From Candidatus Gottesmanbacteria bacterium (GTDB lineage Bacteria; Patescibacteriota; Microgenomatia; 2-02-FULL-39-11), in the NCBI GenBank assembly GCA_016186795.1, contig JACPKY010000002.1, forward strand, positions 26,593 to 90,592: a DNA stretch of 64,000 nucleotides. The letters are read 5' to 3'. Positions 1 through 64,000 of this stretch are shown here, piece by piece (the first letter of the stretch is position 1; every line of letters begins with the position of its first letter). Under the pieces are notes generated by a model. The model worked only from the letters and a program-made list of their open reading frames with translations. It made no database searches and had not been told where the DNA came from. The position numbers and the translations under genes were made by a program.

Positions 1-603
1 GATGATCGAAATGTCCGCATTGAGGTGGGATACGGATTGGAGCAGTATGTCACAGATGCTCGTGCCGGAGATGTTATCCGAAACGATATCGTCCCAGCAT
101 TTCAGAAAAATGATTATGAGGGTGGGACGCTTGCAGCTGTGGAAGAATTACAAGGGTATATTTCCGGTGAAATTGTCCCGCAAAATTCCGGCGTTGATTC
201 GTATTCAGAGACTGTGAGGGAAATGCAGATATTTCTCGTTGGTGGAATATTTGCATTTTTTGTGCTCTCGACATACCTTGCCGGATATTTTGGGAGAACA
301 AAAGAATCTTGGCCAGGTGCAGTTCTTGGGGGAGTATTGGGAGGATTAGGGGGATTTTTTCTCGTGTCCGCTCTTGGGATGATCATTGGAGCAGGACTGT
401 TTGGCTTTATGGGATTTTTCTTTGATTATATTCTTTCAAAAAATTGGAAGTTTCAAAAGTCTCATGGGTATCCAACGAGTTGGGGAAGTACTTGGGGAGG
501 ATTTCGAACTGGCGGGGGATCGTCTGGTGGCGGTCCGCCAGCTGGCGGAGGCGGATTTGGCGGCGGATCATCCGGCGGAGGCGGAGCAAGCGGGAGATGG
601 TAA
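1..603 (+). CDS. TPM-domain (YgcG-like) membrane protein with Gly-rich C-terminal tail; 5' end runs off the window
   Basis: Frame 1 is open from position 1. RNVRIEVGYGLEQYVTDARAGDVIRNDIVPAFQKNDYEGG matches TPM-domain conserved core. A TM segment is followed by a GGGSSGGGPPAGGGGFGGG tail typical of this family. Confidence 0.6.
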   Translation, partial: DDRNVRIEVGYGLEQYVTDARAGDVIRNDIVPAFQKNDYEGGTLAAVEELQGYISGEIVPQNSGVDSYSETVREMQIFLVGGIFAFFVLSTYLAGYFGRTKESWPGAVLGGVLGGLGGFFLVSALGMIIGAGLFGFMGFFFDYILSKNWKFQKSHGYPTSWGSTWGGFRTGGGSSGGGPPAGGGGFGGGSSGGGGASGRW

Positions 604-984
604 GAAGTGATTTTATGTGATAGATTATTTTTATGATGATATATCATGTGGCTGTTACGGCGGGTAAAAAAATAACGATTCCGATAGAAATTCGAAGAAA
701 ATTTGGATTCATGCAAAGAACAAAAGCACGAATGAAAATCCGAGGTAATGCGATTCTCATCACCCCCTATAAAGAATAATTTTAAATCTTCAAAATAAAT
801 AGCAGATATAACTTCCAAAAACCCGCAAGGTTTGTGCGCTAATGCACATGCATGCGGGTTTCGTAATTTTTCCCCTACACGGTTTATCCTTGAAATACTT
901 ACTATTCCAAAGAAAAAACGTGTAGGGGTAGGAAAGAGGAAGCACCAAAGGTGGTGCGGTGGAAATGTGCTTCCTCTTTGCCGG

Positions 985-1467
985 TTACCGTCGCTTCGGA
1001 GGGGGCAAACCAAGCTCTGTTAGTTTGACGATGTTTCCTTGGATGGAAACCCACTCGAGCTGCTCAAGTTGTTTGGCAGCAGTTCGTGCCACGTCATCAC
1101 TTTGAGCGATTGGAAGGGTATGCGTGGTGTTGCCCCGCAATTCTTTGATCATTTGGAAATGATGAACGCCCAAATGCAAGTAGTACCATCTCCAAACGCC
1201 GGTTCTCGTATTGAGAACCTCGAATTTGTACTTTTCGTAGAGCGGCAGTCCTCGGCTCAAATCTAGTAGATCTTCTGGGTGAAGATCATACTGTTTGCCG
1301 AGAATACCGAGCGCTTTCCAAAGCTCCACGTAATCCTCAACCTGTGCGACTTGCTCCGCCGGTATATAAGACTCGCCGAAAAGACTTCGGAGAATCCACC
1401 AGTTGACCCGAAACACCTTGCGGAAAAGTCGCACTTTGTACACCTCATCCACCTGTTTTTTCATCAT
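985..1467 (-). CDS. hypothetical protein (160 aa)
   Basis: Long ORF with no recognisable motif. Confidence 0.4.
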   Translation of the reverse strand: MMKKQVDEVYKVRLFRKVFRVNWWILRSLFGESYIPAEQVAQVEDYVELWKALGILGKQYDLHPEDLLDLSRGLPLYEKYKFEVLNTRTGVWRWYYLHLGVHHFQMIKELRGNTTHTLPIAQSDDVARTAAKQLEQLEWVSIQGNIVKLTELGLPPPKRR

Positions 1468-1603
1468 CAGACTCCTTTCCTTTTCACACTTGCCGAACCG
1501 TATTTCAGACGCTGATTTTCTTGTTGCCTTTTCCTCCTTTTCCTTTTATTTGTTTGTATAAGAGCAAGATTATTACCTAGAAAAATGGCTCATAGTATAC
1601 CAC

Positions 1604-1650
1604 AAAAAAACCCGCCTTGATCGATGCGAGTATCGATATAGCGGGTTTTT
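1604..1650. terminator. bidirectional rho-independent terminator hairpin (cccgc...gcggg flanked by A7/T5 runs)
   Basis: aaaaaaaCCCGCcttgatcgatgcgagtatcgatataGCGGGttttt: GC stem with a T-run on both strands. Confidence 0.55.
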
Positions 1651-1836
1651 ATGGTAACGGACCTTTTCCCTCACTGAAAATCTTTGTTATTCTCATTTCT
1701 TTGTCATCCTGATCCGCCGACTGGCGGAGAAGGATCTCATACGAGAAAAACAAAGAATTGCAGTGAGGGTAGAGAGAGGAGATTGTGTTGGAGTGGAGCA
1801 CCGTGTGGTACGGTGAAAAACGGTGCTCCTCCTGTG

Positions 1837-2094
1837 TCATGCGATTGGCTGTCCTCTCACGTCGAAATTCGTGCGATTATAGGTACCGCGATCGTAAACG
1901 TGAAAGCGGTAGTTAGTCGCATCACCCGCAAGATCTTTTTTGAACTTTGTACGAGTGTTGGTATATGCTTCTGCTGCGGATGACGCCTCGACGTCGAATG
2001 GACCCTCACAATCCGTCCAACCCGTGTTGAAAAATTGTAGCGAAACCTGGAACGGGCGCATGTGGCTATTGACGTTGGGAGGGAATGCACTCAT
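1837..2094 (-). CDS. hypothetical small protein (85 aa)
   Basis: ORF only; the terminator lies downstream on the minus strand. Confidence 0.3.
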   Translation of the reverse strand: MSAFPPNVNSHMRPFQVSLQFFNTGWTDCEGPFDVEASSAAEAYTNTRTKFKKDLAGDATNYRFHVYDRGTYNRTNFDVRGQPIA

Positions 2095-2154
2095 GTTTCA
2101 CCTCTTCTGGATTTTATAGATGCGCGTTCACGACGCGCGTTTTATTTCGGTTCC

Positions 2155-2346
2155 TCAGAGACCTTCAAGTTGCAATGCACTTGTGCCGAGGCGCGATGCA
2201 ACTTTTTTTGCGATGAGCTCTTTTGAAGCTGATGTGCCGCTGGGGTTTTCATTGAAATAGTGTCTATCAGTTTGCCCCATCAGCTGGCGAAGTCTCTCGT
2301 AGAGCTCATACGCATCCGAGCTTAACACCACAGTACTCGTGTTCAT
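2155..2346 (-). CDS. hypothetical small protein (63 aa)
   Basis: ORF only. Confidence 0.25.
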   Translation of the reverse strand: MNTSTVVLSSDAYELYERLRQLMGQTDRHYFNENPSGTSASKELIAKKVASRLGTSALQLEGL

Positions 2347-2622
2347 TTTTTCCTCCCTCTCTTTCTTTTTTAAAGGGCGAACCCTTTTCCGATACGTTGG
2401 AAGGAAGTGTAGCCCTTTTCAATTTTTTCTGCAACTAAGTTCTTGTGCTTCTGATTCGTATCTGCTATCATAGAGAAAATTTCAAGATTGATAGACTCCT
2501 GTCCCGACCGCGTCGGGATCATCAATCTCAGAATAAGGAGATACAAACTTTGCAGGCAGAGATTGTATCTCTGCCCTTTTTAATTTTTAAAATAGATTTA
2601 TTTCTTTGGATGCAAAGTGCAT

Positions 2623-2782
2623 CCCTCATTTCTTTGTTCGGCCAAAGAAATGAGGGAAAGAAAGGCCGGCCGAATGGAGATTTTCATATTTCTCTAACCT
2701 CAGATGATCGGGGAGAGCTCTCGGCTATAGTAGTCGTTTCTCCACCTTCACCATTCGGTAAGAGAAATAAATGAAAATCTCC
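2623..2782 (+). promoter_or_regulatory. structured leader region upstream of rpsB (14-bp perfect inverted repeat 2623-2636/2643-2656; 12-bp IR 2676-2687/2771-2782; tgtttactg direct repeat at 2826-2843)
   Basis: Inverted repeats read directly from the sequence. Position is immediately 5' of rpsB. Confidence 0.3.
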
Positions 2783-2847
2783 AGCGGCAGATAATAAAAA
2801 TTACAAAGAATTTTGTTTTCTGTTAACTGTTTACTGTTTACTGATTT

Positions 2848-3642
2848 ATGCGTGACGTTACACTAAAAGAACTTCTTGAAGCTGGGTGTCACTTTGGCCA
2901 CAAAGTTGACCGCTGGCATCCGAAAGCCGCGGAGTTTATCTATCAATCACGGGATGGGCTCCATATCATCGACCTTGCCAAAACCCGTGAGGGAATACTA
3001 AAAGCTGGGGAAAAAGCATTTGCGCTTGGCAAAGAAGGGAAAATTCTCCTTTTTATCGGCACCAAACGTCAGGCAAAAGGTGTTGTTGCAGAAGCTGCTC
3101 GCAACGCCCGTGCGCCATTTATGACCAATCGCTGGGTGGGTGGGTTTTTCACCAACTGGGAGGCAGTTAAGAAAAATATAGAAAAAATCAACCGCATGCG
3201 GAAAGAACGGACTGACGGCGAATGGCAAAAATTTCCAAAGCACGAAATTGTGAAATTGGAAAAAGATCTTCGCAAACTCGAGATGGTGTATGGGGGCGTT
3301 GCTGATCTATTAGCTGTTCCTGATGCTGTTTTTATTGTTGATATAAAAAAAGAAATTATTGCGTTGACAGAAGCGCAGCAACGTCACGTTTCTATTCTGG
3401 CAATTGTTGATACCAATACCGATCCAAATAACGTTGACTTCCCCATTCCGGCAAACGACGACGCAGTAGGCAGTATTTCTTTTATCGCCAAATTTATTGC
3501 AGACTGTTATGCCGAGGGTAAGCTAATATTTGAGAAAACGGAAAAGGAAGCGCGGGAAAAGACAACCGAAAAACCGGCAGAAGAAAAAGCCCTGGAAATA
3601 AAAGAAAAAAAGAAGAGAAAAACGAAAAACCTAAAAAATTGA
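2848..3642 (+). CDS. rpsB: 30S ribosomal protein S2
   Basis: MRDVTLKELLEAGCHFGHKVDRWHPKAAEFIY... is the canonical S2 N-terminus. Lys/Glu-rich tail. Confidence 0.95.
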   Translation: MRDVTLKELLEAGCHFGHKVDRWHPKAAEFIYQSRDGLHIIDLAKTREGILKAGEKAFALGKEGKILLFIGTKRQAKGVVAEAARNARAPFMTNRWVGGFFTNWEAVKKNIEKINRMRKERTDGEWQKFPKHEIVKLEKDLRKLEMVYGGVADLLAVPDAVFIVDIKKEIIALTEAQQRHVSILAIVDTNTDPNNVDFPIPANDDAVGSISFIAKFIADCYAEGKLIFEKTEKEAREKTTEKPAEEKALEIKEKKKRKTKNLKN

Positions 3643-3683
3643 CAAAGAAGAAAAGCTCCAAATCACACAAATGACAAAATACA

Positions 3684-4136
3684 ATGATCACCATTGATCA
3701 ACTCAAAAAACTTCGGGAAAAGACTTCAGCAGGAGTCATGGATTGCCGAAAAGCCCTGGAAGAGGCAAAAGGCGATGAGAAAAAGGCTGAGGAACTTATT
3801 AAACAGTGGGCGTCCCAAAAGGCCGAGAAGAAGGCTGGCCGCGAAACATCTGCAGGACTTGTCGAGTCATACGTTCATGCAGGAAAAGTGGGAGTCCTTG
3901 TTGAAGTTTTGTGCGAAACAGATTTTGTGGCGAGAACCGACAACTTCAAAAACCTTGCTCATGAGATCGCATTACAAATTGCCTCAATGAACCCGAAAGA
4001 TGTCAACTCGCTTATGAAACAGGAGTACATTCGAGATCCAAAACTGACAATTGAAAAATTGGTGAAAGAAACAATTGGGAAGTTAGGAGAAAATATTAGG
4101 ATTGGGAAATTCGCGCGGATACGGCTTGGGGAGTAA
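3684..4136 (+). CDS. tsf: elongation factor Ts, short (150 aa) form
   Basis: LKKLREKTSAGVMDCRKALEEA (UBA-like N-terminal domain) and ETDFVARTDNFKNLAHEIALQIA. Sits immediately after rpsB. Confidence 0.9.
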   Translation: MITIDQLKKLREKTSAGVMDCRKALEEAKGDEKKAEELIKQWASQKAEKKAGRETSAGLVESYVHAGKVGVLVEVLCETDFVARTDNFKNLAHEIALQIASMNPKDVNSLMKQEYIRDPKLTIEKLVKETIGKLGENIRIGKFARIRLGE

Positions 4137-5862
4137 CTGCAGCGTTTTTCGCATAGAGTCGGCTTTTGACAAACAACGGAGATCGTTCTTTCACTCCTTT
4201 TCTATTTTCTACCTCTTGGATCGTAAGGGTTCCTCCAGTAAGTTTTTCCACTTGTGATAAAAACATTCTTGCCCGGGCAACAAATCTCCGAGGGCAAAGA
4301 ATGACTCCATTTTCAATTCGCCCGGCAAGAAATTGGTTGACAAATGTTCCTGCAGATGCGGGATCTCTTCCCACTAGCCACATTCCATCCCCATCAAAGA
4401 TCTGTACCATACTCTTATTTTTGGGAGTGGTTCCAATTTCATCATGAGTTAAGCGGCGGTGATCAAACCTCACGGCATACCCAGCAGGGTCAGCTGTTAT
4501 CGGACTTCTGTATACACCAGTATCGATATCTGCAATGACTGCGATATTTGGTCTGCGAAAAACTTTGGCAAGTTGTCGAACGATGGCTCCTCCTTCTCCA
4601 ATCAAAGCATAATCATATCCTGCTGGGATGGTGATGACCGCACGTTCTTCATCCCACGCGCCACCAATATATTTTAAATATTCTGTAAGTCCCTCTCGGG
4701 TGAAAGGAATGGCAACCTCTTCAAAGTGCGGTTTATTCCCATTTGCCGCCCATCTTTGCTGTTCTACCTCAACAATGAAGTACTCAACACCAGCCTTACC
4801 TATCCGTTTTATCCATGCCTCGCTTGAGCCTTTCAGTGTTGAGTAATGACAGTGAGTAAACGATGGCGCTTCTGGTTTCGGAGGCGATGATTTGGCAGCA
4901 CCAATAGCTTCAACATCAATGTGTCGTGGAATAATAATATTTTTCTTCCCAGGGTCATCTTCTCCGAGTGCGCTTGCTAAGGAAATTGACTTTGAAGGCT
5001 CAGTTGGAATTGGCTTTTCTCCTTCTTCTCCTTCAAAAAGGTTGGTTCCTGGATCTTGAAAAGACCCAGTTGTTTCCGGCTGACCCATTTCTGCATGACC
5101 TTTTACAATGTGTTCAGTATCAAGTGCTTGGAGTGTTTCTTGGTGAAGAGATTCACCAGCCGTCTCTTGCGGAGAAGTTCGGAGAGTGATTGTTGAAAAT
5201 TCCAGAGGTGATTCTGGTTTTGCTTCGGAAGGTTGGTATGAAAGAGTGCGTAGGAAACCGAAAAAGGTATATCCTTCGCGATTTAGAACGTCGCCTTTCT
5301 TTTCGATTTTCGGCCGTTCAAATTCATCTTTTTTCCCAATGATTTTGAAAAAGTCTCCCCGTCGAATAGCATACGCTGCATATCTTCGGTTTTCTCGAAC
5401 TGGAATAATTATCCGATCGTCTTCTTTCGACACTCCAATTTCATAGATAAGTCGGTGGCGCTGAGGTTCGCGGTGCGGATGTTCTGGGTCGAAAACATAT
5501 TTTTCCGGCCAGTGATTAAAAAATTGTTCAGCAGATTCACGGACGAGTTGATCGACATTGGAAAAATTCGGCTCTACTCGGATATATTCACTGTCAGAAG
5601 GGTTTTCAGAAAAATCCATTGTGAGAGAGGTTGCAACACCTACTCCTTCACGGGCACTTCCTGGTCCTGGTAAATGTTCCGAGGCAGGATAATTCCCTCG
5701 ACGTTTCTTGGGTAACGCCCTGTTTGGATTATAGACGAGGGAGGAATCCGCAAAATTCATTTGAGGAAGCGTCTTTACAACGTAAGGAGGCTGTTGTAGA
5801 TGTTCAGGAGCACTTGGACTAGGGCGCATCACTGGATTTTGTGGAAGATTTTCAAACCCCAT
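4096..5862 (-). CDS. large uncharacterised protein (588 aa), second gene of a two-gene operon; C-terminal half contains repeated GxxG (KH-like) segments
   Basis: Uninterrupted 588-codon ORF. IGKAGV, LIGEGGAIVRQL and KLTGGTLTI look like KH-type GXXG loops. No Walker A motif. Overlaps the tsf 3' end convergently by 41 nt. Confidence 0.55.
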   Translation of the reverse strand: MGFENLPQNPVMRPSPSAPEHLQQPPYVVKTLPQMNFADSSLVYNPNRALPKKRRGNYPASEHLPGPGSAREGVGVATSLTMDFSENPSDSEYIRVEPNFSNVDQLVRESAEQFFNHWPEKYVFDPEHPHREPQRHRLIYEIGVSKEDDRIIIPVRENRRYAAYAIRRGDFFKIIGKKDEFERPKIEKKGDVLNREGYTFFGFLRTLSYQPSEAKPESPLEFSTITLRTSPQETAGESLHQETLQALDTEHIVKGHAEMGQPETTGSFQDPGTNLFEGEEGEKPIPTEPSKSISLASALGEDDPGKKNIIIPRHIDVEAIGAAKSSPPKPEAPSFTHCHYSTLKGSSEAWIKRIGKAGVEYFIVEVEQQRWAANGNKPHFEEVAIPFTREGLTEYLKYIGGAWDEERAVITIPAGYDYALIGEGGAIVRQLAKVFRRPNIAVIADIDTGVYRSPITADPAGYAVRFDHRRLTHDEIGTTPKNKSMVQIFDGDGMWLVGRDPASAGTFVNQFLAGRIENGVILCPRRFVARARMFLSQVEKLTGGTLTIQEVENRKGVKERSPLFVKSRLYAKNAAVTPQAVSARISQS

Positions 5863-5901
5863 ACTTCCAGACTAGCAAAGGTCGTACTGGCTTGTAAAGC
5901 A

Positions 5902-7785
5902 TTATCGCAGTTTCATTTTTTTTGCTTGGTCCTCTGTCAATGTAATGTATCCGAGAAACAGGTCATTGGTATCATTGTAGAACTGATTCCAGAAAGCCGT
6001 CGCCAGATTTTCATTCGGAAAAAATATTGTATCCAATCCTCCCGGCTGAACCCCTTTTGCCCTTTTACTAAAGAATCGTAGGAATGTTTCTGACCTTATA
6101 ACAAGAGGAACGTAATGTTTAAATTCCAGTGGTCCATTTCCTGCCCCAAACTGTTCATCTTGGACAAAGTACTCAAGCCCGAGATAATTTTCCAGCTCAA
6201 TAAGGGGCATGATGTAGCGACTCTCAAGTTCGGATAAATGATACGAAGAAGCCAACTCTTCAAGCCTTCTTCGATAGGGAGGAAGTGGTGCATCACTTCT
6301 CTTTTTTGGGTTTGTCACGTGTGTTTTTAATGCGCTGACAATATATCTTGCCCACGGTTCGTGTATTTGTGAGAGACTTTCTTGGTACACCAGTCCGAAT
6401 TTCGCAAGAAGAATTTTCTGCTCGATTTCAGCTAAGATTGGAAGGGCGGTAAGAAATGTTGTGAGTCTATTTGTTCTCATTTTATGGCGGACATCGGTAT
6501 AGGTAGTAAATACTCCCTGGTCAGCATAGTGTGCCAAATACAGAAGTTGACCGCCAGAAAGGCGAGTTTCTTCTAGTTTCCGATACGCATCGAAGAAATT
6601 ATCAGAGGTAAAGGGAAGGGTAGGGAGGTTAGCAAAGCGGTCAGCTGCTTTAATTCGTGCAGCTCTGCGAATGAGTCTTTTTGATGGTAACTCTTTGATC
6701 CGCTCAAGCCATCTGGCGCCGTCTTCTTTCCCGATTTTCGTGAGGGATTTAAGAATAATCCATTGTTCGCGATTTAGGTGAAGGGGCAAACTTGATCCCT
6801 CCATGAGAAGTGTCGTATCGGTTGGTATATATGATGCATCTTCTCGGTGAAAATTTGTTTCCAAATCCTCAGGAATTTCATGGGTAAATGCCAAAGCCAC
6901 ATCGTCTGCAGCTTCAGCAAGGCTTACCGGGTCATTTTCGAGATCATCCTCAATCATCGTCCAAAGATACCAGGCAGTTGCCAGATAATGGCAGTACCAG
7001 TGTTCGTGGGTTTTTCTTGTGTTGTCTCCTTTTTGTTTGAGACGGACAGCGTCACTTTCTTGGGCAAAGCGCATAAACTCTTTAACTTGTGACGTATTGA
7101 TGCCTCGATTTCGCATTCGGAAAAGAAGCTGTTGTTCAATTTCTCTGCGGAAAGTTTCTTCATTTTGGTAACCCAAAAATCGATGCCGGTCAATTGTTTT
7201 CTGAGATGACCAGGGGACTTGCGCTTCCATCATTTTTTCGGTAAAGGCTGCAAGGTGTTCGGAAACATGTGTCACATGGGCATAATCCCAGTACATATCC
7301 CTTAGAAGAAGCGTATCGAAATTCCATCCGATGAGTCGTCTCTGAGGATTATTGGTAACCAGAACTCCTTGTATGGGGAGTCCATAGCGAATATCATGCG
7401 AAGTTATTCCTGTTGATATTCGTTGTACAAAAGTATGCGGTGCGTGTTCTGGGAGAAATTCGTCACTGACGTATCTTTTAAGGGAGGGGAGACGGGAGGT
7501 AAGATGATGATTGGAGTTTATACGCAAAATATCTTTTGCCTTTGCCTCAAGTTCTGGTTTTTTTGGAAGTGGCTTATCTCGAGCTTCCAGAAGTGCCCGG
7601 AGTAAAAATGGGTCGAACCGCTCCAACCCCAGAATATCCTCGAGCGCATCACTTTGGGATGAGTGGATCCAATCGGCAATTCTTGCAACGCTTCGCTGTA
7701 CAGGATACGGTAAATACGAAAGTACTCCGGCCGTTCCTTGCAAATTGTCCGTATTTCTTCGGGGGTCATTTTCAGGAAATGCCAT
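5902..7785 (-). CDS. large uncharacterised protein (627 aa) with His/Asp-rich region suggestive of an HD-type metal-dependent phosphohydrolase fold
   Basis: Uninterrupted 627-codon ORF. HVTHVSEH ... THEHWYCHYLATAWY ... EDDLENDP ... ADDVALAFTHEIPED clusters. Sits 40 bp upstream of the 588-aa gene on the same strand. Confidence 0.55.
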   Translation of the reverse strand: MAFPENDPRRNTDNLQGTAGVLSYLPYPVQRSVARIADWIHSSQSDALEDILGLERFDPFLLRALLEARDKPLPKKPELEAKAKDILRINSNHHLTSRLPSLKRYVSDEFLPEHAPHTFVQRISTGITSHDIRYGLPIQGVLVTNNPQRRLIGWNFDTLLLRDMYWDYAHVTHVSEHLAAFTEKMMEAQVPWSSQKTIDRHRFLGYQNEETFRREIEQQLLFRMRNRGINTSQVKEFMRFAQESDAVRLKQKGDNTRKTHEHWYCHYLATAWYLWTMIEDDLENDPVSLAEAADDVALAFTHEIPEDLETNFHREDASYIPTDTTLLMEGSSLPLHLNREQWIILKSLTKIGKEDGARWLERIKELPSKRLIRRAARIKAADRFANLPTLPFTSDNFFDAYRKLEETRLSGGQLLYLAHYADQGVFTTYTDVRHKMRTNRLTTFLTALPILAEIEQKILLAKFGLVYQESLSQIHEPWARYIVSALKTHVTNPKKRSDAPLPPYRRRLEELASSYHLSELESRYIMPLIELENYLGLEYFVQDEQFGAGNGPLEFKHYVPLVIRSETFLRFFSKRAKGVQPGGLDTIFFPNENLATAFWNQFYNDTNDLFLGYITLTEDQAKKMKLR

Positions 7786-7947
7786 ACTGACGGCTTATAC
7801 CATAATAGAGAGCTTGGTGGCAACTTTTCTTGCGTGAGGGCGTGCATGGTATAATCCGGCAAACCAGTTTGCACATTTACAGAGTGAGACGAGGACGGAA
7901 TTTTTTTTCTATCGGGCGGCAAACAAAAAAGGGAAAAGGAGGCAAAT

Positions 7948-8328
7948 ATGCCAGCTCAAGATTGGGCGAGTATGACATTTTCGAATGAAAACATTCGATA
8001 CATCATACTCAATTTTCGTGTTTTGTGGGGCCTGATCATTGGAATTTATGCGATACTATTAACTGGCGGTGTCATTGGTTCAAGTCCAATTGCCAGTTGG
8101 GGCTTGAAATACCTCCAGTGGCACGGCCGAACCGTCGTAGAAAAACAAGACGACACAAAGTTGATACCGCTCAAAGCGTATCTCTTTAAAACTTTGTGGC
8201 TTCTTGTTTTTATATGGTATCGCATTCATGTTTTTCCACGGGGAGGTCGAATGGCTTTTTCGCTAACAGGAGGGCATCGGATTTGTTCTGCGCCGATGCC
8301 TTTTCTCCATGTCATTCTGAGCAAGTGA
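7948..8328 (+). CDS. small hypothetical membrane protein (126 aa)
   Basis: RBS aaggagg 7 nt upstream of ATG. Hydrophobic segments present. The C-terminal codons overlap dispersed-repeat copy A. Confidence 0.5.
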   Translation: MPAQDWASMTFSNENIRYIILNFRVLWGLIIGIYAILLTGGVIGSSPIASWGLKYLQWHGRTVVEKQDDTKLIPLKAYLFKTLWLLVFIWYRIHVFPRGGRMAFSLTGGHRICSAPMPFLHVILSK

Positions 8329-8469
8329 AGCTCGTCATCTTTTTACTCGCCCTTTTCCCCACCTCGTCTCACTCTCTCATTTTCCACTCACAATTGACAT
8401 CGGGCGATTCCCTGTTATAATCTTGTTATAACAAGGGTATTTATGAACAGTTTCTAATGGAGGTGAGGT

Positions 8470-8715
8470 ATGATTCAAAAAATTATTAAAGTAGGAAATA
8501 GCGTTGCGGTGACGTTGCCAAATACATTCATTCAAGATACTGGCTTGAAGGCTGGTGATACGATTGCGGTAGAAACGTATCCTCAAAGAAAAATGGTCCT
8601 TATCAAACCTACGTCGGAAAAGAATCAAATGAGCTTGTCTCCGGAGTTTTTCTCGTGGCTTGAGAAAATAAGCAAGAAATACGAAAAAACAATAAAAGCC
8701 TTGGCGCGTGTATGA
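8470..8715 (+). CDS. AbrB/MazE (SpoVT-AbrB) family antitoxin
   Basis: IIKVGNSVAVTLPNTFIQDTGLKAGDTIAVE swapped-hairpin motif. RBS ggaggtgagg. Overlaps the downstream toxin gene by 4 nt (ATGA). Confidence 0.75.
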   Translation: MIQKIIKVGNSVAVTLPNTFIQDTGLKAGDTIAVETYPQRKMVLIKPTSEKNQMSLSPEFFSWLEKISKKYEKTIKALARV

Positions 8716-9098
8716 TCTACCTCGAGATAGATGAAGTCATTGCGATCCATGAGAAGATGCTAGAAATTGGAGGAGGACGAGAGGGAATAAGGGATTTTAC
8801 CCTGATTCACTCGGCAGTTGCCAGGCCGAAGGCAACATTTGCTGGAAAGCTTCTGTATCCAACTATTTGGCTTCAAGCTGCAGCACTGATCCAATCACTT
8901 ATTCGCAATCATCCATTCGATGATGGCAATAAACGCACAGGATTTTTTTCTACATTACGGTTTCTGGATCTTAATGGGTACGATATCAACGCAACAGAAG
9001 CTGAGATTATTTCCTTTGCCAGAAATGTTGACGTAAAGCGTCTTCCGATTGAAGATATCGCCTCGTTTCTCAAAAAGCACGCGAAGCGGTTAAAATAG
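8712..9098 (+). CDS. doc: Doc/Fic family toxin (death-on-curing)
   Basis: Fic motif HPFDDGNKRTG. About 128 aa. Translationally coupled to the upstream antitoxin. Confidence 0.8.
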   Translation: MIYLEIDEVIAIHEKMLEIGGGREGIRDFTLIHSAVARPKATFAGKLLYPTIWLQAAALIQSLIRNHPFDDGNKRTGFFSTLRFLDLNGYDINATEAEIISFARNVDVKRLPIEDIASFLKKHAKRLK

Positions 9099-9121
9099 TG
9101 AATTTCTGGTAGAATATCTTT

Positions 9122-9358
9122 ATGGTGTGGGATTACGATGAAGCAAAACTGAAACGGACAAAAGCAGGGAAGATATTTCTTCTTGAGAGAAGTATCAATT
9201 ATGGACAGAGGAGCAGGAAGAAAATTCAACTCCGGGAAGTGAAAAAATATTGGGATAAATTACATCTTTTTCCATTACAGAAGCGTCTGTTTGAGCTTTT
9301 CATATGGGGAAAATACCGCTCCTCTCCAAAGAGCAAGAAATCATTTTGGATGAGGTAA
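9122..9358 (+). CDS. hypothetical small basic protein (78 aa)
   Basis: ORF only. Confidence 0.2.
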   Translation: MVWDYDEAKLKRTKAGKIFLLERSINYGQRSRKKIQLREVKKYWDKLHLFPLQKRLFELFIWGKYRSSPKSKKSFWMR

Positions 9359-9510
9359 GAAAACACCCATTCCTCCTTATGTCGTCATTCTTCGAGCAAG
9401 CGAAGCGAGTCGAGAAGTAGTTGATGAAATTGAGGACAACACATTCGACGGGTTGGTTTTCGGCTGATGCGCCGAATGTGTTGTCGCTCAGTCGTTCAGA
9501 GATCAAAGGG

Positions 9511-9756
9511 TTAGCTCGAAAGCCGCGCGAGCATGTTTTTTACATCTTGCGATTGGCGTGCGGGGACGCCCAACTGCTCGAGGCGCACTTTGGAAAGCCC
9601 CGCCAGTTGCTCAGGTGTTTGAGCGACTCTGTGAATTTGCGAAACTGCATGGTCGGTAAGTCCGGGTAGGAGTTTTCGGAGTTGATCATATCCAACCCGG
9701 TTATTTTTGTGCGCGGCATTTTGCTGATCGCGCACATCGAGTTGTGAACGTTGCAT
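9511..9756 (-). CDS. small hypothetical protein (81 aa) in GC-rich island, possible HhH-like DNA-binding
   Basis: Internal Met MQRSQL preceded by GGAGAG RBS (revcomp of ctctcc at 9765-9770). LLPGLTDHAVSQI resembles a helix-hairpin-helix motif. Confidence 0.45.
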   Translation of the reverse strand: MQRSQLDVRDQQNAAHKNNRVGYDQLRKLLPGLTDHAVSQIHRVAQTPEQLAGLSKVRLEQLGVPARQSQDVKNMLARLSS

Positions 9757-9791
9757 AGTTCTCTCCTTACAATTCAGACTTGGAATTTGAA

Positions 9792-10235
9792 CTACTTGCC
9801 GCCGAACGCCTGGTGGAGCGCATTGCGCGCCCCGAGGGCATCGAGCTGATTGACACCAAGTTGTTCGATTTGCTCGGCTGTAATCGCGGCGAGTGCGGTG
9901 CGCGTGTTTGCTTTTCGCCACAGCGCGCGGATTTGCGGCTCATCGAGGTATAGCGAGACGACTTTTTGCACCTCTTCAAACGGAACAATTTTCTCCGCCT
10001 TTCGAGGTGTCTCGACGGCAAAGATCGTAATTGTTTTTCCGTTCCAGGTACCCGAACCGCGTCTTCCCGAAAGCTGAATTATCCTGCCAGCGCTGTACTT
10101 TTTCCGTCCACGATATCCGGCGCTCTTCCCGAGCCATTCGGAGATGATAACGGTCGCCGATGCTCCATTGATTCGTACGATTTCGTAGTTTTGGGCATCA
10201 TCTCCTATGCCAATAATGAGTTGTTGTCCTTGCAT
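9792..10235 (-). CDS. hypothetical protein (147 aa) in GC-rich island
   Basis: RBS GGAGAG 7 nt upstream. Same strand and operon arrangement as its neighbours. Confidence 0.5.
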   Translation of the reverse strand: MQGQQLIIGIGDDAQNYEIVRINGASATVIISEWLGKSAGYRGRKKYSAGRIIQLSGRRGSGTWNGKTITIFAVETPRKAEKIVPFEEVQKVVSLYLDEPQIRALWRKANTRTALAAITAEQIEQLGVNQLDALGARNALHQAFGGK

Positions 10236-10250
10236 GATTTTCTCTCCGTG

Positions 10251-10493
10251 TCAAGCCCGGTCCGCGGCGTACACGTCCACCAAAACTTCCGCTGCACCGA
10301 ATTTGAGCTGCCCCATAAATCTCTTGAGTCGGAACTGGGTGCCGGCGCCCCAATTCGGCTCGCCAAGGAATCCGTCGCTCGTCCCCTCTATTTTCTGGAC
10401 TGTGACGACGGATCCAATTTTGATCGCCCCCGTGACCTGGACAAAGACCGCTGCCCCAGGTGATCCGAGAGCAATTAACATTGTGCCTGCCAT
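10251..10493 (-). CDS. hypothetical protein (80 aa) in GC-rich island
   Basis: Strong RBS AGGAGGAG immediately upstream of ATG. Confidence 0.5.
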   Translation of the reverse strand: MAGTMLIALGSPGAAVFVQVTGAIKIGSVVTVQKIEGTSDGFLGEPNWGAGTQFRLKRFMGQLKFGAAEVLVDVYAADRA

Positions 10494-10592
10494 GGCTCCT
10501 CCTATCTTATCGGCCAGACCCGAGTCTTCGGATCTAGCGAATTGACACTTTCGGTACGATCTGTTTAGGCTATGCTATTTTTCCTCCTTTCA

Positions 10593-10650
10593 ATTGACGG
10601 GTCAGTCATGGAAAGAAACATTCTTTCCACAATATACCCGTCAATTTTTC
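10593..10650. terminator. nested hairpin (attgacgggt ... acccgtcaat with inner ggaaaga/tctttcc) followed by T5
   Basis: 10-bp perfect inverted repeat 10593-10602/10636-10645 enclosing a 7-bp IR, followed by ttttt. Confidence 0.4.
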
Positions 10651-10659
10651 TGAACGACT

Positions 10660-10850
10660 TGTTAAAGTACTTTTTCATTCCAACACAAATCTCCACGCAG
10701 AACGTGGTTATGTAGTGGGCATGAAATTTTTCTTTATGGTCATAATCTTTTTTCCAGACAATCCCGAGCATGTCGAAGGATTATCTGGTTTTCTTAATTC
10801 CTAACGTATTCGAAACTAGGAAAAACAGGGGTAGGAAAATTAGAAAAGTG
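10660..10850. repeat. copy 1 of ~170-bp diverged repeat element; core hairpin CCACGCAGAACGTGG at 10694-10708
   Basis: Core 10681-10740 aligns with 11491-11560 (about 80% identical), with weaker similarity in flanks (ttcgaaact...aggg...agg). Confidence 0.6.
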
Positions 10851-11049
10851 ATGACGACACGATTGCGTCTGATAAATGGATATCACCACGTTCCTTTTTT
10901 CCCTTTCTTTTAGGACCCCCCCTTTGGCCCTATGTAGAAAGCCCAGTCATCCGACAAAGGCTAACTACCTACGAAACTAAATATCAAAGGATAGATGGAT
11001 AAGGACAAAATGTTGTCCAAGACCTTTTGGGAGTTGGACAACATTTCTG

Positions 11050-11244
11050 CTATTTTGGGAGTGGGAGCAGGACCCACCCAACTGCGCTTATCAGGACAAT
11101 TGTGAGTACAACGACTACGGTCATCCTGATAAGGCGACCGTGTGAGAACCATAGCCAGAACCATTTGCCGGGATCCTCACCGTACACGACTTCTCCAGGA
11201 TCCCCGGAGACATGTGCACCTTGGGTTTGTGGATGCTTTGCCAT
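11050..11244 (-). CDS. small single-pass membrane protein (64 aa)
   Basis: Internal Met preceded by GGAGGAAAT RBS. The C-terminal MTVVVVLTIVLISAVGWVLLPL segment is a TM helix. Confidence 0.45.
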   Translation of the reverse strand: MAKHPQTQGAHVSGDPGEVVYGEDPGKWFWLWFSHGRLIRMTVVVVLTIVLISAVGWVLLPLPK

Positions 11245-11469
11245 ATTTCCTCCTTGAGAATTGAGTCTTTTCACTTGATCGATATCAAGTGAAAAGATTT
11301 ATGGCGAACTTGCGAGATTTTTTTCGATCGATTTTGTGCTTCTGTCCTCCTCCTTTCGGGTAAGTGATTGAATTTCCAATCCAAGCTAGCTAGGTTGATA
11401 CAAAATGCCCAAAATATATCAACAACATCTTGTGCCAACCTAGCTTTCCCGAAGGATTTTCTATCCTTT

Positions 11470-11640
11470 GACTTGTCAAAGAGCATTTTCCATTCCACCG
11501 CAAATCACCACGCAACCGTGGTTATGAGGCAGAATGAAATGTATTTTTCATCTGATCGTATTGTCAAAATCTAATGATGTTTTTTCAGTCTCGAAATTCT
11601 TCGAAACTCAAAGAACAAGGGAAAGGTGATGAGAAGAGGT
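11470..11640. repeat. copy 2 of ~170-bp diverged repeat element; core hairpin CCACGCAACCGTGG at 11508-11521
   Basis: Aligns to copy 1. Direct orientation, about 810 bp apart. Confidence 0.6.
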
Positions 11641-11737
11641 GCCGTGAGGGCGGAGACTGCGCGGGGCGCAGAATCTATCGCGCATGCGCGACAGTCTCCG
11701 CCCTTTTGGCGTCATCACTTTACCCTCATTCTTTGGG

Positions 11738-13084
11738 TCACGGCCCGTGTCCCGGTTGCTGCCCGCTTTGGCCTGCGGCGGGCGGATGCCGGCGCTGGTT
11801 GAGCCGTTGCTCCATCTCCTCTAGCCGGTGCTCGATTTCTTCTCGAGCGATATCGGTTGCCTGCTGACCACCAAAGGTGGTGAAGATTACGACCACGAGC
11901 CAAATCGCCGCCAGTAGCAAGCAACCTGCCCACAGATATGGTAATAAAACCCATTTGTCTGTGGCTGTTACGAAAATGAGGCAACCCAAAGCCAAATACA
12001 TCGGAAACTCGATCCAGTCGGGGATTTTCTCCCGAATGAACCGAGTGTGCCGCCAAAGCTCGCGGAGAAGCCAGATCACGATCCACCCACCGATCAGAAT
12101 GACGATGCCCCAAAAGACATATGGGAGCAGATCTGCGACTTGTTTTGCCGCGTTGGCTGCGGTGCCGACTACCGGATTGATTTCTTTCGAATCGAAAGAG
12201 CCGCCGAAGCAGCTCCCCTGAACTTTCGTTTCATTCGAAAGAACCTTTAGATCAACCCAACCGGTTCCTGCCTTCAGATCGTATGAGACGCTGGTTCCGT
12301 CCGACGCAAGGTAAGTTCCCTTGCAGTCGGGAATTGGTGTTCCCGTGGGGATGGGCGTGTTGGTAGAGGGAACCGGCGTGTTGCTCGGCGGAGGCGTGTT
12401 GCTCGGCGGAGGCGTGCGCGTCGGCGGTATCGACGTTCGCGTCGGCGGGGGGGTCCGACTTGGACCGAACCGAAGGGCGTTGGCCTTAGCCTGGGCGGTT
12501 TGTTCTACGGCCGCGGCTTGTGCCTGGGCGACCATTTCGGTCGCTTTGGCGGCCACCGTCGCACCCCTCTGTACTGCGTTGGCCGTCGCCGTTGGCGGCG
12601 GCGTGGCCGTGCAACGGGGGCCTCCCTGGAGTAGGCACGGCTGGTTGGCACGAAGATTCGCCAACCGCTTGAAGTCGCCCACTGATTGGGCTATCCAAGT
12701 CGACCCATCGGCCATCGCGACCGACTCAACCCTCCCCGCGGGTTGAGAGTCGGCGACGACGCCGAGCATAATTAGCCCGCACAAGCAAAGCGCGAGAAGG
12801 CCTATAATTATTGCTACCCCCCAGCGCCCTAGGGCGTCGATGTGCCCCGTGTGCAGTAGCACATGAGGCTGCTCGGCGTGTCCTCCGTGTCCGTCGGCTG
12901 CGTGCGGTGCGGCTCGTCCGTGCTCGGCGGCGTGCTCGGGCGGCGGATCATCGTCAGTCTCTTCGTCTTCGCCACGGCGGCGGAAACCGGAGAGGAGGCG
13001 CCAGGCCAAAAAAATTACCACCGCCGCTGCGATGACCTGCCATGGAACTGGCAGGTCATTTAGGAAGGAGAGAATTCCTTCCAT
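11738..13084 (-). CDS. GC-rich polytopic membrane protein with Pro/Thr-rich tandem-repeat linker (about 448 aa)
   Basis: RBS-like GAAGGAAG lies before the second ATG (MEGILS). There are at least 5 hydrophobic helices. PPPTRTSIPPTRTPPPSNTPPPSNTPVPSTNTPIPTGTPIP linker. His/Asp-rich N-terminal tail. Confidence 0.55.
   Translation of the reverse strand: MEGILSFLNDLPVPWQVIAAAVVIFLAWRLLSGFRRRGEDEETDDDPPPEHAAEHGRAAPHAADGHGGHAEQPHVLLHTGHIDALGRWGVAIIIGLLALCLCGLIMLGVVADSQPAGRVESVAMADGSTWIAQSVGDFKRLANLRANQPCLLQGGPRCTATPPPTATANAVQRGATVAAKATEMVAQAQAAAVEQTAQAKANALRFGPSRTPPPTRTSIPPTRTPPPSNTPPPSNTPVPSTNTPIPTGTPIPDCKGTYLASDGTSVSYDLKAGTGWVDLKVLSNETKVQGSCFGGSFDSKEINPVVGTAANAAKQVADLLPYVFWGIVILIGGWIVIWLLRELWRHTRFIREKIPDWIEFPMYLALGCLIFVTATDKWVLLPYLWAGCLLLAAIWLVVVIFTTFGGQQATDIAREEIEHRLEEMEQRLNQRRHPPAAGQSGQQPGHGP
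12350..12450. repeat. degenerate 18-21-bp tandem repeats (ggcgtgttgctcggcggag x about 5) encoding PPPSNTP repeats on the minus strand
   Basis: Direct reading: ggcgtgttgctcggcggag ggcgtgttgctcggcggag gcgtgcgcgtcggcgg... Confidence 0.7.
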
Positions 13085-13269
13085 GGTTTTTCTTCCTTCT
13101 GACCCGCACTGGGTCATGCCTCTTTCGAGGATGACGGGGTGCGAATCACTTTACTTCTTTTTTTGATTTTGATAGACGTACTGCGCGACGGAGGCAAGTA
13201 TTTTGTCCCCATGGAGCAGTACTCTATCATAGATTAAATAATTTTTATCACCTTTCCCTATGTTAATGT

Positions 13270-13296
13270 GCAAAAAAAACTCCCTTGTGGGGAGTT
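13270..13296 (-). terminator. rho-independent terminator downstream of the phd-relE operon
   Basis: The minus strand reads cacacgaaCTCCCcacaaGGGAGtttttttt. Confidence 0.5.
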
Positions 13297-13448
13297 CGTG
13301 TGCGCAATGTTTCCTTATTCCTACGCTCCCGAACTCCTCGTTCGGATAACAAAAGAAATAGTAAGGATGATATTGGCGTCTTTGACAATGTTCATCGTAT
13401 AGAGAGAGTTTATATCATATCCTATAGTTGCGTGTCAAGTACGGGAAT

Positions 13449-13700
13449 CTACTTGTAGATTTCTCTGCGGTGGCCAATAGAGAGAATAATTATTGTGTTT
13501 CCCTTTATATCAAAGACTACTCGATAATCTCCTATGCGGTATCTATACATACCAATATCTGAATTTATAAGTTTTTCAGCAAAAAATAGAGGAGCCTTTG
13601 AGGAAGCAAAAAATTCGAGCTTATCGCTTATTCGTCTTTGGGTAGGTTTAGGAAGTCTTCGGAATTCTTTGAGCGAATGAGAATTGAATTCTATGACCAT
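13449..13700 (-). CDS. relE: RelE/ParE family toxin
   Basis: About 83 aa. YRIGDYRVVFDIKGNTIIILSIGHRREIY is a typical RelE/ParE C-terminus. Lies immediately downstream of the antitoxin. Confidence 0.8.
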   Translation of the reverse strand: MVIEFNSHSLKEFRRLPKPTQRRISDKLEFFASSKAPLFFAEKLINSDIGMYRYRIGDYRVVFDIKGNTIIILSIGHRREIYK

Positions 13701-13982
13701 TTATAATCCAAGTTGTTTTTTTACCTCTTCCAAAGAGATAGTTTTTGTATCCTTCCGACTCTCTGCGATACGTGCGCGAAAGGTAGGAGAAGAGAGTGCT
13801 TCTATATCCTCTATAATACTTTGCCACATTTCATTTGGGATGAGTACGCCCAGTGGTTGGCCATTTTTCATGACGCGGTAAAACGAGGATGTTTTTTTTG
13901 CTTTTTCAAATAGTTTGGTCAAGCCCGCCTGGGCTTTCTGGATGTTGGTAAATTTTTCGTCACTGATAAGTTGTTGTATCAT
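13701..13982 (-). CDS. phd: Phd/YefM family antitoxin
   Basis: 93 aa. Abuts relE with no gap. Layout is the usual antitoxin-first arrangement, with a Phd-like N-terminal fold. Confidence 0.75.
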   Translation of the reverse strand: MIQQLISDEKFTNIQKAQAGLTKLFEKAKKTSSFYRVMKNGQPLGVLIPNEMWQSIIEDIEALSSPTFRARIAESRKDTKTISLEEVKKQLGL

Positions 13983-14041
13983 AATTACATGATTATATAA
14001 TTATATAATACTTCTGTAATATATGTCAAGTTTAAGGTGGA

Positions 14042-16432
14042 TTATCCCTTTTGAGGCGGATGATTTTGTGATATCTGAGGTTTGCGTGGGGGCTGTTGTG
14101 GAAGGCCAGTCAGTTTCGGCTTCAGAGGATTTTGGGCTATAGGATTGGGTTTTGGCTGTGGTGGTTGCGGTTTTTGACCAAGAGATGGTTTTAGTTGTGG
14201 TGTCTCTGCAACTGGTGCCTTAACTGGTGGCGCTTTTGGTTCCCACAGCTTACTATCCGGCTTTTTGGTGTAGCGTTCCTGGGAAAGTCGGAGAATCTTT
14301 TCTTTATTTTGGTTAATTGACCGTGGCAATGGCAAAGTTAAGGCATAAAAGGGAAGCGAGGTAAGGTTATCTATTGCCAATTTAATAATGACCTGATATG
14401 CACCCAGTGCAACTAAATCTTCTTCTTTGTACCACTGTCCGAACTCTCTTGATAGGGCATGGGCATCTTGTGCACCAATCACAAATGAGATAAGAGTACC
14501 CGCATTGCCAAAAATAGCTTTCTGGACTGTTTCATCGACCTGGCCGATATATTGATTGGCAAGGATAAGATCAAGGCGATATTTCCGCGCCTCAGAGAGA
14601 ATTTTGATAAAAGAAGTCGTGGCAAAGTTTTGGAACTCATCAACATAGAGGTAGAAATCGCGTCGCTGCGTCTCCATGACATTGACTCTGTTCATCGCAG
14701 CCAGCTGGATTTTGGTGATAAACATAGCTCCAAGTAGGGCCGCATTATCTTCTCCCAATTTTCCCTGGGCAAGGTTTAATATGAGGATTTTCCCCTGATC
14801 CATAATATCCTCTAGATCAATCGTTGATTGCGGGTGTCCGATAATTTGCCGGATTGTTGGGGATTGGACAAATTGTCCAACTTTATTTTGGATAGGGGCA
14901 ATCGCTTCACTTTTAAGCCTCGGGTGCATTTTCTCAAATTCGTTATGCCAGAAGTTTTGCAATATCCTATCCGGGACTTTCGTCAGCAGCTGTTGACGAA
15001 AATTTTGATCGGCAAGTAAATCAAGCGCCATAGGAAGTGTAGCATTGGGATACTCAAGAAGGGTGAGAACGACATTTCGAAGGATATACTCAAGTCGCGG
15101 TCCCCATGAATAGGCGTAGAGTTTGGAAAAAATTGACACAATTCCTGAGGCGACCAATTCCTTGTGAACAGGGTTTTTTATCTCCAAAGGATTTATCCAA
15201 AAAGGATGCTGTTGATCAAACGGCTCAAGGTAAATAACATCATTGAGCCGGTACGATGGAATATAGTTAAGAAGAATTTCGGATAAATCTCCGTGAGGAT
15301 CAATGACCGCTAGTCCTTCTCTATTTCGCATATCGTTTATGGCCATGTTTGCGATAAGAGTTGATTTACCGGTTCCCGTTTTTCCGATGATGTACATGTG
15401 TTTGCGCCTGTCCGGCCGTTTTATCCCAAAGGTCATCATCTGGTTTTTAAATTCAGATTTGGCGAAGAAATTTATTTCTTTTTTCTCTTCATCGGTAAGA
15501 TTTAAAGAAACCGGCAGATTTTGCGGCGGTTCTCCATGCATGTGTCTGCCCCAGGCGATATTCCGAATGCCAGCAAGAAGCATCGTTGGTGGATGCCAAA
15601 TGGTTGCCAGCTCAGCAGTATTCAAGATTTGGTTTCGCGGATAATGGCTTTTTTCCCGTTTGACAATACGGTTGAAGATCACTCGTTTCCAAAAAAATCT
15701 GGGTCTTCGAAGGACGAGCCGATTCCCTTCTCCCATGGCAAATGCGCCGAAAGCGCCTGCGACATTGGCCATAAGAGAAAGTGCATTGCTATGGGTATCG
15801 GCGCCAATAAGAAGTCGGATGTATGTTCGATATCCAGATTGATTTATTTTTTCCTCAATAAGTTGGGCGTGGGGGAACTGCTTGGTTTTCGTCGGTGCAG
15901 TAGGTGTTGGATCTGGAATTCCCCGTTCAATCATCCGGGCAGTATTTCCTTGCCAGTTAAAGTGCGGTGGTTCAATAATAATTTGAATAAGTCCGGATTG
16001 TTGAGGCGTAAATTTCGAAAGGACCCCAAGAATTGATGAGAGTGGATCAAGGTCTTTAAATTCCTCATGCCGTTTGATGGGGTAGTAGTATGGTGCTGCA
16101 AGCTGAAGATTGCCAACAGCCATATAGGGATTTTTGGCAATCTGCGGAACATAGTCATGTATTGGGGTAATAAGGAGTTTGTGGTACTGGGAGACCAGCT
16201 GACTTTCCATAAACGTCTGGAAGGATTTTGGCACAACAACACAAAAATGGATGGTCTGGTTGATATTGACGATTTCAAAAGAAAGTGTGCGGACTTTGAT
16301 CCACAGCCTCTTCCAATGGGGGATATGACCGCCGGGGAAGAGTGCTGAAAATACTTGCTGCATCGATGCGGGAGTCTCCTCGGCAGTTTTGGGGGAACGG
16401 ATTTCCAAGATGACTTTCTCTTCCTTTGCCAT
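14042..16432 (-). CDS. VirD4/TraG/TraD-like type IV coupling-protein-family ATPase (HerA/FtsK superfamily, DUF87-like) with Pro-rich C-terminal tail
   Basis: Walker A GKTGTGKST. Walker B region YLYVDEFQNF. ILANQYIGQ. C-terminal PKAPPVKAPV...PQPPQPKPNP low-complexity tail. Confidence 0.7.
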   Translation of the reverse strand: MAKEEKVILEIRSPKTAEETPASMQQVFSALFPGGHIPHWKRLWIKVRTLSFEIVNINQTIHFCVVVPKSFQTFMESQLVSQYHKLLITPIHDYVPQIAKNPYMAVGNLQLAAPYYYPIKRHEEFKDLDPLSSILGVLSKFTPQQSGLIQIIIEPPHFNWQGNTARMIERGIPDPTPTAPTKTKQFPHAQLIEEKINQSGYRTYIRLLIGADTHSNALSLMANVAGAFGAFAMGEGNRLVLRRPRFFWKRVIFNRIVKREKSHYPRNQILNTAELATIWHPPTMLLAGIRNIAWGRHMHGEPPQNLPVSLNLTDEEKKEINFFAKSEFKNQMMTFGIKRPDRRKHMYIIGKTGTGKSTLIANMAINDMRNREGLAVIDPHGDLSEILLNYIPSYRLNDVIYLEPFDQQHPFWINPLEIKNPVHKELVASGIVSIFSKLYAYSWGPRLEYILRNVVLTLLEYPNATLPMALDLLADQNFRQQLLTKVPDRILQNFWHNEFEKMHPRLKSEAIAPIQNKVGQFVQSPTIRQIIGHPQSTIDLEDIMDQGKILILNLAQGKLGEDNAALLGAMFITKIQLAAMNRVNVMETQRRDFYLYVDEFQNFATTSFIKILSEARKYRLDLILANQYIGQVDETVQKAIFGNAGTLISFVIGAQDAHALSREFGQWYKEEDLVALGAYQVIIKLAIDNLTSLPFYALTLPLPRSINQNKEKILRLSQERYTKKPDSKLWEPKAPPVKAPVAETPQLKPSLGQKPQPPQPKPNPIAQNPLKPKLTGLPQQPPRKPQISQNHPPQKG

Positions 16433-16700
16433 AGATGTTTGTAGTATACGGTAAAGAGGGGAAAGTATAAAGGGAAAATAGATAAAAAGGTGTGTATCCT
16501 ATCGTTTGACCGTAGTAAATTGTTATGGTAGGATCCTGCCACCTGTCTACTTTTTTTGGCACATTGAAATTGCGGATTTGAAATTGTGGATTTATTTTAA
16601 GAAACGTTCTTTTTTTGGCCGTACGTACCATTTCGAAAGAAAACCAAATCCAGATCAACAGGGTTTTCTTTCCATATTGAGGTAGAGGAGGGTAATAATC

Positions 16701-16967
16701 ATGCCACAACGCGTTCCAGATCCAAAACTGGTAGAGAAGGTAGAACGCCTTCTTCGTCACTTTCCGGGCCCACCGATGATACATTCCAAAGTGGAATTTC
16801 ATGTTCCCAAAGATGACGCCGAATTATCTGTAGCGCTTGACACGATCAGGCAAAGATACGGTCTCGATTGGGGACATAATCGTGTGTGGTTTGAAACATC
16901 GCTGTTTGATGCGAACTTCCGGAAACAACCTGACACAGGTCAGTCATATATCGTGTGGAAAAAGTAA
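16701..16967 (+). CDS. hypothetical protein (88 aa)
   Basis: Strong RBS gaggagggtaataatcATG. Confidence 0.45.
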   Translation: MPQRVPDPKLVEKVERLLRHFPGPPMIHSKVEFHVPKDDAELSVALDTIRQRYGLDWGHNRVWFETSLFDANFRKQPDTGQSYIVWKK

Positions 16968-17011
16968 GGAGAAAAAACCAAAAAAAATCTAATACAATCC
17001 GCAGATCAGGT

Positions 17012-17065
17012 TTGTGCACATGGCACAGGTAGACTCGCGTTTCCGCGATTATCTTTGAGTCTACC
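17012..17065. repeat. 17-bp perfect inverted repeat (atggcacaggtagactc / gagtctacctgtgccat) with 20-nt loop, followed by a T-rich run
   Basis: Read directly. Sits just 3' of the gene at 16701-16967. Confidence 0.6.
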
Positions 17066-17364
17066 TGTGCCATTATTATTATTGATTCTGGGCGGGTTTT
17101 GGTTTTTTGCTTGCCCGTCGTCCGGGCCCGTTTTTACCAAACCAAGCTCCACATGTATACGACTCCTCTTTAATATTGTCATTCTGATCCTGAGCGAAGT
17201 CGAAGGAGAAGAATCCCCTCTATACTATAGGATTGACTTTTTAACTGTCCCCACGTATACTTTCACACTATTACGCAAGGATTTCCGTCAAAAGTTTAAT
17301 TGCAAACTTTACAACGGAAATTTTATTGCGGATTGCACATTAATAATCCTTGAGAACAAACCCT

Positions 17365-17420
17365 TCGAATTGGGAACAGTGGAAGTACAAAAAACTTATT
17401 TCCAGCGTTCCCAATTCGAA
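17365..17420. repeat. 14-bp perfect inverted repeat (ttcgaattgggaac / gttcccaattcgaa)
   Basis: Read directly. Lies 20 nt upstream of the RBS of the 17441 gene. Confidence 0.55.
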
Positions 17421-17440
17421 ATAGGGGAGGGGAAAATATC

Positions 17441-17821
17441 ATGTCAAAAGGAGATACGAACATGTCAGCAACAAGAACAACAGGTGGCGCCGAGAGGAAT
17501 CGAGCTTTTGCTCGTCTAAAAGCCGCCGCGCGCGTCATGAGCTTAGGCATGAATCATATGCCGATTCCCTGCGACGATTGTGAGTTCCGTCGCTGGAAAC
17601 GCATGTTTCCGAGGATTGCCTACGCATCTCTTGACGAAGTGAGAAATGATTTGGTCCTTGTAGACGGGACACGGCGAGGGTTGCGTGATGGATTTAGGAC
17701 TTATGAAATCAAAAGTCCTCGTACGTCGCCGGCTAAGGGAATCACTCTCCACTCATGTCTGTCGCGTTTTATTTTTGGCAGACAACGGAATCAGCGACGG
17801 TTTTTGGCGCCACGGAGGTGA
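17441..17821 (+). CDS. hypothetical basic protein (126 aa), GC-elevated
   Basis: RBS aggggagggg upstream. A Cys pair, CDDCEF. Confidence 0.35.
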   Translation: MSKGDTNMSATRTTGGAERNRAFARLKAAARVMSLGMNHMPIPCDDCEFRRWKRMFPRIAYASLDEVRNDLVLVDGTRRGLRDGFRTYEIKSPRTSPAKGITLHSCLSRFIFGRQRNQRRFLAPRR

Positions 17822-18106
17822 GATGCGCCGATCATTAAAAATAACCGTCAGCCCATTTCGCTCAACGGTGAAATCCAACGGCGCAGCACGGGTGCCCCGC
17901 AAAAAGCCTCGCCATTTTCGCTGGGCATGGTGGCAGGTATTGCGCGACCCAATGGCGCTTCTTGCGTTGAATCACCGGCGACGAATCCGGGTGCTCGCTA
18001 GGCGTTCATAATAAAAAATATATCAGATTGGATTTACCGGAAATCCCCCTCCCTTTCGGTAAAAAGCCGATCTGATAATCTGTATTCTCAAGGAAGGAGA
18101 AATTTC

Positions 18107-18337
18107 ATGAACGGTACAGCACAACAAAGACTCAATCAGCTTGCACGCGCGATGAACACTCAACTCCAGAGTGGTTTCAAAGTCAAACTGGACAAAGAGT
18201 GGCTCGCGCGATACCGCGGACACCCCTACAGCGATCCGAAGGAAGTGGAAAGCGACTTCCGGGTGATCGGATGGAAAGGTACTAAGGTGCACGATCCGCA
18301 CAAATCTGGCTGGATGCAATTTACGCCAACAAGCTGA
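18107..18337 (+). CDS. hypothetical small protein (76 aa)
   Basis: RBS aaggaaggag upstream. Confidence 0.45.
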   Translation: MNGTAQQRLNQLARAMNTQLQSGFKVKLDKEWLARYRGHPYSDPKEVESDFRVIGWKGTKVHDPHKSGWMQFTPTS

Positions 18338-18818
18338 ACAACGCGTTTCATAGAGGGTAGCGTGCGACGCGATTAGAATGACTGTTTATTCAGTCAAACC
18401 AATCCCGTTGTCATGCTACTCTCTATAATTTCAATTTTCTTCCACTTACCATTCTTTTTTAACTTCTATGTTATTCTTATCCCCATTTGATCACCTTATT
18501 ATTCAAGAATCAATTCCATCGTTTTGACTCTTTATAGGTCCTATGGTAGCATCGCCCCAAGTTGGAAAAAGCATTCGCGTTTTTTCCAAACGCACATTAA
18601 CCACGCCACATCTTAGCACTCGCCTTACCTACTATTCGTAGCGCGGCTCGTGCTGCGTTTGTTGGCGGGTCTGCATCGCAAATGCAATGCATTTGCTCTT
18701 TGACATGTGAGAGAAAATTCTCCTTTCAAGGAGCAAGAACGATAGATTGATGATTCGTCGTCACTCTTTCGTTCTTGCTCTACCGGCCGAAAAAGTGTAT
18801 TCAAGAGAGGAGGCAACC

Positions 18819-19157
18819 ATGGCCCGTTCCAAAAGCAAAAATGTTCGGACGGTCCGATCCTACATTCCAGTTGCAAAGGGCAACTGGGTTCAGGTTTGGA
18901 TGTTAGAAAAAGGGGACTACGTTGTCCAGCGAGCTGATGAATTTCAGTCGCGCCGCTTGGGCATGAAAATCCTCTTTGCGGGTGGAAAAATCCAGTGTTC
19001 GAAAGGAAGGGTTATTTCCAAAGATCAAAGAAAGGGCATGGATCGCCCGCAGCTTTTGAGACCCGAAGACTGGGTTTTCAAAGTTCCGTTTAAGGACATG
19101 GCAGTTCATCCTGCCATGTACAATTACCCACCTTCGGGCGCGTTTTCGACTTCATAA
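18819..19157 (+). CDS. hypothetical protein (112 aa)
   Basis: RBS gagaggagg before the internal Met MARSKSK. A 12-bp IR sits in its 5' UTR. Confidence 0.45.
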   Translation: MARSKSKNVRTVRSYIPVAKGNWVQVWMLEKGDYVVQRADEFQSRRLGMKILFAGGKIQCSKGRVISKDQRKGMDRPQLLRPEDWVFKVPFKDMAVHPAMYNYPPSGAFSTS

Positions 19158-19169
19158 GGAGGCGACGAT

Positions 19170-19397
19170 ATGGATCCGAATCTAAAGAAACTTCTCGAGG
19201 TGGCGAATCAGACGCCAAACCAGCTCGAGTTCCCAACGGGAGCGGAGTTCGCTTATTGGCTTGCCGGTTTGGACAATACACGCTTCCTCACAAGTGCCAA
19301 CCTTCGTGCGGCCTTAGAAAGATCCGGTTGGGTACAAAACCCAAATCCCAAACCTGGGTTTGAGCAATGGCATGCTCCTTTTTCAATGGCACGCTGA
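19170..19397 (+). CDS. hypothetical small protein (75 aa)
   Basis: RBS aaggagg. Translationally coupled to the upstream gene. Confidence 0.45.
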   Translation: MDPNLKKLLEVANQTPNQLEFPTGAEFAYWLAGLDNTRFLTSANLRAALERSGWVQNPNPKPGFEQWHAPFSMAR

Positions 19398-19563
19398 TTC
19401 TCAGCTTCTCTCACGATCAACAACCATTGGGGGCGACTACTGTCGCACGCTCTTCGCGCACACTAGTTGTCCCCATATAATTCTAAAGTTGAGTATTGCT
19501 TGCTAATCAAATGATTACTTGATATTCTTAAGTATTATTATGAACCTCAGCGGATATACCTCG

Positions 19564-19707
19564 ATGACGACAAATGGACGGGTAGTTATTCCAAAATCAA
19601 TTCGAAAATATTTCAATCTAAAAGCGTCTTCTAAGCTTTATTTTGAAGTAAATAAAAATAACGAAATAGAAATTACTCCAGTTTCTACTAAAATATTGCA
19701 TAAATAG
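19564..19707 (+). CDS. orphan AbrB/SpoVT-domain small protein (antitoxin-like, 47 aa)
   Basis: MTTNGRVVIPKSIRKYFNLKASSKLYFEV matches the AbrB swapped-hairpin motif. Confidence 0.45.
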   Translation: MTTNGRVVIPKSIRKYFNLKASSKLYFEVNKNNEIEITPVSTKILHK

Positions 19708-19734
19708 AGTTTTCTATTATTCCTGTATAGTTTT

Positions 19735-20298
19735 ATGGATCAAGAAATTTTAGCCCAGACGAAACAGAAAATGCTCAAGGCGATTGAAGTTCTCAAGGAA
19801 GATTTGGGGACAATACGGACTGGCCGGGCAACTCCAGCGTTAGTTGAAAATGTTGTCATCACTTCCTACGGCGGGACGCAGCATCTGAAAATGAAGGAAA
19901 TGGCAACAATCACCACCGATGGCCCAAGAATGATTGTGATTTCCCCATTTGATCCTTCCATCATCCAAGATATTGAAAGAGGTATCAACGTAGCAAACCT
20001 TGGATTTTCTGCTGCTGTTGATGGAACCATTCTCCGTATTAGTATTCCACCGCTCACTGCAGAACGAAGGGCTGAGTTTGTCAAGCTTGCCCATGTGAAA
20101 GTGGAGGGGGGTCGGGTTATGGTTCGCCAAGTTCGTCACGAAATCATGGCAGATATTAAACGCAAATTTGATGCCAAAGAGATAAGCGAGGATGATAAAA
20201 AACGATTTGAAAAAGAAGTGCAAACAATTACCGACGAGATGATAGCGGAAATTGATGTTTTGCGGCAGCACAAGGAAACAGAACTAAGTGAGATCTAA
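19735..20298 (+). CDS. frr: ribosome recycling factor
   Basis: About 187 aa. KEDLGTIRTGRATPALVENV...RRAEFVKLAHVKVEGGRV is the canonical RRF sequence. Confidence 0.95.
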   Translation: MDQEILAQTKQKMLKAIEVLKEDLGTIRTGRATPALVENVVITSYGGTQHLKMKEMATITTDGPRMIVISPFDPSIIQDIERGINVANLGFSAAVDGTILRISIPPLTAERRAEFVKLAHVKVEGGRVMVRQVRHEIMADIKRKFDAKEISEDDKKRFEKEVQTITDEMIAEIDVLRQHKETELSEI

Positions 20299-20314
20299 AG
20301 CGAATTTAATTCAA

Positions 20315-20440
20315 GTCATTTCGAACGAAGTGAGAAATCTAGTCCCGATGTAATCGGGACGCATATGCATATAATTATTACGCTTTGCTAGATTTCTCAG
20401 TCGTCCCGACTGGCATCAAGACTCCTTCGAAATGACACAT
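20315..20440. repeat. ~125-nt imperfect long palindrome between convergent frr and the 20445-22151 gene (outer arms gtcatttcgaa/ttcgaaatgac; inner gagaaatctag/ctagatttctc; internal hairpins)
   Basis: Read directly. Probably a complex bidirectional terminator. Confidence 0.5.
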
Positions 20441-20444
20441 GAAT

Positions 20445-22151
20445 TTATTTGTTTTCCCTCTCAATAATTTTTTTCAATATTGCAAGACTAATAGCGTACG
20501 TTGGTTCCACTCCTTCATAGGATAAATTCCGGACTCCCAAATTTTTTGCTTTCGAGTAGGGTGTATCGGATGCATAGTGGGCAATGCCAATCTCAAACGG
20601 TGCATTGGTGAGACTGATAAAATCATTTTCAGCGTACCGATTGTAGAACACAAATTCATACAAAGCGTTGAAGTACGGCCCTGTTTCCATCTCGATGATC
20701 GTATACCCTTCCTGGTACCATTTCTTCACAAGATCCCCATTTTCCAAAAATGTCCCCTTGGCAGCAATTGTTTTTTGATCAGAAAGTACTGCGCCGGTTT
20801 TAAAAATTGTTTCAAAATCAGACGCACGGAGAGAATTATCAAAAACGTACAAATTCTTCGTATGCTGGTCAAAGACAGTTGTTGGAAGCAAGATATCTCC
20901 GATTTGCCCATTTAACGTTGCCGCTTTCCCCATGATGTAGACCCCTTTTATTCGTGCCACATTTTGTCCGATTTCAGTCAGTATTTGGTACGCTGCCCAG
21001 CCTAAGGGATAGTCGATATTCACAATTACCGCATCACTTTTTCCCAAGTTTTTCGTGTCAAGTTTCAATCTGGGATCAAGGGAAAGTCCTGCCAGTTTTT
21101 TTACTTCTATCACCTGGGTATCGATATCAAGATAGTGCGAAGAGGGAATGACATGAATTCCAAGTTTAGTCATAAGATGAGTTCTCCTCTTTTCGTATTC
21201 CGGGTGGGTTTTCCCGTATTTTTTGGCAATGTAGTAGAGGAAATTTTCCCGGTTTGCCAAGAAATCTCCCGAGTTTATCTCTCTCCAAAGCCGGAGCAAA
21301 GTCTGGTCGTGGGTTTTATAAAGATACTCAATCAAAAGTTTCTCATCGGCAAGAACATGTCTCAAAAGAAGGTTGACAAGGGAATGAGTATTACTGGAAA
21401 CAAAATAAAGTGGACGACTGAGGAAATTTAGATATTTAAGTTGATTTTCTATATGGTCCCACCACCGTTGTGTTGCCTTGGCGTATTCAACATACGATCC
21501 GGAAAGAAGTTGGACGGTAAACGAAACTTCCCTATACTTTATTGCCTGGAGGAATTTTGGGTACTCCTTCCCCCAAATTTTTTGCATTTTGGAGATATCA
21601 TCCTGGGATAAATGCTTTTTGGCTTCACTTTCGGTATCTTTGGCGTGACGAAGTTTCTCGTGGAATTTATTCCATTCGATCTGAAACGATGTCAGAAGTG
21701 TAATAAGATCGTCAACGTCGGTGACTGAGGCGATATAGACATAGAGTATCTCTTTCCCGTCAAAGTACATTTTCCGCCGCCGTCCGGGAGCCTCAACTTC
21801 TTTCAATTGGGAAAATTTAATAACGTTATGCTTTTTAAATACATCAAGGGATTGTCCGAGGATCACTTTTTTGACATTGGACATAACCTGCGGCAACCTT
21901 AAGAGTCCATAAATGAATGCGGAAGTATCGATAGTATCGGTACCTCCTTTTTCATGAAGGAGCGGTTTTGCCGCAATATGGGCATCAATCAGTTGGGCAA
22001 TATTGACTGTTCCAGACGATTTGAGAAGGGAGCGATATGTCCTTATGTAAATTTCTATCTCTGTTGTATTGAATGTTGTTTTTCCTTGGTGCATTGTCTG
22101 GTGTATTATATTCCATCTTTCCCTTGAATTACAGTGAAACGGACGGTACAA
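20445..22151 (-). CDS. nucleoside phosphorylase (PNP/UDP-1) family protein, AMP-nucleosidase-like, with long N-terminal extension
   Basis: C-terminal ...YTIIEMETGPYFNALYE... resembles the PNP_UDP_1 I/VEMEtAA motif. The roughly 300-aa N-terminal region has no recognised motif. Confidence 0.4.
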   Translation of the reverse strand: MYRPFHCNSRERWNIIHQTMHQGKTTFNTTEIEIYIRTYRSLLKSSGTVNIAQLIDAHIAAKPLLHEKGGTDTIDTSAFIYGLLRLPQVMSNVKKVILGQSLDVFKKHNVIKFSQLKEVEAPGRRRKMYFDGKEILYVYIASVTDVDDLITLLTSFQIEWNKFHEKLRHAKDTESEAKKHLSQDDISKMQKIWGKEYPKFLQAIKYREVSFTVQLLSGSYVEYAKATQRWWDHIENQLKYLNFLSRPLYFVSSNTHSLVNLLLRHVLADEKLLIEYLYKTHDQTLLRLWREINSGDFLANRENFLYYIAKKYGKTHPEYEKRRTHLMTKLGIHVIPSSHYLDIDTQVIEVKKLAGLSLDPRLKLDTKNLGKSDAVIVNIDYPLGWAAYQILTEIGQNVARIKGVYIMGKAATLNGQIGDILLPTTVFDQHTKNLYVFDNSLRASDFETIFKTGAVLSDQKTIAAKGTFLENGDLVKKWYQEGYTIIEMETGPYFNALYEFVFYNRYAENDFISLTNAPFEIGIAHYASDTPYSKAKNLGVRNLSYEGVEPTYAISLAILKKIIERENK

Positions 22152-22163
22152 TGGTGAGACTCT

Positions 22164-23297
22164 ATGATTCTTTCAGGTATAGTTTTTTTCATCATTCTTT
22201 CTATTTTGGTTCTTGTTCACGAATTTGGCCATTTTGTCGTCGCACGTATTTCCGGAGTGAAAGTTGAGGAGTTTGCACTTGGCCTTCCTTTTACTCGGGC
22301 TCTGTGGAAAAGGCGTCAGAAGGATGGCATGTATGTATCGCTGTATCCGGTTCTTTTTGGCGGATTTGTAAGACTTTTGGGTGAAGAAGGCCCAGAAAAA
22401 CGCGATGACCCCAAGAGTTTTGCTCATAAAAAACCTTGGGTGAGAGCAGCAATTTTAGTTGCAGGGGTATCAATGAATTTTCTCCTTGCGATTTTCTCTC
22501 TCTATCTTTTTTTCCTCCTTACCGGATTTAAAGCGTTCATCCCGGATTTTGCCAACTATACGTTTCACAACGCAGATCAAACTCGAAGAGTCATTGTCAT
22601 TGATGTTGCTGGTGATTCTCCTGCATCCCAAGCAAGTCTTCGCCAAGGGGATATTATTGTTGCAGTCGATAGTATTGATATCCAAAGTAGTGACCAGTTT
22701 CGCCAAGTAATTAAGGAAAAAGCAGGAAGTCCGGTTGAGTTAACGCTCTATCACCAGGTAGCACTGCGTCCATTTTCCAAAATGATAACTCCCAGGGAAA
22801 ATCCTCCCGAAGGTCAAGGAGCATTGGGTGTGGCGATAGGGAATGTTTATGAAGTTTCTTACAATTCATTCTCTCAAAAGCTTTTTTCAGGAGTGACTGC
22901 AGCTATTGACTGGTCTGGGTACACGGGAGTGATCCTTGGTACTTTGTTTCAAATATCTCTCAAAGAACACGATGCTGCGCCTGTTGTTTCCAACCTTTCC
23001 GGCCCTGTAGAAATATTTTCTACCGTTGATAGTCTTATTAAAATTGGGGGAGGAGAGTCTGTACTTCTCATTATCCAACTTCTCGCCATTATGTCTCTGA
23101 ACCTTGCGATTTTGAATGTGTTGCCATTTCCAGCTCTTGATGGCGGGAGACTTGTCTTTGTTATTATCGAGGGCGTAACGGGGAAGAGGTTAAAAGCCCA
23201 GTGGGAACAGTATATCCATCAGGTTGGTATGGCGCTTCTTCTTGCCCTGATGGTTTTGGTTTCCTTCAAAGATATCTGGAGAATATTTACGAAATAA
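22164..23297 (+). CDS. rseP: RseP-like site-2 zinc metalloprotease (M50) with PDZ domain
   Basis: HEFGH zinc motif in the first TM region. Central PDZ-like segment. C-terminal LDGG motif. Confidence 0.85.
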   Translation: MILSGIVFFIILSILVLVHEFGHFVVARISGVKVEEFALGLPFTRALWKRRQKDGMYVSLYPVLFGGFVRLLGEEGPEKRDDPKSFAHKKPWVRAAILVAGVSMNFLLAIFSLYLFFLLTGFKAFIPDFANYTFHNADQTRRVIVIDVAGDSPASQASLRQGDIIVAVDSIDIQSSDQFRQVIKEKAGSPVELTLYHQVALRPFSKMITPRENPPEGQGALGVAIGNVYEVSYNSFSQKLFSGVTAAIDWSGYTGVILGTLFQISLKEHDAAPVVSNLSGPVEIFSTVDSLIKIGGGESVLLIIQLLAIMSLNLAILNVLPFPALDGGRLVFVIIEGVTGKRLKAQWEQYIHQVGMALLLALMVLVSFKDIWRIFTK

Positions 23298-23307
23298 CGA
23301 AGATTCT

Positions 23308-23337
23308 TTGACATTGTCTTTCCATATTTGCTATACT
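23308..23337 (+). promoter_or_regulatory. near-consensus sigma70-type promoter TTGACA-18-TGcTATACT
   Basis: TTGACA at 23308-23313 and TATACT at 23332-23337. The spacer is 18 nt and carries a TGn extended -10. Confidence 0.5.
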
Positions 23338-23343
23338 ACCAGC

Positions 23344-23595
23344 AAAGTTACAAAAGCGTTTTAGTTTGGTTTCCCGCCAAACGATACTTCGGCAAGCTCA
23401 GTATACGCTGCATACGATGAGTATGACGGAAGAATAACCGTACAAATAGTTTCAAGTGTGTCATCCGCCAGCTGGCGGACGGAGCACTCACATAAGGTCC
23501 CGATAAAATCGGGATAAAACAAGGTGGTACCATGGTTCGGCTACGCTCACCACAAGCGGCGTAGACAACCGTCCTTGATAGGGACGGTTTTTTAG
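23344..23595 (+). ncRNA. candidate ~250-nt non-coding transcript or regulatory leader between rseP and proB, ending in an intrinsic terminator (ccgtccttgatagggacgg + T6 at 23566-23593)
   Basis: Bounded by a strong promoter and terminator, with no plus-strand ORF. Holds several hairpins, including the ccgccagctggcgg palindrome, tcccgataaaatcgggat, and a GGTGGTACC T-box-like motif. Confidence 0.35.
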
Positions 23596-23608
23596 TGGCT
23601 GTTAATGA

Positions 23609-24292
23609 GTGAAACGAATTTTACATCCACTTATAGTGAGGAGCATAGCGACGAATCTATTTATGGAAAAAAGAAAAATTCTTATCATCAAAATCGGCAG
23701 TTCTACCTTACTTACTCACAGGCTTTGTGTCGATGAGTATCGTATGAACCACATTGCTAAGCAAATAAAAATGATCCAAGATAGGGGATGGTCGGTTCTT
23801 CTTATTCTTTCTGGTGCTGTTGCCGTTGGCTCTCGATATATTGATATACCAACTGTTCGCAGTATTGGGAAAATGGCTGCAGCAGGTATTGGACAGGTGG
23901 AAATTCTTACAACTACAAAGTGTATTTTCCAATCGTTTGGCATGCGTATCGCTCAAGTACTTCTTACGAAGGACAATACTAATACAGAGAGGAAAAAGGA
24001 TATGTTGAAAACAGTAATTTCTCTTTATATTCAGAAAAAAATAATCCCGGTATTCAATGAGAATGACGTTTTAGATCTCTATAGTTTTGGAGGGAACGAC
24101 TACCTCGCCCAGTTTCTTGCAAAACTAGTTGGTGTTTCACGGGTTAGTATTCTTTCTTCATTGAAGACAAATGGATTTGGAGTTGGGGGTGGAGTATCAA
24201 AGCGGGAAATAGTTTCTGATCTTCAAAAAATGGCCATACCAACATTTCTTCTTAACGGGAAAAAGAAGGATTGCCTTCTGGAGGTTGTATGA
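23609..24292 (+). CDS. proB: glutamate 5-kinase (short form, no PUA domain)
   Basis: IIKIGSS, SGAVAVG, AAAGIGQ, AQVLLTKDN, IIPVFNENDV and FGGNDYLAQFLA match ProB signature blocks. Followed by proA. Confidence 0.8.
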   Translation: MKRILHPLIVRSIATNLFMEKRKILIIKIGSSTLLTHRLCVDEYRMNHIAKQIKMIQDRGWSVLLILSGAVAVGSRYIDIPTVRSIGKMAAAGIGQVEILTTTKCIFQSFGMRIAQVLLTKDNTNTERKKDMLKTVISLYIQKKIIPVFNENDVLDLYSFGGNDYLAQFLAKLVGVSRVSILSSLKTNGFGVGGGVSKREIVSDLQKMAIPTFLLNGKKKDCLLEVV

Positions 24293-25530
24293 ATATACAC
24301 AACTTACAAAAGATGTGTCAGGCACAGCAAATTCTCAGTACTGAAGGTAAGAGGAGAAAAGATTTATTTTGCGAAAGTTTAGCACGAAATATTTCGAAAA
24401 AGAAAGCATCCATAATATCTGCAAATGTTCGCGATTGGAAGAAAGCTATGAAGAAAAAATATGATTCGGCATTTTTAGATAGACTTCGACTTGATGAAGA
24501 AAAGGTTGATGCAATAGTCCAAAGGATATATACCGTAAAGGGACTAAATGCAGGCATTGGCAGTTGCATAGAAAGAGTGCTACTCCCAAACGGTGTTACC
24601 CTAAAAAGGATTCGCGTGCCTCTTGGAGTCCTTTTATTTATTTATGAGTCCAGACCGGAAGTGACCATAGATGTTGTAACTCTTGCGATCGGTTCTGGGA
24701 ATGCATGTATTTTAAAAGCGGGGAGTGAATCATGGTACACATCAACACTTCTTATAGACTTTGTGAAAAGAGCACTTTTCACGGCAGGCTTACCCCAGGA
24801 GGCAGTGTATTTTATAAAGTCAAAGAGTCGAAGGTCTCTCTATACCCTCCTTACGAAGACGAACTTCATTGACGTTGTCATTGCCCGTGGCGGATATGCT
24901 ATGGTACAAAATATACTCAAAAGATCTCGGATTCCTGTTTTGTGTCACAGCGAGGGAGGGGCACGGATTTATATTGATAGGACAGGAAATCTAGAAATGG
25001 CCAAAAAAATAGTACTCAATGCAAAAACAAGTAACCCCTCAGCATGTAATAGTTTGGATACAATTCTTGTTCATGAGGAAATTTCCCAAAAATTCCTTCC
25101 AGAGTTAGTACACCTTCTCATTGGCAACAATATCACGATTTACGGAGATAAAACTGCCCAAAAAATTTCAAAAGAAATTCTTCCAGCAACCCCAAAAACG
25201 TGGGAGGAGGAATTTTTATCTCTGGCCGTTTCTATAAAAGTAGTCAGAGGCGTTTCAGAGGCGTTACAGTTTATCTCCCGGTATACCAATCATCATAGTG
25301 AGGGAATTATTGCGAAGGATAAAAAAGTCATCGACATATTCACTAAATCAATTGATGCTGCAGCCCTTTTTATCAATTGTTCACCGAGGCTCCATGACGG
25401 CTTCGTTTTTGGAAAAGGAGCAGAGGTTGGTATTGCTACAGGAAAGCTCCATGCACGCGGTCCATTGGGACTGACAGATCTCACAACCTATAAATGGGTA
25501 GCTTACGGGAATGGGCAAATACGGGAGTAA
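24289..25530 (+). CDS. proA: gamma-glutamyl phosphate reductase
   Basis: Aldehyde-dehydrogenase-like sequence. CNSLDTILVHEEI and HSEGII match ProA blocks. Start overlaps proB (ATGA). Confidence 0.85.
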   Translation: MNIHNLQKMCQAQQILSTEGKRRKDLFCESLARNISKKKASIISANVRDWKKAMKKKYDSAFLDRLRLDEEKVDAIVQRIYTVKGLNAGIGSCIERVLLPNGVTLKRIRVPLGVLLFIYESRPEVTIDVVTLAIGSGNACILKAGSESWYTSTLLIDFVKRALFTAGLPQEAVYFIKSKSRRSLYTLLTKTNFIDVVIARGGYAMVQNILKRSRIPVLCHSEGGARIYIDRTGNLEMAKKIVLNAKTSNPSACNSLDTILVHEEISQKFLPELVHLLIGNNITIYGDKTAQKISKEILPATPKTWEEEFLSLAVSIKVVRGVSEALQFISRYTNHHSEGIIAKDKKVIDIFTKSIDAAALFINCSPRLHDGFVFGKGAEVGIATGKLHARGPLGLTDLTTYKWVAYGNGQIRE

Positions 25531-25536
25531 TCGAAT

Positions 25537-26364
25537 ATGAAAAAAAAGATAGGTATCATCGGGTGCGGACATATAGGGGCAGCGATCCTTACTGGATTTT
25601 TGTCGGCAAAAACTATTTCGCCGGAAGAAATTATTGTCTCCAATCCTGATATTGAGGACCTCAAGAAAAAGTTTCCGAAAGTTTTATTTACAACTCAAAA
25701 TAAAGAAGCAACAGAGGCGGAAATATGTATTTTGGCAGTAAGACCAAATATTGTTCAAGAAGTCTTGCGAGAAACTCGTCCAACATTTTTATCCAAGATA
25801 CTTCTTATTTCTACTGCCGCTTGTGTAACAATGGATCTTTTGCAATCGTACTTAGGCAAAAGTATCAAAATAATTCGTATCATGCCTAATTTAGGAGTAG
25901 CCTATGGACAGGGGATTATCGGATTTTTGGCAAATAAAAAAGTGACGAAAAAAGATAAAATATATTTCCGAAACGTTTTTTCCAAACTAGGACTGCTTGT
26001 TGAGTGCAACGACGATGAGACAATCGATAAACTTAGTATGATCTCCGGCTCCGGTCCCGGATATGCTGCATATTATATGGAAAATCTTGCAAAACAAGCT
26101 CAAATTTATGGTTTTTCACGTGATGTTTCACGGAAAATGGTCTTACAAACGTTTGCTGGGACTATACGAAGGCTGCAAAAAGAAAATCTTTCTTTTTCAG
26201 AGCTTTTAACTGGTGTTAGTACAAAAGGAGGAATTACAGAAGAGGTAATAAAAACATGGGATGAAAAGAAACTCCCACAAATTCTTTCTCAGGGAATTTC
26301 TCGAGGGTATGCTAAAATAAAACGAATAACTAATTCCTATTTCTTTGCTTCTCCAAAGAAATAG
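25537..26364 (+). CDS. proC: pyrroline-5-carboxylate reductase
   Basis: N-terminal Rossmann IGIIGCGHIGAAI. ProC-like C-terminal dimerisation domain. Operon context with proBA. Confidence 0.85.
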   Translation: MKKKIGIIGCGHIGAAILTGFLSAKTISPEEIIVSNPDIEDLKKKFPKVLFTTQNKEATEAEICILAVRPNIVQEVLRETRPTFLSKILLISTAACVTMDLLQSYLGKSIKIIRIMPNLGVAYGQGIIGFLANKKVTKKDKIYFRNVFSKLGLLVECNDDETIDKLSMISGSGPGYAAYYMENLAKQAQIYGFSRDVSRKMVLQTFAGTIRRLQKENLSFSELLTGVSTKGGITEEVIKTWDEKKLPQILSQGISRGYAKIKRITNSYFFASPKK

Positions 26365-26387
26365 TAGAAAGAAAACATTCAGAGGCA

Positions 26388-26732
26388 GTGAAAAATATGA
26401 GTACAATAGATGATTTTTTAAAACTCGATATCCGGGTTGGGAAAATTCTTACCGTTGAGGATTTTCCCGAGGCTCGGAAACCTTCGTACAAACTCATGAT
26501 CGATTTTGGTCCGGAAATCGGAACAAAAAAATCCAGCGCGCAACTGGTACAGTATTACAAGAAAGCTGATCTTGTCGGGAAACACATTTTGGGCGTTGTC
26601 AATTTTCCGCCACGCCAAATTGGTCCCTTTGTTTCCGAAGTTCTGACTCTTGGAGTTCCAGATGAAAATCATGAATGTGTGTTAGTTGTTCCCGATAAAG
26701 ACGAAGCAGTAATTGGAGGAAAGTTGTTTTGA
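26388..26732 (+). CDS. csaA: tRNA-binding protein CsaA/Trbp111 (EMAP/OB-fold domain)
   Basis: FLKLDIRVGKIL...DFPEARKPSYKLMIDFG is the conserved tRNA-binding OB-fold sequence. Confidence 0.8.
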   Translation: MKNMSTIDDFLKLDIRVGKILTVEDFPEARKPSYKLMIDFGPEIGTKKSSAQLVQYYKKADLVGKHILGVVNFPPRQIGPFVSEVLTLGVPDENHECVLVVPDKDEAVIGGKLF

Positions 26733-26750
26733 TTTTTTTCCTTTCTTTGA

Positions 26751-28202
26751 GTGGCCAAAGAAAGGAAAACCACTATGTTTGAAAAAAAAGAAATTGCAAA
26801 AAAATCCGTTAATCCTGACAGATGGTATACAGATGTAATATTGAAATCCGAACTTGCTGATTATTCACCTGTCCGCGGCTGCATGATAATTCGTCCCTAT
26901 GGTTATGAAATTTGGGAGAACATCCAAAACTATCTTGATAAAAAATTCAAGGAACTAGGAGTAAAAAATGCCTACTTTCCTACATTTATCCCCATGAGTT
27001 TTTTGCAAAGAGAGAAAGAGCATGTGGAAGGATTTTCCCCGCAGTTGGCAGTAGTTACTCATGGCGGAGGGGAGAAGCTCAGTGAACCGCTTGCTGTGCG
27101 GCCAACGTCTGAAACGATCATGTACGATACCTATGCTCGTTGGATCCAAAGTTGGCGCGATCTACCTCTTCTTCTAAACCTTTGGAATAACGTTGTGAGG
27201 TGGGAGAAAAGGACATATTTATTTCTTCGCACTGCCGAATTTTTGTGGCAAGAAGGACATACCGCACACGCGACATTTGATGATGCAGATACTTTTGCTA
27301 GAAAAATTCTTGAGATCTATACGGTTTTTGATGAAGATGTATTGGCGACTCCTGTTTTGGTAGGCAAAAAGAGTGAAAACGAGAAATTCCCTGGTGCCGC
27401 CATTACCTATTCGTTGGAAGCCCTCATGCCAGATGGTAAAGCTATCCAGATGGGTACATCACACCATTTAGGGGACAATTTTGCCAAAGCATTCAAGATA
27501 AAGTATCTGGATAAGAATGGGAGAGAGCAGTTTGTGTGGCAGACAAGTTGGGCAGAAACAACTCGGGTGATTGGGGCAATTATCATGGCCCATGGTGATG
27601 ATCAGGGTCTTATTCTGCCTCCAAATATTGCCCCAATCCAGGCAGTTTTTGTGCCTATAAAACTAAATGAAAAGGTACTTAACTATTGTCAAAAAATTTC
27701 TCAAGAGTTAGTAAAATCCGGTATTCGGGTACATATTGACAGTAGAGAAGAAAAATCAGTGGGATGGAAATTTCATGAATGGGAATTGAAAGGAATACCA
27801 ATTCGAATCGAAATAGGGGAGAAAGAGATGGAAAATGATGAATTGACTTTGGTGAGAAGAGATACTGGCGAAAAAGTCAAAAGTCAAAAGTCAAAAGTCA
27901 AAAGTGATACTGAGAGATTACTAAAAGAAATTCAAGATAATCTTTTTGAGAGAATGAAAAAATTTAGAGATGAAAATACTCATACTGTATCTTCCTATGA
28001 AGAATTTAAAAAAATTATGGCGACCCAAAAAGGGTATATTTATGCTTTCTGGTGTGAAGATCCAGTTTGCGAGGCAAAAATAAAAGAAGAAACCAAAGCA
28101 ACCACCCGGATTTTGCCATTAGATGCAAAAGAAGAAAAAGGAGAATGCGTTTACTGCAAAAAACCAGCTACTCACCGCTGGTATTTTGCCCAGGCATACT
28201 AA
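26751..28202 (+). CDS. proS: prolyl-tRNA synthetase (archaeal/eukaryote-like class II form)
   Basis: WYTDVILKSELADYSPVRGCMIIRPYGYEIWE. Class II motifs. C-terminal Zn-binding CxxC...CxxC. Confidence 0.9.
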   Translation: MAKERKTTMFEKKEIAKKSVNPDRWYTDVILKSELADYSPVRGCMIIRPYGYEIWENIQNYLDKKFKELGVKNAYFPTFIPMSFLQREKEHVEGFSPQLAVVTHGGGEKLSEPLAVRPTSETIMYDTYARWIQSWRDLPLLLNLWNNVVRWEKRTYLFLRTAEFLWQEGHTAHATFDDADTFARKILEIYTVFDEDVLATPVLVGKKSENEKFPGAAITYSLEALMPDGKAIQMGTSHHLGDNFAKAFKIKYLDKNGREQFVWQTSWAETTRVIGAIIMAHGDDQGLILPPNIAPIQAVFVPIKLNEKVLNYCQKISQELVKSGIRVHIDSREEKSVGWKFHEWELKGIPIRIEIGEKEMENDELTLVRRDTGEKVKSQKSKVKSDTERLLKEIQDNLFERMKKFRDENTHTVSSYEEFKKIMATQKGYIYAFWCEDPVCEAKIKEETKATTRILPLDAKEEKGECVYCKKPATHRWYFAQAY

Positions 28203-29194
28203 CCAAATGACAAAAATATTTTGGCGAGGATAAAAGAAATAAGTCCACAGATAGGGAAAGTAAGGATCCAGGCAATAACAATATTTGAAGCGACTAACCA
28301 GCGAACCTTAGATAGACTTTGAACTGAACCAACGCCCATAATTGAAGTATTAATAGTATGCGTTGTAGACAGAGGAATACCAAATCTGGTGGCAATTTCT
28401 ATAGCTGTTGCTGCCGCAGTTTCAGCAGCAAAACCGTGCTGTGGTTCTAGTTTAGTTAATTTCATTCCCATTGTTTTTATTATTCGCCAGCCCCCGATTG
28501 AAGTGCCTATTCCCATAACTGCCGCGCATAATAATATGACCCAGGATGGAACAATAAATTCTTTGGTAATTCCAGAAAGCAAAAGAGCCAGTGAAAATGC
28601 GCCGATAAATTTTTGTCCATCATTACTACCGTGAGAAAAAGCCATGAAAGCGGCAGAAAGTAGTTGCATTCTGCCAAAAATTCTTCTCACTCGACTAATA
28701 CCGGTATTTCTAAAGATCCAAGCAATAATTACAAAAATAATATAAGCTAATGCAAATCCCAAGAAAGTAGAAAAAAATAGGCCAACTATTACTTTTTGCC
28801 AGCCATCCCAAAGAAGAACATTTGGTCCACCAGAGGCCAAACCCGCTCCGGCTAGTCCCGAAATTAATGCATGACTTTCGGAAGTAGGGAGTCCATATTT
28901 CCATGCCAGTGAGCTCCAGACAATTATTCCAATCATGGCAGCACCAACAGTATAAAGATTGATTGCTTCAGTCCTGACTATCCCTTTGCCGATAGTTGCC
29001 GCAACAGCCGTTCCGGAGAAACTACCAATGATATTTAATGTGGTTGCCAGAAGGACCGCTTTCTTGGGTGATAGTACACGTGTTGAAACAACGGTGGCAA
29101 TAGCATTAGGCGCATCTGTTGCCCCATTTACAAATTCTGCCCAAAGAATTAGAAAAAGTACAAAGATAAGAACTAGCGTATTTGCTTCCATCAA
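28199..29194 (-). CDS. pit: inorganic phosphate transporter, PiT family
   Basis: GANDVANAIG-type motifs (NGATDAPNAIAT, GSNDGQKFIG). Polytopic. Confidence 0.85.
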   Translation of the reverse strand: MMEANTLVLIFVLFLILWAEFVNGATDAPNAIATVVSTRVLSPKKAVLLATTLNIIGSFSGTAVAATIGKGIVRTEAINLYTVGAAMIGIIVWSSLAWKYGLPTSESHALISGLAGAGLASGGPNVLLWDGWQKVIVGLFFSTFLGFALAYIIFVIIAWIFRNTGISRVRRIFGRMQLLSAAFMAFSHGSNDGQKFIGAFSLALLLSGITKEFIVPSWVILLCAAVMGIGTSIGGWRIIKTMGMKLTKLEPQHGFAAETAAATAIEIATRFGIPLSTTHTINTSIMGVGSVQSLSKVRWLVASNIVIAWILTFPICGLISFILAKIFLSFG

Positions 29195-29814
29195 AAGTTT
29201 TTGACAATTATTTCTTCTACTATATCAGCTGAATCTTCACATTCGTCTAGAATACTTTCCATATTTTCGATTAAATCTTTCCATTTAATAACCAAAATGG
29301 GATTTTTGCCGTTGTCAAAAAGATATTTGAATGCTTGTCTAATGAGCCTATCTCCTTCATTTTCCAAAGAGTGGATTTCAATAATGATTTTTCTCATTTC
29401 TTTTATATTTTTATTTTGCCCTTTCAAAAGAGTTACCAACTGTAAAACTTTACTTGTGGCTTTATTTATTACCTTTACAAAAGGTTTAAATTGGGGAATT
29501 TCTCGTTTGATATTAAAAAGCTCAATATTAGAGGTTAAATTTTCAATCAGATCGATTATATTATCAAGATTTCGTGAAAATATGTGAATATCTTCTCTGT
29601 CTATTGGAGTTATAAAGGTACTGTCGGCTTCATAGAAAAGTTTATGGCAAATAGTATCGGCTTCTTCCTCAAGTTCCCAAGTTTTCTTAGCAAGAGAATT
29701 GATATTTTTCGATCCTACTTTTACTCTTAGCAAGATATTACCACTAAGGTTGACTATTTTAGATAGCTCTATAAAAAGGTCAAAAAACCTAGGATTTTTG
29801 GGGAAAAAATCCAT
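29191..29814 (-). CDS. DUF47 (PhoU-like) Pit accessory protein
   Basis: Conserved pairing with PiT. Helical PhoU-like sequence. Overlaps the pit start by 4 nt. Confidence 0.7.
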   Translation of the reverse strand: MDFFPKNPRFFDLFIELSKIVNLSGNILLRVKVGSKNINSLAKKTWELEEEADTICHKLFYEADSTFITPIDREDIHIFSRNLDNIIDLIENLTSNIELFNIKREIPQFKPFVKVINKATSKVLQLVTLLKGQNKNIKEMRKIIIEIHSLENEGDRLIRQAFKYLFDNGKNPILVIKWKDLIENMESILDECEDSADIVEEIIVKNF

Positions 29815-29861
29815 AAGATAGTTTGCATTATATTACATATGTCTTTAAAATAAAGCCACTA

Positions 29862-30737
29862 ATGAAGACCATTGTCACCCATTTTGCTCCAGATGTTGAT
29901 GCTATTTCCTCAGTGTGGTTACTCAAGCGGTTTACGACAAGATGGCAGGAGGCTGACGTTGCATTTGTTCCGGCAGGGAAAACTCTCAAAGGCGATATTG
30001 TGGATAGTGATCCAAGTGTCATGCATGTCGATACCGGGATGGGAATGTTAGATCACCATCAGACAGATGAAGACACATGTGCTGCCAAAAGGACGTTGGA
30101 ATATGTTAGAGAGTTGGGAGAAGGGAAAGTTCGTATCCATCAGAAACATGCCGATGATGCGCTCGATCGAATGATTGATGTTGTGAATGATATTGATCAC
30201 TTCCGGGAGGTGTATTTCCCCAATCCCGCAGCTGATTACTACGATTTTGGACTCGTTGCGATCTTAGACGGGTGGAAGCTTTTGTACCCTGAAGATGATG
30301 GAAAAATTGCAACACTTGGAATGTTAGTCCTGGATGGAATTTATAAGAAATTCCAAGATAAAGTGTGGGCCGAACACGAACTATCGCAAAACGGTATTGC
30401 ATTTGAATCAAAGTGGGGGAAAGGTATTGCAATTGAAACAATCAATGATGAAGTCGTAAAAATGGCACAAAGGCAAGGATTTGTTCTTGCTGTTCGGAAA
30501 GACCCCAAAAAGGGGTATGTTCGCATCAAAGCAATTCCTTCCTCAGATGCAGATCTCACAATTTATTATAAAAAGCTGAAAAAGAAAGACCCCAAAGCTA
30601 CATGGTATCTGCATGCCAGCCGCAAGATGTTACTCAATGGTTCTGTGAAAAATCCAGAGAGTCAACCTTCTTCACTTCAACTTTCCGAACTTCTCAAAAT
30701 TCTTACGGCGAAGAAGAAGAAAAAAATGGTACAATAA
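29862..30737 (+). CDS. DHH-family phosphoesterase (nanoRNase/pAp-phosphatase-like)
   Basis: Motif I THFAPDVDAISS (DHH family HxxPDxDAxgS). Later GMLDHHQTDED fits a DHH-like motif. Confidence 0.5.
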   Translation: MKTIVTHFAPDVDAISSVWLLKRFTTRWQEADVAFVPAGKTLKGDIVDSDPSVMHVDTGMGMLDHHQTDEDTCAAKRTLEYVRELGEGKVRIHQKHADDALDRMIDVVNDIDHFREVYFPNPAADYYDFGLVAILDGWKLLYPEDDGKIATLGMLVLDGIYKKFQDKVWAEHELSQNGIAFESKWGKGIAIETINDEVVKMAQRQGFVLAVRKDPKKGYVRIKAIPSSDADLTIYYKKLKKKDPKATWYLHASRKMLLNGSVKNPESQPSSLQLSELLKILTAKKKKKMVQ

Positions 30738-30750
30738 AGATACTATTTCC

Positions 30751-31098
30751 ATGGACGAGTGCATTTTTTGTAAAATTGTCCTGGGCCAATTACCAGCGAA
30801 ATTTGTCTACCAGGATGATGATATCATTGCGATAAAAGATATTCATCCCAAAGCTCCTATACATCTTCTGGTTATGCCAAGGAAGCATCGTGAGTCTCTC
30901 AAAGACATAAAAAGGGAAGATCAGGAAGTCTTGGGGAAACTTCTCCTTGTGGTACAAAAGGTTGCGGCAGATGCAAAAATTGCCGAGGATGGTTATAAAG
31001 TTTTCATAAATAGCGGACACGATGCTGGACAAATCGTTTTCCATCTCCATCTCCATGTACTAGGTGGATGGAAAAAAGCACCAAGGTGGGATGTCTAA
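30751..31098 (+). CDS. HIT family (histidine triad) protein
   Basis: CIFCKI. HLHLHVLGG histidine triad. Confidence 0.85.
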   Translation: MDECIFCKIVLGQLPAKFVYQDDDIIAIKDIHPKAPIHLLVMPRKHRESLKDIKREDQEVLGKLLLVVQKVAADAKIAEDGYKVFINSGHDAGQIVFHLHLHVLGGWKKAPRWDV

Positions 31099-31160
31099 AA
31101 ATTTACAATCATTGTAAATTGATAATCGAAAATTAATAAAGAGGGGGTGTTTTATTTTTC

Positions 31161-31361
31161 ATGATATTTGTAAAGGCGGCTCCTGGAGATACATCTGATT
31201 CAGTTATCAGAAAGTTTACCAAGAAAGTCATTAACGAAGGACTTCTTCTTGAACTGAAACGGAAAGAATTCTATCAAAAGCCGTCAGAGGTGAAAAAAGA
31301 GGCAAAAAAAGAAATTGAACGGCGTAAGAGAGCTCGAAGACGGGCTCGCGCTCGCATGTGA
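31161..31361 (+). CDS. rpsU: 30S ribosomal protein S21
   Basis: 66 aa. Basic KRKRARRRARARM tail. S21-like N-terminus. Confidence 0.85.
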   Translation: MIFVKAAPGDTSDSVIRKFTKKVINEGLLLELKRKEFYQKPSEVKKEAKKEIERRKRARRRARARM

Positions 31362-31753
31362 TGGTAGAAGTTTTCATTAAGACCGAATCTCATTATTCTG
31401 TTAACCGCAAACGAATTCGAGATACAATCGAACGCTATCTTTTTGGGAAGGGTGTGAAAGGGAAAGCCGAGGTAAGTGTTGCAATTGTCGGAGATCGGCT
31501 TATGAAGAAATTAAATAGTAAATATCGAAGCAATGATAAGACAACTGTTGTTCTTGCTTTTCCACTCGCGGATGAGGGTTTGCGAAAACCATTCGTTGAT
31601 GTTCCAGATGGTGTGCTGAGGTTAGGTGACATCATCATCTCGTATCCTCAAGTGATTGAGCTTGCAAGTTCGGAAAACTGTCTAGTTGATGAGAAAATTG
31701 ATGAGCTTCTTATTCATGGATTGAACCACCTGTTGGGAACAGGTGAGGTTTGA
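31358..31753 (+). CDS. ybeY: YbeY-like rRNA maturation endoribonuclease (third His of metal motif degenerate)
   Basis: TTVVLAFP, LGDIIISYPQV and HGLNHLLG correspond to YbeY blocks. The terminal H of HGxLHLxGYDH is missing. Confidence 0.65.
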   Translation: MMVEVFIKTESHYSVNRKRIRDTIERYLFGKGVKGKAEVSVAIVGDRLMKKLNSKYRSNDKTTVVLAFPLADEGLRKPFVDVPDGVLRLGDIIISYPQVIELASSENCLVDEKIDELLIHGLNHLLGTGEV

Positions 31754-31783
31754 AGTATCAATATTGTAAATTGGAATTTAACC

Positions 31784-32818
31784 ATGACACTTTTTCTTAA
31801 ATACCGTCCTCAGAAGATCGATGATCTCGATTCAGAAGATATCCGAAATAGGCTCAAGACTATTTTTTCCTCATCATACATTCCACATGCCTTCTTGTTT
31901 GCCGGACCCAAGGGGACAGGGAAAACTTCAACTGCTAGGATTATTGCCAAGATCCTTAACTGTGAGAAAAAAGATCCAAATCCATGTACGAAGTGTCTAG
32001 CATGTAAGGCGATTGCGGAAGGGAGATTTCTTGACGTTGTGGAGATTGATGCGGCGTCAAATCGGGGAATAGATGAAATACGCGACCTTCGAGAGAAAAT
32101 TAAATTCTTACCGGTTTTGGGAAAAGTAAAAGTCTATATTATCGATGAAGTGCATATGTTGACAACCGAAGCGTTCAATGCCCTTCTGAAAACTCTTGAG
32201 GAGCCACCTTCACACGCAACATTTATTTTGGCAACGACAGAACCAGATAAATTACCAGAAACGATACGGTCTCGCTGTTCGATATTCACTTTCAGAAAAG
32301 CAACACCTGAGGAACTTGTTCATTCACTGAATCGTGTAGTAAAAGGCGAAGATGTTACTGTTTCCAAAGAAGTGGTAGAGCTCATTGCTCGTTCTTCAGA
32401 CGGTTCATTTCGCGATGGGACAAAGCTTCTTGAGCAGGCAATTTCAGAAGACGCGTTAACGATCGAAGGGGTCACAAAACTCATTGGACGTGATATTAAA
32501 TCTGCCAGACACCTTTTGGAACTTATTCTTGCAAAAAATACAACTGAAGGGTTGAAAGAGATGAGCCGTCTTGTCGAGAAGGGTACGTCAATGAGGTATC
32601 TTATTGAGGATATTTTGGAATCATTGCATACTATCCTACTCATTCAGCATGGCGTACTTGAGCGAAGTGACCTTGCCAAATTATCTCAAACGGTAAGTAC
32701 TCCAGATGTTCTATCTCTCATTCGGTTGTTTGGTCGTGCATTCGTCGACCAGAAAACAACATCGTTTCCATACTTACCTGTTGAGGTGGCAATTGTTGAG
32801 TGGTGCGAAGAGAAATGA
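31784..32818 (+). CDS. dnaX: DNA polymerase III subunit gamma/tau (short)
   Basis: Walker A GPKGTGKTS. Zn module CEKKDPNPCTKCLAC. Walker B IIDEVHML. SRC sensor. Confidence 0.9.
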   Translation: MTLFLKYRPQKIDDLDSEDIRNRLKTIFSSSYIPHAFLFAGPKGTGKTSTARIIAKILNCEKKDPNPCTKCLACKAIAEGRFLDVVEIDAASNRGIDEIRDLREKIKFLPVLGKVKVYIIDEVHMLTTEAFNALLKTLEEPPSHATFILATTEPDKLPETIRSRCSIFTFRKATPEELVHSLNRVVKGEDVTVSKEVVELIARSSDGSFRDGTKLLEQAISEDALTIEGVTKLIGRDIKSARHLLELILAKNTTEGLKEMSRLVEKGTSMRYLIEDILESLHTILLIQHGVLERSDLAKLSQTVSTPDVLSLIRLFGRAFVDQKTTSFPYLPVEVAIVEWCEEK

Positions 32819-32888
32819 GTTGTAGAGAGCGAATAAAAACGATAAAATAACATGATCATTATTCAGTTTTAGAAACGGAGGATAGAGT

Positions 32889-33173
32889 ATGTTTAATCCA
32901 TTTAAGGCAGTGGGTGATCTCAAAAGCATGCGAGATCAAGCAATGAAAATGCAGCAGGTATTATCCCAAGAGGAGGTTGTGGTGGAAGAGCATGGGGTGC
33001 GGGTAGTGATGAGTGGAGATCAGAAAATAAAAGAACTGACAATTGACGGTAAAGAAGATTGGCGGGTGAAGGAAGCAGTCGCAACAGCAATTAAAAAATC
33101 TCAAGAAATTGCCGCGAAAAAACTCACTGAAATGAGTGGTGGAATACAAGGGCTTCTAGGAGGAGGAAAATAA
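32889..33173 (+). CDS. ybaB: YbaB/EbfC nucleoid-associated protein
   Basis: 94 aa. MQQVLSQEEV...ELTIDG pattern. Lies downstream of dnaX, the conserved context. Confidence 0.85.
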   Translation: MFNPFKAVGDLKSMRDQAMKMQQVLSQEEVVVEEHGVRVVMSGDQKIKELTIDGKEDWRVKEAVATAIKKSQEIAAKKLTEMSGGIQGLLGGGK

Positions 33174-33194
33174 ATTATCAAAATTAAACAATTT

Positions 33195-33300
33195 CCAAAT
33201 CCCAACCCCAATCAACACCAATGTCCAAATCCCAAAATACAAAACGTTTTGATTATTGGTAATTGGTAGTATTGGATATTGAAATTGGTCATTGGATATT
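33195..33300. repeat. low-complexity imperfect palindrome (ccaaatccca-type repeats mirrored by ttggatattgg-type repeats around aaaacgtttt)
   Basis: Read directly. Not CRISPR-like, as there are no regular spacers. Confidence 0.6.
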
Positions 33301-33320
33301 GGTTATTATTGATTAATCAC

Positions 33321-34259
33321 ATGATTCTCGTCACCGGATCCCTCGCCTTTGACCATATCATGAATTTTCCAGGCAGGTTTGGCGATCATATCCTCCCTGA
33401 GAAGCTTCATATACTCAACGTCTCTTTTCTTGTTCCTGAAATGCGCAAAAGTTTTGGGGGAACTTCCGGAAATATTTCCTACACGTTGGCGCTTTTTGGA
33501 GTAGACGTAGCAATATTGGGAGTTGTGGGGTCAGATTTTGCGCCGTACAAAAAATTTCTTGAGGAAAACGGCGTAAAAACAACATATATTTTTGAATCGC
33601 ACGGACATTTTACCTCAACAGCTTTTGGCATTACAGATAGAGAAAACAACAATATCTGGGGATTTTATACCGGAGCAGATGACGTCTCTGACTCACTTTC
33701 CCTGGGTCAAGTGAAGGAATCAATCGAATTCGGTATTGTTGCTCCTCAAAAGCCAGAAACGATGCTTTCTATGATTCGACAGTATAAACGGAAGGCTATT
33801 CCTTATATATTTGATCCAGGGATGCAACTGCCGTGGTTTACGAAAGATCACTTGATTGAAGCATTCGAACACGCAAGTGTTGTAATTGGCAATGACTATG
33901 AAATGAGTGTGATCGAGAAAAAAATAGGGATTGAGATGCTTTCGGATTTTTGTAAAAAAGGAAAAATTATTATCACAACGTTGGGTGGGAAAGGATCACG
34001 GATAGAGAAAAAAGGTAAGGTGTTCGATATTCCTCCCGTCCGTGTTGAATCCAGAGATCCAGCGGGTGCCGGAGATGCGTACCGAGCAGGATTTATTGCC
34101 GGTTTTCTCAAAGGAATGTCTTTAGATGTATGCGGTCGGATGGGATCGGTTGCTGCAGCATATACTGTGGAGAAATTTGGGACAACGACGCATATGTTTA
34201 CCAAGAAGGAATTTGAAAGAAGATATAAGGAAGCGTATAAAGAAAATTTATCTATTTAG
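33321..34259 (+). CDS. PfkB-family carbohydrate/nucleoside kinase (ribokinase/adenosine kinase-like)
   Basis: N-terminal ILVTGSLAFDHI. PfkB signature 2 DPAGAGDAYRAGFIAG. Confidence 0.8.
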   Translation: MILVTGSLAFDHIMNFPGRFGDHILPEKLHILNVSFLVPEMRKSFGGTSGNISYTLALFGVDVAILGVVGSDFAPYKKFLEENGVKTTYIFESHGHFTSTAFGITDRENNNIWGFYTGADDVSDSLSLGQVKESIEFGIVAPQKPETMLSMIRQYKRKAIPYIFDPGMQLPWFTKDHLIEAFEHASVVIGNDYEMSVIEKKIGIEMLSDFCKKGKIIITTLGGKGSRIEKKGKVFDIPPVRVESRDPAGAGDAYRAGFIAGFLKGMSLDVCGRMGSVAAAYTVEKFGTTTHMFTKKEFERRYKEAYKENLSI

Positions 34260-34288
34260 CCTCTTAAATTCCAAATGACAAAACATCG

Positions 34289-35014
34289 TTGGATTTTGAG
34301 CTTTGGATTGTCATGTATAACAAACCCTTACTCTTATTCGACATCGACTGGACTCTTCTTAAGGGTGGTCTTGCCGAGCATGTCGATGGATTTACCTATG
34401 CATGGAATAAAGTTTTAGGGATCACTGCTCATTTGTCTGATTGGAAAGATTACCACGGACAGCCGGATGGAGTGATTCTTTCGAAAATTCCCGTTCTCTG
34501 CCATGGGGTAGACCAAGAAACTGTAAAGCTGAAACAAGAAGCGTTGAAACAGGCGAAAATAGATTATTTTTTTGAACACGCACAAAAAGATTATAAACAT
34601 CTTCTCATGCCGGGAGTCATTGATTTATTGCACGAGCTTGAAAAACGGACAATTCCCATGGTAATCGCATCAGGAAATCTTGAAAAAATTGGCTGGTATA
34701 GGTTGGAAAAGGCGGGAATCAAAAAATTTTTTCTGGGAGGAGGATGGGGAGATAGCGTTTCTTCAAAATCTGAGGCATTTTTGCTTGCTATCGCAGCCTC
34801 CGAAAAGATTCTTTTGCAAAAAATTCCCAAAGAACACATTTTTGATATTGGTGATTCACACTACGATATTGAAGCAGCAAGAGCAATCGGGATTCACTCT
34901 ATCGGTGTTTTGACGGGATTTGATTCGGAAGATGTATTGCGAAAAAGTGGCGCAGAATACGTATTAAAAAATCTTACTGATACAAAGAAATTTTTCGAAA
35001 TGATCAAAATATAA
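34289..35014 (+). CDS. HAD-superfamily hydrolase
   Basis: Motif I LLFDIDWTL. Motif IV GDSHYDIEAARAIG. Confidence 0.75.
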   Translation: MDFELWIVMYNKPLLLFDIDWTLLKGGLAEHVDGFTYAWNKVLGITAHLSDWKDYHGQPDGVILSKIPVLCHGVDQETVKLKQEALKQAKIDYFFEHAQKDYKHLLMPGVIDLLHELEKRTIPMVIASGNLEKIGWYRLEKAGIKKFFLGGGWGDSVSSKSEAFLLAIAASEKILLQKIPKEHIFDIGDSHYDIEAARAIGIHSIGVLTGFDSEDVLRKSGAEYVLKNLTDTKKFFEMIKI

Positions 35015-35051
35015 CAGGGAACATTGCTTTTGCAATTTTGAGGGTGGTATA

Positions 35052-35939
35052 ATGAGTCTTTCTATGAGTAATCACAAGCTAAAAAGTTGGGTATACCGTT
35101 CACCTGATAGAATTTCTCCGCACACGCTGCATATTGAGGTAATCGCAGATTACGGAGGGGGCCATAGTACTGATCACGCCTTTGCAGAAGTGCGAAATCA
35201 TTTCTTGCGTTTTGATAAGGGCAAAAAAATCCGCTTAGTTACCGAGCATCCGGTATTTGCTTTTTCCACTCTTGAGACAGGATTTTGGATTTCACAGGAA
35301 GGCCTTCACAGCGAGCATAAGGATCTGGTCATTTTTTCCAATACCGCTCCTCGCGGAGATGTTGTGTGGCGCGGACATGAAACACAAGGGTTTGTCTGTG
35401 GGATTTTGGATAACGGAATTCCTATCTTTGCTGTGAATGCTGGGTATAACCTTTCATTTGTAAAGGACCGCCTGAAGGGTTTATGGGAAGTGAAAGTTCC
35501 AAATGTCGGAACTCAGTTTCGATCTCGCGATTACTATCCCGAAGTGACGATGGCAATCCTTCAGGGTAATTCTACAAAAGTCGGCAAAGAGGTTAATCTT
35601 AGAGAAATTCCCGCCGTCCCTAACTTCGTTGTCGCCTCTGTTGACGGCTATGGAAATCTGAAAACAACAATTCGTCGAAGCTATCTTTCTGACAGGGTAC
35701 TTTCTAGTAAGAAAGTAAAAGTGACAATTAATAATGCTTCCCATATCGTATTAAATACGTTGGCAGGGGGACATGGGAAAGTTGGAGAGTTGTGTATGGT
35801 GCAGGGGTCATCAGGTGGGAAAAATAGAACATATATAGAATTTATCAGAATGCAAGGACGAGCTGCCGATGATTTTCACATTGATGGTCCACGGGATGAT
35901 ATGGGGAAAATTGTGATAGAAACAATAAGGGAAGGATAA
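35052..35939 (+). CDS. DUF62 family SAM hydroxide adenosyltransferase (SAM hydrolase, fluorinase/chlorinase-like fold)
   Basis: N-terminal IEVIADYGG corresponds to the DUF62 TDFG block. C-terminal VDGYGNLKTTI corresponds to the IDxFGNLITNI block. About 295 aa. Confidence 0.6.
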   Translation: MSLSMSNHKLKSWVYRSPDRISPHTLHIEVIADYGGGHSTDHAFAEVRNHFLRFDKGKKIRLVTEHPVFAFSTLETGFWISQEGLHSEHKDLVIFSNTAPRGDVVWRGHETQGFVCGILDNGIPIFAVNAGYNLSFVKDRLKGLWEVKVPNVGTQFRSRDYYPEVTMAILQGNSTKVGKEVNLREIPAVPNFVVASVDGYGNLKTTIRRSYLSDRVLSSKKVKVTINNASHIVLNTLAGGHGKVGELCMVQGSSGGKNRTYIEFIRMQGRAADDFHIDGPRDDMGKIVIETIREG

Positions 35940-35945
35940 CCGGAT

Positions 35946-38090
35946 ATGTACTACAAATCAATTCTTGACCTTATTGGCAATACTCCGCTTGTCCGCATCA
36001 ATAAACTCAATCCAAATCCCTCAAACGTTACAATTCTTGTCAAACTTGAGTACTTAAACCCCGGCGGAAGTATCAAAGATCGGATGGTGAAAGAGATTGT
36101 TGCGGAGGCAGAAAAGAATGGAGAGCTTAAAAAAGGGGGAACAATTGTTGAGGCCACATCCGGCAATACCGGAATCGGATTTGCCATGGTTTCCGCAGTT
36201 AAAGGATATAAAGCAATCTTTACCCAGCCCAACTGGATGAGTGCCAACAAGAGGAAGCTCATTGAAGCTTTTGGGGCAAAGGTTCATGTTTGTCCTACAG
36301 CAGTTCCAATTGATGATCCGCGAAGTTACAAAAGTACCGCCAAAAGAATTGCCAAAGAAAAAGGAGCTTATCTTTCAGATCAGTACAGTAACCCAGCAAA
36401 CCCTGTTGCTCACTACAAAACAACCGGCCGGGAAATTTGGGAAGCACTAAACGGGAAAATTGATTATATAGTAATTGGAATAGGGACAGGTGGCACCTCA
36501 ACGGGGGTAGTCAAGTTTCTTAAAGAAAAAAATCCCAAAATAAAATTTATTGCACCAGACCCCATAGGTTCTGTTTATAGCGGCAAGCTTGGTGCCTTCA
36601 GAGTAGAGGGAATTGGTCATATTTTTATTCCCAAAAATGTTGATTTATCCCTTGTTGATGAGTTTGTTCGTCTGGAAAGTAAGAAAGCTATTGAAATGGC
36701 AAAGCGGATAACTTGTAAGGAGGGGATTTTGGCAGGACCATCATCGGGGGCAGCTATGTATGCGGCAGTTGAAGTTGCCAAAAAAATAAAAGAAAAGGGG
36801 AAAGTAATCGTTGCTATTTTTCCTGATTCAGGGGAACGGTACCTGGATTATCTTTACGACGAAGATTTTGAAGTACCAGTTGTATCCAAACATCGAACGA
36901 AGGAGAATTTCTCAACTTCCGCAATCCATGGGCCAGTTTCTGATTTTCAAGACAGGAATGCTCTGGTTCCTCCGCTGTATCGATCCGCAATTTACAAATT
37001 CAAAAATGTTGAAGAAGCGGGGAAAATTTTTGAAGGCAGTAATCGTGCGGAAGAAAACAGATCCAAATACGTCTATACTCGCGGCAATCATCCAAATCAG
37101 CGTCTTTTGGAAAGGACCCTTACGAGACTTGAAGGTGGGGTGGATAGTGTTGCCTTTTCCTCAGGGATGGCGGCAATTACTTCTTTTGCCGAGACAATTC
37201 TTCATCAAGGTGATGAAGTGGTTGCCTCCAATGTTTTATATGGAGATACGCATAAATTTTTCAATAGTTTTGTCAAAAGGTGGGGGATAAAAACGACGTT
37301 TGTTGATATCACCAATCTTTCTCAGGTACAAAAAGCAATAAGTAAAAAAACCAAACTTATCTATACAGAAACCCCCACCAATCCGCTTTTAACAATTGCC
37401 GATATTGAAAAACTTTCTCAAATTGCCAAACAAGCAAATGCTATTTTGGTTATCGATAATACATTTGCATCCCCTTATTTACAACAACCGTTAAAATTGG
37501 GAGCCGATGTCGTTATCGAATCGACGACAAAATATATATCAGGACACTCCGATGCCTTGGGAGGTATTGTTATTGCCAAAAACCAAGATCTTATTATGGA
37601 ACTTTGGGGAACTCTTTTTGTCAAAGGCGCTCAGATGGATCCCGAAGTTGCAGCTCTATCGCTTCGGGGACTAAAAACGCTTGGTCTTAGGATGGAAAGA
37701 CATTGCCAAAACGCGCAAATTGTTGCAAAATTTTTATCCAAACACCCGAAGGTGAAAGTTGTGTACTATCCAGGACTTATTACACATCCCCAGCATGATC
37801 TTGCAAGAGTTCAGATGAACGGATTTGGAGGGATTGTTTCCTTTGAGCTAAAAGGTGGGATTGAGGAAGGTAAAAAATTTGTGAACAACCTGAAACTTTT
37901 CTCTCTTTCAGTAAGTTTGGGAGCTATAGAAAGTTTAGTAAACCATCCTGCGTCTATGACACAAAAAGTTATTCCGCAAAAGGAACGGCTCAAGGCAGGA
38001 ATTACCGATGGACTTATCAGGCTCTCAGTTGGAATTGAAGACGTTGATGATCTTTTGGCAGATTTGAGAGAGTCTTTTAATACGTTATAA
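35946..38090 (+). CDS. fusion protein: N-terminal cysteine synthase/cystathionine beta-synthase (PLP fold II) plus C-terminal cystathionine gamma-synthase/lyase (Cys/Met-metabolism PLP fold I)
   Basis: N-terminal LNPGGSIKDRM and TSGNTGIG are CysK/CBS motifs. C-terminal YTRGNHPN and TTKYISGHSDALGG are the Cys_Met_Meta_PP PLP-lysine region. Single 714-codon ORF. Confidence 0.8.
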   Translation: MYYKSILDLIGNTPLVRINKLNPNPSNVTILVKLEYLNPGGSIKDRMVKEIVAEAEKNGELKKGGTIVEATSGNTGIGFAMVSAVKGYKAIFTQPNWMSANKRKLIEAFGAKVHVCPTAVPIDDPRSYKSTAKRIAKEKGAYLSDQYSNPANPVAHYKTTGREIWEALNGKIDYIVIGIGTGGTSTGVVKFLKEKNPKIKFIAPDPIGSVYSGKLGAFRVEGIGHIFIPKNVDLSLVDEFVRLESKKAIEMAKRITCKEGILAGPSSGAAMYAAVEVAKKIKEKGKVIVAIFPDSGERYLDYLYDEDFEVPVVSKHRTKENFSTSAIHGPVSDFQDRNALVPPLYRSAIYKFKNVEEAGKIFEGSNRAEENRSKYVYTRGNHPNQRLLERTLTRLEGGVDSVAFSSGMAAITSFAETILHQGDEVVASNVLYGDTHKFFNSFVKRWGIKTTFVDITNLSQVQKAISKKTKLIYTETPTNPLLTIADIEKLSQIAKQANAILVIDNTFASPYLQQPLKLGADVVIESTTKYISGHSDALGGIVIAKNQDLIMELWGTLFVKGAQMDPEVAALSLRGLKTLGLRMERHCQNAQIVAKFLSKHPKVKVVYYPGLITHPQHDLARVQMNGFGGIVSFELKGGIEEGKKFVNNLKLFSLSVSLGAIESLVNHPASMTQKVIPQKERLKAGITDGLIRLSVGIEDVDDLLADLRESFNTL

Positions 38091-38110
38091 CTATTTGAAA
38101 GAAGAAGGAA

Positions 38111-39367
38111 ATGAAACAATATAAAGTAAAAGATATTAAATTGGCAGATAGCGGGAAGAAGAAAATTGATTGGGCTCGTGATCATATGCCGGTTGTTTCA
38201 GAAATTACTAAAGAGTTTTCAAAAAGAAAACCCTTTAAGGGGTTAACAATAGGAGCTAGTCTTCATGTAACGAAAGATACGGCTGTTTTGATGTACGCTT
38301 TAAGGACGGGAGGAGCCAAAGTTATCTTGTGTGGATGTAATCCGCTCTCAACTCAAGACGATGTTGCGGCAGCTTTAGCCAAAGACGACTTTCCGATTTT
38401 TGCCTGGAGGGGGCAAACAAGATTTGAGTACTATACGTCTATTGATTTTGTCTTGGATCACAAACCACAGATCACAATTGATGATGGTTGTGACTTGGTG
38501 GGTGTTGTCCATTCGAGAAGGAAAAATCTGATCCCCAATATATTGGGAGGATGTGAAGAAACTGCAATGGGAGTAAATAGGTTAAGAGTGATGGAGAAGG
38601 AAGGAGTTTTGAAATACCCTATGATTGCAGTTAACGATGCATACACCAAGCATCTTTTTGACAATCGATATGGTACTGGACAGTCAAGCCTTGACGGAAT
38701 CTTACGAGCAACCAATATCCTTTTTTCCGGAAAAACTATGGTTGTCGTCGGATACGGATGGTGTGGAAGAGGAGTAACAACGAGAGCCAAAGGATTGGGA
38801 TCCCAAGTGATTGTTTGTGAAATTGATCCGATTCGGGCTCTTGAGGCAGTGATGGATGGTTTTGGAGTGATGCCGATATCTGCGGCGGTCCGCATTGGTG
38901 ATATTTTTGTCACAGTTACCAGCAATAAAAATGTCATTACGTATGCTCATATGCTGACAATGAAAGACGGGGCGGTACTTGCAAATGCCGGTCATACCAA
39001 TGTAGAAATTGATGTGGAAACTCTTGATAAAAGAGTGAAAAAAAGAGTTGAAATTCGTCCTAATACTGTCGAATACTTTCTGCCGAACGGAAAAACGATA
39101 TACGTCTTGGGAGAAGGAAGAATTATTAATCTTGTTGCAGCTGAAGGGCATCCGTCAGAAGTTATGGATATGAGTTTTGCAACACAAGCATTATCTGCAG
39201 AATATATAGCGGTTCACCATAAAAAGCTTTTACCCAAAGTTTACAATACCACTATTGAGCAGGATCGGCGAATTGCGACGTTGAAACTTAAAACAATGGG
39301 AATTTCAATTGATACAATGACCGCTGCACAAAAGAAATACATGGGAAGCTGGACCGAAGGTACTTGA
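38111..39367 (+). CDS. ahcY: adenosylhomocysteinase
   Basis: GCNPLSTQDDVAAAL. NAD-binding VVGYGWCGRG. SAHH signatures. Confidence 0.9.
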   Translation: MKQYKVKDIKLADSGKKKIDWARDHMPVVSEITKEFSKRKPFKGLTIGASLHVTKDTAVLMYALRTGGAKVILCGCNPLSTQDDVAAALAKDDFPIFAWRGQTRFEYYTSIDFVLDHKPQITIDDGCDLVGVVHSRRKNLIPNILGGCEETAMGVNRLRVMEKEGVLKYPMIAVNDAYTKHLFDNRYGTGQSSLDGILRATNILFSGKTMVVVGYGWCGRGVTTRAKGLGSQVIVCEIDPIRALEAVMDGFGVMPISAAVRIGDIFVTVTSNKNVITYAHMLTMKDGAVLANAGHTNVEIDVETLDKRVKKRVEIRPNTVEYFLPNGKTIYVLGEGRIINLVAAEGHPSEVMDMSFATQALSAEYIAVHHKKLLPKVYNTTIEQDRRIATLKLKTMGISIDTMTAAQKKYMGSWTEGT

Positions 39368-39398
39368 AACTAAAGGGAAAAGGTCCCATAATTACACT

Positions 39399-40307
39399 AT
39401 GGCAAGTGTTATCTTTTCTGGAAATTCCAACCTAACACTTTCACAAAACATTGTCAAAGAACTCTCCCTCTCCTTAGGAAAAGTTGAAATTGTTCGATTT
39501 GCAGATTCAGAAATTCGGGTTCGTGTTGAGGAGGACGTTGAGGGAAAAGATGTTTTCCTTCTGCAATCACTCTCAAATCCAGTTGATGAACACCTCATGG
39601 AACTACTTTTGATGGCAGATGCTGTCAAACGAGGAGAACCAAGGAAAATTATCGCGGTTCTCCCATACCATGGATATGCGAGACAAGATAGAGTCCATCG
39701 TCCTGGTGAGTGTCTCTCAAGCCAAGTAGTTGCGAAACTCATCGAAACCGTCGACGTTGATAAATTGATTACCGTTGAGCTTCATAACGAATCACTGATT
39801 GGTTTTTTTAAAATTCCCGTCGTTCATATTTCGGGATTAACTGTCTTTCAAAAAGAAGTTGAAAAGATTGACAATGAAGTCGTCATCATCACACCCGATG
39901 CCGGAGCTCTCAAGCGTGCCCAGAAATTTGCCGAGGATTTAGAATTGCCCTTGGCACTTATTGAAAAAAAACGGGATTTGAATCAACCGCATAAAATTGT
40001 TTCAATGCGGGTTGTGGGGGATATCGTAGGGAAAACGGCAATTATTGCCGAGGATGTGATCGTAACAGGTGGAACACTTGTGAATGCTTCCTACGTATTG
40101 AAACAGAAAGGAGCAAAACAGGTTATTGCTGCGGCAACTCACGCTGATTTTGTTGGCGGAACTGATAAAATATTGCAGGAGTCTCCCATTGATCGTGTCT
40201 GGGTGACAGATACAATTACCATTCCTGATGATAAAAAATTTCCTAAGCTGCAGATTTTTCCTATTGCCTCAACCCTCGCTTCTTATATGCGGAAGATGGT
40301 AAAATGA
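39399..40307 (+). CDS. prs: ribose-phosphate pyrophosphokinase
   Basis: Canonical Prs N-terminus (SGNSNLTLSQNIVKEL...RFADSEIRVRVEE). PRPP-binding loop. Confidence 0.9.
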   Translation: MASVIFSGNSNLTLSQNIVKELSLSLGKVEIVRFADSEIRVRVEEDVEGKDVFLLQSLSNPVDEHLMELLLMADAVKRGEPRKIIAVLPYHGYARQDRVHRPGECLSSQVVAKLIETVDVDKLITVELHNESLIGFFKIPVVHISGLTVFQKEVEKIDNEVVIITPDAGALKRAQKFAEDLELPLALIEKKRDLNQPHKIVSMRVVGDIVGKTAIIAEDVIVTGGTLVNASYVLKQKGAKQVIAAATHADFVGGTDKILQESPIDRVWVTDTITIPDDKKFPKLQIFPIASTLASYMRKMVK

Positions 40308-40311
40308 GGGA

Positions 40312-40941
40312 ATGAAAATTATTCCCAAATCACTATCGAAACTCATTGAATCATTTGAGAAGCTTCCTGGAATTGGTCCGAAGACTGCAGGACGTCTTGC
40401 CTTTTATCTACTCCATGTTCCCCAAAATGAGCTCAATATGTTTAGCGACAATATCAAGAATTTAAAAATTGCGACAAAGTTTTGTTCTCTTTGCGGCAAT
40501 ATTGGTGAAACCGATCCATGCTCGGTGTGTGAAGACGTATCCCGTGACCATTCTTTTGTTTGCGTTGTAGAACAACCGTTGGATGTTGTTTCCATAGAAA
40601 AAACTGGTGCCTATAAAGGAGTCTATCACGTTTTATACGGAGCGATTAATCCATTACAAAATATCGGTCCCGATGAGATACGGATTGCTGAACTTATGAA
40701 ACGTATTTTCGGTGGGACTATTCATGAAATACTTCTGGCGACAAACCCTACCATGGAGGGAGAGGCAACAGCAATGTATATCAAAAGAGAAATTCAAAAT
40801 GCAATCCGCCAGCTGGCGGACAAAAGTCAAAATTCAATAAGAATAACCAGACTTGCACATGGGCTTCCTGTTGGAGGTGATATTGAGTATGCTGATGAAG
40901 TGACACTGTCTCGGGCGTTTGAAGGGAGGAGGGAATACTGA
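40312..40941 (+). CDS. recR: recombination protein RecR
   Basis: HhH N-terminus. C4 zinc finger CSLCGNIGETDPCSVC. Toprim domain. Confidence 0.9.
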   Translation: MKIIPKSLSKLIESFEKLPGIGPKTAGRLAFYLLHVPQNELNMFSDNIKNLKIATKFCSLCGNIGETDPCSVCEDVSRDHSFVCVVEQPLDVVSIEKTGAYKGVYHVLYGAINPLQNIGPDEIRIAELMKRIFGGTIHEILLATNPTMEGEATAMYIKREIQNAIRQLADKSQNSIRITRLAHGLPVGGDIEYADEVTLSRAFEGRREY

Positions 40942-41243
40942 TGCTTTCAAAAAAACTGTTACTTGGCCAACTGCAAAATGTTCCCGATCCAGAACTTGGA
41001 ATATCTATTGTTGAGTTGGGTCTCATTTATGATGTAAAGGCCGATACGAAAGGGAATGTCGAGGTCTTGATGACTCTGACCACCATGGGATGTCCACTTT
41101 TTGAGCTGATTGCAGATCCAATTAAGGCAACGCTGCAAAAACTTGAAGGAGTGAAAAAAGTGGATGTGGAGTTGACGTTTGATCCTCCATGGAGTCCTGA
41201 TAAAATGAGCAAAGAAGCAAAAGTGAAATTAGGGTTCTTTTGA
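40941..41243 (+). CDS. DUF59/MIP18-family Fe-S cluster assembly protein (SufT-like)
   Basis: 100 aa. NVPDPELGISIVELGLIY...TMGCP conserved Cys. Confidence 0.7.
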   Translation: MLSKKLLLGQLQNVPDPELGISIVELGLIYDVKADTKGNVEVLMTLTTMGCPLFELIADPIKATLQKLEGVKKVDVELTFDPPWSPDKMSKEAKVKLGFF

Positions 41244-41289
41244 AAAGCTAGTTTTCTATTTTTCGCAAAATAGGGTTCGTGGAAAGAGT

Positions 41290-41370
41290 CTGTATGCTGT
41301 ATTTCTCGGGAAATCCTTCGGAAATTACAGTTTCCGCTTTCCTTTTCGAAATACAGCAACATACTCTAAT
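41290..41370. terminator. long hairpin (gtatgctgtatttc ... gaaatacagcaacatac) after recR-DUF59
   Basis: About 14-bp inverted repeat. Flanked by caaaatag direct repeats. Confidence 0.4.
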
Positions 41371-41425
41371 CCACCTGCACAAATTTTGCTCAAAATAGAA
41401 AACTGCTTCTTATTTAAAACATAAG

Positions 41426-41923
41426 ATGGGGAAAATAATTAAATCTATTATTACCAATACGTTTGAGGCAGTCAAAGATTCTGCAAAACAGGTGGCTGAT
41501 ACCGTATCACCCGGATCGCTTCTTGAGCAAGCATTAGGAAAACAAAAGTCTCAAAGTAGTGAATTTACTGAATACCTCAAAAACGTTGGCGGAGAACTTT
41601 CACCAGAAGAACTTGAGAAAAAAAAGAAGGAGTTTTCCCAAAGCGATCAGGAAAAACTGGAAGAGACACGGAAAAAGCTTTTGCCCTCAGTTCCTGCACA
41701 TATGAAACCACCTCCAACGGCGAAAGGACCTCGGCCGTACGAGGCGACAATTCAGGAAGAGGAACGAAAGAAAGCACAAGCGGTTGAAATGCAAAAAAAA
41801 CAAGCTTCCCAACAAATCACTCCTCCATCGGGGAAGAAGGCACGAGGGTCACTTTTTTCCAAAAAGAAAAAAGCTACCCCTACCGGTTTCGAAGTTATGA
41901 AAGGGGATAAAAAGGCAGGATGA
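41426..41923 (+). CDS. Lys/Glu-rich hypothetical protein (165 aa)
   Basis: ORF with low-complexity charged composition. Confidence 0.4.
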   Translation: MGKIIKSIITNTFEAVKDSAKQVADTVSPGSLLEQALGKQKSQSSEFTEYLKNVGGELSPEELEKKKKEFSQSDQEKLEETRKKLLPSVPAHMKPPPTAKGPRPYEATIQEEERKKAQAVEMQKKQASQQITPPSGKKARGSLFSKKKKATPTGFEVMKGDKKAG

Positions 41924-41933
41924 GATTTAATAT

Positions 41934-43361
41934 TTGATATTGAATATGTTGCGTCTATATAATACTCTCACGCGAAAAATCGAGAATTTTGTTCCGTTAA
42001 ATCCACCGCTTGTCACCTACTATTCCTGTGGTCCGACGGTGTATGATTTTGCCCATATCGGGCATGCACGGACGTATGTCTTTTCTGATATTTTGCAACG
42101 AGTGTTGGAGTGGAGTGGATACAAAGTAAAACGGGTGATGAATATTACTGATGTTGGTCATTTAACATCCGATAGCGATACCGGGGAGGACAAGATGGAA
42201 AAGGGAGCGAAAAGGGAAGGAAAAACCGTTTGGGATATCGCAAAATTCTACACCGATGATTTTTTCGTGATGCTGCAAAAATTGAATATCAAAACGCCCC
42301 AAACGATTTGCAAGGCGACCGACTACATCAAAGAAATGATTGATTTGGTGAAAGTTTTGGAAAAAAAAGGTTTTACCTACACCATAGAAGATGGAGTATA
42401 TTTCGATACCGGAAAAATATCCGACTACGGAAAACTTACGGGAAAGTCAAAAGAAGAGTTGGAAAAAGGACAAAAAGCAGGTTTCAGGGTGGAAATCGTT
42501 CCCGGAAAACGAAATCCTATGGATTTTGCCCTATGGAAATTAACTCCCAAAGGAGTAAAGCGGCAAATGGAATGGGATAGTCCCTGGGGGAAAGGATTTC
42601 CTGGTTGGCATATTGAATGCTCAGCCATGAGTATGAAAGTATTAGGGCCTACTATTGATATTCATACAGGTGGTGTTGACCATATCCCTATTCACCACAC
42701 CAATGAAATTGCCCAAAGCGAAGCGGCAACCGACAAAAAGTTTGTCCGTTTTTTTCTTCATGGAGAGCATCTTTTCGTTGATGGGGAAAAGATGAGCAAA
42801 TCGAGAGGTAATTTTTACCGAGTTGCCGATATCGAAAAGAAAGAATACTCACCTTTGGCTCTTCGGTATCTTTTTTTGACTGTACACTATCGTACGCAGA
42901 TGAACTTTACCTGGAAGTCACTTAACGCCTCCCAAACTGCTCTTACTAACCTTTACGATCATATACGAAAGCATATCCAAAATGGTGCAAAAGAAGGGAA
43001 ATTATCAAAAGAAGCGCAAAAAGTAAAAAAAGAATTTGAAGAAGCGATTTCCTCTGATCTTTCTTTACCTCTTGCCTTGGCAGTCGTTTGGGATACGGTG
43101 AAAGGAAGACTTTCCTCTTCTGATATTTACACGTTGCTTCTCCAATTTGATACTGTGCTGGGTTTGGGTTTTTCCGATATTCACGTTTCTATTGCACCAG
43201 ATATACAAGCGCTTATTTTAAAGCGAGATGAAGCTCGGCGCAATAAAAATTTTCAGGAGGCGGATAAACTTCGAAGTATGCTTGAAAAAAAAAGGTTTGC
43301 AGTCAATGATACGTCGGTTGGAACTATCGTTATCCCCAGAAATAATAACGCTAAAAGATAA
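41934..43361 (+). CDS. cysS: cysteinyl-tRNA synthetase
   Basis: HIGH motif HIGHARTYV. KMSKS motif. Confidence 0.9.
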   Translation: MILNMLRLYNTLTRKIENFVPLNPPLVTYYSCGPTVYDFAHIGHARTYVFSDILQRVLEWSGYKVKRVMNITDVGHLTSDSDTGEDKMEKGAKREGKTVWDIAKFYTDDFFVMLQKLNIKTPQTICKATDYIKEMIDLVKVLEKKGFTYTIEDGVYFDTGKISDYGKLTGKSKEELEKGQKAGFRVEIVPGKRNPMDFALWKLTPKGVKRQMEWDSPWGKGFPGWHIECSAMSMKVLGPTIDIHTGGVDHIPIHHTNEIAQSEAATDKKFVRFFLHGEHLFVDGEKMSKSRGNFYRVADIEKKEYSPLALRYLFLTVHYRTQMNFTWKSLNASQTALTNLYDHIRKHIQNGAKEGKLSKEAQKVKKEFEEAISSDLSLPLALAVVWDTVKGRLSSSDIYTLLLQFDTVLGLGFSDIHVSIAPDIQALILKRDEARRNKNFQEADKLRSMLEKKRFAVNDTSVGTIVIPRNNNAKR

Positions 43362-43429
43362 TATCTAAGGTAATTATCATCGTTTGGTCTTTGAAATTTT
43401 GAAGGGTCTTTGATATACTTGCCCACATT

Positions 43430-43711
43430 ATGACTCATACATACGAGCTTTTGGTTATTTCCAAACCGGAAGAAAGAGAAGATACGGAAAAAAAACTCAC
43501 CGATCTTATTAAGATTCATCTCTCTGAGAAGGGACTTACCAAAAAAGAAGATTTAGGGAAGAAAGTTCTCGCATACCCGATTAACCGATTAAATGAAGGG
43601 CACTATCTTTTGTTTACATTGACTACCGAATCTGACAAAATACAATCGTTTACCCAAAAATTACGGTCATTTGAGGCGATTGTTCGACATTTACTGGTAA
43701 GGAGGAAATAG
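43430..43711 (+). CDS. rpsF: 30S ribosomal protein S6
   Basis: YELLVISKPEE. Context rpsF-ssb-rpsR. Confidence 0.9.
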   Translation: MTHTYELLVISKPEEREDTEKKLTDLIKIHLSEKGLTKKEDLGKKVLAYPINRLNEGHYLLFTLTTESDKIQSFTQKLRSFEAIVRHLLVRRK

Positions 43712-43714
43712 TCT

Positions 43715-44287
43715 ATGTCATCAAGATCTCTAAATAAAGTTATTCTCATTGGGAATCTTACTCGTGACCCGGAACTTCGATATACGCCAGCAGGAACTGC
43801 TGTTTGCACAATGGGAGTGGCAACGAATCGTTCTTGGACAACACAATCAGGTGATACCAAAGAAGAGACAGAATTTCACCGTGTGGTTGCCTGGAATAAA
43901 CTCGCAGAACTGTGTGCACAACTTCTAACCAAAGGCAGAAAAGTGTATGTTGAAGGTCGTCTTGCTACTCATTCATGGACTGCACAAGACGGTGCTCAAA
44001 GGTCCTCAACTGAGGTCGTTATTGAGGACATGATTATTCTTGATTCTCGGAAGAAAGTAGAAGGGAAGGAAGAGAGCGCAAGTATTCCAGAACGTCAGAT
44101 TCATGAGGAAAAAGTGACGGAGGCGACACCAGTACCCGCGAAGCCTTCGGATGATTCTCAATCACAAAAACAGACTACCTCCGCCAAACAGAAAACAAGT
44201 GAGAAGAAAAAAGAAGAAAAGGCCCAAGATACAAAGGAAACACCAGTTCCGACAGAGGATATCACACCTGAGGATATTCCATTTTAA
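43715..44287 (+). CDS. ssb: single-stranded DNA-binding protein
   Basis: NKVILIGNLTRDPELRYTPAGTAVC OB-fold. Acidic C-terminus ending DIPF. Confidence 0.9.
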   Translation: MSSRSLNKVILIGNLTRDPELRYTPAGTAVCTMGVATNRSWTTQSGDTKEETEFHRVVAWNKLAELCAQLLTKGRKVYVEGRLATHSWTAQDGAQRSSTEVVIEDMIILDSRKKVEGKEESASIPERQIHEEKVTEATPVPAKPSDDSQSQKQTTSAKQKTSEKKKEEKAQDTKETPVPTEDITPEDIPF

Positions 44288-44292
44288 CGTAT

Positions 44293-44538
44293 ATGGCAAA
44301 ATTTATTCGAAAACCAAGACGAATTATCAGACGACCAGGTGCATGCTATTTCTGTAAACAGAAAATGGACCCTGATTATAAAGATATCGAGACACTCAAA
44401 AGATCGCTTTCTGAGCGGGGTAAGGTTCTTGGTCGTCGTGAGAGTGGCGTTTGTCAAAAGCACCAGCATAGTTTGGCGCTTTCAGTAAAACGAGCTCGAT
44501 ACATGGCACTTTTGCCATATATTGTTCGTCCCTCATAA
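44293..44538 (+). CDS. rpsR: 30S ribosomal protein S18
   Basis: CYFCKQK...DYKDIETLKRSLSERGKV. Confidence 0.9.
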   Translation: MAKFIRKPRRIIRRPGACYFCKQKMDPDYKDIETLKRSLSERGKVLGRRESGVCQKHQHSLALSVKRARYMALLPYIVRPS

Positions 44539-44571
44539 GAAAATGAGAATGCTTCCAGTGTCTTTTACGAA

Positions 44572-45306
44572 GTGTATTTCATCGAAATGAAATCTGCCAT
44601 TCATATACCTCTCATAAAAAATGCAACTGTCCTCGTTCACGAGGGTGCGAAAGTGACACCCGAAACTGTTCTTGCAGAATTTTCACAAACGGTCGACGAA
44701 ATCATTGATGTTGCCAAAATGCTGGATATTTCACCATCGAAAGTTGGTTCCTTACTTACAAAATCTGTTGGAACTGAGATTCATTCTGGAGAAGTTTTAG
44801 CAATGAAAAAAGGTGTATTTTCAACAGCACTTTTAAAAAGTCCCATAGAGGGTACAATTACTCATCTGAACGAAAATGATGGAACAGTGACTCTCTCAAG
44901 GGTCGATATGGGAAAGAGTAACTATTCAATTCCACTGAAAGGAACAGTGAAGAAAGTTTCAAAGACTGGTATCGAGATAGAAGTTGAAGGAACGCGTTTT
45001 GAAGGAAAAGAAGGATTTGGAAAAGACGCGTATGGGCAGATACACGCGTACGAGAATAACGAAATTTTGACGAGTGTCGGTGTGGAGCTTGAAAATACCA
45101 TTCTTGCAACTAGCGAACTATCTGAAGAAGCTCAGGCAAAATGCGACGTTTTAGGAGTTTCAGCATGTATTGTTGCGAAACCGTTGGAAACGACTGCTTT
45201 TCCATGGATTTTCGTGTCCTCGGATGTATTTGCAAAAATATCCCATCTGAAGGGTTTTGCATGGGTTCGGCCGGAAGTGAAAGAGGTTATTATTCTTTCC
45301 AAATAA
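44572..45306 (+). CDS. hypothetical protein (244 aa) occupying the position where rplI (L9) normally follows rpsR
   Basis: No L9 motifs. Function unknown. Confidence 0.45.
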   Translation: MYFIEMKSAIHIPLIKNATVLVHEGAKVTPETVLAEFSQTVDEIIDVAKMLDISPSKVGSLLTKSVGTEIHSGEVLAMKKGVFSTALLKSPIEGTITHLNENDGTVTLSRVDMGKSNYSIPLKGTVKKVSKTGIEIEVEGTRFEGKEGFGKDAYGQIHAYENNEILTSVGVELENTILATSELSEEAQAKCDVLGVSACIVAKPLETTAFPWIFVSSDVFAKISHLKGFAWVRPEVKEVIILSK

Positions 45307-45307
45307 T

Positions 45308-46564
45308 ATGAAACTAAACGTTTTACGAAATATCATTCTTGGCATTTCCATCCTTGTGATCACTTTTGGTATTGGATACCGGGTCGGTCAAAAATCAACC
45401 TCAGTATCGTCTTCACTTTCTGCAGTTGAGATTGTTGGACAAACAAAAGGAAAAAATCCCACAGTTGATTTTTCTCTTTTTTGGGATGTGTGGGATCGAG
45501 TCGGGAAATACTATATTGATAAAGAGAAAATTGATCCTCAGAAGATGGTATACGGTGCTATCTCAGGAATGGTTTCATCACTTGGAGACCCCTATACGGT
45601 ATTTCTCCCACCAACTCAAAATAAAGAGGCAAAGGACGATTTGGGCGGAAAGTTTGAGGGAATTGGTGCACAGTTAGGAGTAAAAGAAAAAAAGATTGTC
45701 GTCATTGCGCCTCTGAAAGGAACACCTGCTGAAACGGCCGGCATCAAATCTGGTGATTGGATTGTGAAGGTCGATGGTAAAGAGACGCTTAACTGGACTG
45801 TTTTTGAGGCTGTTTCCAAAATTCGCGGTCCAAAAGGAAGTAGTGTTGAGTTAACGATTGTTCACAAAGATGCTTCGTCTTCTTCTGATATAAAAGTGAC
45901 TCGAGATACGATCAATGTGGCATCAGTTGAGTGGGAATTGAAAAATTTAAGCTGTTCTTCAGAGAACAATTGTAAAAAAGTTGTCTACCTGAAACTGAGT
46001 CGGTTCGGTGATCAAACCAGTGAAGAATGGAACAAAGGCATAAGTGAGATTTTACAAGCGCTACCGGGAACAGCCTCTCAAACGAACGATGAAATAAAAG
46101 GGTTGGTATTTGACCTTCGCAATAACCCAGGAGGGTATCTCGCAGGGTCAGTGTTTATCGCGTCAGAGTTTTTAAAAGATGGGATTGTCGTAAAACAGGA
46201 ATCAATTCGTTCCGGAAATCAGCAGTATTCCGTAGATCGGAAAGGTAGACTAACAAGTATCCCTATGGTAGTATTAATAAATAAAGGTACAGCATCAGCA
46301 GGTGAAATTGTTGCAGGGAGTCTTCAGGAACGGGCTCGAGCGAAACTTTTTGGAGAAACGACGTTTGGAAAGGGAAGCGTCCAGGAAGCACAAGAACTAG
46401 AAGGTGGTGCTGGAATTCACATAACAACTGCAAAGTGGTTACTCCCCTCAGGGAAGTGGATTAACGGTACAGGGATAGAGCCTGATATTGCCGTCACGAA
46501 TGATGAATCCAAACCGGAGGAGGATACACAACTTCTCAAAGCTCTCGAATATCTTATAAAGTGA
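45308..46564 (+). CDS. ctpA: C-terminal processing (tail-specific) protease, S41 family, with PDZ
   Basis: PDZ block GIKSGDWIVKVDG. S41 catalytic block LINKGTASAGEIVAGSLQE. Confidence 0.85.
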   Translation: MKLNVLRNIILGISILVITFGIGYRVGQKSTSVSSSLSAVEIVGQTKGKNPTVDFSLFWDVWDRVGKYYIDKEKIDPQKMVYGAISGMVSSLGDPYTVFLPPTQNKEAKDDLGGKFEGIGAQLGVKEKKIVVIAPLKGTPAETAGIKSGDWIVKVDGKETLNWTVFEAVSKIRGPKGSSVELTIVHKDASSSSDIKVTRDTINVASVEWELKNLSCSSENNCKKVVYLKLSRFGDQTSEEWNKGISEILQALPGTASQTNDEIKGLVFDLRNNPGGYLAGSVFIASEFLKDGIVVKQESIRSGNQQYSVDRKGRLTSIPMVVLINKGTASAGEIVAGSLQERARAKLFGETTFGKGSVQEAQELEGGAGIHITTAKWLLPSGKWINGTGIEPDIAVTNDESKPEEDTQLLKALEYLIK

Positions 46565-46571
46565 AAGGAAA

Positions 46572-47726
46572 TTGATGAAACGAGTCGCATTCCTTATTCT
46601 TTTACTTATTCTTCTTGTTGGAATCGGTATCAATACTGGCCAGATCGATGTTTCAAATGTCGGCAAGTTTTTGCAGCAAAATCAGCAAACGATACTTCCC
46701 GGACTCGATCAGATCAAAGTTGTTGAGGAAGAGTCGGTTGTAACAGATGTTGTTGAGAAAGTTTCTCCCTCGGTTGTAACGATATCGATTTCACGATCTC
46801 GATCTATTGGCAGTATTTTTGAGATAGATCCATTTGATCCCTTTGGGTCTTTTCGGAGCCCGGGCAGACGTGAGCCAATTCAGCAAGATATCGGGAGCGG
46901 TTTTATTGTTTCGGCAGATGGTTTAATTGTTACCAACAAACACGTCGTTTCTGATACCACTGCAAAGTATCGAGTAGTAACAAGTGATGATAAAACGTTT
47001 GAAACACAACAGATTTACCGCGATCCAGTCAATGATCTTGCCATCATTAAAATTAACGCGACTGGACTGAAACCCGTCACACTTGGTGATTCAGCAAAAA
47101 TGAAAGTAGGACAACGGGCAATTGCAATTGGAACGGCGCTTGGTGAATTTCGTAACACCGTAACTGTTGGTGTGATTTCAGGACTCGGGCGAGGAATAAC
47201 AGCAGGAAGTCCGTTTGAAGGGTATGTTGAACGGTTGGATAATGTTATCCAAACAGATGCTGCAATTAACCCGGGAAATTCTGGCGGACCACTCTTAAAC
47301 TCAGCCGGTCAAGTTATCGGAGTAAATGTTGCAGTGGCATCTGAAGGACAAAGTATAGGGTTTGCATTGCCAATCAATCTTGTCAAAGAATCACTTACCG
47401 AATTTAATAAAAATGGGGGAAAGTTTCAACGTCCGTATCTTGGAGTTCAGTACAAAATGATCACCCGAGATTTAGCCCTTCTCAACGACGTACCAGAGGG
47501 AGCATACGTCCAAGACGTTGTTCCTGATTCACCGGCAGAAAAGGCAGGGATTGACAGTGAGGATATCATAACCAAAATCAATGGCCAGAAAGTTACCGAG
47601 AAAGATGGAGGACTCTCAAGTATTATAGCCAAAAGTAAAGTTGGAGATACTGTGACATTGGAAATATGGAGAGAGGGAGAAACGAAAGAGATCAAAGTCA
47701 CGATAGGGGAGTATAGTGGAGAATAA
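46572..47726 (+). CDS. htrA: HtrA/DegP-family serine protease with PDZ
   Basis: Catalytic GNSGGPLLN. TNKHVV His. C-terminal PDZ. Confidence 0.9.
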   Translation: MMKRVAFLILLLILLVGIGINTGQIDVSNVGKFLQQNQQTILPGLDQIKVVEEESVVTDVVEKVSPSVVTISISRSRSIGSIFEIDPFDPFGSFRSPGRREPIQQDIGSGFIVSADGLIVTNKHVVSDTTAKYRVVTSDDKTFETQQIYRDPVNDLAIIKINATGLKPVTLGDSAKMKVGQRAIAIGTALGEFRNTVTVGVISGLGRGITAGSPFEGYVERLDNVIQTDAAINPGNSGGPLLNSAGQVIGVNVAVASEGQSIGFALPINLVKESLTEFNKNGGKFQRPYLGVQYKMITRDLALLNDVPEGAYVQDVVPDSPAEKAGIDSEDIITKINGQKVTEKDGGLSSIIAKSKVGDTVTLEIWREGETKEIKVTIGEYSGE

Positions 47727-47734
47727 AAGAAATT

Positions 47735-48442
47735 TTAGTTGGTAGTCTGAGTAAACTGCAATAAAGTATTTACTACTTTTTCAAGTTTTCCTTCTACGAT
47801 CTCTTCCAGATTGTGCCAGCTTTTATTGATTCGATGATCCGTAACTCGATTTTGAGGAAAGTTATATGTTCGAATTTTTTCAGCTCTCATCCCTCGTCCG
47901 ATAAGAAGTCTTGCAGTTGAAAGTTGTTGCTCTTTCTTTTGCTCTTCCACTTCCCAGAGTTTTGATCTCAGAAGCTCTAGCGCAATCCTTCTATTTTGCT
48001 CCTGACTTCTTTCTCGTTGTGCGGAGGTAACGATACCGGTTAATTTGTGTCTCAAGCGAACGGCAGTTGATACTTTGTTGACATTTTGGCCACCTTTTCC
48101 ACCGCTTCTATAAAAATCCCACTCCAAATCTTGCGGATTTACATAAATTTGGTTTTGTTCAATCTCAGGAAGTACTGCAACCGTTGCTGTTGACGTATGA
48201 ATGCGTCCCGACCTTTCTGTTTTCGGAATCCTCTGAACTCGATGGACTCCTGCCTCAAATTGAAGTTGTGAGAATGCATTGGGGCCGGTAATTTTTACAA
48301 CAGAATCGTCAAGGAAATCAACTCTCCAGCTTTTTATTGCCGCAAAACGAGTATACATGCGAAGTAAATCACCTGCCCAGATCTTTGCTTCGTCACCACC
48401 AGTTCCCCCACGTATTTCGATGATTGCTATATTTTGGTTCAT
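47735..48442 (-). CDS. prfA: class-I peptide chain release factor, RF1-like (PKT tripeptide, GGQ), lacking N-terminal domain 1 (235 aa)
   Basis: [37 protein letters not shown] carries the RF1 PxT-type motif. Protein starts at the domain-2 block [12 protein letters not shown]. Only 31 nt separate it from the upstream rpmE. Confidence 0.7.
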
Positions 48443-48473
48443 AGGGAAATTTACGGATTATTGCCAAAGCGAA

Positions 48474-48779
48474 TTAACTTCCTAACAGCATTTCTCGAAG
48501 TGACTTGGGAGATCGAATTTGTTCTTGTCGTTCAAGTTTTTTTTGTCGTTTGCTGGCAATGTGAGCTTTTTGTTCTTTTGCGATTTTCTGTTTCTGTTGG
48601 AAGCGATCTACCCTGCCCATCGTATCAACAAACTTCATTTCACCGGTAAAGAATGGATGACATTTGCTACAGATTTCGACCCGAATATTTTCTTTGGTTG
48701 AACCAATGGTGAAGGTAGTACCGCAGGCGCACAGAACCTGTGCGTTTGGATACCACTGAGGGTGAATTTTCGCTTTCAT
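48474..48779 (-). CDS. rpmE: 50S ribosomal protein L31
   Basis: [10 protein letters not shown]...CxCG...[10 protein letters not shown]. Confidence 0.9.
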
Positions 48780-48797
48780 AGAGTGCCCATTATAGCA

Positions 48798-49706
48798 TCA
48801 AGAGTGCAGTTTGTGAAGCGGGTGGTAGTTGAGTCTTCCTTCTGCGATGAATATCCCCCCGAAAATAAAAATACTTCCGACGATAAAGACAGGAGTAATT
48901 GTTTCCCCAAGAAGTGGATAGGCAAGAGTTGCAGCAACAACTGGATCAATATAGGCAAAAATGCCAATTTCTTGGCCCGGGATTTTTCGAATTCCCCAGT
49001 CGTAAAGAGTGTACGCAATCGTTGATGAGAGGAAAATCCCAAAAATGATTCCAAGTATTCCACGATAGTCAAGAGGGGGTATCGGGCGAAATGCCACCTG
49101 TTCAAAAAGAAAGAGGGGAAAGAAGCTATACGCCCCAATAAGAAATGACCAGAAAGTGAGAGTTTTTGCACTGTACCTATTGAGAATTGGTTTGCCGATA
49201 ATTGTATGACCAACTATTCCCAACGCTGCGATCAAGAAAAACAAATTTCCAATACTTTCTAAAGCAAAACCCTGTTCAAATAGGGGTTGGATGAGGAAAA
49301 GAAGCACCCCACACATACTAACCAGAAGTCCCAAAAAAGTTTTGAGGTGGAACTTTTCCTTCAAAAAAAGTAGTGAAAGTAAGTACAAAAAAGCAGGTGA
49401 GGAGGATGCAATGATTGGCATATTGATTGAAGGAGCAAGTTTGAGACCGAGGAAAAAAAATGAGATGTTTATAGTTATACCAAAGAGGGAGAAGAAGAAA
49501 AGCGCTGTCCAATCTTTTCTTGAAATTGTAAGATTTGGCAGCACAAATGGTAACAGGAGAAATGAAGCTCCAAGAAATCTTATAAAAGCCAATGTAAACG
49601 GGGGGATATTTTCCAGTGAAAGTTTAAAAATAGGAGAGGCCATCCCCCAGATGATATTTGCACTAATCAGGGCAACTATGGCTTTTCTATGTGAGGTTGA
49701 GAGCAT
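48798..49706 (-). CDS. EamA/DMT-superfamily transporter
   Basis: Ten hydrophobic helices. Duplicated EamA-like halves. Confidence 0.75.
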   Translation of the reverse strand: MLSTSHRKAIVALISANIIWGMASPIFKLSLENIPPFTLAFIRFLGASFLLLPFVLPNLTISRKDWTALFFFSLFGITINISFFFLGLKLAPSINMPIIASSSPAFLYLLSLLFLKEKFHLKTFLGLLVSMCGVLLFLIQPLFEQGFALESIGNLFFLIAALGIVGHTIIGKPILNRYSAKTLTFWSFLIGAYSFFPLFLFEQVAFRPIPPLDYRGILGIIFGIFLSSTIAYTLYDWGIRKIPGQEIGIFAYIDPVVAATLAYPLLGETITPVFIVGSIFIFGGIFIAEGRLNYHPLHKLHS

Positions 49707-50904
49707 GGGGCAGTTCCTTTAATTGCACCGTTTTTTGTGTACGGGTAGCGAGATTTTTCACGGTAACGGATTGCTTTCTTAACTCATCCGGGCCAGCTAT
49801 AAGGACAAGCGGCACCCCCTTTTTGAGTGCGTATTTGAGCTGTTTTTCTAACTTCTGATTTGGATCAGGAAAAAGATCGGTAGGAATTGCGTGCGATCGA
49901 AGAAGTTGTGCAATTTTTTGGGAATATCGAAGTGTCGTTTCGTCAAAAATTGTCACTAAAACTTTTGTTTTGGTAGAAATTGGTGGGAAAAGACCCAGTT
50001 CCTCCATCGCAAGAATAGTTCGGTCAAAACCGATAGCAAAACCAGTCCCTGGTACTTTCATATTTGAAAAACGCGATACAAGGCTATCAAATCGTTCTCC
50101 ACCCAAAAGACTGCCCGTTGGAAAGTCGCCAACAACTATTTCCCAAATTGGCCCGGTAGAGTAAGAGAACGAACGGGCAAGGGTTGGTTTATATTGATAA
50201 TTTTCTGTTAAACCGTAACCATCAAGATAGTCAAAAATCTTTTTCAATCTGTCATTCGGTTTATTATTTTTGATTGTATCAAGGAGTGTTTTGGCATCCT
50301 TGTTGGAAAAACCTTTTTGGTTTAATTCTTGTAAAACCCCTGATGCCCCAACCTTCTCTAATTTATCAATTGCTGTTATTGCTTTATACGGTATATCTTT
50401 ATAGAGTTCTCTGTCATTTATGATGGCGATGGGTTTTTTAAACCGTAGGTTCTTATAAATATCAATAGAAAGAGCAATCGTTTCTCCATCGGCAGATGCA
50501 TCTTCCACTCCAAAAATATCCGCATCACACTGCAGAAATTCTCTATACCTTCCTTTTTGCGGTTTCTCGGCCCTCCAGACAGTCTGGATTTGGTACCGTT
50601 TGAATGGAAGGGTGATTTTACTAGGATACTGGGCGATGACCCGACATGTTGGTACGGTTTGGTCATAGCGAAGAGCAACATCTCTTCCTCCCTGATCTTT
50701 GAATTTATAAAAAAGATGCTCGTCCTCGCCAATATTGCCGGTGAATGTTTCCAAGTATTCTATGGCCGGTGTTTCGATGGGGACGAATCCGTAAAGTTCG
50801 AAGGTTCTTCGTATGACATCGATAACATACTGGCGCTTCTGCGCATCCTCAGGCAGAAAATCGCGGAAGCCTTTGAGAATTTGTGGAGTTATCAGTTTAT
50901 TCAT
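49687..50904 (-). CDS. hisS: histidyl-tRNA synthetase
   Basis: N-terminal PKGFRDFLPED. Class II motifs. Anticodon-binding C-terminal domain. Confidence 0.9.
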   Translation of the reverse strand: MNKLITPQILKGFRDFLPEDAQKRQYVIDVIRRTFELYGFVPIETPAIEYLETFTGNIGEDEHLFYKFKDQGGRDVALRYDQTVPTCRVIAQYPSKITLPFKRYQIQTVWRAEKPQKGRYREFLQCDADIFGVEDASADGETIALSIDIYKNLRFKKPIAIINDRELYKDIPYKAITAIDKLEKVGASGVLQELNQKGFSNKDAKTLLDTIKNNKPNDRLKKIFDYLDGYGLTENYQYKPTLARSFSYSTGPIWEIVVGDFPTGSLLGGERFDSLVSRFSNMKVPGTGFAIGFDRTILAMEELGLFPPISTKTKVLVTIFDETTLRYSQKIAQLLRSHAIPTDLFPDPNQKLEKQLKYALKKGVPLVLIAGPDELRKQSVTVKNLATRTQKTVQLKELPHALNLT

Positions 50905-52028
50905 AAAATGATCATCTCTTTAGTCGATTTTGTAAGAATTTCCGCTCCTTTACTTCTTAATACTACCAAATCCTCAATGCGGACACCACCGTAGTCCTCG
51001 ATGTAGATACCGGGTTCAACAGTGACGACCATGTTTTTACCAAGTTTCTCCTTTGACCCCTTTTTTAGTCTTGGAGCTTCATGGATGGCGCATCCCACTC
51101 CATGACCCAACCCATGGGGATACGGGGGGAATCCTGTCTCCTCAATTATTTTTCGGGCGATTTTATCAACGGAACTTGCGGAAATTCCGGCAGTAAGAGC
51201 GTTGAGTGCTTTTTTTTGGGCTGCGAAAACTGTTTCATACATTTTTCTTTTCTGAAAAGAGGGAGTTTTATAGAAAATGACCCGGGTCATATCCGAGCAG
51301 TACCCTTTGAATTTTGCGCCAAAATCCAAAAGAATGAGACTTCCTTTTTGCACACGCCTTTTCGTTCCTGACATATAATGGGGGATAGCGGAACTTTCAT
51401 CAATTGCGACAATTGGAGGAAAGGAAACATCGTCACTATTTCTTTTGATAAAAGACTCTATCTCAATAGCTAGTTCCTTCTCGCATACTCCTTTCGACAC
51501 TTTCTTCAAAATATATGAGAATGCGCGGTCGGCAACCTCGGAGGCTATTTTGATTTTACCTATTTCTTCACGTGTTTTTATCACACGAAGATTTTCTACG
51601 ATCCCCTCGGTTCTTTTGAGACGAACAGAGAGCTTCTTGGAAAGAGATTCAAATTCAGAAAGAGTAAGATTTTGTTTCTCAACTCCCATGGATTGAGAGT
51701 GAGATTTCTGAAGGATTTTTTCGAGATGGTCAGATAGTCGAATATCATAAGTTATGCAAAGTGTTTTAAATTCCCTCTCTTTTTTGGGGTAGAGACCATA
51801 GGATGTTGGAAACGTAAGAAGGTACGCCTCTCTTTTGGTAACAAAGAGAAATCCTTCCCGTTCATTTGGAGATAAGCCAACAAACCCGGTGAGATATGAA
51901 ACATTGTACTGATCAGATATGAAAAGACTGTCGATGTGCAGCCGTTCAAAAGATTTCTGAAGGATTTGGATTCTATCGTGCATTTTGAAATATTTCTGTA
52001 TTGTACCAAACTTCGCTATACTATACAT
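50901..52028 (-). CDS. pepP: M24-family Xaa-Pro aminopeptidase
   Basis: HGLGHGVGCAIHE metal-binding block. Creatinase-like N-terminal domain. Confidence 0.85.
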   Translation of the reverse strand: MYSIAKFGTIQKYFKMHDRIQILQKSFERLHIDSLFISDQYNVSYLTGFVGLSPNEREGFLFVTKREAYLLTFPTSYGLYPKKEREFKTLCITYDIRLSDHLEKILQKSHSQSMGVEKQNLTLSEFESLSKKLSVRLKRTEGIVENLRVIKTREEIGKIKIASEVADRAFSYILKKVSKGVCEKELAIEIESFIKRNSDDVSFPPIVAIDESSAIPHYMSGTKRRVQKGSLILLDFGAKFKGYCSDMTRVIFYKTPSFQKRKMYETVFAAQKKALNALTAGISASSVDKIARKIIEETGFPPYPHGLGHGVGCAIHEAPRLKKGSKEKLGKNMVVTVEPGIYIEDYGGVRIEDLVVLRSKGAEILTKSTKEMIIL

Positions 52029-52856
52029 ATGACGAGCCCTTCATATCCATTAGAGCTATCAAAAGTTCGGGATTTTTTGATAAATATTTTACCCACGGCA
52101 GGACAGATAATTCGAAGATACTATCATGCTGAAATGATACCGCAGAAAAAGAAAGGGACGATTGATTTCGTGACTGTTGCTGATTTGAAGGCGGATGAGT
52201 TCTTACGAGACCAATTACACCGCCAGTTTCCTGATATTCCCGTTCTTACGGAAGAAACTGCACCGTCTGACTTGGACCAATATATCAAACACGAACTGCT
52301 CTTTATTGTCGATCCTTTGGATGGTACTGCCAATTTTGCCAGAGGTGATGCAAATTATTCCATCAGTGTTGGACTTTCATGGAAGGGACAATCCATTTTG
52401 GGGGTATTATTCGTTCCAGTATCCAGCAGGATGTTCTGGGCTCAAGCCGATCGAGACGGTGCGTATTGGAATGGAAGGAGAATTCACGTATCAACCGTTT
52501 CAAATCTTTATGAAGCAGTCGTATGCACGGATTGGTCCCACATTTTATCAACGCGCGATTCTACAACAAACTTTTTAAAAAAAGTATTTGGACATGTTCG
52601 GCAGATAAAAATACTTGGATCGGCTGCAACGAATTTATCACTCCTTGCGCTTGGAGCAATTGATATTTACAGCCATGTTCATCTCATGCCATGGGATACG
52701 GCAGCAGCTGTGCTTATTGCCCAAAAAGCGGGAGCGACTGTCTCCGATTCGAAAGGGTACGCTTGGAATGTTTTTACTCCGGATATTTTAGCCGCAAATA
52801 GTGTGCTTCACAGGAAAATGCTGAAGTTTCTTTCTGGGAAGAGAACATCAAAGTGA
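52029..52856 (+). CDS. suhB: inositol monophosphatase family protein
   Basis: DPLDGTANFARG and LTEET metal-binding motifs. Confidence 0.8.
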   Translation: MTSPSYPLELSKVRDFLINILPTAGQIIRRYYHAEMIPQKKKGTIDFVTVADLKADEFLRDQLHRQFPDIPVLTEETAPSDLDQYIKHELLFIVDPLDGTANFARGDANYSISVGLSWKGQSILGVLFVPVSSRMFWAQADRDGAYWNGRRIHVSTVSNLYEAVVCTDWSHILSTRDSTTNFLKKVFGHVRQIKILGSAATNLSLLALGAIDIYSHVHLMPWDTAAAVLIAQKAGATVSDSKGYAWNVFTPDILAANSVLHRKMLKFLSGKRTSK

Positions 52857-52879
52857 CCTTCAGAGGTTGTGTGTACCTA

Positions 52880-53689
52880 TCACGGTTTCTTTGTTGGTAT
52901 GGCGGATGGAGTAGAGGTATTACTTTTGGGAGTAATTTTTGGTGATACTGTTGCTGATGGTGAAGAAACAAGGGAACCTGTTTCTTGAGGTAGTATTGAT
53001 ACAAGGGTAATAAGTCTTCGTATTGAGACACGATTTACTTCTTTGGAGTTTGGAGTTGCCAGGGCATGAATTGAACTTCCGACGGCAAGTTTTGAAAATC
53101 CACCCTTCACGAGTCCCTTCATGGGGTCGATGAGAAACATCTGTGAGTACGTTTCGATATCAGCCAAAGTTTCTCCTTGAGCGTCTTTGATGGTGACAGT
53201 GTAGTTACTTTTTTCTATATTAGAAATCTTTCCGCTTAAAAATAGGAGAGGTGTTTGGCTATAGACATATTTTGCAATGAGGGTACCGCTATCTTCGAAG
53301 TACCCAATTGCCGAAATTGTATCGTCCACTTTCAATTTACGTACGTCCAGCTGGTTTCGAGTTGCTCCATCAAGAGTGAAAAATGTTGTGTCATCTGAGT
53401 ACGTGAGCGATTTTTCCCCTATCCGTGTTGTTAACGTAATTGATTTATCACTAAGCGTCTTAATTTTTCCACCAACTGCTCCTTTTTCGCTTTTTCGAAG
53501 CTCAGCGACTTTTGTGGCGATTTTATCTTTGAGTACTTCAATTTTTTTCAGCTTATCCAAAAGTCCAGAAGGTGTTGCTTCATCTGGCACAGGAGTAGGG
53601 GTTGCGGCGAGCATTGGAGAAGAGGTAACGATAAGGCTTGCTATGACTATGATACCTGTAATGAATATTTTTTTGAATGCGAATATCAT
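52880..53689 (-). CDS. secreted hypothetical protein with N-terminal signal peptide (269 aa)
   Basis: Signal peptide IIVIASLIVTSSPMLAATP. Thr/Ser-rich. Confidence 0.5.
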   Translation of the reverse strand: MIFAFKKIFITGIIVIASLIVTSSPMLAATPTPVPDEATPSGLLDKLKKIEVLKDKIATKVAELRKSEKGAVGGKIKTLSDKSITLTTRIGEKSLTYSDDTTFFTLDGATRNQLDVRKLKVDDTISAIGYFEDSGTLIAKYVYSQTPLLFLSGKISNIEKSNYTVTIKDAQGETLADIETYSQMFLIDPMKGLVKGGFSKLAVGSSIHALATPNSKEVNRVSIRRLITLVSILPQETGSLVSSPSATVSPKITPKSNTSTPSAIPTKKP

Positions 53690-53695
53690 AGAGAA

Positions 53696-54133
53696 TTAGA
53701 GTTCCTCAGGTGTGTAAAATACAGTGCGTGTTTCAGTTGCAATTTGTCCATTTTCCGCGATGTTGGTAAAGTACAGTGTATTTGCGCCTTCATTTATTTT
53801 GAGTTTTCCCTCAAACGTACCGGAGGCTGATGCTTCAACAATTTTACTCTCACTTTCTGATTCAAGAAGAATTTTTGTCGAAGGACCTGCAGATCCAACA
53901 ACCGAGAGTGTATTTGAATCAGAAACGCTCTGATCGGAAGGTGAAGTTACCGCGAATGAATTCAGTTGTACTTCCTTTGGCGTCATGGAAGGAGCAAATG
54001 ATGGAGAGATTGTCTCGGCAGGCAATGATTTTCTTGCTTGTGATAGAAGAGTTGGTAGGCTGGTTGCAGTGACAGCAACAACGCTTCCAACGACAAAACC
54101 GACACCAACCGCGATCAAAATATCCTGCTTCAT
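53696..54133 (-). CDS. secreted or membrane-anchored hypothetical protein (145 aa)
   Basis: Signal/anchor IAVGVGFVVGSVVAVTA. Ser-rich. Confidence 0.5.
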   Translation of the reverse strand: MKQDILIAVGVGFVVGSVVAVTATSLPTLLSQARKSLPAETISPSFAPSMTPKEVQLNSFAVTSPSDQSVSDSNTLSVVGSAGPSTKILLESESESKIVEASASGTFEGKLKINEGANTLYFTNIAENGQIATETRTVFYTPEEL

Positions 54134-54213
54134 AGGGTGTTATAGTGTAGACTTACTTTACACCTCTTGTCAAGGAAAATTAAACATGCTAAAGTCGAAA
54201 GACTTTTACTCTC

Positions 54214-54855
54214 ATGGAAATTACCTACCTCGGACACTCATCATTTAAATTACGAGGAAAAAACGCGATCGTAGTAACTGATCCTTTTGATCCCAAATTC
54301 GTGGGCCTCAAGTTTCCCAAAATACCAGCCGATATTGTTACCATTTCGCATGAACACCATGATCATAATTTCCGAGAGGCAGTTGATGGGACGCCAGTTA
54401 TTGTTTCCGGGGCGGGGGAGTATGAAGTGAAAGGAATAAAGATCATTGGGATAGATACATTTCATGATGCATCTCTGGGATCTGAACGAGGTGGAAATAC
54501 GATTTACCGCATTGAAATGGACGGAATCTCCCTTGTCCATTGTGGTGATTTAGGACATAAGCTTACCGAAGCGCAACTTGATACAATCGGGGATGTTGGC
54601 ATTCTCATGATCCCCGTCGGAGGATATTTTACATTGGATGCGGCTTTGGCATCGGAAGTTGTTTCTCAAATAACGCCAAAGATTATTATTCCTATGCACT
54701 ATAAGAGAGATGGGCTTACCAAAGACTTTGATGTGCTTTCTACCCTCGATCTTTTTCTGAAGGAAATGGGAAAGGAAGGAATTACACCGGTACCGAAATT
54801 GACTGTATCTCAAGACAAATTACCAACGGAAACGACGGTTGTGGTACTTTCATAA
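54214..54855 (+). CDS. MBL-fold metal-dependent hydrolase (UPF0173/UlaG-like)
   Basis: MEITYLGHSSFKL...DPF...HEHHDHN metallo-beta-lactamase motifs. Confidence 0.75.
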   Translation: MEITYLGHSSFKLRGKNAIVVTDPFDPKFVGLKFPKIPADIVTISHEHHDHNFREAVDGTPVIVSGAGEYEVKGIKIIGIDTFHDASLGSERGGNTIYRIEMDGISLVHCGDLGHKLTEAQLDTIGDVGILMIPVGGYFTLDAALASEVVSQITPKIIIPMHYKRDGLTKDFDVLSTLDLFLKEMGKEGITPVPKLTVSQDKLPTETTVVVLS

Positions 54856-54943
54856 TAGCAAATATCAACCTCAAATATCAAATACACTTATCAAAAAAAT
54901 AAATATTTTTTCTATTTGATATTTACTTTGTGTTTTTAATTTT

Positions 54944-56281
54944 ATGGTAGATGCCCGCATACCTCCACACAATGATCAAGCAGAAGCCTCAATACTTGGA
55001 GCAATTCTTATCGATCGTGATGCACTTGCCGAAGTCATCGAATTTGTTAGACCCGAATACTTTTATAAGGAATCTCACGCTGGGATCTATTCTTCGATGA
55101 TGTCTCTTTTCGAACGGCATGAGCCTGTTGATATTGTTACCGTTACTTCGCAACTTAAGAAAATGGGTATATATAAAAATGTTGGTGGGACAGCATATCT
55201 GACCGAGCTTACCAATATAGTACCAACGTCTGCCCATGTTGAGGAGTATGCAAAAATCGTCACCGACAATTACATCAAAAGACGTCTTATTGAGGCATCT
55301 TCGACTATTTCAAGTGATGCATTTGACGAGACGAAAGATGTCAAGTCAATTCTCGATAAAGCCGAAAGTGAAGTTTTGGCAATTTCAGAACGGCGGTCCC
55401 ATCAGGATTTTATTCCAATTAAAGATGCGCTTACCGAAAGTTTTGATCGGCTTGATGAGATTCATAAGCGGGGGGGGTCGTTACGAGGGGTTGCAACGGG
55501 ATTTTCGGATTTGGATAATCGACTTGCCGGTATGCAGGATTCGAACCTGCTTATTTTGGCCGCTCGACCAGGACAGGGAAAAACTGCATTTTCTTTAAAT
55601 ATCGCTCAACATGTTGCCGTTGCCGAAAAGACTGCCGTTGGTATTTTCTCTCTTGAGATGAGTAAGGAAGAGCTTGTCGATCGACTTCTCGTTTCCCAAG
55701 CTGATGTTGATGCATGGAGACTGAAAACCGGAAAACTTGCCGATAGCGACTTTACGAAACTTTCTCAAGCGATGGGCGATTTGGCTGATGCTCCGATCTA
55801 TATTGATGATACTCCCGGCATAAATATTTTTGAAATGCGCACCAAAGCAAGGCGTCTACAGGTCAATCAGAAAGTGAAGCTACTGATCGTTGACTATTTG
55901 CAATTGGTAGATCCAGGGAGGCGGTTTGATAATCGCGTCCAGGAAGTATCGATGGTTTCTCAGTCATTGAAAAACTTAGCCCGAGAACTCCATATTCCTG
56001 TCCTTGCTGTTTCCCAGCTGTCACGGGCGGTCGAAGCAAGAGGGACAAAAATTCCTCAGCTTGCAGATTTGCGAGAATCGGGGGCAATTGAACAGGATGC
56101 AGATGTCGTGATGTTTCTGTACCGGGAGGAGCAGGAACTTGAACAGTGGGGTCATCAAATTGTGAAGCTTCTTATTGCAAAACACAGAAATGGCCCGACA
56201 GCCGAAATTGATCTTATCTTCAAGGGGGATCGAATCCGCTTTTACTCTGTCGATAAAAAAGCCGCTGAGCCCTCGTTATAA
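54944..56281 (+). CDS. dnaB: replicative DNA helicase DnaB
   Basis: NDQAEASILGAIL N-terminus. Walker A ARPGQGKTAF. RecA-like core. Confidence 0.9.
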   Translation: MVDARIPPHNDQAEASILGAILIDRDALAEVIEFVRPEYFYKESHAGIYSSMMSLFERHEPVDIVTVTSQLKKMGIYKNVGGTAYLTELTNIVPTSAHVEEYAKIVTDNYIKRRLIEASSTISSDAFDETKDVKSILDKAESEVLAISERRSHQDFIPIKDALTESFDRLDEIHKRGGSLRGVATGFSDLDNRLAGMQDSNLLILAARPGQGKTAFSLNIAQHVAVAEKTAVGIFSLEMSKEELVDRLLVSQADVDAWRLKTGKLADSDFTKLSQAMGDLADAPIYIDDTPGINIFEMRTKARRLQVNQKVKLLIVDYLQLVDPGRRFDNRVQEVSMVSQSLKNLARELHIPVLAVSQLSRAVEARGTKIPQLADLRESGAIEQDADVVMFLYREEQELEQWGHQIVKLLIAKHRNGPTAEIDLIFKGDRIRFYSVDKKAAEPSL

Positions 56282-56308
56282 GAATTTTTCTTGCACTTAT
56301 TATCTTTT

Positions 56309-56397
56309 TGGTGGGCGGAGAGGGAATCGAACCCTCACGGCAGTTGACTGCCATAAGTTTTTGAGACTTACCTGTCTACCAGTTCCAGCACCCGCCC
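56309..56397 (-). tRNA. tRNA-Leu (anticodon CAA) with long variable arm and genomically encoded CCA
   Basis: Revcomp gggcgggtgctggaactggtagacaggtaagtCTCAAaaacttatggcagtcaactgccgtgagggttcgattccctctccgcccacca. Acceptor stem 7 bp with a G7-U66 pair. T-loop GGTTCGATTCC. Long variable-arm hairpin. Confidence 0.8.
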
Positions 56398-56458
56398 AAG
56401 GGAATTCGGATTGACTCCACCAATTATATTTTGTATAAGTGTAGTAGTCAAAAAGTAC

Positions 56459-57949
56459 ATGAATATTCACCTGAAAGCCTTAGATGTTGGGAAACTCGAA
56501 ACAGATGCACTGTGTGTTTTTGTTGGGTTTGAGAATCTGAGTTTCTTATCAAATCTTGATTCAAAGCTTTCTGGTGCACTTTTTTCTGTTGCCAAAAAGG
56601 AGAGTTTTTCGGGTAAACGTGATCAAAAACTGACTCTTTCTACCAATGGGAGAATTGGCGCATATAAAGTATTCCTTTTCGGTCTTGGAAGAAGCGATGA
56701 ATTTGAACCTATTATTCTTAAGCTGGCTGTTGCCCAAGCTGTCAAAGAAGTCAAAAAAATTCACGGGACGAATTGCGTCATAGAGCTACCGTTTGTGTTT
56801 TTGAAAAAATACCCAGTTTCAACCCTCGTTCAGTCGGTTACAGAGGCGCTTTATCTTTCTACCTACTCGTTTGATAAATATAAAAAGAAAAAAGAAAATG
56901 ATAAAAGCTTACAGGACGGGACAATTCATGTTTCTCCTCCTCAACTTTCAGCGGCAGAAGTTGCGGTGAAAAAAGGAACGATACTTGCAAAAGCTTCTTG
57001 CATGGCTCGTGATCTTGTCAATGAACCATCTCAAATCTGTACGCCCACGTACCTTGCAAAGATTGCATTGGAGATTGCCAAGAAAAACCCCAAAATAATT
57101 AGAGTGAAAATTCTTGAAAAAGAAGATGCGGAAAAGTTCGGGATGGGCGCATACCTTGGAGTCGCCAAAGGTTCAACCGAGCCGCCGAAATTTATCCACC
57201 TTACCTATACTCCGAAACGATCAAAAGGAAAGATTGCCTTGGTAGGCAAAGGAATAACGTTTGATACCGGTGGGGTATCTCTGAAAAGCGCCGAGCACAT
57301 GGAGACAATGAAGCTCGACATGGCAGGGGCTGCTACCGTCTTATCTGTATTTGCATACCTAACTCAACTTGAAATTCCGTATACAGTTTCTGGAATAATT
57401 GCAGCATGTGAGAATATGCCATCAGGAAGTGCAATAAAACCTGGTGATATTGTGACGTCCGCAAATGGAAAAACTATTGAAGTATTAAATACCGATGCCG
57501 AGGGTCGATTGACCTTGGCAGATGCATTTTCATATGTGATCAAAATCGTCAAGCCAGAGTACCTGATTGATCTGGCAACGCTAACTGGTGCCTGTATGGT
57601 GGCGCTTGGACAGGATATCACCGGTCTTTGGAGTAATAATAAAAAACTTCAAGATGAACTTATGAAAGCGGCGAAGGAGACTGGTGAGAAGGTTTGGCCG
57701 ATGCCTCTTGAGAAAGATTACAAAGAACTTATAGAAAGTGGTGTTGCCGATGTAAAAAATATTCAAACAGGGAGATATGGAGGGGCAATAACTGCAGCTC
57801 TTTTCTTGCAGGAGTTTGTTGATTCCGTGTCTTGGGCACACCTTGATATTGCCGGACCATCATTTGCCGAAAAGGAGACACCACTGACTCCCAAAGGAGG
57901 AACAGGATTTGGTGTCCGATTACTCCTTACATTCCTTGGTCAGTTCTAA
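56459..57949 (+). CDS. pepA: leucyl aminopeptidase (M17)
   Basis: NTDAEGRLTLADA signature. VGKGITFDTGG. Confidence 0.9.
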   Translation: MNIHLKALDVGKLETDALCVFVGFENLSFLSNLDSKLSGALFSVAKKESFSGKRDQKLTLSTNGRIGAYKVFLFGLGRSDEFEPIILKLAVAQAVKEVKKIHGTNCVIELPFVFLKKYPVSTLVQSVTEALYLSTYSFDKYKKKKENDKSLQDGTIHVSPPQLSAAEVAVKKGTILAKASCMARDLVNEPSQICTPTYLAKIALEIAKKNPKIIRVKILEKEDAEKFGMGAYLGVAKGSTEPPKFIHLTYTPKRSKGKIALVGKGITFDTGGVSLKSAEHMETMKLDMAGAATVLSVFAYLTQLEIPYTVSGIIAACENMPSGSAIKPGDIVTSANGKTIEVLNTDAEGRLTLADAFSYVIKIVKPEYLIDLATLTGACMVALGQDITGLWSNNKKLQDELMKAAKETGEKVWPMPLEKDYKELIESGVADVKNIQTGRYGGAITAALFLQEFVDSVSWAHLDIAGPSFAEKETPLTPKGGTGFGVRLLLTFLGQF

Positions 57950-57958
57950 CTAAATCTC

Positions 57959-59242
57959 ATGTCAGAACATCCCTTTTCGGAAGTTGTTCTCAATAAGCAT
58001 TTTCGCAATTTGTGGTTGGCTCAGATTTTTTCGCAAGTTGCGGTGAACATGCTGTCATTTGTACTGGCAATACGAGTGTACCAAGAAACACAATCAAATA
58101 CGGCAGTCTCTCTTCTTTTTTTAACATTCGGTATCCCCTCAATTATATTTGGGGTTTTTGCAGGAGGTATCGTAGACTATTTTGATAAACGCTCAATTCT
58201 TTTTTGGTGTAATGTCGTTCGCCTCCTTCTTTTTCTTGGGTTTTTTCTTTTTGCTTCCAATATTTTCTTTTTATATATTCTTGCGATTTCATTCTCATTG
58301 GTGACACAGATCTTTATCCCGGCTGAAGCTCCCGCAATACCAAATCTTGTTCCGAAAAAAAACTTGCTTGCCGCAAATTCTCTTTTTACTATCAGTTTTT
58401 ATCTTTCTACCATAACAGGATTTGTTGTTGCCGGGCCGATTCTTCGCATCTTTGGTGGTCGTGATGTCTATGTGTTCATGACGGTACTTATGGGATGTGC
58501 AAGTTTCTTTGCCTATCTTCTTCCGAAGATGGTAGTAAAAAGAACGACGCTTCCTTTAACTTTCTCATCTCTTTTCAAAGGAGTTGATGATGGTATTACC
58601 TTTATAGGTAGAAACGTCCGTGTGCGACAAAGTCTGATTCTTATGACATTTGCCCAATCACTTATTATGACTCTTTCAGTCCTTACCCCTGGTTTTGCAG
58701 ATAAAATTTTGTCTATTGATTTGACCGAGAGCTCCTATATCGTCATGGGACCTGCTGTAATCGGGCTTGTTTCCGGTGCACTATTTATTGGAGGGTATGG
58801 TATGAGATTTCTCAAGGGCACACTTATTCTTTTTGGAATTCTATTCACTGGTATTATTCTATTATGTCTATCGCTTCTGACACGGTTTGATTCCTCGTCG
58901 TATACACTTGCGTTCCCCAATGCGTCCCTTGTCATTGGGACCATTTTTCCGGTCATGATACTCTTATTTCTCCTTGGAATGATGAATTCATTCATCACCG
59001 TTCCTGCCAATACGATCCTTCAGCAGGATTCCTCAGGAGGGATACGAGGACGAGTGTACGGAGTATTAACGGCGTTAACCGGTGGAGTATCAATTATTCC
59101 TGTTGTATTTTCTGGACTCTTAGCTGATACAATTGGAGTAGGGAAGACACTAACACTCGTTGGTGGTATTGTTTTCGTTTCTGGAATTTACCATTACTTC
59201 CAACGTCAACGGTATAAAGTGATGTATTCCAAGAAAGGGTAA
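57959..59242 (+). CDS. MFS transporter
   Basis: 12 predicted TM helices. MFS-like N-terminus. Confidence 0.75.
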   Translation: MSEHPFSEVVLNKHFRNLWLAQIFSQVAVNMLSFVLAIRVYQETQSNTAVSLLFLTFGIPSIIFGVFAGGIVDYFDKRSILFWCNVVRLLLFLGFFLFASNIFFLYILAISFSLVTQIFIPAEAPAIPNLVPKKNLLAANSLFTISFYLSTITGFVVAGPILRIFGGRDVYVFMTVLMGCASFFAYLLPKMVVKRTTLPLTFSSLFKGVDDGITFIGRNVRVRQSLILMTFAQSLIMTLSVLTPGFADKILSIDLTESSYIVMGPAVIGLVSGALFIGGYGMRFLKGTLILFGILFTGIILLCLSLLTRFDSSSYTLAFPNASLVIGTIFPVMILLFLLGMMNSFITVPANTILQQDSSGGIRGRVYGVLTALTGGVSIIPVVFSGLLADTIGVGKTLTLVGGIVFVSGIYHYFQRQRYKVMYSKKG

Positions 59243-59252
59243 ATCAATTCCT

Positions 59253-60011
59253 ATGAAACCAATACTTTTTAGTATCGGGCCGTTTAACGTATACTCCTTT
59301 GGATTTTTGCTTGCCGTGGCGTTTATTTTCTCTACGTTCATTATATGGAAGTTTGGTCGGGAAGAGTTGAAAGAAGAAGAGTATTTGGACATGTATTTTG
59401 CAACAAGTTTTGTTGCGCTTCTCTCAGCACGAGCAATTTACATTCTCCTCAACTTTCAAGATTTTGGGACAAATATTCTCCGCTATATTTTAGTCCGTGA
59501 TACACCGGGACTCTCACTTATCGGTGGACTTTTCGGAGGCTTTCTCTTCTTGTACTGGTATGCGAAAAAAAAGCGGTACAACGTTTTGCACCTTTTTGAC
59601 CTTTTTGCCGTCAGTAGCTCTCTCGCACTCGTTTTTACGAAAATTGGACAATTCCTTGGAGGATCTGGGTTTGGAACTGAGACAGTGCTACCACTTGGTG
59701 TTCGTATTGTTGGAATAACTGGGATACGACATCCGGTAGAGTTATACGAAGCATTTTCACTTCTTATTCTCTCATGTGCCTTGTACGTACTTTATACGAA
59801 GAGTCTGCGGCGGAAGTGGCCAAAGGGACTTACTAGTGCAGTGTTTGTTTGGGGAGTGAGTCTTACAATCTTCCTACTTGAGTTTTTCAAGGTGCGCACG
59901 CTATACTTATATGCTATGAGTTTCAGACAGGTTGTCGCAGCAATTGGGCTTATTGTATTTCTTATTCCAATTATTCAACGGGTGCAATACCTGCGAAAGA
60001 AAGATATATGA
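59253..60011 (+). CDS. lgt: prolipoprotein diacylglyceryl transferase
   Basis: N-terminal IGPFNVYSFGFLLAVAF. Lgt signature region GGLFGG. Confidence 0.85.
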   Translation: MKPILFSIGPFNVYSFGFLLAVAFIFSTFIIWKFGREELKEEEYLDMYFATSFVALLSARAIYILLNFQDFGTNILRYILVRDTPGLSLIGGLFGGFLFLYWYAKKKRYNVLHLFDLFAVSSSLALVFTKIGQFLGGSGFGTETVLPLGVRIVGITGIRHPVELYEAFSLLILSCALYVLYTKSLRRKWPKGLTSAVFVWGVSLTIFLLEFFKVRTLYLYAMSFRQVVAAIGLIVFLIPIIQRVQYLRKKDI

Positions 60012-60382
60012 ATTTTCCTTTAAATGTATTAAAGAGAATTCACGAAAATCTGAGTCGAGAAAAGCATAAGATTAATACCACACTTTCATCACTCAAAGCT
60101 CAAGATCCATTTTCTGATCCGGATCGGCTCAATGACAACGCTGCATCCGATACAGATGCTATTGAGGAAATTTCACATGAGCGGATGGAAGCTCTTGAGA
60201 AAGAATTGAAGCGACGAATGGTCGATATTGAAGAGGCTCTTGAGAGGATTAAAAAAGGGACGTACGGACGCTGTCATTCCTGTAAGAAGATGATCGAAGA
60301 TGAGAGGTTGGCAATAAACCCCACTGCGTTGTACTGCGTTTCCTGTGAACGGAAGAGGGAATCAAAGGTGAAGGGTAAATAA
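60008..60382 (+). CDS. DksA/TraR-family C4-type zinc-finger protein
   Basis: Coiled-coil N-terminus. C-terminal CHSCKKMI...CVSC zinc finger. Confidence 0.7.
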   Translation: MNFPLNVLKRIHENLSREKHKINTTLSSLKAQDPFSDPDRLNDNAASDTDAIEEISHERMEALEKELKRRMVDIEEALERIKKGTYGRCHSCKKMIEDERLAINPTALYCVSCERKRESKVKGK

Positions 60383-60395
60383 CGTATCCGCTCTC

Positions 60396-61124
60396 ATGGA
60401 TATTCCAGTTCTTTTTGAAGATTTGGATATTGTTGCAATTGACAAACCGTCTGGGGTAATCGTAAATCGCGCAGAATCTGTCTCGGTTGCAACGTTGCAG
60501 GATTGGATGGATGCTCGTTACCGACTCCTTTGGAAAAAATATTCCCCTCACCAATTTCCAGTATTTTTTTCCCGTTCAGGCATTGCGCACAGGTTAGATA
60601 AAGAAACATCCGGTGTTGTTATTGCCGCCAAAACCCCTCAGAGTCTTGACCTAATTTTGGCGCAATTTAAGAGTCGACAGGTGGAGAAAACATATCTCGC
60701 ACTCTCTCATGGGAAACTTCCCAGTGTGTCGGGGACAATTCAAGCAAGTGTCGGCAGACTCCCATGGAATCGAGAGCGGTTTGGTGTTTTGCCCGGAGGA
60801 AGAGAAGCGGAAACATCCTATACCGTCAAAAGAGTATACTTCTTCAAGAAGGAATATTATTCTTTTCTTGTTATTTTTCCCAAAACCGGCAGAACACACC
60901 AAATCCGTATTCATCTCAAACATGTTGGTCACCCGATTGTTTCAGACAGTTTCTATGCAGGGCGGAAAATCGCAAGAAGCGATCGTATCTTTTGTCCCCG
61001 GCTTTTCCTCCACTCCCAAAGTATCACCATTCATCATCCGAAGACTTCGAAACTGATGACAATCGTTTCTCCACTTCCCAAAGATTTAGACGATGTTCTT
61101 GCAAAGATGGAACCTGTTAATTAA
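60396..61124 (+). CDS. rluD: RluA-family pseudouridine synthase
   Basis: Catalytic HRLDKETSGVVIAAKT. Confidence 0.85.
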   Translation: MDIPVLFEDLDIVAIDKPSGVIVNRAESVSVATLQDWMDARYRLLWKKYSPHQFPVFFSRSGIAHRLDKETSGVVIAAKTPQSLDLILAQFKSRQVEKTYLALSHGKLPSVSGTIQASVGRLPWNRERFGVLPGGREAETSYTVKRVYFFKKEYYSFLVIFPKTGRTHQIRIHLKHVGHPIVSDSFYAGRKIARSDRIFCPRLFLHSQSITIHHPKTSKLMTIVSPLPKDLDDVLAKMEPVN

Positions 61125-61169
61125 ATCTTTCCTCTTCACAACAGCCGATTTTTCTGATGTACTAGACAT

Positions 61170-62888
61170 ATGGAAGTTTCTTTTTCGTACGATTTAGTCG
61201 TTATTCTCTTTACCTCATTTGTGGGAGGAGTGGTTGCCAAGAAATTAAAGCTGCCAGTCATTGTAGGGTATGCGGTTAGTGGGATTTTTGTGGGGAGTAT
61301 TCTCAATCAGTACATTCCATTGACAAAAAGTATCAACAGTATTGCCGAAATTGGGGTGGCGCTCCTTCTTTTTACCGTCGGATTGGAGTTTACCGTTAAC
61401 CGGCTCAAAGAGTTGGGGGAAGTTATCTTTTGGGGGTCGCTTATTCAAGTACTTTTTACCATTTTGATTGGCCTTATTATTTTTCCACTATTTGGAATGG
61501 ATTTTTACACAGCACTCTTTTTGGGAGCTGTTTTTTCTCTCTCGTCAACAGCTGCGGTTCTGAAGGTACTTTCCGATCGAGGGGAGCTTGAGACTCTCCA
61601 TGGAGAAATGGCGGCTGGGTGGCTTTTCATGCAGGACTTATACACACTGCCACTTTTTATTCTCCTTCCAGCAATAGGAAGTATCATGTTGGGGGAACAA
61701 TCACAGATCTTCGTTTCAACAATAACATTTGGAAGAAGTATTCTCATAGCAACGATGGCATTTTTTGTTGTGCTTCTTTTGGGGAAACGGACAGTACCGT
61801 GGATATTTGGAAAAATTGCAAATCTTGGCTCCCGAGAGTTACTTTTAACAGCGGCTGTCGGGATGTGCCTCTTTCTAGCCTATCTTTTTCAACTTCTCGG
61901 ACTGTCCTACGCGTTGGGTGCTTTTGTTGCCGGGATTCTTCTTGCATCCTCAACAGCTCATCACGGAATATTTGCTGAAGTTCGTCCTTTACGTGATCTT
62001 TTTGCTACTGTCTTTTTCGTTTCCCTTGGATTTTTAGTTCGTCCGGAATTTTTTCTTGCCAACTGGGTTCTTATTCTTCTTTTGACTACCTGCGTCATCG
62101 GTATAAAGTTTTTCGTTTCTACGATATTAGTTATTCTCCTTGGGTACCATACGAAAACTGCAGTCCTCGTTGGCTTTTCGCTTGTTTCCGTTGGAGAATT
62201 TGCCTTTATTTTAGCCATTTTGGGAAACTCCGCACGTCTTATCACCAATGATACTTTCTTACTCATCCTCTCAGTCACATTTTTTTCTCTTATTGTCTCG
62301 ATACCCCTCCTATCAGTCTCGGATCGATTGTACTATTTCTTAAAGAGAATCGTACTTACATTTTTTCCTTTTGCAAAAACATTGGTGAGCCATCTTGATA
62401 TAAGTCCCCCTCGGGAGAGTTTTACGATGGAAAATCACGTTGTTGTGTTGGGACACGGTCGGGTAGGGAAGTACATATGCAAAGCGCTCGCCTCAGCTCA
62501 AATTCCCTACGTTGTTGTTGACTATAATCATGTTCTTGTTGACCAACTTAAAAAATCTGGTGTCACTGTCATCTATGGTGATCCAGCAGAAATTGACGTT
62601 TTGGAGTTTGCGCGTGTTCGGGAAGCTCGTGTCGTCATTCTTGCGTATGCAGACAGGCATACTCAGGAAGCGGTTATCACAAACACCTTGACACTGAATC
62701 CCTCTGCCATTATTATTTGCCGCACCCACTTTGAAGAGGATGCAAAGAAACTAAAAAGTTTGGGAGTTCACACTGTCGTTCAACCCGAATTTGAAGCAGC
62801 TATTTCGATGACTCAAATTCTTCTTCAGATTCTTGGGGAGGAAGAAAGTACTGTCCGGGAAAAGGTCATGCGTATCCGGACAAGCTAA
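61170..62888 (+). CDS. CPA2-family cation:proton antiporter with C-terminal RCK/TrkA-N domain (KefB-like)
   Basis: Polytopic N-terminal domain. VVVLGHGRVGKYICKAL Rossmann. Confidence 0.85.
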   Translation: MEVSFSYDLVVILFTSFVGGVVAKKLKLPVIVGYAVSGIFVGSILNQYIPLTKSINSIAEIGVALLLFTVGLEFTVNRLKELGEVIFWGSLIQVLFTILIGLIIFPLFGMDFYTALFLGAVFSLSSTAAVLKVLSDRGELETLHGEMAAGWLFMQDLYTLPLFILLPAIGSIMLGEQSQIFVSTITFGRSILIATMAFFVVLLLGKRTVPWIFGKIANLGSRELLLTAAVGMCLFLAYLFQLLGLSYALGAFVAGILLASSTAHHGIFAEVRPLRDLFATVFFVSLGFLVRPEFFLANWVLILLLTTCVIGIKFFVSTILVILLGYHTKTAVLVGFSLVSVGEFAFILAILGNSARLITNDTFLLILSVTFFSLIVSIPLLSVSDRLYYFLKRIVLTFFPFAKTLVSHLDISPPRESFTMENHVVVLGHGRVGKYICKALASAQIPYVVVDYNHVLVDQLKKSGVTVIYGDPAEIDVLEFARVREARVVILAYADRHTQEAVITNTLTLNPSAIIICRTHFEEDAKKLKSLGVHTVVQPEFEAAISMTQILLQILGEEESTVREKVMRIRTS

Positions 62889-63074
62889 AAACGTCAACAT
62901 TATTGACTTTTCTTGGTAACTTTTTTATAAAAATATATATGGGGCAATTTGGAGGATTCTTTAAAGGAGATAAGAAAAAACCCAAAAAAAGCACTCTTGA
63001 TAAAAAGGCTCAAGAGCTTGTTCGGAAGGAATCATTTATTTTGCCGAAGGTTGAAATCATAAAAAAAGGCAAAA

Positions 63075-64000
63075 ATGAAGCGTAGAAACCGAAGAACCAT
63101 AGTACGGTGGATTCTTCGGTTTCTTCCAGTCTTTCTTCTTACTGGGTGCGTCACTTTGGTTGTTCTTTTTCTTTTTCAAACGAGCCGCTGGGATGGAAAA
63201 AGCCGTTTTACACTTGTTCTCAACTCGCGACCCTTACTCGTGCTTTCCATAGAACCGGAAACAAAAAGGTCTGTTCTCGTTGCATTCCCTGCCAATACGC
63301 AACTTTCCCTGCCGTACGGATACGGAACGTACGTTGCCTCATCCGTGTATCCTCTTGGTAATTTAGATAAGAAGCGTGGAGGAGGAATGCTTCTCTCTCG
63401 AAGCATTGAAGAGACACTCGGAGTTCCAGTGTATGGATTCTTTTCTCTTGAAGAACAGGTTGAAATTTCTCTTACAACTGTCTCCGATACGGCAAAACTC
63501 AAAAGAGACTACTTTTCCTATATTGGAGTTATTCCTCGTCTTCCATCTTTTATCCAATCACTCTCGGGATCCCAAACAAATATTTCAATCATTGATCTCT
63601 TTCGTCTCTGGCAGGCAATTCGATCATTTCGGAGTGATACTGTTATCTTTATTGACGCGCAAAAAGAGGGTTTACTTTGGGAGGAAAAGCTTCCCGACGG
63701 GATTAATGTTTTTACAATTGACACGGACTCGTTTGGGAATCGGTATCCGGACATATTTCAAGATCATGAAGTCCGTCTAGAAGAAAAAAGCGTGGAAGTG
63801 GTCAATGCGACAGAAGTGGAAAGTGTTGCAAAGAGGTTTGGATGGGTACTTGAGACAATGGGTGCAGATGTCTTGGTCAAATCAACCTCGATGATCCCAG
63901 ATACAACTTCTTGTGTTATACACGTCCGGGTAAAGGAGATCTGGGATAGTGCCATTGTACAGCGGCTCATGCGGTATTACGGGTGCAAGAAAGGTGAGAT
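63075..64000 (+). CDS. membrane-anchored protein, possibly LytR-CpsA-Psr (LCP)-like; 3' end runs off the window (not in the supplied ORF track)
   Basis: 308 codons with no stop in low-GC DNA. N-terminal basic stretch plus a TM helix. An RSDTVIF motif resembles the LCP RSDT block. Confidence 0.4.
   Translation, partial: MKRRNRRTIVRWILRFLPVFLLTGCVTLVVLFLFQTSRWDGKSRFTLVLNSRPLLVLSIEPETKRSVLVAFPANTQLSLPYGYGTYVASSVYPLGNLDKKRGGGMLLSRSIEETLGVPVYGFFSLEEQVEISLTTVSDTAKLKRDYFSYIGVIPRLPSFIQSLSGSQTNISIIDLFRLWQAIRSFRSDTVIFIDAQKEGLLWEEKLPDGINVFTIDTDSFGNRYPDIFQDHEVRLEEKSVEVVNATEVESVAKRFGWVLETMGADVLVKSTSMIPDTTSCVIHVRVKEIWDSAIVQRLMRYYGCKKGE

Follow-up and report, generated by a model that had tools for sequence, protein, structure and literature searches.

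S-adenosylhomocysteine (SAH) is a by-product of every SAM-dependent methylation, and the described systems closest to the locus studied here are the CBS/MccA-CGL/MccB gene pairs, such as Bacillus subtilis mccAB (with mtnN) and four Cytobacillus loci (L009, L038, L044, L075). These pairs encode the same two enzyme families in the same order as a 714-aa fusion protein from Candidatus Gottesmanbacteria (CPR), a tiny-genome bacterium, and presumably carry out the same net reaction (homocysteine + serine/O-acetylserine -> cysteine + 2-oxobutyrate + NH3). Both arrangements are linked to an SAH-degrading enzyme, MtnN or LuxS in the pairs versus AhcY here, but the pairs make two proteins whereas the fusion is one polypeptide. 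In about 65 loci of many phyla, separate CBS and CGL genes lie side by side, so the pairing is an established functional unit, and the protein described here is a rare case in which this common pair is fused, joining the same two activities. In canonical CGLs, Glu339/Glu333 is credited with binding the distal amino group of cystathionine. The CBS-adjacent lyase is of this canonical YGG...Glu type in 68 of the 72 loci read (all the non-fusion loci except one; three of the 72 are fusion loci), whereas the lyase of the fusion falls in an "acidic-116" clade.

The fusion gene lies in a 64-kb stretch of DNA (the window), in a cluster of three closely packed plus-strand genes (gaps of 6 and 20 nt) encoding a DUF62-fold protein, the fusion and AhcY; open reading frames, profile matches and the DUF62 fold bear out this arrangement, which the first-pass annotation had proposed. 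No terminator-like site was found in the intergenic gaps of the cluster (6-37 nt), and the two observations together suggest co-transcription. The features are as follows.

33279..34259, plus strand: PfkB-family kinase, candidate adenosine/nucleoside kinase (Pfam PfkB, 132 bits)
34289..35014, plus strand: HAD-family phosphatase (Pfam HAD_2/HAD matches)
35052..35939, plus strand: divergent DUF62-fold protein (fluorinase/chlorinase/SAM-hydrolase fold), 295-aa ORF
35946..38090, plus strand: fusion ORF, 714 aa, PALP and Cys_Met_Meta_PP in one frame
35946..36845, plus strand: fusion N-half, aa 1-300, predicted CBS-type fold-II PLP core without Bateman module
36846..36905, plus strand: fusion linker, aa 301-320, DYLYDEDFEVPVVSKHRTKE, short and conserved
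36906..38090, plus strand: fusion C-half, aa 321-714, predicted fold-I γ-lyase of the non-canonical acidic-116 clade; key residues D434 (37245-37247), K529 (37530-37532), L557/F558, V656 (37911-37913) and R692
38111..39367, plus strand: adenosylhomocysteinase (AhcY), 418 aa (NCBIfam equivalogs above cut-off)
39399..40307, plus strand: ribose-phosphate diphosphokinase, Prs (TIGR01251, 311 bits versus a cut-off of 113)

The Pfam domain search agrees with the earlier proposal that a single polypeptide joins a fold-II to a fold-I (Cys/Met-metabolism) PLP enzyme, as PALP (residues 7-294, 249 bits, E 1e-73) and Cys_Met_Meta_PP (residues 324-711, 475 bits, E 2e-142) share one frame without a stop. 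The motifs GGSIKDR, SGNTG and TKYISGHSDALGG occupy residues 40-46, 72-76 and 528-540, and each half has its PLP lysine (K44, 36075-36077; K529). The fusion is not a frameshift artefact: NCBI lists an identical 714-aa protein from a 1.118-Mb contig, and about 30 further full-length clusters from independent assemblies (66-74 % identity, 713-727 aa) keep both lysines and a conserved linker, in which F308, E309, P311, T318 and K319 are conserved. The fusion is indeed uncommon, with these roughly 30 orthologue clusters set against the loci with separate genes. A homologue on an archaeal contig is 52 % identical and is joined at the same point, where 7 aa are deleted. Two further database entries stand apart: P0041 is an independent fusion in the reverse order (Cys_Met_Meta_PP + PALP) within a ThiS/ThiF/JAB/TusA sulfur-carrier cluster, and P0036 is an 851-aa "fusion" on a long-read contig whose neighbouring thiolase gene is split in two, which suggests indel errors on that contig.

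Neither half of the fusion reaches an NCBIfam equivalog cut-off. The N-half matches positions 3-313 of the 457-position model TIGR01137 (364 bits, versus 322 for the cysK model), and its closest solved relatives are the CBSs of M. tuberculosis (Rv1077) and Coxiella burnetii (PDB 7xnz, 4ofx; 278 bits, versus 259 for the best cysteine synthase), with which it shares the PLP lysine, the Asn loop and the phosphate loop. Stand-alone Gottesmanbacteria CBSs, 53-57 % identical to the N-half, and Rv1077 carry a C-terminal Bateman (CBS-pair) regulatory module, whereas the fusion has a catalytic lyase domain there instead. The N-half thus reads as a CBS core, and the fusion probably goes back to a Gottesmanbacteria-type CBS that exchanged its Bateman module for a lyase from a small, uncharacterised branch.

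The C-half had been labelled CGS, a name that does not fit, as it aligns best with γ-lyases. Among characterised families, MGL (P. putida, C. freundii, F. nucleatum; TIGR01328) scores highest, at roughly 45-50 % identity, with PDB matches of 373-381 bits to the F. nucleatum and C. freundii enzymes versus 334 bits for CGL, while the NCBIfam models for CGS and O-succinylhomoserine sulfhydrylase score 370-404 bits, all below cut-off and below the lyase scores. Yet the C-half carries neither the MGL (YGC/KD) nor the CGL (YGG/Glu339) signature. Like MGL it keeps the general fold-I catalytic residues in full and has Val at position 339, but Asp434 stands in place of Cys116 and Leu557/Phe558 in place of Lys240/Asp241, and it scores 434 against the curated TIGR01328 cut-off of 550. 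By the published YGC + KD criteria for methioninases (PMC11568061), it is not one. Since the equivalents of Tyr59/Arg61, Tyr114, Lys211 and Arg375 are kept (Y377, R379, Y432, K529, R692), the C-half looks catalytically competent. The position that is Cys116 in MGL and Gly in CGL is Asp or Glu in the C-half's branch, and by the signature read-out and an NJ tree the protein belongs to a small uncharacterised clade with this acidic residue. D434 would take over binding of the distal amino group of cystathionine. Because MGL scores are higher, Val (not Glu) stands at the CGL specificity position and the YGG motif of CBS-adjacent CGLs is missing, we infer a specificity for cystathionine rather than read it from a signature.

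AhcY scores well above the NCBIfam equivalog cut-offs (TIGR00936, 602 versus 498; NF004005, 628 versus 275), marking it by profile as a bona fide adenosylhomocysteinase. In each of the eight loci examined (the window, L001, L002, L003, L083, L084, L085 and the archaeal L081), it is the gene immediately after the fusion; the gaps span -4 to 121 nt and mostly stay below 40 nt. As the archaeal contig has otherwise unrelated neighbours, this linkage points to functional coupling and not just to inherited synteny. The broader unit that had been proposed, with the DUF62-like gene as third member, holds only in part: fusion and AhcY form the core kept across lineages, but linkage of the DUF62-like gene to CBS is confined to Gottesmanbacteria. 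In that group synteny extends to the flanking genes (YbaB, Prs, RecR, CysS), so the adjacency of the PfkB and DUF62-like genes could be inherited gene order only. Synteny of the PfkB gene with the cluster recurs in L001, L002, L067 and L074, and that of the Prs-RecR-SufT-CysS block in L002, L067 and L084; CysS lies 2.6 kb downstream. Prs is possibly linked through purine salvage, although its adjacency may be synteny only. Membership of the HAD gene is doubtful: of the related loci, only L074 has it at the matching position, and hence it is not a conserved part of the cluster.

The DUF62 assignment, marginal by sequence (Pfam SAM_HAT_C, 24.3 bits versus a cut-off of 25.5), is confirmed at the fold level. 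NCBI names the protein "SAM-dependent chlorinase/fluorinase" and models it from 35064 (291 aa), the likely start. Pfam gave no N-domain match, NCBIfam no match and phmmer no PDB match, but the family profile matches MJ1651 (E 2e-4) and hhalign aligns the family with canonical DUF62/SalL over 227 columns (probability 85 %, E 7e-6). The AF2 model (pLDDT 84.7) retrieves only chlorinase, fluorinase and DUF62 structures among its top 29 Foldseek PDB hits (E 5e-14 to 4e-10, TM 0.55-0.75). With the DUF62 hydrolases (SAM hydroxide adenosyltransferase/(R)-SAM hydrolase; PH0463, MJ1651, StDUF62) and the halogenases FlA and SalL, the protein shares the two-domain fold, the N-terminal ribose-binding Asp (ADYG versus TDFG; D29, 35148-35150), DNG, F-x-x-R-D and D-x-(F/Y)-G-N, but identity is about 15-18 % and its DPGVG loop is 5 residues shorter. 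The water-activating triad has lost two of its three residues (Asp to Ala95, 35346-35348; His to Arg153) and keeps only Arg97 (35352-35354), so the protein is not the canonical SAM hydroxide adenosyltransferase-like enzyme first suggested. Within R153-S154-R155-D156 (35520-35531), Ser154 matches fluorinase Ser158, replacing the Gly after the triad His; the halogenases likewise lack the triad. SAM is most likely the substrate of this protein as well, cleaved at C5' to methionine and an adenosine-type product by a mechanism that would differ from canonical Asp-Arg-His water activation.

These features fit a short route in which AhcY would split SAH into adenosine and homocysteine, the N-half would condense homocysteine with serine (or O-acetylserine) to cystathionine, and the C-half would break this down into cysteine, 2-oxobutyrate and ammonia. 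Phosphorylation of the adenosine is probably the task of the upstream PfkB kinase. This protein reaches no NCBIfam equivalog cut-off, but in the PDB it matches best a nucleoside kinase of Burkholderia thailandensis (3b1n/3b1r, 186-188 bits) and the adenosine kinase of M. tuberculosis (2pkf, 165 bits), which makes the adenosine-recycling element proposed earlier plausible. The AhcY equilibrium favours SAH synthesis, and removal of both products would pull hydrolysis forward. Of the two directions envisaged for the fusion, homocysteine to cysteine fits best, whereas channelling within the protein is unsupported, as AF2 gives no confident inter-domain packing (pTM 0.65, low confidence at aa 300-380). 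"SAM salvage" overstates the outcome: the most likely function is SAH disposal with sulfur recovered as cysteine by reverse transsulfuration, not regeneration of methionine or SAM. The earlier suggestion of an organism lacking de novo pathways reaches beyond what a 64-kb window can show, and the window itself has ProB/ProA/ProC-like genes.

The most serious competitor, which we consider possible although the less likely reading, confines the unit to fusion and AhcY and ascribes the DUF62-like, PfkB, HAD and Prs genes to Gottesmanbacteria gene order, with unrelated roles. The synteny of the whole YbaB...CysS stretch agrees with it, as do the fusion loci L083, L085 and L081, where AhcY is present without a DUF62-like, PfkB or Prs gene in the vicinity, and the presence of HAD in a single other locus; yet the DUF62-like gene sits directly upstream of CBS even where AhcY is on the other side (L001, L067) or CBS is unfused (L067), and an adenosine kinase and a SAM-cleaving enzyme would suit one metabolite pool. 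A sulfide relay is unlikely, but it would explain why the C-half scores higher with real MGLs than with CGLs and has an MGL-like Val: as a homocysteine (or methionine) γ-lyase it would release H2S (or methanethiol), 2-oxobutyrate and NH3, and the N-half would recapture sulfide on serine/O-acetylserine as cysteine. The net stoichiometry from homocysteine would be unchanged without cystathionine as intermediate, and the fusion would hand over volatile, toxic sulfide. Serine sulfhydration and H2S exchange are known reactions of CBS enzymes, and the margin of the N-half over cysteine synthases is slight by both PDB and profile scores. Against this, the N-half is related most closely to Bateman-bearing CBSs rather than to CysK, the conserved distal-pocket acid would suit the distal ammonium of cystathionine better than homocysteine or methionine, and all MGL hallmarks are replaced (YGC by YGD, KD by LF; criteria of PMC11568061).

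The forward direction, with the N-half a cysteine synthase and the C-half a CGS or O-acylhomoserine sulfhydrylase making first cysteine and then homocysteine for methionine biosynthesis, is very improbable. The CGS and sulfhydrylase scores and the biosynthetic context of P0041 speak for it, but the former stay below those for lyases, P0041 is of independent origin and opposite domain order, and a homocysteine producer, AhcY, invariably adjoins the fusion; moreover, the window yielded no homoserine acyltransferase, CBL or methionine synthase. Least credible of all is an indel merging two neighbouring genes in assembly or annotation, as P0036 might suggest, given the same single ORF in more than 30 independent assemblies, the long NCBI contig and a linker without room for a stop and restart.

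We therefore regard the cluster as probably an SAH-disposal and reverse-transsulfuration module of Candidatus Gottesmanbacteria. The pathway would be ordinary, but it would be carried by a fusion with an unusual lyase half, beside an odd SAM-binding neighbour.

The three ORFs named in the first-pass annotation, encoding a DUF62-like protein, a 714-aa fusion and AhcY, are present exactly as it described them and belong to a stretch of the window (33.3-43.4 kb) in which every gene is carried on the plus strand, with intergenic spacing of only -1 to 37 nt in the core (33.3-41.2 kb). A YbaB-like gene accompanies the PfkB and HAD genes upstream, and AhcY is followed on the same strand by Prs, RecR, a SufT-like Fe-S assembly protein, a small unknown ORF and CysS:

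33279-34259, plus strand, PfkB kinase, upstream of the fusion
34289-35014, plus strand, HAD phosphatase, upstream of the fusion
35052-35939, plus strand, DUF62-like ORF, 295 aa (291 aa in the NCBI model of the identical protein, which starts four codons later)
35946-38090, plus strand, fusion ORF, 714 aa
38111-39367, plus strand, AhcY ORF, 418 aa
41934-43361, plus strand, CysS, near the cysteine-forming module

A promoter and terminator scan was uninformative: the terminator-like sites that it picked up all fell outside the gaps between the genes, and promoter-like sites were no more frequent than in shuffled sequence.

The fusion ORF encodes, in one uninterrupted frame, a Pfam PALP domain (aa 7-294, 249 bits) and a Cys_Met_Meta_PP domain (aa 324-711, 475 bits), and alignment to solved structures of cystathionine β-synthase (CBS) and methionine γ-lyase (MGL) placed the two PLP lysines at K44 (GGSIK44DR, nt 36075-36077) and K529 (TK529YISGH, nt 37530-37532), bearing out the proposal of a single polypeptide that retains both. 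An NCBI deposit on a 1.118-Mb contig is 100% identical to it ('pyridoxal-phosphate dependent enzyme [Candidatus Gottesmanbacteria bacterium]'), and about 30 more full-length fusion clusters (713-727 aa, 66-74% identity) were recovered from NCBI, JGI, ENA and Logan assemblies. The first PLP lysine does not vary among the 31 full-length clusters that were aligned, the second is kept in all full-length clusters but one as judged by motif reading, and the two halves are joined by a conserved linker ('LYDEDFEVP..KHETKKGF'). Because these recurrent clusters keep the lysines and the linker, with a single ORF in more than 30 independent assemblies, a frameshift or two-gene artefact is excluded for practical purposes. 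AlphaFold2 (AF2) modelling of the whole fusion gave no confident domain-domain arrangement (pTM 0.65, with low confidence at aa 300-380), and the model therefore says nothing on a tunnel or channelling.

In a species-level scan (one genome per species, 185,579 species) that returned 80 loci, each checked for open reading frames, a single-ORF fusion was found in three loci, two from Gottesmanbacteria and one from a 'Patescibacteria group' MAG. By comparison, some 65 of the other loci encode CBS and cystathionine γ-lyase (CGL) as neighbouring but distinct genes, the CBS having a Bateman module in some cases and lacking it in others; their sources include Bdellovibrionota, Melainabacteria, Bacteroidota, Ignavibacteria, Planctomycetota, Cytobacillus, Methanosarcinales and Heimdallarchaeota. 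Hence the pair of genes is common and the fusion rare, in agreement with the earlier remark that it is uncommon. Other fusions of PALP and Cys_Met_Meta_PP domains are isolated cases: the database clusters P0038 and P0042 have the same domain order but a YGG-type lyase, while P0041 (L086:4001-6193, 730 aa, 22 member sequences) has the opposite order, Cys_Met_Meta_PP then PALP, and resides in a ThiS/ThiF/Prok-JAB/TusA sulfur-carrier cluster, a biosynthetic context. P0041 is probably a fused sulfur-carrier-protein-dependent homocysteine/cysteine synthase, functionally unlike the fusion of the window. A further candidate, P0036 (851 aa, PALP + CBS-pair + lyase), was set aside as a probable indel artefact because the adjoining thiolase gene on its contig is split. 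Nothing relevant to a natural CBS-lyase fusion or to transsulfuration in the CPR was found in the literature searched, whose coverage is incomplete and leaves absence unproven.

The N-half carries the residues by which a CBS is recognized, namely the PLP lysine within GGS(I/V)KDR, the TSGNTG asparagine loop and the GTGGT phosphate loop: K44, S72-G76 and G180-T184 align with the CBS of Coxiella and M. tuberculosis and are invariant in 34 fusion sequences. Its best PDB matches are the CBS of Coxiella burnetii and M. tuberculosis (278 bits, versus 259 bits for the best CysK), and its best NCBIfam model is cystathionine β-synthase, over the catalytic core only (TIGR01137, 364 bits versus 322-325 bits for cysK/cysKM, a small margin). 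On the fusion TIGR01137 scored 364.5 bits over model positions 3-313 of 457, below a cut-off of 510 bits that is set for the whole protein including the C-terminal Bateman (CBS-pair) module; PF00571 had no match in the fusion, where the lyase domain stands in place of this module. The nearest natural relatives of the N-half are stand-alone CBS + Bateman proteins of Gottesmanbacteria (about 450 aa, 53-57% identity), one of which sits at the syntenic position of the fusion in the related locus L067. Most simply, a resident CBS would have exchanged its Bateman module for the lyase domain.

The C-half is less easily named. The 'CGS' label given to it initially does not hold, as its best matches are MGLs (381 bits for F. 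nucleatum, 373 bits for C. freundii) and then CGLs (334 bits), and it bears the signature of neither. The YGC motif of MGL is absent, the sequence reading L431-Y-G-D434 (Cys116 to Asp434), Lys240-Asp241 (KD) of MGL is replaced by Leu557-Phe558, and the MGL model TIGR01328 scored 434.4 bits against a cut-off of 549.7. YGC and KD have been used as methioninase criteria (PMC11568061), and the C-half was ruled out as a methioninase on both. The CGL signature is likewise lost: YGG reads YGD, Glu339 of the human enzyme (Glu333 in yeast) corresponds to Val656, and the MccB-type equivalog NF005810 scored 381 bits against a cut-off of 594. Glu333 is described as a specificity determinant of CGL by Hopwood et al. 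2014, as cited in PMC11039470. Canonical CGLs read G...QN...E in 12 representative clusters, and YGG occurs in 68 of the 72 lyase genes read, that is, in all loci outside the three fusion loci save one. The catalytic set of the fold-I γ-family is intact, comprising the PLP lysine (K529), the stacking Tyr (Y432), the α-carboxylate Arg (R692) and the Tyr/Arg pair from the neighbouring subunit (Y377/R379).

By motif reading, an acidic residue (Asp or Glu) occupies position 116 in about 30 fusion orthologue clusters, with two exceptions. In an exhaustive HMMER search of 1.84 billion representatives the fusion forms a single 50%-identity cluster with nearest neighbours at 44-49% identity, and the two closest of these, P0243 and the Pyrinomonadaceae protein P0245, share the signature Asp/Glu...Leu-Phe...Val. 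A neighbour-joining tree united the acidic-116 proteins and the fusion C-halves in one group apart from C-KD-V methioninases and G-QN-E CGLs; the grouping has no bootstrap support and is thus indicative only, and the tree does not settle the placement of archaeal relative to CPR fusions. The idea that the fusion merely unites the two members of the widespread CBS-CGL pair was rejected in part, as the adjacent CGLs of other phyla are YGG-type, only 38-50% identical to the C-half and of another clade. We infer that the acidic residue in the distal pocket may bind the second ammonium of cystathionine, as an alternative to Glu339 of canonical CGLs. We also observed an acidic-116 lyase (P0037, 559 aa, on a 2.8-kb Logan contig) that is 63% identical to the C-half, with the motif IYGDS, and has a cytidine/deoxycytidylate-deaminase-like N-terminal domain (PF00383/PF14437) in place of the CBS domain; either the lyase clade has another fusion partner or the contig is chimeric.

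AhcY itself is unambiguous, scoring 601.9 bits with TIGR00936 (cut-off 497.6) and 627.7 bits with NF004005 (cut-off 275) and matching both AdoHcyase domains (PF05221, PF00670). In the pathway that we propose, S-adenosylhomocysteine (SAH) formed from SAM by methyltransferases would be split by AhcY into adenosine and homocysteine. The AhcY equilibrium favours synthesis, so both products must be removed. Homocysteine would be condensed with serine or O-acetylserine by the CBS half, and the lyase half would then release cysteine, 2-oxobutyrate and ammonia, while adenosine would probably be converted to AMP by the PfkB kinase. The best PDB matches of this kinase are the nucleoside kinase 3b1n (186-188 bits) and M. 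tuberculosis adenosine kinase (165 bits), and all NCBIfam equivalogs fall far below cut-off. The contribution of the DUF62-like enzyme would be methionine and an adenosine-type product, added to the shared pool. CysS lies 2.6 kb downstream of the module, and ProB-, ProA- and ProC-like genes (amino-acid kinase, aldehyde dehydrogenase and P5C reductase, window 23609-28202) directly precede that for prolyl-tRNA synthetase; the association of an amino-acid route with its tRNA synthetase may therefore be a local pattern. The module as read here is one of SAH disposal with the sulfur recovered as cysteine. The SAM salvage suggested at first would require homocysteine remethylation, of which the module has none, and MetK, MetE and MetH or another methionine synthase were not found within the 64-kb window.

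The main rival to a route through cystathionine has the same net reaction with sulfide as the intermediate, the MGL-like half desulfhydrating homocysteine and the CBS/cysteine-synthase-like half recapturing the H2S. The MGL scores of the C-half, which exceed its CGL scores, and the Val at position 339 speak for such a relay, but it is opposed by the absence of every MGL hallmark and by the acidic residue conserved in the distal pocket, and we regard it as rather improbable. A forward, methionine-biosynthetic reading of the fusion is unlikely, because AhcY is adjacent and homoserine-activating genes are absent from the window. A narrower unit, in which the functional link is confined to the fusion and AhcY while PfkB, the DUF62-like gene and Prs owe their position to inherited gene order, is compatible with the cystathionine route and strikes us as quite possible, though less likely than not.

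AhcY lies directly 3' of the fusion in the window and in six related loci (L001, L002, L003, L083, L084 and L085), with gaps of -4 to 121 nt that are mostly below 40 nt. An archaeal locus (L081) encodes a 699-aa fusion (P0034) that is 52% identical to that of the window, with the same junction and Glu at position 116, on a 120-kb contig whose genes for RNase P Rpp14/p30, L15e, L21e and Rpb4 mark it as archaeal. The stop codon of P0034 overlaps the start of AhcY, and the remaining neighbours are unrelated to those of the window. Since AhcY is retained amid unrelated neighbours, the fusion and AhcY constitute a two-gene module; the archaeal case points to an exchange of the pair between domains of life and is better support for functional coupling than synteny within Gottesmanbacteria.

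The related loci also showed variations on this arrangement. In L001 (RBG_16_37_8) the downstream AhcY matches as two pieces in different frames (L001:10148-11402, query 1-179 and 195-418), probably a pseudogene or a sequencing frameshift, and the locus has an intact AhcY 5' of the DUF62-like gene. L084 (633-4817 and 8462-9685) harbours a second AhcY copy, a glutamate-cysteine ligase of the GCS2 family (PF04107) 5' of the DUF62-like gene, and an Aminotran_1_2 gene after the downstream AhcY, a set which hints that its cysteine is put to a γ-glutamylcysteine-type thiol. Right after the CBS/AhcY genes, L067 (9339-11327, minus strand) and L002 (11531-13327, minus strand) encode on the opposite strand a 598-662-aa protein whose C-terminal part looks, when read by eye, like a class I/II aminotransferase. 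It has no counterpart in the window, where Prs directly follows AhcY. As the CBS + Bateman protein of L067 is unfused and the locus has no γ-lyase, this protein is a possible source of C-S lyase activity in L067. Finally, L074 (CAZKLT010000013.1), labelled 'uncultured Gammaproteobacteria', contains PfkB, HAD, AhcY, DUF62-like, CBS and Prs genes of the Gottesmanbacteria type, the label probably being a binning or labelling error.

In Gottesmanbacteria the DUF62-like gene is found directly 5' of the CBS gene, fused or not (window, L001, L002, L084 and L067); it is missing beside the fusion in L083, L085 and the archaeal L081. Standard profiles barely detect its product: Pfam SAM_HAT_C scored 24.3 bits (cut-off 25.5), SAM_HAT_N and NCBIfam gave no match, nor did the PDB by phmmer, and a precomputed Pfam annotation is lacking from all 120 listed homologues. 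A profile of 31 family members reached MJ1651 (E 2e-4), hhalign of the family against canonical DUF62/SalL gave 85% probability over 227 columns, and an AF2 model (pLDDT 84.7) retrieved chlorinases, fluorinases or DUF62 hydrolases as all of Foldseek PDB matches 1-29 (E 5e-14 to 4e-10). The predicted two-domain fluorinase/DUF62 fold is therefore secure.

The fold was thus called correctly at the outset, but the assignment as a canonical DUF62 SAM hydrolase fails in the active site. SAM hydroxide adenosyltransferases are defined by a strictly conserved water-activating Asp-Arg-His triad that halogenases lack (PMC10491745). Of the PH0463 triad, Arg75 is kept as Arg97 (291-aa numbering) but Asp68 and His127 are replaced by Ala95 and Arg153, and none of the three residues varies among 31 family members; the hhalign and MAFFT alignments concur at each position and HMMER confirms that of the His. 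A standard SAM hydrolase was rejected accordingly. The DPGVG loop is five residues shorter, and the triad His position is followed by Ser154 in place of Gly, aligned with Ser158, the residue by which fluorinase binds fluoride. Judged by the halide pockets that, together with absence of the triad, mark halogenases (Thr80/Ser158 in FlA, Tyr70/Gly131 in SalL), the FlA Thr80 loop is deleted and Asn93 aligns with SalL Tyr70. The SAM-contacting motifs are retained (ADYG for TDFG, DNG, F-x-x-R-D and D-G-Y-G-N).

DUF62 enzymes are known to hydrolyse the inactive (R)-epimer of SAM, yielding adenosine and methionine (bioRxiv 10.1101/2025.08.29.672840), and the DUF62-like protein may perform the same hydrolysis by a different catalytic apparatus or use another nucleophile. 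Because the SAM motifs are kept, the triad Asp and His lost and an Arg-Ser pair (R153-S154) gained, a new reaction type can be proposed, in which the 5'-deoxyadenosyl group of SAM would be transferred to a non-hydroxide anion (candidates are hydrosulfide, a thiol such as homocysteine, phosphate or halide), or the reverse reaction would make SAM. If true, it would tie SAM cleavage chemically to the adjoining sulfur pathway. For the fusion, a comparably novel proposal is cystathionine-independent transsulfuration, with sulfide handed over between its two active sites. We consider such readings a long shot.

Elsewhere in the window, an EamA/DMT-family transporter (48798-49706, minus strand) could be relevant if the organism imports SAM or moves sulfur amino acids in or out; the SAM transporter of Rickettsia is of the EamA/DMT family. 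A block at 4096-17519 comprises large ORFs without a Pfam match (4096-5862, 5902-7785 and 11738-13117) and a TrwB/TraG-like type IV coupling protein (14042-16432), its possible identities being an integrated mobile element and a CPR-type secretion/attachment locus; G+C is 0.48-0.51 at 10-14 kb and about 0.41 elsewhere. A 568-aa protein (20445-22151, minus strand) matches DUF6909 over its full length (606 bits).

Our finding is a rare, lineage-conserved fusion of both reverse-transsulfuration activities in Gottesmanbacteria, coupled to AhcY and accompanied by a triad-less protein of the DUF62 fold. The first-pass interpretation was thus partly right, its uncommon, AhcY-linked fusion standing and its enzyme label for the C-half, salvage role and standard hydrolase falling. 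Reverse transsulfuration and SAH hydrolysis are textbook chemistry and the pathway is not new; what is new or unstudied is the natural fusion, the non-canonical lyase clade and the triad-less DUF62-fold set. As a natural fusion of fold-II and fold-I PLP enzymes for consecutive steps, it offers a ready system for testing channelling of cystathionine or sulfide, and a model for the assembly of dimer-forming and tetramer-forming domains in one chain. The lyase clade, the fusion architecture and above all the DUF62-like protein are worth enzymology, and the triad-less set is large (some 2,000 matches in the database at E <= 0.001), which matters for biocatalysis with relatives of fluorinase and chlorinase. 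The γ-lyase clade falls outside the residue rules for MGL and CGL, and pipelines name it 'methionine-gamma-lyase' or 'PLP-dependent enzyme', so that it marks a gap in specificity prediction for the family. For the CPR, the module suggests homocysteine derived from methionine or SAM as a route to cysteine.
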